NCBI GenBank assembly: GCA_048886685.1
Contig: JBHLKM010000010.1
Span: 1 to 23,845 of the forward strand
Origin: Candidatus Hodarchaeota archaeon
GTDB taxonomy: Archaea > Asgardarchaeota > Lokiarchaeia > Sigyniarchaeales > SOKP01
DNA: 23,845 nt
Reading direction: 5' to 3'
Shown: positions 1 to 23,845 of the stretch, one piece after another
How positions within the stretch are numbered: the first letter of the stretch is position 1
Layout of the letters: each line of letters begins with the position of its first letter
Translations under genes and position numbers: made by a program
The notes under the pieces: generated by a model
The model's database searches: none
The model's input: only the letters and a program-made list of their open reading frames with translations
Told to the model about the DNA's origin: nothing

Positions 1-158
1 TACCATTCAAGCCATGTAAAACGAAAATATTCACCAGTGATATGGTTTCTGTAAACCACACCGATCTCATTTGGATAAATCCTCACTGGTCTTTTCATAA
101 AAGTTGTTAGGAGGAGTGGGTAGTGAGAACTATATTCAGGATACGTTCTATTTGCCAT
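1..158 (-). CDS. Long/medium-chain fatty-acid--CoA ligase (AMP-binding family), N-terminal part, runs off window
   Basis: Not in the ORF track. Manual translation from ATG at 158: MANRTYPEYSSHYPLLLTTFMKRPVRIYPNEIGVVYRNHITGEYFRFTWLEW. This resembles the N-terminus of AlkK/DmdB-type acyl-CoA ligases (YPLLL..F..RP..YP..EI..R....R.T). GGGGATGA lies just upstream. Only 52 codons are visible. Confidence 0.65.
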   Translation of the reverse strand, partial: MANRTYPEYSSHYPLLLTTFMKRPVRIYPNEIGVVYRNHITGEYFRFTWLEW

Positions 159-353
159 ATTTCATCCCCATTAATAATATTTGTTAGTTTTTTTAATTTT
201 TTTATTAATTTATTGGATAAATAATATTATTATTTCAGTTTCTAAATATATAAATTTTAAAAAAAGTTGTCTTGCTAAAATAAAATTAGTTTTAATATAC
301 AAGAAAAAATAAAATAGAATTTCATATTATTAATTTTAATTTTTATTTTCAGA

Positions 354-2621
354 TTATTGTTTAGACATTTCAACGCGAAATTGAGCTTCTGCATTTTTAC
401 GTCTTTCTGACGGTTTTATATAACGAGGGAGTTTTATGTTAACCTTCTTAATTTTACCAGTAAAAGCAAAAGGTGCTTTATAATCATCTGTAACCGGCGA
501 TAGACTATTTCTTCCAATATCAAATCCTGTAGATGATATCATCCGCATAATATAAGGAACTTGAATAGAACCGCATTCCTTTTCACCTATAGTAAGATTA
601 ATTGTACCCTTTCTTCCTTTTCGTATAAAGTTAACTCCAAGTGAGGATTCTCCAACGGGTACAGTAGTATTTGAACGAACTACGTGGTGTTCTGTGAATA
701 TATTATAATCAAATATAGAGACATTATCTTTAATATACCAACAGTATCCACAATTTTGAGTCCCCATCGCAACCAATACACCTTCATCTCTTTCATTAGA
801 TCTTTCGATGTCTGCTGTCATTAACCAAGTTCGGTTCCCAACAGCTGGAGATACTTCAGCAGGTAAATGAGCAATTGGTGGAAAGTAGGTATATTCTCGG
901 TGTGCGTGAGGGGATCCGGGTTCAAATCGAACCCCAAATAACTCACCTCTCCTATCATCTAATGGGAGTACCCCATGTTTGCCAGCTTCCACCCACCAGA
1001 GGTCGATTAACTTCCGTAGTTTATCAGGATACTCCTCTGCTAAGTTATTGCATTCTGAAAAGTCTTCTTTTAAGTTATAGAGTTCCCACTCTTTATCGTC
1101 ATATGGGTCTCCTTGTCTGTGAGCAGTTACTGCTTTCCAACCATCAACCCAAATACCTCGGTGGCCGAACATTTCAAAATGCTGTATCTGCTTATGAGAA
1201 TCTTCATTCGTTGCATCAAATGTGTAAGCCATTGATGTACCAGATATTGGAATTTGATTATATCCTCGATATATCGAAGGTGGCTCAATTTCGAGAATAT
1301 CAAGGATTGTAGGTGCTATATCTGTGATATAATGGAATTGATTGCGCATAGCTCCTTTATCGTTAATTCTTTTTGGCCAATGAATAATTAAAGGATCACG
1401 AACCCCTCCCCCAAAAATATGTGATTTATACCACTTGAGAGGAGTATTACCTACTTGTGCCCATCCCCATGGAATGTTAGAATGACTACGTGGTCCTCCA
1501 ATATCCTCCAACCTATCCTGTATTGCATCTACATCTTCTGATACTGCATTAAAGTATTTGAATTCATCCATTACGCCCGTATGACCTCCCTCCATACTTG
1601 CACCATTGTCAGCTAATAAAAAAATGAGAGTATTATCTAACTCTCCCAATTCTTCAAGAAAAGAGATTAGCCGTCCAATATGGTGGTCAGTGTGATCAAG
1701 AAAGGCTGCAAAAGCTTCTTGAAGCCGTAATGCAAATTTTTTCGCATTTTCCGATAATTCATCCCAAGGTTGTACCCCAGGATTTCGAGGGGCAAGTTTG
1801 GTGTCAGTGGGAATAATCCCCATCTGGAGTTGCCTTTCATACCATTCTTTTCGAATAATATCCCACCCTGCATTAAATCGACCACGATATTTTTCAATAA
1901 ACTCTTTTGGTGCTTGATGTGGCGCATGAGTAGCACCAGTTGCCAGATAAAGGAAAAAAGGCTGATCAGGTCGTATTGATTTTTGGTCACGTATAAACTG
2001 AATAGATTTATCAATGAAGTCCTCAGTAACGTGATATCCTTCTTCAGGACGGCGAGGAGGATCAACCGGATGATTATCATAAGATAACTCAGGATAAAAT
2101 TGATCAGTTTCTCCTTGCATAAATCCGTAGAATCGATTAAAGCCACGTTGGAGAGGCCAATGATCAAATGGTCCAGCAACAGATGCATGCTCCATAGGAG
2201 CTAAATGCCATTTGCCCACAACCATAGTAGCATAACCTTCGTCACGTAAGATCTCTGCTAGAGTAGCGGCGTGGGGAGTGATATATCCTCGCATATTAGG
2301 AAATCCAGGATTAAAGTTAGAAATAGCTCGCATACCTACAGTGTGATGATTCCGTCCAGTTAATAAACAAGCACGGGTTGGAGAACATAAAGCTGTTGTG
2401 TGAAAATTAGTAAATCGAAGACCGCCCTCGGCTAGACGATCAAAATTGGGTGTTTCGATGCTAGAGCCATAACAACCAAAATGGGCAAAACCAGTATCAT
2501 CTAGCAAGATTAGTATCACATTAGGACTATCATCCCCCACTCGTTTTGGAGTAGGCCACCAAGGAGTTGATTCATTATAGGTGCGACCAATCACACCCTC
2601 AAATTTTTCATATTTTTTCAA
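354..2621 (-). CDS. atsA: Arylsulfatase (Cys-type, formylglycine-dependent, AtsA/PAS-like) with C-terminal beta-rich extension
   Basis: 755 aa. Motifs LLDDTG, LCSPTRACLLTGR (CxPxR), GKWHL, HAPH and ADNG. TTG start with AGGGG upstream. No signal peptide. Confidence 0.9.
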   Translation of the reverse strand: MKKYEKFEGVIGRTYNESTPWWPTPKRVGDDSPNVILILLDDTGFAHFGCYGSSIETPNFDRLAEGGLRFTNFHTTALCSPTRACLLTGRNHHTVGMRAISNFNPGFPNMRGYITPHAATLAEILRDEGYATMVVGKWHLAPMEHASVAGPFDHWPLQRGFNRFYGFMQGETDQFYPELSYDNHPVDPPRRPEEGYHVTEDFIDKSIQFIRDQKSIRPDQPFFLYLATGATHAPHQAPKEFIEKYRGRFNAGWDIIRKEWYERQLQMGIIPTDTKLAPRNPGVQPWDELSENAKKFALRLQEAFAAFLDHTDHHIGRLISFLEELGELDNTLIFLLADNGASMEGGHTGVMDEFKYFNAVSEDVDAIQDRLEDIGGPRSHSNIPWGWAQVGNTPLKWYKSHIFGGGVRDPLIIHWPKRINDKGAMRNQFHYITDIAPTILDILEIEPPSIYRGYNQIPISGTSMAYTFDATNEDSHKQIQHFEMFGHRGIWVDGWKAVTAHRQGDPYDDKEWELYNLKEDFSECNNLAEEYPDKLRKLIDLWWVEAGKHGVLPLDDRRGELFGVRFEPGSPHAHREYTYFPPIAHLPAEVSPAVGNRTWLMTADIERSNERDEGVLVAMGTQNCGYCWYIKDNVSIFDYNIFTEHHVVRSNTTVPVGESSLGVNFIRKGRKGTINLTIGEKECGSIQVPYIMRMISSTGFDIGRNSLSPVTDDYKAPFAFTGKIKKVNIKLPRYIKPSERRKNAEAQFRVEMSKQ

Positions 2622-2753
2622 ATTTTTTCCCCTTTTTATTCATATCAATATACTGAAAACATGCAAAATTTTGTATATTATTATATTTTCACTTTTAATC
2701 TATTATATAAATTTCTACTTACTATGTAATTTCTAAAAATAAAAAAAATTGTG

Positions 2754-4373
2754 TTAAGATTTAATTTTCTTCCTTAGTTTTATGACTGTAAGAATAATAG
2801 GCATAGCAGTAAATAATAGAAATAGATTTCCAAAAGGAATTGCAGCCTCTCCACCGTCTTGAATTTCTTGAATTTCTCCTATTTGAATGCGGATATAATC
2901 TGAGGGTGTATCTCCATCTTCACTGTGAGCTACAGCAATAAAGTACCTATATCCATTAATTTGACTCATATTAACCGCAAAAGGTATTGTGGCATTTTTG
3001 TATGCCAAACATATTAAATCTTCACTTAGTCCTGAAATAGTATTTTCAGAGTAGTATATTGAAAAATTGTTAGCTTCAACAGATTCGGACCAAATAAGGT
3101 CAAAAAGACCATCATCGTCATAATTCGGTGGGTGATATTTGCCATCTAATTCTGACCAATGGGGGAAAAGAATTCCCTCATTATCAACATTAGAAGTTAA
3201 TGCAAATTCAGTTTTGTTATCATTATGTTTATCAAAAAAATTCAACGCATTGTGAATATCTTTACTATAAAATGTATGATATCCACCAGAAATCAAGATA
3301 CTACTTGTTATTGTTGAGTTCCTAAAACTATAGTTTTCAGGTATTGCTTCATAAATGGGATCAGTAGAAGTAATGTTAGGATATATATAGCCAAATTCGT
3401 CAATAATATGAGCATCCCTAAGAGCATCGTATATTTCACTAGAATTTTCGTACGAAATATCATTGATATAACTAAATTGTTTTGGATGAACAGGAGTAGG
3501 TTGATTCATGTATAATTCTGCAAATGCTCCATTTGAAATGTAATATAGATAATTATTCCACGCAGAAGGATTTATATTTGGGAAATGATCATTTACCGCT
3601 AGATTCCAGTATGTTGGAATTAAATAATTTTGCATAAGGAAGCTAATCCCCCCAGCACAAAAAATTGCTTGCGCAGAGAAATTGAAAAATATTGATGCAC
3701 GGCTTATGAAAGCACCTCCATTAGACAGACCTAATCCGAACAATGGACAATTACTTCTAATTATTCCTCGATTTGTAAAATTTAATAATATATAATTTAT
3801 ATTTTGTATATCAGTGTTATTTTCTAGAATACTATTTGGGTCCCATTGTGCTTCTTCATCACGATCAAGACTTTCAAAAGCAATAAACCCATATTCTCGC
3901 AGGACTATACGATTCATGAAATTAAAAGTTTCAGTTCTATTTTCACTTACCCAGTTTACTGAGCTTCCTCCTCTTCCATGAAATATAAAAACAATTCCTT
4001 TATAATTGGAAGGTAGATAATAATAAACTTCTGTTCCATTAAATATTTCAAAACTAACATTTGTTTTAATATCCCACTTACTAAGGCAAGGTTTATATGT
4101 TGCATTAATTTGAGAAGAGGTTTTAGGAGGTTCCATCCTTGTGTGGAAAGAATTTATATCATCTATTAGATCATTATCACCAACCCATTGATCAAAAATC
4201 ATCCCCTCTGGTGGAGGATTCGCCCAAATATCGACCATTCCATTTGATAGAAGGTTATCATTGTAGAACCCTTCATTTATCTCTAAATTTGGTATAGCAG
4301 CACGGATTTGTGGTATAAGAAAACAACTAAATATTAATAGTATTAAAGCCAGTACTTTTTTTATGAATTTCAT
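2754..4373 (-). CDS. Secreted, membrane-anchored alpha/beta-hydrolase (esterase-like) with Loki-CTERM-like tail
   Basis: 539 aa. Signal peptide MKFIKKVLALILLIFSCFLIP, oxyanion motif FHGRGG, nucleophile elbow GLSNGG, candidate Asp (AVNDH) and His (GGYHTF). C-terminus is IPFG, a hydrophobic helix, then KLRKKIK. Confidence 0.7.
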   Translation of the reverse strand: MKFIKKVLALILLIFSCFLIPQIRAAIPNLEINEGFYNDNLLSNGMVDIWANPPPEGMIFDQWVGDNDLIDDINSFHTRMEPPKTSSQINATYKPCLSKWDIKTNVSFEIFNGTEVYYYLPSNYKGIVFIFHGRGGSSVNWVSENRTETFNFMNRIVLREYGFIAFESLDRDEEAQWDPNSILENNTDIQNINYILLNFTNRGIIRSNCPLFGLGLSNGGAFISRASIFFNFSAQAIFCAGGISFLMQNYLIPTYWNLAVNDHFPNINPSAWNNYLYYISNGAFAELYMNQPTPVHPKQFSYINDISYENSSEIYDALRDAHIIDEFGYIYPNITSTDPIYEAIPENYSFRNSTITSSILISGGYHTFYSKDIHNALNFFDKHNDNKTEFALTSNVDNEGILFPHWSELDGKYHPPNYDDDGLFDLIWSESVEANNFSIYYSENTISGLSEDLICLAYKNATIPFAVNMSQINGYRYFIAVAHSEDGDTPSDYIRIQIGEIQEIQDGGEAAIPFGNLFLLFTAMPIILTVIKLRKKIKS

Positions 4374-4499
4374 TTTTATATAGATTCAGTTTCTATTTAT
4401 TTTTTTTTTTTTTAATATTTATATTTTTTGATCAAGGATCAATGATTGATAAAGCACAATGAATCAATAAAGAAAAAAAAAGAGAAAATTCATTTTTAA

Positions 4500-4623
4500 C
4501 AGAATTTTAGATTATGATAGAAAATTGCCATAAATGTAATGAATAACAATTAAAATTAAATAAAATATATTGTGATATTGATCAATGTTTTAGTTTTCAA
4601 CATATTATAAAAAAAAGTAAATC
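4500..4623 (+). promoter_or_regulatory. Upstream/promoter region of sulfatase A, homologous to 8316-8445; contains palindrome ATTGATCAAT (4577-4586)
   Basis: Shares collinear blocks with the region upstream of sulfatase C: AATTTTAGATTAT, TAATGAATAACAA, ATTAAATAA, ATATTGATCAwTGTT, TAGTTTT, ATAAAAAAAAGT and AAATCATG. Confidence 0.6.
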
Positions 4624-6075
4624 ATGTCAGAAAAACCTAATATAATCTATATTTTTTCTGATCAACACCGCGGTGATACATTGGGGTGTGTTGGTCATCC
4701 TGCAGTACTTACCCCTAACTTAGATAAATTAGCATCTGAGGGAGTTAACTTTACCAGATGTTACACGAATTCCCCTGTTTGCATGCCTGCAAGAGCCTCC
4801 ATGATGACGGGTCAGTATGTTTGTGAACATGGAATCTGGACTAATAATAATGAGGCAGATCCCCTAGGCCCAAGTCATGTCAGAAACATTCGGGATGCGG
4901 GATATCATACCGCTGTTATTGGCAAAACTCATCTTTATCTTCATGGGGCAGGTTGGAAAGATACTAGAAACAATATTGATATCTTGAAAAATTGGGGTTT
5001 TGAAGACATCCATGAATTAACAGGACCTTTAGCAACTTTCAGACATGATTGTTCTTATACTGATTACCTCAAAGAAAAGGGATTATTGAAGACCCATAGA
5101 GATTACCTTATGAATCATGGGATACCCTCAGCTAGAGGGACTGCAAAGCCCTGGGATGATCCGCCTAGCCCTCTACCCACTGAAGCACATTTAGATAGCT
5201 ATACTGGACGCACTGCGATGGAATGGATTCAAAATTATAATGGTGATAAACCATTTTACTTACAAGTTCTATTTCCCGGGCCTCATAATCCCTTTGATTC
5301 TCCTCAAGAATATAGAGATATGTACAAACCTGAAGAAATGCCAATAGGAATAATGGATTGGCCAGAAAGACCTATAGCTAGATATGTGAGAGGAGTATTG
5401 CGTTGGAGTGGGCTTAAAGGTATGACTCCCATACAAAAACAAACTTTGCAAACCTATTATTATGCTAAGATTACCTTGATTGATGATTACATTGGAAGGA
5501 TAGTAAAAGTACTAGAAGAAAAGGGATTATTTGATAATACATGGATAATCTATAATTCAGATCATGGAGAAATGCTGGGAGATCATATGATGAGCCATAA
5601 GGTAGTTTTTTATGAAGGAGCAATACGTGTTCCTCTAATTATAAGACCACCAGGCCATGTTCAAGGTTGGCAGTGTAAAGGATTGACAGATCATCTAGAT
5701 ATAACAGCATCTCTGATAGATATTGCACAGGCTGAAACCCTTCCTGGAAGTGATGGTCGGTCACTTGTTCCTCAAGTTTTAAGTGGTCCTGATGATATTG
5801 AAGCCCAAAAAGGAAAAGAAGCAATATTTAGTGAGGTTTATGGCTTTAGCATGGTTTTTAATGGAAGATATAAAATGGCTATTAATCCTATAACTCGGGA
5901 ACCGGTTGAATTGTACGATCTTAAAGAAGATCCCAATGAGTTAAAAAATATTGTGAATGTCGCTGCCTATGAATCTGTACGTCAAGAATTATTAGATGAC
6001 CACTTGGAGAAATTACTTAGTCGTCTAGATCATGAAAAATTTGAGAATATCAATTATGGTAGATTGATTGAATAA
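4624..6075 (+). CDS. Sulfatase-like hydrolase, Cys-type (paralogue A)
   Basis: 483 aa. Motifs FSDQHRGD, VCMPARASMMTG (CxPxR), GKTH, PHNP, SDHGEMLGDH and ELYDLKEDPNE. No signal peptide. Confidence 0.92.
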   Translation: MSEKPNIIYIFSDQHRGDTLGCVGHPAVLTPNLDKLASEGVNFTRCYTNSPVCMPARASMMTGQYVCEHGIWTNNNEADPLGPSHVRNIRDAGYHTAVIGKTHLYLHGAGWKDTRNNIDILKNWGFEDIHELTGPLATFRHDCSYTDYLKEKGLLKTHRDYLMNHGIPSARGTAKPWDDPPSPLPTEAHLDSYTGRTAMEWIQNYNGDKPFYLQVLFPGPHNPFDSPQEYRDMYKPEEMPIGIMDWPERPIARYVRGVLRWSGLKGMTPIQKQTLQTYYYAKITLIDDYIGRIVKVLEEKGLFDNTWIIYNSDHGEMLGDHMMSHKVVFYEGAIRVPLIIRPPGHVQGWQCKGLTDHLDITASLIDIAQAETLPGSDGRSLVPQVLSGPDDIEAQKGKEAIFSEVYGFSMVFNGRYKMAINPITREPVELYDLKEDPNELKNIVNVAAYESVRQELLDDHLEKLLSRLDHEKFENINYGRLIE

Positions 6076-6153
6076 TCTAAGCGAAAAAGAAATTGAAGAG
6101 AATCCATGATAAGACTCTCGATTTTCTTTAATAAATTCTTTTGTTGACTGTTG

Positions 6154-6249
6154 ATGACTTTTTCAAATTTAGTCTGGAATGCTCAGGTAATGAAAGTTCT
6201 AATTGAATGGATGTTAGAAGGATTAAGAATAAGCCAAGAAATTAAATAA
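6154..6249 (+). other. Possible 31-aa small ORF or gene remnant (MTFSNLVWNAQVMKVLIEWMLEGLRISQEIK)
   Basis: Open frame from ATG 6154 to TAA 6249, in a spacer segment that looks more coding-like than other intergenic DNA here. No recognisable family. Confidence 0.2.
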
Positions 6250-6313
6250 AACTAATAATTAGTAGTATAAGACTATAAACAAATAAAATTAAAAGATAAA
6301 TAAGGTAAGTATT

Positions 6314-7210
6314 ATGAAATTATTACGTACACCAGACGAAAGATTTGAAAATCTTCCGGATTTTCCTTATGAACCAAATTATTTAATGGTTGATGAAATA
6401 CGAATACACTATATAGATGAAGGGCCAAAAGATACAGAAGTTGTTTTATTAATGCACGGAGAACCCTCATGGAGCTTCTTATATAGACATATGATTCCTA
6501 TTATAGTAGAAGCAGGATATCGGGTCGTTGCACCGGATTTAGTCGGATTTGGGCGTTCTGATAAACCTACAGAGAAAGAGGACCACACTTATGCAAAGCA
6601 CGTTAAATGGATTACTAAGTTTGTTACATCGCTTGATCTTAAAAGAATAACCCTCTTTGGTCAAGATTGGGGAGCTCTGATAGGTTTAAGAGTTGCAATT
6701 GAAAATCAAGAGCGATTCAGTCGAATAGTTTTGGCAAATGGAGGACTACCTACAGGCGATCGGGAAAAGACTCAAGCATTCTTGGCTTGGAGGAAATTTT
6801 CAAGAGAATCTCCCAAATTTGACGTAGGACGGTTAATTAATGGAGCAACAACCACTAAGCTAACAGAAGAAATACAATGGGGATATGATGCACCTTTTCC
6901 TGATGACACATATAAAGCAGGAGCACGAATTATGCCTTCATTAGTAACGATTAGTACTGATGACCCAGAACATAAAGCTAATAAAGAAGCGCGTGAGAAA
7001 TTTGGAAAGTGGGAAAAACCGTTTCTTACTGCGTTTTCAGACATGGATCCAGTCACTCGTGGAGGTGATAGATTTTGGCAAACGCATGTTCCGGGGGCAA
7101 AGGGGCAGAAACATACAACTATTGAAAATGCTGGTCATTTTCTACAGGAAGATAAAGGCCCAGAAATAGCAAATCTCATTGTTAAGTTTATAAAAGAAAA
7201 TCCTATTTAA
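6314..7210 (+). CDS. dhmA: Haloalkane dehalogenase (HLD-I, DhlA/DhmA-like)
   Basis: 298 aa. Motifs LRTPDERF, HGEPSWSFLYR, PDLVGFGRSDKP, nucleophile QDWG, acid SDMDP and base GHFLQEDKG. Confidence 0.9.
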   Translation: MKLLRTPDERFENLPDFPYEPNYLMVDEIRIHYIDEGPKDTEVVLLMHGEPSWSFLYRHMIPIIVEAGYRVVAPDLVGFGRSDKPTEKEDHTYAKHVKWITKFVTSLDLKRITLFGQDWGALIGLRVAIENQERFSRIVLANGGLPTGDREKTQAFLAWRKFSRESPKFDVGRLINGATTTKLTEEIQWGYDAPFPDDTYKAGARIMPSLVTISTDDPEHKANKEAREKFGKWEKPFLTAFSDMDPVTRGGDRFWQTHVPGAKGQKHTTIENAGHFLQEDKGPEIANLIVKFIKENPI

Positions 7211-7224
7211 CTTTAATTTTTTTT
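7211..7224 (+). terminator. Oligo-T tract, putative archaeal-type terminator after the dehalogenase
   Basis: CTTTAATTTTTTTT directly follows the stop codon. Confidence 0.4.
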
Positions 7225-7226
7225 CC

Positions 7227-7409
7227 TTATCTTCGTCTGAATCTCCAATCAGTCTCAAAAGGTACTACATCGCAAGTTTCCAAATACCACGTAAGCATTT
7301 TCTCTTTCATATTGAACAGTATATCCATGTATTTAGAATCATCAATAACATTAATTATTTCTTCGGGATCACTATTCAAATCATATAATTCATCTTCTTC
7401 ATAAAGACG
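7227..7409 (-). pseudogene. C-terminal remnant of a sulfatase (different subfamily from A-D)
   Basis: Not in the ORF track. Manual translation: RLYEEDELYDLNSDPEEIINVIDDSKYMDILFNMKEKMLTWYLETCDVVPFETDWRFRRR*. It has the sulfatase C-terminal motif ELYDLxxDPxExxN. An in-frame TAA (7412-7410) lies immediately upstream, and no catalytic domain is present. Confidence 0.8.
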
Positions 7410-7442
7410 TTAAAGAAAGATAGATAAAAAGCAAAAATAATT

Positions 7443-8198
7443 TGGCCAGAAGAACCTACATCTATATATGTTAAGATGGTTCTACGATGGAGTGGTCTCT
7501 ATGACATGACACCCGAACAGAAACAAATGTTAAGTACTTATTACTATGCCAAGATCACATTGATTGACGACTATATTGGAAGGATATTGAACGTATTAGA
7601 AGAAAAGGGCTTATTAGATAATACATGGATAATCTATAATTCTGATCATGGAGAAATGCTTGGAGATCATATGATGAGCCATAAAATAGTATTTTATGAT
7701 GGACCTGTACGTATACCTCTTATTATAAGACCACCAGGTGGTGCTAAAGGTTGGCAGTGTAAAGGATTAACAGATCATCTCGATATAGCCGCATCTCTTA
7801 TAGACATTGCACAGGCTGAAACGTTATCTGGGAGTGATGGTCGCTCACTTATCCCTCAAGTTCTAAATGGACCTAATAACCCAGAAGCGCAAAAAGGAAA
7901 AGAAGTCATCTTTAGTGAAGTTTACGGTTATAGTATGGTTTTTGATGGAAGATATAAAATGGCAATTAATCCTATAACTCGAACACCAGTTGAATTTTAT
8001 GATCTTAAAGAAGACCCTGATGAATTAAAAAATCTTGTAGATGACTATGCTTATGAATCTATTCGTAAAGAATTACTCCATAAACATTTTGGTAGGCTGC
8101 TTAAACATTTAGACAAAAAAAAATTTGAAAATATGAATGTTGGTAGTCGTAGACGACAAATCGAAAAAGAACTTGAAAAGGAACAAGAAGTAACTTAA
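7443..8198 (+). pseudogene. 5'-truncated sulfatase (paralogue B), C-terminal half only
   Basis: Homology to A and C starts at WPEEPTSIYVK (7443), upstream of the ATG at 7476. In-frame TAA at 7425. About 250 N-terminal residues, including CxPxR, are missing. The remaining frame is uninterrupted. Confidence 0.85.
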
Positions 8199-8315
8199 TT
8201 TTTATCACATTTTAAACTAAAATAATTATATTTTGAGATACTATTCTATGATAAAATTGTAAAGAAAAAATTATCTATCAACTATGAGCTCTCTTAACCG
8301 GAACAAAAATACTAA

Positions 8316-8445
8316 AATTTTAGATTATACTACAGGAAAAAGTGTTATAAATACTATTAATGAATAACAAATAACATTAAATAACATATACTAATATTGA
8401 TCATTGTTCTAGTTTTTATCATATCATAAAAAAAAGTCTTAAATC
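8316..8445 (+). promoter_or_regulatory. Upstream/promoter region of sulfatase C: candidate BRE/TATA (GGAAAAAGTG-TTATAAATA, ~8335-8353) and ATTGATCATTGTT box (8396-8408)
   Basis: Collinear homologue of 4500-4623. A purine run is followed by TTATAAAT, as in archaeal promoters. Confidence 0.55.
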
Positions 8446-9948
8446 ATGGCAGAACAACCTAATATTATTTATATTTTTTCTGATCAACACCGTGGAGATA
8501 CTTTGGGGAGTGTTGGTCATCCTGCAGTAATTACTCCTAATTTAGATAAATTAGCGTCTGAAGGAGTTAACTTTACCAGATGTTATACGAATTCCCCTCT
8601 TTGTATGCCCGCAAGAGCTTCCATGATGACAGGTCAGTATGTTTGTGAACATGGAATCTGGACCAATAACAATGAGGCAGATCCCTTGGAGTGCCCAAGT
8701 CACGTACGCAATATTCGCGATGCTGGTTATCACACGGCTGTTATCGGAAAAACACATCTTTACCGTCATGGAGGGAGAACATTAACGTGGAAAGATACAA
8801 GAGAAAAGACTCAAGTGTTAAAAGATTGGGGTTTTGAAGACATCCATGAATTGACAGGACCTCTTGCAACGCGTAGGCATGATTCCCCATATACTGATTA
8901 TCTCAAAGAAAGGGGATTATTGAAAATTCATAGAGATTACATCTTCAAATATGCAAGGGAATGGACAAGAGGGACAGCAAAACCCTGGGAAGAACCTCCA
9001 TGTCCGCTTCCTGCTGAGGATCATCTTGATAGTTATACAGGACGTAAAACAGTTGAATGGATTCAAAATTATAATGGTAATAAACCATTTTATTTACAAG
9101 TCTTATTTCCAGGACCTCACGATCCCTTTGACTCACCTCAGGAATATAGAGATATGTATAACCCAGAAAAGATGCCTATTGGAATTATGGATTGGCCACA
9201 AAAACCCGTAGCTCGCTATGTGAGAATGGTGTTGCATTGGAGTGGACTTAAAGGTATGACTCCTGCTCAAAAACAAATCCTAAGAACTTATTACTACGCC
9301 AAAATCACATTGATTGATGAATATATCGGCAGAATCATGAAGACCCTTGAAGAGAAAGGTCTATTGGAAAATACGTGGGTAATCTATAATTCTGATCATG
9401 GCGAGATGCTGGGAGACCATATGATGAGCCATAAGATTGTATTTTATGAAGGAGCCTTACGCATTCCTTTAATTATTAGACCGCCTGGTGGAATGAAGGG
9501 GTGGAAGTGTGAGGATTTAACCGATCATCTTGATATTGCTGCTACCTTGATAGATATTGCAGGAGCTAAGCCACTTAAAGGGAGTGATGGAATTTCTCTA
9601 GTCCCAAAAGTATTAAAGGGACCAAATGATTCTGAAGCCCAAAAAGTAAAAGAAGTCATCTTTAGTGAAGTTTATGGTTTTTCAATGGTCCGGAACGAAC
9701 AGTATAAGATGGCTATTGTTCCAGATACCCAAAGACCAGTTGAATTATATGACTTAGAAAAAGACCCAAATGAATTAATAAATCTAGTAAGAGATCCCAG
9801 CCTTGAATCAGTCCGTCAGGAATTATTAAATAATCATCTAAGTAAACTGCTTGATCATTTAGATATGAAAAAGTTAAAAAATATGAATGTTGACGGTCTT
9901 AGTCGGCAAATAGAAAAAGAAATTGAGAAAGAACAAAAAGTAATTTAA
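8446..9948 (+). CDS. Sulfatase-like hydrolase, Cys-type (paralogue C)
   Basis: 500 aa. Motifs SDQHRGD, LCMPARASMMTG, GKTH, PHDP and SDHGEMLGDH. Confidence 0.92.
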   Translation: MAEQPNIIYIFSDQHRGDTLGSVGHPAVITPNLDKLASEGVNFTRCYTNSPLCMPARASMMTGQYVCEHGIWTNNNEADPLECPSHVRNIRDAGYHTAVIGKTHLYRHGGRTLTWKDTREKTQVLKDWGFEDIHELTGPLATRRHDSPYTDYLKERGLLKIHRDYIFKYAREWTRGTAKPWEEPPCPLPAEDHLDSYTGRKTVEWIQNYNGNKPFYLQVLFPGPHDPFDSPQEYRDMYNPEKMPIGIMDWPQKPVARYVRMVLHWSGLKGMTPAQKQILRTYYYAKITLIDEYIGRIMKTLEEKGLLENTWVIYNSDHGEMLGDHMMSHKIVFYEGALRIPLIIRPPGGMKGWKCEDLTDHLDIAATLIDIAGAKPLKGSDGISLVPKVLKGPNDSEAQKVKEVIFSEVYGFSMVRNEQYKMAIVPDTQRPVELYDLEKDPNELINLVRDPSLESVRQELLNNHLSKLLDHLDMKKLKNMNVDGLSRQIEKEIEKEQKVI

Positions 9949-9982
9949 TTGCCAAATAGATAAAAAAACGTTTTCATCAATT

Positions 9983-10678
9983 ATGAGTTCTACGAAAAAT
10001 GACAAAAATAATAATATCGTTAGTAAGAAAAGTAAGAAAATTGAATGGATTTTAGATGCTGCTCAGGAACTTTATGAAAGCGAAGGGCGAGAAAAACTAA
10101 CTTCAGAAGCAGTAGCTGAAAAATTAAATATGTCGTCAAGGGGACATATTTATCATTATTTTAAGAGTAAACGGGAGCTATGGATTGCTCTTAGGGCTCG
10201 GTATTTTCAATATCTTCAAATCGAATTTAACCGAGTTGAAGAAAATCATAAAGGTTCTAATATTGATCTTTTAATTAAATTAATGGAAAAATTTTTGGAT
10301 TTCTCTGCTTCTAATCGAAGAAGATTTCGTCTTATGTTTTTGATGCAACCACCTCCATCGAAAGTATTAGGTCCTTATGAATCAGGGATGAACGTTATTC
10401 GACCCTTTCATTTATTAGATTTTGTAGAAAGAATTGTAGAAAAAGCAATAGATCAAGGGGAAATATATAAGTATAACTCCTTCATGTTAACAGCTTTTCT
10501 AAATCAAATCACCTTGGGAACAGCCATAATCAACCATGGTTTTAGTCGATTCCCCTCAACTGGCAACTCCCCATCAGAATTTGAAAAAGTAGTAACAGAA
10601 CATAAGGAGTTTATTAGAGAAAATCGAGAATTTTCCTTAAATCAACTCCGAAAGTTTATAAACATGATGAAAAAGTAA
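9983..10678 (+). CDS. TetR/AcrR family transcriptional regulator
   Basis: 231 aa. N-terminal HTH ILDAAQELYESEGREKLTSEAVAEKLNMSSRGHIYHYFKSKRELW. Starts 34 bp after sulfatase C. Confidence 0.9.
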   Translation: MSSTKNDKNNNIVSKKSKKIEWILDAAQELYESEGREKLTSEAVAEKLNMSSRGHIYHYFKSKRELWIALRARYFQYLQIEFNRVEENHKGSNIDLLIKLMEKFLDFSASNRRRFRLMFLMQPPPSKVLGPYESGMNVIRPFHLLDFVERIVEKAIDQGEIYKYNSFMLTAFLNQITLGTAIINHGFSRFPSTGNSPSEFEKVVTEHKEFIRENREFSLNQLRKFINMMKK

Positions 10679-10688
10679 AAAAAAAAAA
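10677..10688 (-). terminator. T12 tract on the minus strand, putative terminator of the convergent minus-strand gene
   Basis: A12 run on the + strand between converging stop codons (10678 and 10735). Confidence 0.4.
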
Positions 10689-10734
10689 TAATTATTTTAT
10701 AATCTTTACTCTAGCAACTATATATGCTTTCTTG

Positions 10735-12108
10735 TTATAATCTTAGATCTAATCGAGGTTCACGGAGTTCTGGAGATAAATTATAGTCATACATAAATTT
10801 TACAAAATGTTGGTGAAGCTCTTTAGCAATTTCTGGATGTTCATCAATCACGTTATTTTCCTGCTTTGGATCAGATGGAATATGATATAACCAGGTTAAT
10901 CCTGGTTCTGTACTGTAAAGTAGAGTCCACTCATCTGTGGTTACTGTGGTATCTGACCCCATCAGGGCAATTCTTTCCCTTCCATCAACTGATCGAATCT
11001 TAGTTTTCAAGTTCATAATAGGATGTGTACTGATTGTGTGGTCTCTTACTCTAAAGTTCGTATCTTTCATCATTGGCAAAATTGATTTACCTTCTACGCT
11101 CTCCGGTATGCGTTCATCTAGAATATCCAGTATAGTCGGCATCAGATCAACTGCTGAAGTAATTCCATCGGAAATACTTGGTTCCACTCCCGGCATATAG
11201 ATAAAAAGTGGACAGGCTGTAAGCTCTTCAAAGAGTGGAGATCGGGTCCAAGCCCGTTTTGGTGAACCAATGGGTTCATCTGTGTAGGGAATCGAACTAG
11301 GATAAGCCCTAGTTAGCTTTCCGAACAAACCGTTGTGTTCACCGAAATAGAAACCATGATCTGTGGTAAAAATGATAGTTGTCTTATCCATGAGGTTCAT
11401 ATTCTCGACTCTTTTGATAAAGTGACCAATCCAGGCGTCTACCATTGTACACTCACCACAGTAACATGCATGTGCTTTTTTCACTTTTTCCTCAGTCATT
11501 CCAGGGACATCTTGCCAGTGCGCATAGACAGGATTGACTTCCTCACCATCATAATCTGGCCAGTATAGTTCCGTGTAATAATCAGGGGCATCCCAGGGTT
11601 CGTGGGGATCCCATGCATCTATATACAAAAAAAAGTCTTCTTTATAGTGTAACTCAAGCCACTCCATCGCCTTGGAGAATGTCTTCGGTGCAAATCTGTC
11701 TTCCTCAAAACGCCAAGATTTACGCTCATCTCCGAGCGTACGATAACCGTACAACTGTCCCGGTATCTCCATCCAACCTTGAAAGCCTCTGTCATAGCCA
11801 AAACCAAATCTTGTATAAAATGGTGTATCTACAACCGCAGCTGTTGTATAACCTTTGTTAGTAAGTATTTGTGGTAAACTTACTAGATTTCTTGCTAGTG
11901 GTTCCCATCTCATAAAACAGGCAGTCCAGCGACCAGTAAAAAAATCTGCTCGGGCGGGCATAGTTGGGAAACCCGCAGCGTAATGACGATTAAACTGCAC
12001 AGATTTTTTAGCCAGAGAATCCAGAGCTGGTGTACAGATGGATTTATTACCGTAACAACCCAGATGGTCTTTTCGAAAGGTGTCAGATATTATCCAAATA
12101 ACGTTCAT
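10735..12108 (-). CDS. Sulfatase-fold (alkaline phosphatase superfamily) hydrolase with Thr at the catalytic position (TxPxR)
   Basis: 457 aa. Motifs ISDTFRKDHLGCYG, FPTMPARADFFTGR, WDPHEPWD and TTDHGFYFGEH. AGGAGAAGG lies upstream of the ATG. Confidence 0.85.
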   Translation of the reverse strand: MNVIWIISDTFRKDHLGCYGNKSICTPALDSLAKKSVQFNRHYAAGFPTMPARADFFTGRWTACFMRWEPLARNLVSLPQILTNKGYTTAAVVDTPFYTRFGFGYDRGFQGWMEIPGQLYGYRTLGDERKSWRFEEDRFAPKTFSKAMEWLELHYKEDFFLYIDAWDPHEPWDAPDYYTELYWPDYDGEEVNPVYAHWQDVPGMTEEKVKKAHACYCGECTMVDAWIGHFIKRVENMNLMDKTTIIFTTDHGFYFGEHNGLFGKLTRAYPSSIPYTDEPIGSPKRAWTRSPLFEELTACPLFIYMPGVEPSISDGITSAVDLMPTILDILDERIPESVEGKSILPMMKDTNFRVRDHTISTHPIMNLKTKIRSVDGRERIALMGSDTTVTTDEWTLLYSTEPGLTWLYHIPSDPKQENNVIDEHPEIAKELHQHFVKFMYDYNLSPELREPRLDLRL

Positions 12109-12168
12109 TTTCCTTCTCCTATTTATGTATCAATATTTATATTTATAAAATTGAGGGAGTATGTATAC

Positions 12169-12996
12169 CTAAGCTTCGCTACCACCATCAACAACAATGA
12201 CTTGACCAGTGATATAACTTGATGCGTCTGATGCAAGAAAGAGAGCTACATTAGCAATTTCATCTGGCTCAGCAAATCTTCCTAGTGGAATATGGTAGCC
12301 TATTTTTTTCATCAGTTCAGGATTTTCCCATAGAAATCGGATCATTTCCGTTCTTATCCCTCCTGGCGCTATGGCATTAACCCGGATACCATACTGACCC
12401 AATCCCCAAGCCATGCCACGCGTTAACATATTAACCCCTGCTTTGGATATAAAATAAACCCTAGAAGCGAAAGGATGTACCTCTGGTCGTAATGGAAGAG
12501 GATCTTGGAATAATGACCTTCTAATACCCGGTCTAATCCTCAAGCTATCAATCGAAGATATATTAATTATATTGCCCGATTTTCTTTCAATCATTCCCTT
12601 AGCTGCCGCATGGGAACATAGATAACAGCTCTTCAAATTAATATTCATTTGTTTATCCCACTGTCGCTCTGGCGGTTCGTCAGCAAAAGCTCCAGCCCAT
12701 ACAGCAGCATTATTTACCAGAATGTCAATTCGACCAAATTCTTTCTCTACTTTTTGAACAAGAGAATTTACTTGGTCTTTTTGACTAACGTCAGTCTGAT
12801 TAAAGAGAGAACGCCTACCAAGTTTCCTGATCTTTTCAGCCACCCCATCCAACTCCCCTGTATCAACGATCCAATCACATATGGCAACGTCAGCTCCAGC
12901 TTCAGCAAATGTTAATGCTGTGGCTTCACCCACACCTCGTCTTGAACCAGTAACTAGAGCCACTTTACCTTCTAATGACATTGTAATTACTCGCAT
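12169..12996 (-). CDS. Short-chain dehydrogenase/reductase (classical SDR, probably NAD-preferring)
   Basis: 275 aa. TGSRRGVG, Asp after beta2 (AICD), NNAA, YFISK (YxxxK), RVNAIAPG and YITGQVIVVDGG. The start may instead be Met6 (12981). Confidence 0.92.
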   Translation of the reverse strand: MRVITMSLEGKVALVTGSRRGVGEATALTFAEAGADVAICDWIVDTGELDGVAEKIRKLGRRSLFNQTDVSQKDQVNSLVQKVEKEFGRIDILVNNAAVWAGAFADEPPERQWDKQMNINLKSCYLCSHAAAKGMIERKSGNIINISSIDSLRIRPGIRRSLFQDPLPLRPEVHPFASRVYFISKAGVNMLTRGMAWGLGQYGIRVNAIAPGGIRTEMIRFLWENPELMKKIGYHIPLGRFAEPDEIANVALFLASDASSYITGQVIVVDGGSEA

Positions 12997-13033
12997 ATTT
13001 ATACTTGACCCCTATTTAACACTCCTATGAAAC

Positions 13034-13068
13034 AAAACATTGTTGATTGATTCAATTTTCAATGTTTT
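13034..13068. promoter_or_regulatory. 35-bp imperfect palindrome, candidate operator upstream of the SDR
   Basis: AAAACATTG-ttg-ATTGA-T-TCAAT-ttt-CAATGTTTT. 14 of 17 pairs are symmetric about 13051. It lies 38 bp upstream of the SDR start. Confidence 0.55.
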
Positions 13069-13156
13069 TATTATTTAATCATTGTTCCTTTTCTTATTAA
13101 AGATTTTGATCAATGCTCAAATTTTTTTATGAATTGAAAAAAGAGAGGAAGTTATT

Positions 13157-14596
13157 TTATAATTTAATCTCTTCAAATTTTCTCTGATATAGTTTACTCA
13201 TTAAAGAATTTAGGTGTTTTCTTAGTAATTCCTTACGAATACTTTCTAACAATGGATCTTTCACTAAATTAACTAATTCATCTGGATCTTTTTCGAGGTC
13301 GAATAATTCTACTGGTTTTCCTGAGTTACTTTTAATTGTCATCTTATATCGTTCATCACGCACCATTGAGAATCTATATACTTCACTAAAAACAGCATCT
13401 TTTGCCTTTTGAGCCTTAGGGTCATTTGGTCCCTTCAATATTTTTGATACAAGAGAAACTCCATCACTTCCTTTAAGTGGCTTAGCTCCCGCAATATCTA
13501 TTAAGGTAACAGCAATATCAAGATGATCGGTTAAACCCTCACACTTCCACCCCTTCATTCCGCCAGATGGCCTAATAATTAAAGGAATACATAATGCTCC
13601 TTCATAAAATACTATCTTATGTCTCATCATATGGTCTCCCAGCATCTCGCCATGATCAGAATTATAAATTACCCACGTATTTTCTAATAGACCTTTTTCT
13701 TCGAGAGCTTTCATGATTCTCCCTATGTATTCATCAATTAAAGTGATTTTCCCGTAATAATTAATCCTCATTTGCTTACATTGCTCAGGAGTCATATCTT
13801 GAATAGCACTCCAATTTTGTACCATCCTTACGTACCAGGGAGTTGGCTTTTGAGGAAATTTCATAATACCCTCAGGAATCTCTTCTAATTTGTACATATC
13901 TCTATATTCCTGAGGTGAGTCAAAGGGATCGTGAGGTCCTGGAAATAAGACTTGTAAGTAAAATGGTTTATCATCATTATAATTTTGAATCCATTCAACT
14001 GTTTTACGTCCTGTATAACTATCTAAATGTGCTTCAGTGGGTAGGGGGCTATGCGGATCATCCCAGGGTTTTGCTGTCCCTCTAGCTGAGGGTAAACCAT
14101 GATTCATGATGTAATCTCTATGGATTTTCAATAATCCCTTTTCTTTGAGATAATCAGTATAAGAACAATCATGTCTGAAAGTTGCTAAAGGTCCCGTTAA
14201 TTCGTGGATATCAACAAAACCCCAATTTTTCAAGATATTAATATTGTCTCTAGTATCTTTCCAACCTGCCCCATGACGATAAAGGTGAGTTTTTCCAACC
14301 ACAGCCGTGTGATATCCCGCATCTCGAATATTGCGTACATGACTTGGACACTCTAATGGATTTGCCTCATTATTATTGGTCCAGATTCCATGTTCACAAA
14401 CATACTGTCCAGTCATCATTGATGCCCTCGCAGGCATACAAAGTGGGGAATTAGTATAACATCTGGTAAAGTTAACACCCTCAGACGCTAATTTATCTAA
14501 GTTGGGCGTAATTATTGCAGGATGACCAACACTCCCCAAAGTATCACCACGGTGTTGATCAGAAAAAATATAAATTATATTCGGTTGTTCTGCCAT
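13157..14596 (-). CDS. Sulfatase-like hydrolase, Cys-type (paralogue D)
   Basis: 479 aa. Motifs SDQHRGD, LCMPARASMMTG, GKTH, PHDP and SDHGEMLGDH. Starts 30 bp after the MBL sulfatase stop. Confidence 0.92.
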   Translation of the reverse strand: MAEQPNIIYIFSDQHRGDTLGSVGHPAIITPNLDKLASEGVNFTRCYTNSPLCMPARASMMTGQYVCEHGIWTNNNEANPLECPSHVRNIRDAGYHTAVVGKTHLYRHGAGWKDTRDNINILKNWGFVDIHELTGPLATFRHDCSYTDYLKEKGLLKIHRDYIMNHGLPSARGTAKPWDDPHSPLPTEAHLDSYTGRKTVEWIQNYNDDKPFYLQVLFPGPHDPFDSPQEYRDMYKLEEIPEGIMKFPQKPTPWYVRMVQNWSAIQDMTPEQCKQMRINYYGKITLIDEYIGRIMKALEEKGLLENTWVIYNSDHGEMLGDHMMRHKIVFYEGALCIPLIIRPSGGMKGWKCEGLTDHLDIAVTLIDIAGAKPLKGSDGVSLVSKILKGPNDPKAQKAKDAVFSEVYRFSMVRDERYKMTIKSNSGKPVELFDLEKDPDELVNLVKDPLLESIRKELLRKHLNSLMSKLYQRKFEEIKL

Positions 14597-14626
14597 GATT
14601 TTATCATCTTTCTTTAGAAATTATAC

Positions 14627-15889
14627 TTAAGAATCATATTTTATTCCCTTTGAGGCAAGAAATTCTTTATCTTTTTTGATATAATAAACCCAAGCATTTC
14701 GAGACATAAGGCAATAATCATGAGAACCCAACTCTTTTAGAAGTTGTATTCTTAATTTTCTAGCTTCTATATGTTTAGGATTTCCCTGAATTAAGACGTC
14801 TAAGACTTGAAGACTGAGTTGTGTCTGACCATTTTTAAAAAGTTCTTTTGCTCTAGTTATAATTTTGTCATTATCACCAATCAAATTAAATATTTCATTA
14901 TTTACCTCTCTTTCTGGTCTTGGCAATAGGTGTGCAGGATTATCATCAAAATAGCCATGATACCATCGATAAACATTGTAGACGAAAAATTCTGGTCTAG
15001 AATAACGTAATTTAAGATAAGGACTATTTTTAAGATGTTCTGGAATTTTTACAGCATGGATCATCTCTGAAATATGCATACCTTGATTAATATATTCTAC
15101 AACTTGATCATGTAGAGAACGGATAACCTCAATATTTGTATCTAAAGCTTTTTTTGCTCTATTTCCTCGAAGCATCATACCGGCACCATTAAAAAATAAA
15201 TAATCTATATTCTTCGATCTGATTTCTTCCAATGTTTTTGCCCAATCTAAAGCAAAACGTGCAGGCTTCCAAGGATTTCCTATATTTGGAAAACTTCCTA
15301 TAAGTAAGTCCCCGATAAACGCCGCATTGAGTTGGGGAACATAAACCCAACAGATATCATCAGTTTCTCCTCGAGCTGTGTGAAGTTCGAAAGATTTATC
15401 TCCAAGAGATATGGTCATTTCACCCAAAAAGGTTTTTGTAGGATATATATAGTTTCCAATATTGACTCTTTCCGGAATATTAAATTGTTGGGCCAAAAAT
15501 CGCGCACGATGACGTGCTAGTGTTTTAAACCTATCCAATCGAGCTGGTAAATATTTATTCGCTATTATTTCTGGATTATCTGCTATAAAAGCTCTTGCAC
15601 CTCCCACGTGATCGTTATGACCATGAGTATATATAATATATTCAATTTTCCCCGCGATTCTTTTAAAAACCTCTTTTCCTATTGCTTCCGAGCCCATAGT
15701 ATCAATTAATACAAGACCATCACCAGTTTCAATCCAAGCACAACCTGAAATAGGGAGAGCCGCAGTATGAACGTCCTTTAGAGGTTCCTTAAAGATAATA
15801 TTATTTTGGTTCCATAAAAGCGGTGTTCCTTTTAATTCTTCACTATTAGGATTTTTTACCTCATTTAATTTTTCTGGCATATTATTCAT
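14627..15889 (-). CDS. Alkyl/aryl sulfatase, metallo-beta-lactamase fold (SdsA1/BDS1-like) with dimerisation domain
   Basis: 420 aa. Motifs LIDT, THGHNDHVGG (HxHxDH), GETDD, GDL, FPNIGNP and YRWYHGYFDDNPAHL. It appears to lack the C-terminal SCP2-like domain of SdsA1. Confidence 0.85.
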   Translation of the reverse strand: MNNMPEKLNEVKNPNSEELKGTPLLWNQNNIIFKEPLKDVHTAALPISGCAWIETGDGLVLIDTMGSEAIGKEVFKRIAGKIEYIIYTHGHNDHVGGARAFIADNPEIIANKYLPARLDRFKTLARHRARFLAQQFNIPERVNIGNYIYPTKTFLGEMTISLGDKSFELHTARGETDDICWVYVPQLNAAFIGDLLIGSFPNIGNPWKPARFALDWAKTLEEIRSKNIDYLFFNGAGMMLRGNRAKKALDTNIEVIRSLHDQVVEYINQGMHISEMIHAVKIPEHLKNSPYLKLRYSRPEFFVYNVYRWYHGYFDDNPAHLLPRPEREVNNEIFNLIGDNDKIITRAKELFKNGQTQLSLQVLDVLIQGNPKHIEARKLRIQLLKELGSHDYCLMSRNAWVYYIKKDKEFLASKGIKYDS

Positions 15890-15992
15890 TTGTAAATTTT
15901 GAATAGAATATTAATTATAATTAACTATTAAACAAATTTATTGATGTTTTACAATTAGAAAAAAAAAGGAAAAATTTTGTATTCTTCTTGTT

Positions 15993-18119
15993 TTAAGTGA
16001 TTTTTCTCCTACGTATTATTACATAAATAACACCGAGCATAGTTAAAGTTGAAAAGAAACCTATAATCGGGATTGGATATCCTGGTATCACCTCTGATGG
16101 ATATTTCCATGTCCAATCTGTATGTTTAATCCAGGCACCACTTCCCCAATAAAGTGTATAAAGTTCCCATTCTTTAGTAAGCCCTATCCCTACCATTTGT
16201 TGAGCGGTAAAAATCATAGGACAGAGAACATTTTGGATATCATACGCTAAATCATCAAAGGCTTCTTGTTTTTTGGTTCCGTTATTAAGATAAGCGTCAT
16301 ATAAGTAACCATTAATTGTATTATTTGTTAAGAAAGGAAAATTTCGCGTCCTGGCTTGTAGTAAAGCCATTAAATCAGCAGTCAAATAATATGACATTAC
16401 ATATGAAATTACACTCACTTCCTGCAGAGGAGCATTAAGACAAAAAGCACTCGCACTTAAGAAAGGAAATTGTCCAGCTTGCATATCAGGCCATATTCCA
16501 TTGGGATGGTGAACGGTGTCAAAATCACATCCAATTTGATGAGCAGCATCTAATACATATCCTAACATCTCCGCAAACCTATCATCATAGTGAAAATCTC
16601 CAGTCCATATTGGATTTGTTTCTCCAATATTTGACCATAGTGCACTTGGACTACTTATATTTAAACCTCTAGCTGAACATTCGGTTGGATATGCAGCAAG
16701 CATTTTAGCTCGTGCCGTTGTGAGATCTGTATCTGGAAGTGGCACACTCGGATTGTAATACTCATTGCTTACTCCCAGTGTACCTCCAGCTCGTACTGCT
16801 CGTCCCCCCAACTCTGTGTTTATATAGGTAGCATAGTCAAACGAGTGTGATAAAGCTTGTCGAATTGGTCGCGGTATCCCATTCGGCATCCCAAAAACAT
16901 CTTTCACTAATCCGAGAGGTCCAGGTATATCAGTATTTAAAACCGCCGGATTTGTCCAATACGCTGACTCATTAATACAATTTAACCAAATAGCAGGTGA
17001 AACTCCAGCGAAATAACCTGTATCTATATATTCATGATTAACTGAATCTACTATTTGATCATAATCAAGAGGCATGGCAGGTATATCCGCCGCAATATCG
17101 ATCTCACCACTCATTAAGGCTAACCGTCTTGCTTCCTCTCCTTCTGCGCCAAGAGGAAAATAGAATATCTTGAATTCATCTACTTCATGAAATCCTAATG
17201 CTTGCATAGCTGTCGCATTCCACCAATCATCATTTTTTATGACGGAACCTCCCCCGAGAGTGACGTCACTGTGTGCAACAAATTTGTAGGGTCCTGTGCC
17301 AATATAATGAGCAACGTCAGTACTGCTAAATCCAGGTATTTCCTCGAATGTATAATTTGTAGCATACGTTTGCATTGAAATCATTCTATGCATATTACCT
17401 GTCCATACATAGCCAAAATAAGCAAACGGTTTTGGATTCCACATATTAAATTCAATCCTTAATTTTAATGGATCGGCGGGATAAGTTATAGTTCTATTTA
17501 TCCATGAAACATATCCATTCATACCCTCTGCTGGTGCAGTATTTGTGTACCCTCCATAGGTTGCTGGTTGTCCTATTGCCCACGACAAGTCCCATTCTGG
17601 TGTAAAATAAGGTGCGTAATCTGCTGCTTTAAACCACACTAAATTCAAATTTTGTGTAGGAGCACCTGAACCAAAGCCCCCATTGATCCATACAGTTCGA
17701 TTAATATTCCATGCCGCAACCGTAGAATTCCACGCCGAACCATCATGAAAAGCAACACCACTCCGTAAAGTGAAATTAATTGCTTTCACACCACCACTAT
17801 GATCAGCATCGGGAGTCCACCATTCGACCGTCCAATCAGTTGCTAGCTCGGGTATAAGTTCATTCCAATCCCCCATCCACCCAGAAGGAACATCAACTAA
17901 TTTTTCTAAACAATTGACATGGTAAAAAGCTCGGATAGCATTCGATTGATAACTCGCAGGATCCCATTTAGTTGGTTGAGTTGCAGCGTAAGCTCCTTTT
18001 ATAATAATATCATCATCTTGACTAGTTTTAGGTGCAGCAATAACTGGGAAAATTGGTATTATTAATGTACTAAATATTAAGATTATGTAGAAATTACGTA
18101 AAATTTTTTTCATTTTCAT
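15993..18119 (-). CDS. ABC transporter substrate-binding protein, family 5 (DppA/OppA-like), with Loki-CTERM-like anchor
   Basis: 708 aa. Signal peptide, WDPA, LIPELATDW, FTLRSGVAFHDGS, IGTGPYKF and IRQALSHSFDY. C-terminus IPGYPIPIIGFFSTLTMLGVIYVIIRRRK. Confidence 0.88.
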   Translation of the reverse strand: MKMKKILRNFYIILIFSTLIIPIFPVIAAPKTSQDDDIIIKGAYAATQPTKWDPASYQSNAIRAFYHVNCLEKLVDVPSGWMGDWNELIPELATDWTVEWWTPDADHSGGVKAINFTLRSGVAFHDGSAWNSTVAAWNINRTVWINGGFGSGAPTQNLNLVWFKAADYAPYFTPEWDLSWAIGQPATYGGYTNTAPAEGMNGYVSWINRTITYPADPLKLRIEFNMWNPKPFAYFGYVWTGNMHRMISMQTYATNYTFEEIPGFSSTDVAHYIGTGPYKFVAHSDVTLGGGSVIKNDDWWNATAMQALGFHEVDEFKIFYFPLGAEGEEARRLALMSGEIDIAADIPAMPLDYDQIVDSVNHEYIDTGYFAGVSPAIWLNCINESAYWTNPAVLNTDIPGPLGLVKDVFGMPNGIPRPIRQALSHSFDYATYINTELGGRAVRAGGTLGVSNEYYNPSVPLPDTDLTTARAKMLAAYPTECSARGLNISSPSALWSNIGETNPIWTGDFHYDDRFAEMLGYVLDAAHQIGCDFDTVHHPNGIWPDMQAGQFPFLSASAFCLNAPLQEVSVISYVMSYYLTADLMALLQARTRNFPFLTNNTINGYLYDAYLNNGTKKQEAFDDLAYDIQNVLCPMIFTAQQMVGIGLTKEWELYTLYWGSGAWIKHTDWTWKYPSEVIPGYPIPIIGFFSTLTMLGVIYVIIRRRKIT

Positions 18120-18179
18120 TTCCCTCGTTAATGAAAATTTGTTATTTTCTTATTTTTTTTTTTGGATAAATCAAATTTT

Positions 18180-18206
18180 TAATCATTAATTTGATTTTAA
18201 TGATTA
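18180..18206. promoter_or_regulatory. Inverted repeat in the divergent SBP/permease intergenic region
   Basis: TAATCATTAA-N7-TTAATGATTA with perfect 10-bp arms. The surrounding DNA is very AT-rich, so chance is possible. Confidence 0.3.
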
Positions 18207-18442
18207 TTGCATATCTATGTTGTATTAATATTTAAACCTTGTTTAAAATTTATTATTAAGTATATAAATAATAAATAATTATAATCAAATCTAAAATTCG
18301 ATCTAATAATAAAAAACCTAAATCGTATTGAGACAATAATGATAATTAATGCTATATGCAAAAATAAAAGTAGATGGTTACGAAAGTTTTATAATAAAAA
18401 TCGACATTAAAGATTATTAAATATCATAACTTGGGGAATAAA

Positions 18443-19519
18443 ATGGCTCGTAAAGCTAAAAATATGGTGTTTTATCTCATTAAAAGAGTCCTTTTTATTT
18501 TTCCAATGTTATTATTAGTCTTGATCGTTACATGGCTTATATCACAAACATTAGTTGATCAGGCTGTTTTGAATAATATGGCGGGTTTAGTAGATCCAAT
18601 TGTTATCCAAGAAGAAAGAAAAAGACTTGGATTGGATAAACCTGTATTATTTAGACTTGCATTGTATCTTGCTAATTTTTTCAGAGGAAATTGGGGTGAA
18701 TCTTATGTCATCGAACAAGGTACGCCCGTATTGGAAATCGTGGCTATAATTCTCCCTAAAACAATTGAATTAGTTATAATTCCAACTGTTATTATCCCAA
18801 TTATAGCTGTTAAATTAGGAATTATTTCCGCAAAAAATAAGAATAAAACTGAAGATAATGTTATTAGAGGAGTTGCCATCCTTGGGCGAGGTCTACCAGT
18901 TTTTTGGTTTGCGATAATACTACAATTATTTATTGGTTTTTCCTTTAGAACATTTACTCAAGGAGAATTTTTTATACCGATTTTGAATGCTAATTCTTTT
19001 GATTATCCTATGGGTTACTATCCCGCTCCTGATGGTGCTTTCAGGACAAATTTTCGCATTATTGATAGTTTTTTATATAATGACCAACAATATCTTTTCG
19101 ACACATTAATTCATTTGGTACTTCCAATGATTTGCATGACCATCGTGTCGCTTGCTGCAGTTACCCGTCAAACAAGATCGAGTATGTTGGAAGTTTTGGA
19201 ACAAGATTATATAAGGACTGCTCGGGCAAAGGGAGTTCAAGAAGATGTGGTTCTCAATAAGCACGCCCTTCGAAATGCAATGATCCCTACAAGTAATTTT
19301 ATCATTGGAGGTGTTTCAAGAAGATTAACTGGTTCTCTTCTCATTGAAACAAGTTTTAATTATACTGGATTTGGATATTGGATGGTTAGATCTATTCAAC
19401 TGGGAGATCTCGCAGTAATAAATGGACTTTTAGTGTTTTCCAGCATAATTATACTTAGCGGCATCCTAATTGCTGATGTTATGTATACTATTATTGATCC
19501 AAGAATAACTTATAAATAA
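18443..19519 (+). CDS. dppB: Peptide/nickel-family ABC transporter permease (DppB/OppB-like)
   Basis: Motifs YLIKR, LGLDKP, GNWGES, LILP-like LVLP, RQTRSSMLEVLEQDYIRTARAKG, KHALRNA and DPRI. ATG 18443 is preferred over TTG 18431 because GGGGA precedes it. Confidence 0.9.
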   Translation: MARKAKNMVFYLIKRVLFIFPMLLLVLIVTWLISQTLVDQAVLNNMAGLVDPIVIQEERKRLGLDKPVLFRLALYLANFFRGNWGESYVIEQGTPVLEIVAIILPKTIELVIIPTVIIPIIAVKLGIISAKNKNKTEDNVIRGVAILGRGLPVFWFAIILQLFIGFSFRTFTQGEFFIPILNANSFDYPMGYYPAPDGAFRTNFRIIDSFLYNDQQYLFDTLIHLVLPMICMTIVSLAAVTRQTRSSMLEVLEQDYIRTARAKGVQEDVVLNKHALRNAMIPTSNFIIGGVSRRLTGSLLIETSFNYTGFGYWMVRSIQLGDLAVINGLLVFSSIIILSGILIADVMYTIIDPRITYK

Positions 19520-19544
19520 AATTACAACAAGGATGTGAAGAATA

Positions 19545-20543
19545 ATAACTCAAATTCCTATTGAAGAATCAAAAAATATTGAACCACGTTCTAAAATTAA
19601 TAATAAAAATTTACTTCGGTGGTTAAAATTTTATCTAATTCCAGGATGGCGTGATAAAGAATTCTACGAAATCGAATATAAAATAGAAATGATCAAAAGT
19701 AAAAGGAGAAAATTCAGAAGACTTCTTACACCACTGACGATTATTGGAATGTTAATGATATTATTTATAATGGTATGTGCAATATATGCTCCTTGGCTTA
19801 CTGAATACCCTTTAGAACAAGTAACTCAACCTACTATTATTCCTGGTGGAGAAAAGTTTGCACCTCCATCACCAGAACATCCTTTAGGTACAACAGAATA
19901 TGCTTATGATCTCCTCGGAAGACTTCTTTGGGGTAGCAGAACAGTACTTACAATGGGATTTTTACCAGTTCTCATTGCTGTAATTGGAGGGACTATTATA
20001 GGGACAATCTCTGCATATTTAGGGGGAATTGTCGATGCAATTATAATGCGAATATGCGATTTAATATTTGCTTTTCCAAATTTACTTCTGGTTATTCTTA
20101 TCATTCCGATGTTTGGTTATAAGCTAATATATATTATGTTGATTTTTGGTCTCCTTGGAATTCCCCAGTATGTCAGATTAATGCGTTCTTCAGTTCTACA
20201 AACTAGACAAAATATGTATGTTGAAGCTGCGTATGCTGGTGGTGCAGATAATTTTAAAGTTATGTTTAAACACATCGTACCGAATGCGATAGCTCCGATA
20301 TTGATCGCATTTTTTGGTTTAATCGGAACTGCAATTTTAGGTTTTTCATCAATTGCATTTCTCGGAATGAGTGAGGAATATAGAATTGCAGACTGGGGAA
20401 CAGATATATTTTACGCTAAAGGACAATTTGATGCTCCTTGGGCGTCCATTTGGCCAGGAATTTTCATCGCAATAGCAGTTTTTGGTTTTATGTTATTAGG
20501 AGATGGCATAAGAGATGCTTTAGATCCTCGTATAAATATATAA
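19545..20543 (+). CDS. dppC: Peptide/nickel-family ABC transporter permease (DppC/OppC-like); probable ATA start upstream of the first usable ATG (19689)
   Basis: Motifs PPSPEHPLGT, YVEAAYAGGA, KHIVPNA and GDGIRDALDPR. The frame is open from 19539. The start position is an inference (see findings). Confidence 0.85.
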   Translation: MTQIPIEESKNIEPRSKINNKNLLRWLKFYLIPGWRDKEFYEIEYKIEMIKSKRRKFRRLLTPLTIIGMLMILFIMVCAIYAPWLTEYPLEQVTQPTIIPGGEKFAPPSPEHPLGTTEYAYDLLGRLLWGSRTVLTMGFLPVLIAVIGGTIIGTISAYLGGIVDAIIMRICDLIFAFPNLLLVILIIPMFGYKLIYIMLIFGLLGIPQYVRLMRSSVLQTRQNMYVEAAYAGGADNFKVMFKHIVPNAIAPILIAFFGLIGTAILGFSSIAFLGMSEEYRIADWGTDIFYAKGQFDAPWASIWPGIFIAIAVFGFMLLGDGIRDALDPRINI

Positions 20544-20557
20544 AAATGTGATATAAA

Positions 20558-22510
20558 ATGTTTTTCACAATGATGCAGAATAATTATGCAGCTAATTACG
20601 GTATGCTTTTAATTGAATCTATCTTTGAGATTATATTTTTAATTTTTATCACTAATTTTTTAAATCGGTTCGCAATTCCAGAAGATAATCAAGAATTTGA
20701 AATCAAAAATAGAAAAATATTACAGGTATCACTTCTAAGTTCTTTAATTTCCTTTGGAATAATTTTTACAATAAGACTAATTTTTGGATTTTATTGGTTA
20801 TTTGATTATGGATTATGGCGTATAGAAATTTTTTTTGCTGGAATGATAAGCATATATTTTCTAATTTTTATCCTTTTTTTGACAAAAATGGTACCTCAAT
20901 TTAAAGAAAATATTTTTTTTCATAAAAGACTTTTCAGAATCTATATAATCTGTATTGGAGTTTCGTGGTTTGTAGGGTTTGTTTTTCTTTCAATTGATTT
21001 ATTGGAAATTCCAATGAATTGGGACCCTATGAATACGCAATATGACGTATTTCTACTCGGATTTATTTGGGCTTTTTTCACAGTTCTATTTGACATTTCT
21101 ATCTTATATTTAGTTAATAACCTAATACCCATTGAAAAAAAGCTCCCAAAATATGTTTTCAGGAAATCATCTAATGTCGCTAGTATTATCGCATTTAGCA
21201 TTTGGTCTATTCAACTTATTATTTTTGAATTATATCTCAAAAGATTATCTGATCTCTCGGTATGGAAGCAAGATATTCGTGTATTATTTCTTTTGGTTAC
21301 AGCTATTTATCTTGTTTCTTTTTTTCTTTTTTTAAAATATAAATACTTACCAGAGAGTGCTCAAAAAAGTGGTGCAAGGTTTCAAGCCGCGCTAAAATTA
21401 TATGAAGAAAAACAATTGAAGGTTAAAACACTGAAAGCAAATAATGTGATTTTAGATGTTCGTGACCTAATAACTTATTTTTATACAGAAGAAGGGATTG
21501 TTCGGGCTTTAGAAGGAGTTTCTTTTAAGATTTATAAAGGTGAGGTGCTTGGCCTTGTAGGTGAAACTGGATGCGGAAAATCGGTTACTGCTTTATCAAT
21601 TCTACAATTAATTCGACCTCCCGGAAGAATTGAGAAAGGAGAGATTTTATTTGAGGATGAAAATTTACTCGAAAAATCTAAGTCTGAAATTTTAAAATAT
21701 CGTGGGAATAAGATTACTATGATTTTTCAAGATCCACTTAATTCCCTAAATCCCGTTTATAAAATAGGAGATCAAATTACTGAAGTCTATCATCTTCATA
21801 AGGAAGATGATTTACTAGTTGAAGCATCAAAACATTCAAATGAAAGTGTATTTAGTATTGCTCGTAAATGGGGTGAAAAACTCTTACATGATGTTGGTAT
21901 CGCAGCTCCTGAAAAAATTTTTGATCAATACCCCCATGAATTAAGCGGAGGTATGCGCCAAAGAGTCCAAATTGCCATGGCACTGGCTTGTGAACCTAGG
22001 CTTCTAATAGCGGATGAACCTACGACCGCATTAGATGTCACTATTCAAAATCAAATACTAAAATTAATGAAGGATCTTAGAGAAATTTACGATACAGCAA
22101 TTCTATTTATAACTCATGACCTTAGAGTAATCTCAAAAATGTGTGATCGTGTTGCTGTTATGTATAGTGGTTTTATAGTTGAATATGGTGATATTCACAA
22201 AATATTCAAAAGTCCATACCATCCCTATACTAGGGGACTTATAACAGCTTTACCTGTAATAGGAACAAAAAAGAGAAGACTACAAACCATTACAGGAATA
22301 GTACCTAATTTAATTTATCCACCTTCAGGATGTCGTTTCCACCCGCGTTGTGAGTACTGTTTCGAACCTTGCGATAAAGAAGTTCCAAATACTATAGAAG
22401 TAGATGAAAATTATTATGTTGCATGTCATCTTTATAACCCTGAATACAAGCATCTCGCTGAGATCGTGGTAAGAAAATCGGAGAGTGAAAATAAATCCCA
22501 AATTAGATAA
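20558..22510 (+). CDS. dppD: Peptide-family ABC ATPase (DppD/OppD-like) fused to an N-terminal ~7-TM domain
   Basis: Walker [10 protein letters not shown]-loop [13 protein letters not shown], Walker B LIADEPT, H-loop ITHD, HPYT and a Cys-rich tail. The first ~260 aa are hydrophobic. Confidence 0.9.
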
Positions 22511-22538
22511 AAAATATTAAGAATAAAGGGTAAACAAT

Positions 22539-23845
22539 ATGTTATTTCAAGATTATAATCCAATGGCTACATCTATTATGATGTTGGTGCTAATTAGTTT
22601 TGTACTTTTAGGTATTTCCATATTTATTATATATTTGAGCAATAAATTGCAAATTGTAAATTATAAGGGATTATTATCTCTTGTCAATTTTACGCCAAGC
22701 TTTCTTTTTTTAATTATTCTTTTTCTAATACAAAAAGAAATATTCTCTTCTTTTTTTATATTATCCTTTCTCATTGCATTAATAATTTTAATTATCAGTA
22801 GTATTCTATTAAAGAGATATATTTTTAAGAAAATTGAATTTCCACCTATGGATAAATTCCATCGTCACGAAAAAGGAAAGTTTTTACTCCAGATTAATGA
22901 TTTGAAAGTCTACTACCCTCTCCTTAAGGGGATGCTTAAAAGACAAGTTGGAGTAGTAAAAGCTGTTGATGGAATTTCTTTTGAAATAAAAACAGGTGAA
23001 ACTGTTGGATTGGTAGGCGAAAGTGGTTGTGGAAAAACGACTGTAGCGAAAGCGATATTAGGATTTGTCGATATAGAGAATGGAAAAATCCGATATGGCG
23101 ATAAAGACATTCCTAGAACTTATCCAAGAGAATTAAGACGAAAAGTTCAGATCGTCTTTCAAGATCCTGATGCTTCACTAAACCCGCGTATGAAAGTGGT
23201 TAACATTATTGCAGAATCCCTTAAGAACTTAATGGGCATTACAGATAAAACAGAAGTTAGAAAACTCGTCTTAAAGTTAATGGATGAGGTGTCTTTGAAA
23301 CGAGAACATATGGATCGCTATCCTCACGAATTTTCAGGAGGACAGAAACAAAGAATAGTTATAGCAAGAGCACTAGCGTGTAATCCAGAATTGATTATCT
23401 TGGACGAACCAACCTCGGCTCTTGATGTATCTGTTCAAGCACAAATCCTTAATTTACTCAAAGATTTACAAGAAGATTATGGGTATGGTTTTCTTTTTAT
23501 CACTCACGATTTATCAGTGGTAAATCATATTGCTGATCGTGTTGCGGTTATGTATCTTGGTAAATTTGTTGAGTTGGGAAGTACTGAGCAAATATTTTCC
23601 AATCCTGTTCACCCTTACACACGAGCACTTTTATCTTCTCGAGCTGAATTTGATCCAGATGATCAAGAGATTAGATTTGTGATCCATGGTGAGGTTCCAA
23701 GTCCTATAAATCCTCCTTCAGGTTGTGCCTTTAATCCACGGTGTACTGCTGAAACAAGGACAAAAGAATGTGAAAATCTCTTTCCTCATAAAATGGAAAT
23801 TGAAGAAGGGCACTATATCTGGTGTTGTAGTGAAATGTTAAGTAA
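22539..23845 (+). CDS. dppF: Peptide-family ABC ATPase (DppF/OppF-like) fused to an N-terminal ~3-TM domain; stop codon beyond window
   Basis: Not in the ORF track because it has no stop in the window. Manual translation begins MLFQDYNPMATSIMMLVLISFVLLGISIFIIYL and continues through VKAVDGISF, GESGCGKT, VFQDP, FSGGQKQR, LDEPT, ITHD, HPYT and GCAFNPRC to HYIWCCSEMLS. Confidence 0.9.
   Translation, partial: MLFQDYNPMATSIMMLVLISFVLLGISIFIIYLSNKLQIVNYKGLLSLVNFTPSFLFLIILFLIQKEIFSSFFILSFLIALIILIISSILLKRYIFKKIEFPPMDKFHRHEKGKFLLQINDLKVYYPLLKGMLKRQVGVVKAVDGISFEIKTGETVGLVGESGCGKTTVAKAILGFVDIENGKIRYGDKDIPRTYPRELRRKVQIVFQDPDASLNPRMKVVNIIAESLKNLMGITDKTEVRKLVLKLMDEVSLKREHMDRYPHEFSGGQKQRIVIARALACNPELIILDEPTSALDVSVQAQILNLLKDLQEDYGYGFLFITHDLSVVNHIADRVAVMYLGKFVELGSTEQIFSNPVHPYTRALLSSRAEFDPDDQEIRFVIHGEVPSPINPPSGCAFNPRCTAETRTKECENLFPHKMEIEEGHYIWCCSEMLS

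Follow-up and report, generated by a model that had tools for sequence, protein, structure and literature searches.

The window analysed here, a 23,845-nt stretch of a genome of the Lokiarchaeia (Promethearchaeota), contains a catabolic locus with three full-length paralogous genes (A, C and D, 75-80% identical in protein sequence) and the remnant of another copy, B. Two further paralogues are found in the genome beyond the window. The initial annotation counted four sulfatase paralogues, but B is a 3' half-gene from which the N-terminal half and the catalytic cysteine are missing. In the family, conserved segments (codons ~1-108, ~198-238 and ~286-392; blocks 1, 3 and 5) alternate with variable ones (codons ~109-197, ~239-285 and the C-terminal part; blocks 2, 4 and 6). 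The conservation is family-wide, with modal residue frequencies of 0.76-0.81 in the conserved versus 0.62-0.63 in the variable blocks. Block 2 occurs in an alpha and a gamma state. The locus is arranged as follows.

4624..6075, plus strand: paralogue A, a Cys-type S1 sulfatase-family hydrolase of 483 aa with alpha block 2, an A/C-like block 4 and a B-like 3' part
4945..5202, plus strand: block 2 of A (alpha allele, common to D), including the 44-nt tract 5023-5066
6116..6169, minus strand: short inverted remnant similar to the 3' terminus of the TetR gene (83.6% over 55 nt versus 10629-10578)
6314..7210, plus strand: haloalkane dehalogenase-family gene (NF002043, 454 bits, cut-off 265)
7217..7410, minus strand: inverted 3'-terminal remnant of a different sulfatase gene, adjoining the truncation point of B
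7443..8198, plus strand: B, 5'-truncated paralogue remnant, first ATG at 7476, without the CxPxR nucleophile motif
8316..8437, plus strand: upstream region of C, with a second copy 5' of A (4503-4618; 78% over 124 nt)
8446..9948, plus strand: paralogue C, 500 aa, gamma block 2
9037..9159, plus strand: block 3 of C, homogenised with D in recent time (97% nucleotide identity), with exact tracts of 65 nt (9094-9158) and 49 nt (9028-9076)
9301..9621, plus strand: block 5 of C, the DHG...HK catalytic core, homogenised with D
9983..10678, plus strand: TetR-family regulator, tied to C-type genes in relatives
13157..14596, minus strand: paralogue D, 479 aa, in opposite orientation to C
13893..13957, minus strand: 65-nt tract of D, an exact match to C 9094-9158
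14015..14272, minus strand: block 2 of D (alpha allele), including the 44-nt tract 14151-14194
14627..15889, minus strand: alkyl-sulfatase-like metallo-beta-lactamase gene upstream of D (PF14863 and PF00753)

The haloalkane dehalogenase-family gene accompanies A-type genes and lies 3' of them in the related loci L023 and L031, and the metallo-beta-lactamase gene is likewise a conserved member of the locus, with the same position upstream of D-type genes in L028 and L029. C is the paralogue most similar to the single-copy gene at the corresponding locus in relatives, and its gamma block 2 is the state seen in distant homologues. D combines alpha block 2 and C-like blocks 3 and 5 with unique blocks 4 and 6 and Arg411. 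The counterpart of B in L030 is frameshifted, and the inverted remnant next to B is 87% identical over 194 nt to the 3' end of a sulfatase match elsewhere (G000 C2:363572-363765).

A, C and D match PF00884 with 172-175 bits and possess the S1 sulfatase domain and fold, the C/S-x-P-x-R motif and the metal and catalytic residues, a combination that B lacks with its N-terminal half. The catalytic residues had been described as invariant, which is correct for A, C and D (D13, Q14, C53, P55, R57, K102, H104, H225, D317, H318 and K330). A structural model of C (pLDDT 93.9) adopts the S1/alkaline-phosphatase fold and matches 4UPH, 4UPI, 6G5Z and 7OZ8 with Z scores of 38-43 and an rmsd of about 3 Å over about 430 residues. 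Sulfatases as well as phosphonate monoester hydrolases are among the nearest structures. With this group and choline sulfatase, the family has the fold, the DQ metal ligands and the CxPxR, GKxH, PH, DHG and HK motifs in common, but it is only 25-32% identical to them and scores below the curated cut-offs of all named NCBIfam families (choline-sulfatase TIGR03417: 217-230 bits, cut-off 433). The genes are predicted to encode Cys-type S1 sulfatase/phosphonate-monoesterase-like enzymes, whose main activity may be the hydrolysis of sulfate esters or of phosphonate or phosphate esters. An anaerobic sulfatase maturase (TIGR03942, above cut-off) is encoded on contig C1 (C1:170121-171191), and the genome has no match to the FGE maturation enzyme. 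The ligand-binding residues of choline sulfatase are Tyr123, Trp129, His145 and Asn146 (PMC9063841). They fall between the GKxH and PH anchors, as does block 2, suggesting by homology that block 2 belongs to the substrate-contacting region. The choline-binding Trp/His hairpin is not recognisable in the family studied here.

The closest paralogue changes from block to block, as initially proposed and as seen both in sliding windows and in triplet-informative sites (counts given below in the order AC/AD/CD). In block 2, A resembles D (7/57/9 sites), with 93% nucleotide identity to D versus 73% to C, and A and D alone have a 3-residue deletion and about 20 residues in common. In block 3, C resembles D (1/3/17), and a C and D signal is also found in block 5 (11/12/65). 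The proposed exact identities of 44 nt (A 5023-5066 and D 14194-14151) and 65 nt (C 9094-9158 and D 13957-13893) are both confirmed, and C and D have additional exact tracts of 49 and 44 nt. In its tail, B is similar to C (80% nucleotide identity), in line with the earlier description. Other assignments are less clear. The similarity of C to D in block 1 is marginal (15/13/23), with all three genes 87-90% identical at the nucleotide level. The grouping of A with B against C with D in codons 291-392 is evident as a pattern (44:0:3) but is compatible with the underlying gene tree. A swap in block 4, where A had been paired with C, is not needed because D is simply divergent there, on a long branch, and the AU test rejects no grouping.

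The conflict between blocks is significant without reference to block borders. An adjacency permutation gives p=0.0005 for all sites and p=0.0045 for synonymous sites, and the PHI test on A, C, D and the outgroup E gives p=0.0005 for all sites and p=0.003 for third positions. Quartets with E favour AD|CE in block 2 (17 sites versus 2 and 2) and CD|AE in block 5 (24 versus 3 and 2). The AU test rejects a C+D clade in block 2 (p<0.001 for all sites and for third positions) and an A+D clade in blocks 3, 5 and 6 (all sites p=0.005, <0.001 and 0.004; third positions p=0.026, 0.004 and 0.019); as the blocks were defined post hoc, these AU values are optimistic, and the block-free tests bear the claim. 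Thus, one tree cannot accommodate A, C and D, and this holds even at third codon positions. A strictly synonymous four-taxon permutation, MaxChi and longest-run tests are not significant with 35 sites and low power.

Orthologues in other assemblies indicate which parts exchange. A-, C- and D-type genes keep their variable-block combinations across independent assemblies (A in L023, L031 and L026; D in L029). In the quartet of C, D and their orthologues C1 and D1, 146 of 147 informative sites in the variable blocks track gene type, compared with 2 of 23 in the conserved blocks 3 and 5. In these two blocks, paralogues of the same genome are closer to each other than orthologues are (block 3: C-D 97% versus C-C1 89% and D-D1 90%; block 5: C-D 90% versus C-C1 86% and D-D1 85%). 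In the tree of block 5, C and D form a clade (UFBoot 98) and C1 and D1 pair apart (UFBoot 71); monophyly of the types is rejected there at all sites (AU p=0.019) but not at third positions (p=0.15). Moreover, synonymous divergence between orthologues is 2-3 times higher in the conserved than in the variable blocks: third-position differences amount to 22.6% versus 8.6% for C-C1 (p=8e-5), 27.2% versus 13.1% for D-D1 (p=4e-4) and 17.5% versus 5.4% for A-A2 (p=6e-5). The adjoining TetR orthologue differs by 5.6%, and the baselines of flanking genes spread over 5.6-32% synonymous differences. Same-genome paralogues elsewhere have exact tracts of their own (67 nt in L026, 42 nt in C1/D1). The related genomes also provide two extra block combinations, each on a single short contig: in L032, gamma block 2 precedes a 3' part that matches A with 95-100% identity, and in the minus-strand gene of L069, an alpha-like block 2 is coupled with a block 4 that differs. 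At least five combinations are seen. A single inversion between C and D at the 65-nt tract, swapping the 3' halves, would explain blocks 2-4 together, but was discarded because both C5'+C3' and D5'+D3' combinations occur in other genomes, including single-copy C-like genes.

The ectopic recombination or gene conversion proposed at the outset is supported by the AU and PHI tests, by orthologues in other assemblies and by assembly unitigs, and neither of the two conditions set at the outset for rejecting it, a common topology at synonymous sites or chimeric assembly, was borne out. We consider A, C, D and the remnant B to be old, diverged paralogues that recombine as non-allelic copies, exchanging DNA through general homologous recombination (probability about 0.8). 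The block-wise conflicting genealogies, the short exact tracts and the excess synonymous divergence of orthologues in conserved blocks are direct observations. Exchange probably begins in the conserved segments around the catalytic motifs, presumably via RadA, because only these stretches would be similar enough to pair. Most exchanges would resolve into short tracts of conversion, scrambling and homogenising the scaffold while changing few amino acids, and a rare tract or crossover across a variable block between two conserved anchors would create a new combination. One such event probably placed alpha block 2 on both the A and D backbones before the split from MAG GCA_048938685.1. By analogy with choline sulfatase, block 2 may line the substrate entrance; changed specificity through block swaps is plausible, and selection might keep the types distinct. 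The initial idea that variable pocket modules are swapped on a constant scaffold holds on a longer timescale, for this older, well-supported block 2 swap and the two combinations on other contigs, but its emphasis is largely reversed, as most recent exchange occurs in the conserved scaffold.

The donor need not reside in the same cell, because exact tracts are not significantly longer within than between genomes (p=0.10). Donors might even be mainly paralogues in other cells, with homeologous recombination with DNA acquired from populations of related Lokiarchaeia patching the conserved blocks, so that the mosaic reflects a population gene pool more than conversion within the array. This possibility, which is compatible with non-allelic exchange as proposed above, is the less likely one, although it is in keeping with the cross-genome pairs among the longest exact tracts between types (A and the L069 gene 157 nt, A/C1 66 nt, C1/P2 61 nt), with codons 16-60 of A, which are 97% identical to C1 of another MAG versus 90-91% to C of the same genome, and with the patchy distribution of the family, of which 3 of 23 other genomes of the genus have close members. 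The similarity of C and D within this genome in blocks 3 and 5 and the separate pairing of C1 and D1 argue against it, as does the excess of genome-specific over cross site patterns, which is 15:6 in blocks 3 and 5. A second count of these patterns gives only 21:10 (p=0.035).

In shufflons and diversity-generating retroelements, specificity segments are re-assorted or rewritten on a constant part, and inverted copies occur. The locus resembles these systems in its re-assorted putative specificity segments and inverted copies. However, an active array in which pocket modules on a constant scaffold are continually re-assorted, with selection favouring new specificities, is improbable here. Alpha block 2 on two backbones, the two combinations on other contigs, the position of block 2 in the region that binds ligand in choline sulfatase and the precedent of moth sulfatases are what such an array would predict. 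The A, C and D combinations are stable in other genomes, which speaks against ongoing combinatorial shuffling in this one. Furthermore, the swapped blocks are 86-93% identical and therefore not fresh exchanges, and the scaffold is exchanged more than the variable blocks. Neither joints nor alternative alleles appear in the contigs of deep runs, which drop rare variants, and no joints are seen in the contigs of four runs; at contig level, the sampled population gives no sign of switching. No recombinase was found among the ORFs of C10:1-42000 and no resolvase in the genome, whose one tyrosine recombinase lies on contig C2, separate from the locus. Fixed short crossover sites were not found either, as switch points vary (around codons 100-110 and 197 in D, 225-235 in L032 and 60-80 in A). 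The genome has no PF00078 reverse transcriptase match, in a search whose control detects only 3 of 14 genomes, and no template-type repeat was found among the repeats of the window. A sigma-70 promoter scan gave chance-level counts with a consensus unsuited to archaea. Ordinary homologous recombination without a dedicated recombinase is thus the best reading, and the process belongs to a familiar type of gene conversion and does not represent a dedicated system for shuffling.

That co-occurring strains or misjoined paralogues were assembled into chimeras is highly unlikely. The source is a MAG with an estimated contamination of 8.4%, unitigs break at exact repeats, and no listed piece bridges the 49- and 65-nt C/D tracts. 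Nevertheless, the listed unitigs of runs X1 and X2, which may be the source of the assembly, match with zero differences and even depth, and bridge A from block 2 to the end of the gene, codons 65-204 of C and the edges of blocks 3, 4 and 5; this read evidence leaves aside the low-share runs X5-X20, of which X5 yields only short scattered pieces. Shared blocks are 90-97% identical and not 100%, and the A-, C- and D-type combinations recur in other assemblies. A single gene tree without recombination, shaped by region- or lineage-specific rate shifts or convergence, does account for block 4, in which D is the only divergent gene and the tests reject no topology, but has almost no chance of being correct, as it cannot yield the A/D-only deletion and residues of block 2 beside the C and D identity in blocks 3 and 5, the conflict at third positions or the excess synonymous divergence of orthologues in conserved blocks.

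Comparable exchange is known from the plutellid moth glucosinolate sulfatases GSS1 and GSS3, which undergo ectopic gene conversion (bioRxiv 10.64898/2026.10.12.758433). There too, duplicated formylglycine-type sulfatases exchange tracts, conversion is mostly synonymous, genome-specific patterns exceed cross patterns and a tuning of substrate range is proposed. The moth is a eukaryote studied with enzyme assays, and the Asgard archaeon shows at least three types, in which exchanged core blocks clearly alternate with type-specific ones. In the partial concerted evolution of mtrA-1/mtrA-2 in methanogens (PMC4632066) and the domain-3 conversion of bacterial RF1/RF2 (PMC4530459), conversion likewise homogenises the part with shared function and leaves the parts determining specificity or location distinct. 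Those cases concern one domain in two essential genes, in contrast to the several interleaved blocks found here in an accessory catabolic family with at least one variable-block swap and recurrent gene birth and loss. A survey of concerted evolution among prokaryotic paralogues describes whole-gene homogenisation, with archaeal cases that are all from methanogens (PMC6053082), and paralogue recombination recurs in separate lineages there as it does here. Gene conversion of archaeal chaperonins is also on record (Archibald and Roger, 2002, as cited in PMC6053082). A literature search with incomplete coverage found nothing relevant on Lokiarchaeota sulfatases or on paralogue gene conversion in Asgard archaea.

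The locus represents a well-resolved case of paralogue recombination in an Asgard archaeon. In practice, it cautions that orthology is least reliably read from the best-conserved parts of the genes, because orthologues are 2-3 times more diverged there at silent sites. Together with the two combinations on other contigs, A, C and D offer naturally occurring chimeras with which to map the segments that determine substrate range in an uncharacterised, sediment-dwelling branch of S1 sulfatases. More speculatively, and rather improbably, this hydrolase family of sediment Lokiarchaeia might act as a slow combinatorial library, in which conserved catalytic segments serve as recombination anchors and the three specificity blocks (codons ~109-197, ~239-285 and C-terminal) are recombined between genomes into distinct enzymes under selection, without a dedicated recombinase. 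If so, the patchy identity of paralogues elsewhere in this genome, where exact runs of at least 40 nt occur in 34 of 248 paralogous alignments (tandem repeats in many cases), would make ectopic conversion a widespread way for gene families to diversify in Asgard archaea.

The mosaic structure of the sulfatase-type genes is real and resolved better than most cases. The genes belong to a catabolic locus at the start of contig C10 of the 4.4 Mb MAG (47 contigs), and their close homologues are labelled mostly Promethearchaeota, which suggests a Lokiarchaeia host. The locus runs in the order 755-aa sulfatase, A, haloalkane dehalogenase, B, C, TetR, sulfatase-fold gene, SDR, D, alkyl-sulfatase-like gene and oligopeptide-type ABC transporter. 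The paralogues are:

4624-6075 (+), A, complete
7443-8198 (+), B, remnant
8446-9948 (+), C, complete
14596-13157 (-), D, complete
C10:35596-34103, E (68%), further along C10 beyond the window
beyond an N gap on C10, F, partial, the second extra paralogue besides E

A, C and D each encode a full-length hydrolase of the S1 family, and every catalytic and metal residue is invariant among them, as the initial annotation had stated for the catalytic motifs. Its count of four paralogues stands for these three but not for B, which is only the 3' half of a gene and lacks the CxPxR motif. An inverted piece of a different sulfatase gene precedes the open frame of B, which begins at 7443; the B counterpart in a second MAG carries a frameshift. 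The predicted structure of C (pLDDT 93.9) gives Z scores of 38-43 against phosphonate monoester hydrolases, arylsulfatases and choline sulfatase; profile scores of A, C and D fall below the cut-off of every named family. Contig C1 carries a gene for an anaerobic sulfatase maturase (170121-171191) and, beside it, another sulfatase-family gene, the two lying within 170121-173008. The sulfatase-fold protein at 10735-12108 (-) carries Thr at the nucleophile position (FPTMPAR in place of CxPxR) and is probably not a formylglycine enzyme.

In C codon numbering, the blocks are b1 (1-108), b2 (109-197), b3 (198-238), b4 (239-285), b5 (286-392) and b6 (393-470). A and D are 93% identical in b2 and 55-73% in b4-b6, while C-D identity alternates between 74% (b2), 97% (b3), 62% (b4), 90% (b5) and 68% (b6). 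With E as outgroup, 17 sites group A with D in b2 (2 and 2 for the other groupings), and 24 sites group C with D in b5 (3 and 2). Block-free tests agree with these counts: an adjacency permutation gives p = 0.0005 (0.0045 on synonymous sites alone) and PHI likewise p = 0.0005 (0.003 on third positions), so the conflict persists at silent positions rather than collapsing into one topology. AU tests on ten taxa, with p values that are optimistic because the blocks were picked after inspecting the data, reject a C+D grouping for b2 and an A+D grouping for b3, b5 and b6, third positions included. The proposed A-D likeness in b2 and C-D likeness in b3 are thus borne out, as are the exact tracts of 44 nt (A 5023-5066/D 14194-14151) and 65 nt (C 9094-9158/D 13957-13893). 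Two proposed pairings hold up less well: in b4, read as A resembling C, no grouping is rejected and D alone is divergent, and b1, read as C resembling D, is nearly homogenised across A, C and D.

The mosaic is not an assembly artefact. A single inversion between C and D is ruled out by the same b2/b4/b6 combinations in other assemblies. As to a chimera of the assembly, the Logan unitigs listed for two runs show zero differences to the genes, even depth and no joints; they end at exact repeats, and the two runs may be the assembly's own source. More independent evidence comes from genes of other assemblies: the b2/b4/b6 combination of A is kept in A-type genes of L023, L031 and L026, that of C in L030 and L028 plus more distant single copies in L024 and L027, and that of D in the D-type gene of L029.

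The b2 of C (gamma) is similar to that of E and distant homologues. The alpha form shared by A and D is derived and was found only in A-type and D-type genes and one other gene. A-D third-position identity of 86% in b2 versus 35-50% in b4-b6 indicates that alpha b2 moved between backbones, before the split from the genome carrying the C-type and D-type orthologues C1 and D1, since D1 also has alpha b2. Other block combinations are seen elsewhere, each on a single short contig: in L032, gamma b2 is followed by A-like 3' sequence (95-100% identity), with a switch near codon 225-235, and an L069 minus-strand gene combines an alpha-like b2 and a b3 identical to A with a different b4. In choline sulfatase, Tyr123, Trp129, His145 and Asn146, which serve in ligand binding and as gate (PMC9063841), lie between the GKxH and PH anchors that bound b2 here, and Glu386 (PMC5870055) aligns near the start of b6. 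By homology, it is reasonable to regard the swapped blocks as putative substrate-pocket modules.

MAG GCA_048938685.1 contains both C1 and D1. When these two are set against C and D as a quartet, b2+b4+b6 hold 146 sites grouping by type, 0 by genome and 1 crosswise, and b3+b5 hold 2, 15 and 6, respectively. Synonymous third-position differences between orthologues are higher in conserved than in variable blocks for C-C1 (22.6% vs 8.6%, p 8e-5), D-D1 (27.2% vs 13.1%, p 4e-4) and A-A2 (17.5% vs 5.4%, p 6e-5), with A-A1 in the same direction but not significant; adjacent TetR orthologues differ by 5.6% and other flanking genes by 17-32%. Blocks b1, b3 and b5 are the family-wide conserved parts carrying the catalytic motifs. 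Both patterns indicate that recent exchange overwrites the scaffold, mostly silently, and that the variable blocks remain with their type. Paralogue pairs elsewhere have exact tracts of their own (67 nt in L026, 42 nt in C1/D1), and tracts up to 157 nt also connect different gene types in different genomes, so donors may lie in the same or in other genomes.

The simplest cause would be general homologous recombination between non-allelic copies. Switch points vary from case to case; genome searches found no serine recombinase and no reverse transcriptase, and the one tyrosine recombinase lies on a contig other than C10. Events of the same kind, in which paralogue pairs undergo partial conversion of their common region, are on record for archaea (mtrA, PMC4632066) and for bacteria (RF1/RF2, PMC4530459). 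In moths, sulfatase paralogues reportedly undergo conversion too, there with altered activity (10.64898/2026.10.12.758433). Our literature search found no report of such paralogue conversion in Asgard archaea, and the present case adds an Asgard archaeon. That the blocks form a selected, population-wide library of specificities is unlikely.

The locus is unstable in further ways. Some relatives have a single C-like gene at the corresponding locus and others different gene orders; in L028, a D-type gene breaks off at codon 213, where the region upstream of a C-type gene is joined to it. This same-strand junction (L028:9229-10898) uses a 4-nt microhomology (TACT), coincides with the start of the 65-nt C/D tract (window 13957) and might reflect deletion, rearrangement or misassembly. 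MAGs carrying either a Thorarchaeota or a Promethearchaeota label share genes (in L028, L030 and L029) that are 97-100% identical in DNA, and among proteins P0133-P0138 a nearly identical pair is labelled Heimdallarchaeota, pointing to mislabelling, misbinning or recent transfer.

Close to the locus, a TPR-like tandem pair (C10:25166-28962; L001:3165-6961 in the contig continuation) has an overall identity of 79% that rises to 93% in patches, and includes an exact run of 43 nt; this patchiness resembles the sulfatase mosaic. Genome-wide, exact runs of at least 40 nt occur in 34 of 248 paralogous alignments (at least 600 nt, 68-92% identity, many of them tandem repeats, unsorted), the longest being 492 nt on C20. 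The 539-aa protein at 2754-4373 (-) matches no Pfam or NCBIfam family; its N-terminus is signal-like, its C-terminus carries a membrane anchor, and a GLSNGG motif hints at an alpha/beta hydrolase. Its gene is missing from the corresponding place in L024 and L027. An oligopeptide-type ABC ATPase at 20558-22510 (+) has a long N-terminal membrane region, the N-terminus of the neighbouring ATPase is likewise hydrophobic, and both lengths are equal in L024 and L028. An apparent fusion of ABC ATPase and sulfatase F (window 22540-23845, L001:539-2803) crosses the scaffold N gap, and L024 has two separate genes. Five sulfatase-family genes, E among them, form a second cluster (L001:7294-15160; C10:29295-37161); after them come two flavin-oxidoreductase-like genes in tandem and a pair of CoA-transferase-like genes, names assigned by eye.

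Follow-up and report, generated by a model that had tools for sequence, protein, structure and literature searches.

The gene at 10735-12108 of the window, the 23,845-nucleotide stretch analysed here, encodes a sulfatase-fold protein in which a threonine occupies the formylglycine position, and comparison with homologous sequences places it in a conserved, uncharacterised family, the Thr-type T-x-P-x-R clade. Judging from its sequence and predicted structure, this protein (P0001) is probably, at roughly 60%, an active, cytoplasmic, metal-dependent hydrolase of the arylsulfatase and phosphonate-monoester-hydrolase (AS/PMH) branch of the alkaline-phosphatase superfamily that uses an unmodified threonine in place of formylglycine. 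The reading frame is intact and encodes 457 amino acids, and a GGAG-type ribosome-binding site is found upstream; an earlier note on this DNA had read an intact frame and a strong ribosome-binding site from the letters. The product has no signal peptide and no transmembrane segment, its fold begins at residue 2, and it is predicted to be a soluble, cytoplasmic protein. An SDR gene lies directly upstream, separated by a gap of 60 bp, and the Thr gene probably has its own predicted start signals.

10735..12108, minus strand: Thr-type sulfatase-fold gene encoding P0001 (open reading frame call and translation, PF00884, AF2, Foldseek).
12109..12165, minus strand: sequence ahead of the gene, carrying a GGAG ribosome-binding site and a TATA-like, AT-rich element, TTTATAAATA (read from the sequence).
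11950..11964, minus strand: T49-M-P-A-R53, the C/S-x-P-x-R signature with Thr at the formylglycine position (sequence and alignment).

Codon 49 is ACT (11964-11962) within an F-P-T-M-P-A-R motif, with R53 encoded at 11952-11950, and the formylglycine-precursor cysteine of the solved sulfatases 7an1, 4upl and 4upi aligns with T49. Paralogues in the window read C-M-P-A-R (4624-6075, 8446-9948 and 13157-14596) or C-S-P-T-R (354-2621) at this site, confirming the contrast with neighbouring sulfatases that the earlier note had drawn. That note had also allowed for a private mutation and proposed tabulating the residue in homologues. In this tabulation threonine predominates: it is present in 120 of the 121 nearest homologues, in 103 of 111 full-length representatives at 50% identity, reaching down to ~33% identity, and at 153 of 156 homologous DNA loci, where the codons ACC, ACG, ACA and ACT are all in use. 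This conservation, together with the four synonymous codons, rules out a private mutation or a sequencing error in a Cys/Ser sulfatase; as far as the alignments reach, the swap to threonine is fixed across a large family, far beyond chance. The T-x-P-x-R-x4-T-G-R pattern, which in sulfatases is a signature and also the maturase recognition motif, is complete in P0001 (T-M-P-A-R-A-D-F-F-T-G-R). The SulfAtlas paper accepts only Cys or Ser at this position and regards Thr proteins as unproven sulfatases; it holds that threonine is not convertible to formylglycine, that its oxidation would yield a ketone, and that Thr-bearing members exist in the PF00884 seed.

We are confident from the AF2 model (pLDDT 96.1) that the fold of P0001 is of the S1-sulfatase or phosphonate-monoester-hydrolase (PMH) type. 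The PF00884 catalytic domain (E 1.6e-41, 143 bits) and SGSH_C are both matched, the two-subdomain fold of S1 sulfatases is present, and the top Foldseek matches to the model are all S1 sulfatases or PMHs (E 1e-29 to 1e-24), the best being BT1918_S1_46, the Enterococcus faecium Mn-arylsulfatase EfAS, SpAS2 and PMHs. The predicted active site comprises the following elements.

12079..12084, minus strand: D9-T10, with D9 as the first metal ligand and T10 in place of the classical second Asp (alignment).
11818..11829, minus strand: D94-T95-P96-F97, with Asp at Lys-A and a His-A position without His (MAFFT and profile alignments).
11599..11619, minus strand: D164-x-W-D167-P-H169-E170 block, in which H169 is the sulfatase 'PH' histidine (His-B) (alignment).
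11317..11361, minus strand: D250-H251-G...H258...K264, with the Asp/His metal ligands and the conserved Lys-B (alignment).

The metal ligands of S1 sulfatases and their Arg, His-B and Lys-B are thus retained as D9, D250, H251, R53, H169 and K264, with residue roles taken from D311/H312/K324 of EfAS (PMC12421950). At the second metal site, P0001 has T10 where classical sulfatases have Asp and the PMH and EfAS type has Gln, and its D250-H251 ligand pair is D-H, as in the PMH and EfAS type, not D-N. The Cys or Ser required for formylglycine conversion is replaced by T49, and the Lys-A and His-A residues (G-K-x-H) are missing: Asp94 aligns, in MAFFT and profile alignments, with the sulfate-binding lysine of 5g2v, 3ed4, 4upl, 4upi and the window paralogues, and the His-A position is F97/P96 in the subclade of P0001, the wider family reading D-T-P-H. 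The earlier statement that the SD, PH and DHG motifs are kept therefore stands for D9, H169 and D250-H251, but it gave an incomplete picture, as Lys-A has become Asp94 and His-A is absent. In sulfatases His-A acts as general base and resolves the formylglycine intermediate. The His-A position is the one that separates sulfatases (His) from PMHs (Asp/Thr) (PMC5488252). Across 106 family sequences, down to ~31% identity, there is no variation at D9, R12, T49, R53, W68, H169, D250 or G252, and conservation reaches at least 90% at D94, D167, E170, H251 and K264; over such deep divergence, this is what a working active site would be expected to show.

Members of the Thr-type clade share [FY]-P-T-x-P-x-R, D-[TS] at the first metal site, Asp at Lys-A, the family signature Dx[FW]DPHEP[WF] of the H169 block, and DHG...K, all of which are found in P0001, itself nested in a 79-member Thr clade with a support of 0.95. 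A Cys-type sister clade, represented by P0193, P0200, P0240, P0242 and P0245 and with a host member at C1:171242-173020, groups with the Thr clades (stem support 0.99). These sisters resemble P0001 in D9-T10, Asp at Lys-A, the DPHEP block, DH and Lys-B, but have kept the cysteine (formylglycine) and carry His at position 95, and the host member adjoins an anSME. His occupies position 95 in 6/6 Cys-type sisters versus 1/102 Thr types, a correlation that rests on one small Cys clade and is thus effectively one event; the loss of this His in Thr types fits a loss of formylglycine-specific chemistry. We found no characterised member of the Thr family in the literature, including under 'Thr-type sulfatase' and TXPXR wording, nor anything that marks the family as an already known phosphodiesterase, an outcome the earlier note had considered, and Protein Atlas returned only 'putative arylsulfatase' clusters.

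Within the AS/PMH branch, SpAS1/SpAS2 (4upi/4upl), RlPMH (2vqr), BcPMH (2w8s), EfAS (9koq) and BT1918_S1_46 (7oz8) share with P0001 the two-subdomain fold (TM ~0.74) and the D...(nucleophile)-x-P-x-R...PH...DH-G...K layout, and PMHs and EfAS additionally have His as the fourth metal ligand and a residue other than Asp in the second 'DD' position. P0001 differs from this branch in its putative Thr nucleophile, in Asp94 at Lys-A (Lys in sulfatases, Tyr in PMHs), in the absence of His-A and in an identity of only ~20%, and its scores with the NCBIfam models for arylsulfatase, PehA, choline sulfatase and Mn-arylsulfatase fall far short of their cut-offs. PMHs are defined by formylglycine, Tyr at Lys-A and Asp or Thr at His-A (PMC5488252). 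P0001, by contrast, has Thr at the nucleophile position and Asp at Lys-A, and reaches 115 bits with PehA against a cut-off of 900.

LtaS, EptA/MCR-1 and YejM/PbgA have a Pfam Sulfatase domain, a single metal site and unmodified Thr as the nucleophile. P0001 resembles them in carrying Thr, as a candidate nucleophile, at the homologous position, whereas they are membrane-anchored, periplasmic or extracellular transferases with T-x-N-x-E type motifs and no SGSH_C subdomain. P0001 lacks their membrane domain and scores below the family cut-offs (21 and 20 bits, E 9e-5 and 2e-4, for the LtaS and YejM models, with cut-offs of 970 and 825), and LtaS, EptA and YejM are not among the top 50 Foldseek matches. 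In the bimetallo PF01663 enzymes NPP, PafA and phosphonoacetate hydrolase, a Thr alkoxide on the same superfamily core carries out phosphodiester or phosphonate chemistry. The PF01663 match of P0001 is partial (27.9 bits, residues 143-253), falling short of the full length and of the six Zn ligands (D, T, D, H plus D, H, H); relative to NPP/PafA/PhnA, Lys264 appears to take the position of the third Zn1 ligand (last His), and T-x-P-x-R stands in place of T-x-P-x-H. Archaeal comparators are Agl30 and Agl31 of Halobacterium salinarum, proposed N-glycan sulfotransferases that have an AP-like core or sulfatase fold and are encoded in an N-glycosylation cluster, with Agl31 being cytoplasmic (PMC11980604). 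With them there is precedent for proteins of the sulfatase fold acting beyond simple sulfate-ester hydrolysis; P0001, unlike them, is encoded in a catabolic, importer-linked island.

Forty genomes carrying a Thr-family member were scored for anSME and FGE. An anSME above cut-off is present in nine of them and an FGE in 24, while 14 have neither. Ten of these 14 maturase-free genomes are complete Dehalococcoidia chromosomes, the Thr gene being the sole PF00884 gene in five of them, and several complete chromosomes have no anSME match at all at E<=0.001. The host genome contains one anSME above cut-off (C1:170121-171191), located on another contig in an operon-like pair with the Cys-type sister gene at C1:171242-173020 (C-I-P-A-R). 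The maturase-free genomes support the independence from maturation proposed in the earlier note, and comparative genomics sets the family apart from the FGE/anSME dependence of S1 sulfatases; the Thr enzyme very likely works without maturation.

The host locus contains ~10 Cys-type sulfatases, an alkylsulfatase-like MBL and an Opp/Dpp-type ABC importer near the Thr gene. The earlier description of a gene embedded in a sulfatase cluster is therefore true here but not general, as other sulfatase-fold genes are rare near homologues (3/80 metagenome loci and ~8/80 genome loci). Since the nearest relatives have no sulfatase neighbours and the copy was apparently acquired, the sulfatase-island context is local to the host genome. 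The most frequent neighbours are ABC importers, of Opp/Dpp type at 21/96 loci and of sugar type at 9/96; by NCBIfam they give only unspecific Opp/Nik/Gsi-like or carbohydrate-SBP matches, and the window's SBP has no NCBIfam match. Family-5 SBPs are linked to the Thr gene, for example at a locus of the cultured Bradyrhizobium jicamae. Elsewhere, sugar ABC transporters, SDR, GFO/IDH/MocA and MR/MLE enzymes are found beside the Thr gene. We rejected a conserved SDR partner, as SDRs occur near the Thr gene in 14/80 loci and are only 30–36% identical to one another, a generic similarity, and also an apparent ABC-ATPase/sulfatase fusion at C10:22527-24800, whose reading frame spans a run of N (scaffold gap).

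A search of 299 other genomes from the phylum gave no homologue of the Thr gene at E<=1e-60, the GC3 of the gene is 0.34 versus 0.20–0.29 in neighbouring genes (genome GC 0.31), and its closest relatives (70% identity) lie on contigs of 43–58% GC. From this absence, the raised GC3 and the GC-richer relatives we infer horizontal transfer, and the copy looks to have been acquired from bacteria. A plasmid search gave a single distant match, at 29.5% identity.

We propose that a divalent metal on D9, D250 and H251 would lower the pKa of the T49 hydroxyl, and that the resulting alkoxide could attack an anionic ester, held by R53, H169 and K264, at its P (or S) centre. The covalent Thr-O-phosphoryl (or sulfuryl) enzyme would then be resolved by water or an acceptor instead of by hemiacetal elimination, and neither FGE nor anSME would be required. 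The substrate is probably a small molecule imported by an ABC transporter, and the copy in this reportedly Asgard genome was probably gained from bacteria and landed in the sulfatase island. As to its class, we tentatively favour a phosphodiester or phosphonate-monoester-type substrate, at a little under even odds, because Asp94 replaces Lys-A, His-A is missing and alkyl-sulfate intermediates resist hydrolysis; a sulfate ester appears unlikely. K264, H169 and R53 are equally suited to sulfate binding. In nine AS/PMH enzymes, an unmodified Ser in place of formylglycine costs only ~10-fold in kcat/KM (PMC5488252).

The most serious competitor to a Thr-dependent phospho(no)ester hydrolase is a genuine maturation-independent sulfatase, in which sulfate monoesters are attacked by Thr49 or by water bound to the metal. 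Such an enzyme would complement the Cys-type sulfatases of the island and let anaerobes cleave sulfate esters with neither anSME nor FGE; we hold this to be unlikely. The island, with its sulfatases, alkylsulfatase-like MBL and ABC importer, suits a sulfate-ester role, the sugar-catabolism neighbours in other genomes would also fit sulfated-sugar catabolism, the signature motif is complete and R53, H169 and K264 are kept, and some family-bearing genomes have no maturase, so that any other sulfatase there would be unable to work. Moreover, Cys-to-Ser variants of arylsulfatases retain ~10% of kcat/KM on sulfate esters, but every substitution of His-A in SpAS1 strongly damages sulfatase activity (PMC5488252), and P0001 has lost both Lys-A and His-A. 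Nor is the link to sulfatase clusters conserved. As an enzyme intermediate, sulfo-Ser/Thr has very high chemical stability, and human arylsulfatases with Ser in place of formylglycine are trapped as the sulfo-enzyme, both of which speak against sulfatase turnover. The broader proposal that the T-x-P-x-R clade performs formylglycine-free sulfate-ester or sulfuryl-transfer chemistry via Thr-O-sulfate, having evolved repeatedly from ancestors that used formylglycine while losing the His that services the diol, seems to us rather improbable.

A stable covalent intermediate would suit a group transferase that hands the Thr-O-sulfuryl or phosphoryl group on to a hydroxyl acceptor, in the way that LtaS/EptA work and Agl30/Agl31 have been proposed to work, and to our knowledge the well-studied Thr-nucleophile PF00884 enzymes are all transferases. 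An APH/EcKL-type kinase and a methyltransferase adjoin some homologues, and genetics and heterologous expression show that sulfatase-fold proteins add sulfate to glycans (PMC11980604). We nevertheless give transfer a low probability, as P0001 is predicted to be soluble and has no membrane domain, unlike LtaS/EptA, and there are no glycosylation or cell-envelope genes around the Thr gene or its homologues. Death of the enzyme, leaving a pseudoenzyme or binding protein, or a strain lesion or sequencing error, would be in keeping with a threonine that cannot become formylglycine and a codon one base from Ser, but is very improbable given an intact reading frame, a Thr that hundreds of homologues have kept, and the (near-)invariance, over deep divergence, of all metal ligands and of three residues that bind substrate. 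Least probable of all, T49 might be oxidised by an anSME-type radical-SAM enzyme to a 3-oxo residue (methyl ketone), whose hydrate would approximate that of formylglycine. anSME reportedly oxidises threonyl peptides to ketones in vitro. The ketone predicted in the SulfAtlas paper, the complete recognition motif and the one anSME of the host would accord with this, whereas 31/40 family-bearing genomes have no anSME above cut-off, the His to service the gem-diol is lost in Thr types, and the host anSME is paired with the Cys-type sister on another contig.

The database label for the Thr family is 'arylsulfatase', and sulfatase counts in marine-sediment, sponge and subsurface metagenomes underlie inferences about organosulfate cycling, which would be biased if the family is formylglycine-free and possibly does not hydrolyse sulfate esters. 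Within the superclade, nature provides matched pairs on a shared scaffold, Cys/formylglycine with His95 and Thr without it, permitting a test of nucleophile identity against phosphoryl/sulfuryl preference in the alkaline-phosphatase superfamily, and a maturation-free enzyme of the sulfatase fold would be easy to express for biotechnology. If the Thr-O-sulfate reading were true, strict anaerobes and small-genome Dehalococcoidia could desulfate or trans-sulfate imported organosulfates without a maturase. The host gene itself would exemplify the recruitment of a bacterial enzyme to a sulfatase island in an archaeon.

P0001 is encoded by an intact reading frame, which lies behind recognisable upstream signals.

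10735–12108, minus strand: P0001 gene, intact ORF, 457 aa
Ahead of the P0001 ATG, minus strand: GGAG ribosome-binding site and AT-rich TATA-like element, read from the sequence

Codon 49 (11964–11962) is ACT, within F-P-T-M-P-A-R, and pairwise HMMER alignments place T49 opposite the formylglycine-precursor position of solved sulfatases. Paralogues in the window have C-M-P-A-R (4624–6075, 8446–9948 and 13157–14596) or C-S-P-T-R (354–2621) here. ORF reading and alignments thus bear out what the earlier note had described, namely a threonine codon set against cysteine neighbours and an unbroken frame behind a ribosome-binding site; the metal-ligand motifs it listed as kept are also all there (D9, H169, D250, H251). 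Pfam assigns a Sulfatase domain (PF00884, E 1.6e-41) and an SGSH_C subdomain. The AlphaFold2 model is confident (pLDDT 96.1, pTM 0.95), and its top Foldseek matches, at ~20% identity and TM ~0.74, are all S1 / AS-PMH-class enzymes that use formylglycine (BT1918_S1_46, the E. faecium Mn-arylsulfatase EfAS, SpAS1/2, phosphonate-monoester hydrolases (PMHs) and choline sulfatase), LtaS/EptA-type and NPP-type structures being absent among them. A profile search found no solved structure from the P0001 family itself, the best E-value (1e-65) being to ordinary sulfatases. Since the fold starts at residue 2 without a signal peptide, P0001 is predicted to be cytoplasmic.

As the earlier note had proposed, we tabulated the residue over homologues, and Thr dominates at every depth. 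It occupies the position in 120 of 121 sequences, with Ser in one, among the query and its 120 nearest 90%-identity clusters (57–85% identity). Searched exhaustively with HMMER, 1.84 billion representatives yielded 486 at E≤1e-30; among the best 150 of these, reaching ~33% identity, 111 are full-length with a residue at the position, 103 with Thr and 8 with Cys, three of the latter being the window's own paralogues, included for comparison. Of 156 homologous loci in DNA of species genomes and metagenomes, 153 encode Thr, using four codons (ACC 97, ACG 32, ACA 15, ACT 9), and we reject the private mutation that had been offered as an alternative.

We mapped the active site using published residue roles for EfAS (PMC12421950) and AS/PMH enzymes (PMC5488252). 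P0001 keeps the metal ligands D9, D250 and H251, a D-H arrangement shared with PMH and EfAS, together with R53, His-B (H169) and Lys-B (K264). The second residue of the sulfatase 'DD' pair is T10, the nucleophile position is T49, and Lys-A is replaced by Asp94, aligned with the Lys of 5g2v, 3ed4, 4upl and 4upi. At the His-A position the P0001 subclade has no His, reading D-T-P-F where D-T-P-H prevails in the wider family. Across a 106-sequence alignment D9, R12, T49, R53, W68, H169, D250 and G252 are invariant, and conservation reaches 90% or more at P48, P51, D94, D167, E170, H251 and K264; the Thr-type active-site pattern is thus deeply conserved and under selection.

A FastTree phylogeny of 125 sequences (the top 150 representatives sampled together with paralogues from the source genome, G000; FastTree supports), rooted on the DD / C-S-P-T-R sulfatases, places 109 representatives in one superclade with a long stem, support being 0.99 at the node one step below. 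P0001 falls inside a 79-member Thr clade (0.95); a second Thr clade has 23 members (1.0), and in a third clade of seven (0.995) a single Thr type is nested among six Cys types. Common to all three are the DPHEP block, D-T at the first metal site and Asp in place of Lys-A; these are therefore older than, or independent of, the Cys/Thr exchange, which by this topology occurred at least twice. TGY to ACN takes two substitutions, with a route via Ser possible. His stands at position 95 in every Cys type (6/6) but in only 1/102 Thr types, a pattern with few independent events behind it that is in line with losing a His that serves the formylglycine gem-diol. G000 itself holds a Cys-type member of the superclade, a natural formylglycine counterpart of the P0001 gene, in what is likely a sulfatase-maturase operon (C1:170121–173020).

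C1:170121–171191: anSME, the only one in G000 above the TIGR03942 cut-off
C1:171242–173020: Cys-type superclade member, C-I-P-A-R, co-oriented with the anSME, directly upstream

A second Thr-bearing sulfatase-fold protein of G000 (C13:122003–123568) is of a differing type, W-T-V-P-S-H (T-x-P-x-H, His for Arg), and in the tree is sister to the entire T-x-P-x-R / Cys superclade.

This single anSME can serve the ~18 Cys-type sulfatases of G000, in which no FGE was found. Among 40 genomes with a Thr-type gene, picked from the best matches, an anSME above cut-off is present in nine and FGE in 24; 14 have neither. Ten of these 14 are Dehalococcoidia assemblies described as single-chromosome, and their strong PF00884 matches read F-P-T-[MV]-P-[TA]-R in all but one (L089, with no recognisable C/S/T-x-P-x-R motif); in five, the Thr gene is the sole PF00884 match. 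That a conserved, selected gene is the only sulfatase-fold gene in complete genomes with neither of the two known maturases argues strongly, on comparative grounds, that the Thr-type enzyme works unmodified, in keeping with the maturation independence proposed earlier.

At E≤1e-60 we found no match in 299 other genomes of the phylum, 20 of the same genus among them. With a GC3 of 0.34 the P0001 gene exceeds all others in the window (0.20–0.29), and it and the adjoining SDR gene are the most GC-rich pair there (0.42; genome GC 0.31). Its closest relatives (≤70% identity) lie on metagenome contigs of 43–58% GC, and named genomes with a match come chiefly from Dehalococcoidia and Desulfobacterales, followed by Rubrobacteraceae, Anaerolineae and Armatimonadota. 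A horizontal transfer from a bacterium would explain this most simply, and the two genes (10735–12996, minus strand) may have arrived jointly; the SDR gene, directly upstream, is non-orthologous to SDRs adjoining homologues elsewhere.

The sulfatase cluster described in the earlier note holds for the window but not as a general feature: further sulfatase-fold genes are rare near homologues (3/80 metagenome loci, ~8/80 genome loci), so the island is a local circumstance. The commonest neighbours are ABC importers, of Opp/Dpp type with a family-5 SBP (21/96 well-flanked loci) or sugar type (9/96); in Anaerolineae-type loci the Thr-type gene directly follows two permease genes. SDR, GFO/IDH/MocA, MR/MLE, APH/EcKL-like kinase and methyltransferase genes recur in subsets. 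The window has an Opp/Dpp system of its own.

2754–4373, minus strand: 539-aa ORF between two sulfatase genes, no Pfam or NCBIfam match
7476–8198, plus strand: truncated sulfatase remnant, 240-aa ORF, PF00884 C-terminal part (profile 197–300) and SGSH_C, between intact sulfatase paralogues
14627–15889, minus strand: alkylsulfatase-like metallo-beta-lactamase-fold protein, only 420 aa, Lactamase_B and Alkyl_sulf_dimr, no C-terminal SCP2-like domain detected
15993–23843: Opp/Dpp system
15993–18119: family-5 SBP, unusually long (708 aa), linked to Opp/Dpp ATPases
20558–22510, plus strand: Opp/Dpp-type ABC ATPase, long N-terminal extension, ABC_tran from residue 318
22539–23843, plus strand: Opp/Dpp-type ABC ATPase, long N-terminal extension, ABC_tran from residue 144

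Such neighbours suggest that an imported small molecule is processed in the cytoplasm, without telling sulfate from phosphate. In a Dehalococcoidia subset (L022, L025, L033, L035, L040, L041, L050) a methyltransferase and/or SDR gene and then an APH/EcKL-like kinase gene come after the Thr-type gene, all on one strand, possibly a small operon. One more sulfatase gene starts just past the window end; an apparent fusion of the second ABC ATPase with a sulfatase C-terminal half (stop-to-stop ORF C10:22527–24800) was rejected, as it crosses a run of N, a scaffold gap.

In the mechanism we propose, a mononuclear metal site would carry an unmodified Thr49 alkoxide as nucleophile, the anionic ester would be held by R53, H169 and K264, and water would resolve a covalent Thr-ester intermediate. 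We favour a phosphodiester or phosphonate monoester as substrate (probability roughly 0.45), because Lys-A and His-A, both important in sulfatase activity, are missing, PMHs belong to the nearest structural class, Thr nucleophiles elsewhere in the superfamily perform phosphoryl transfer, and a sulfo-Thr intermediate should resist hydrolysis. That P0001 is a true Thr-type sulfatase is plausible though on balance unlikely; the window's sulfatase island would suit it, as would the loss of only ~10-fold in kcat/KM in AS/PMH enzymes with an unmodified Ser (PMC5488252). A transferase role, for which Agl30/Agl31 may offer a precedent by analogy, seems improbable. The deep conservation and selection of the active-site pattern make it very unlikely that P0001 is a pseudoenzyme or its Thr an error, even taken jointly, and oxidation of Thr49 to a ketone, against which the maturase-free genomes with a Thr-type gene argue, is also very unlikely.

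P0001 lacks what defines S1 sulfatases, namely the Cys/Ser nucleophile, Lys-A/His-A and maturase dependence (the last judged comparatively), and likewise falls outside the definitions of PMHs, LtaS/EptA and NPPs. PF00884 proteins with Thr are expressly left out of SulfAtlas, which discusses only a T-x-N-x-E group, and neither a T-x-P-x-R motif nor a Thr-type sulfatase is mentioned in the literature searched. Since P0001 fits none of these families and has no counterpart in that literature, its sequence suggests a new natural formylglycine-to-Thr switch on the AS/PMH fold.
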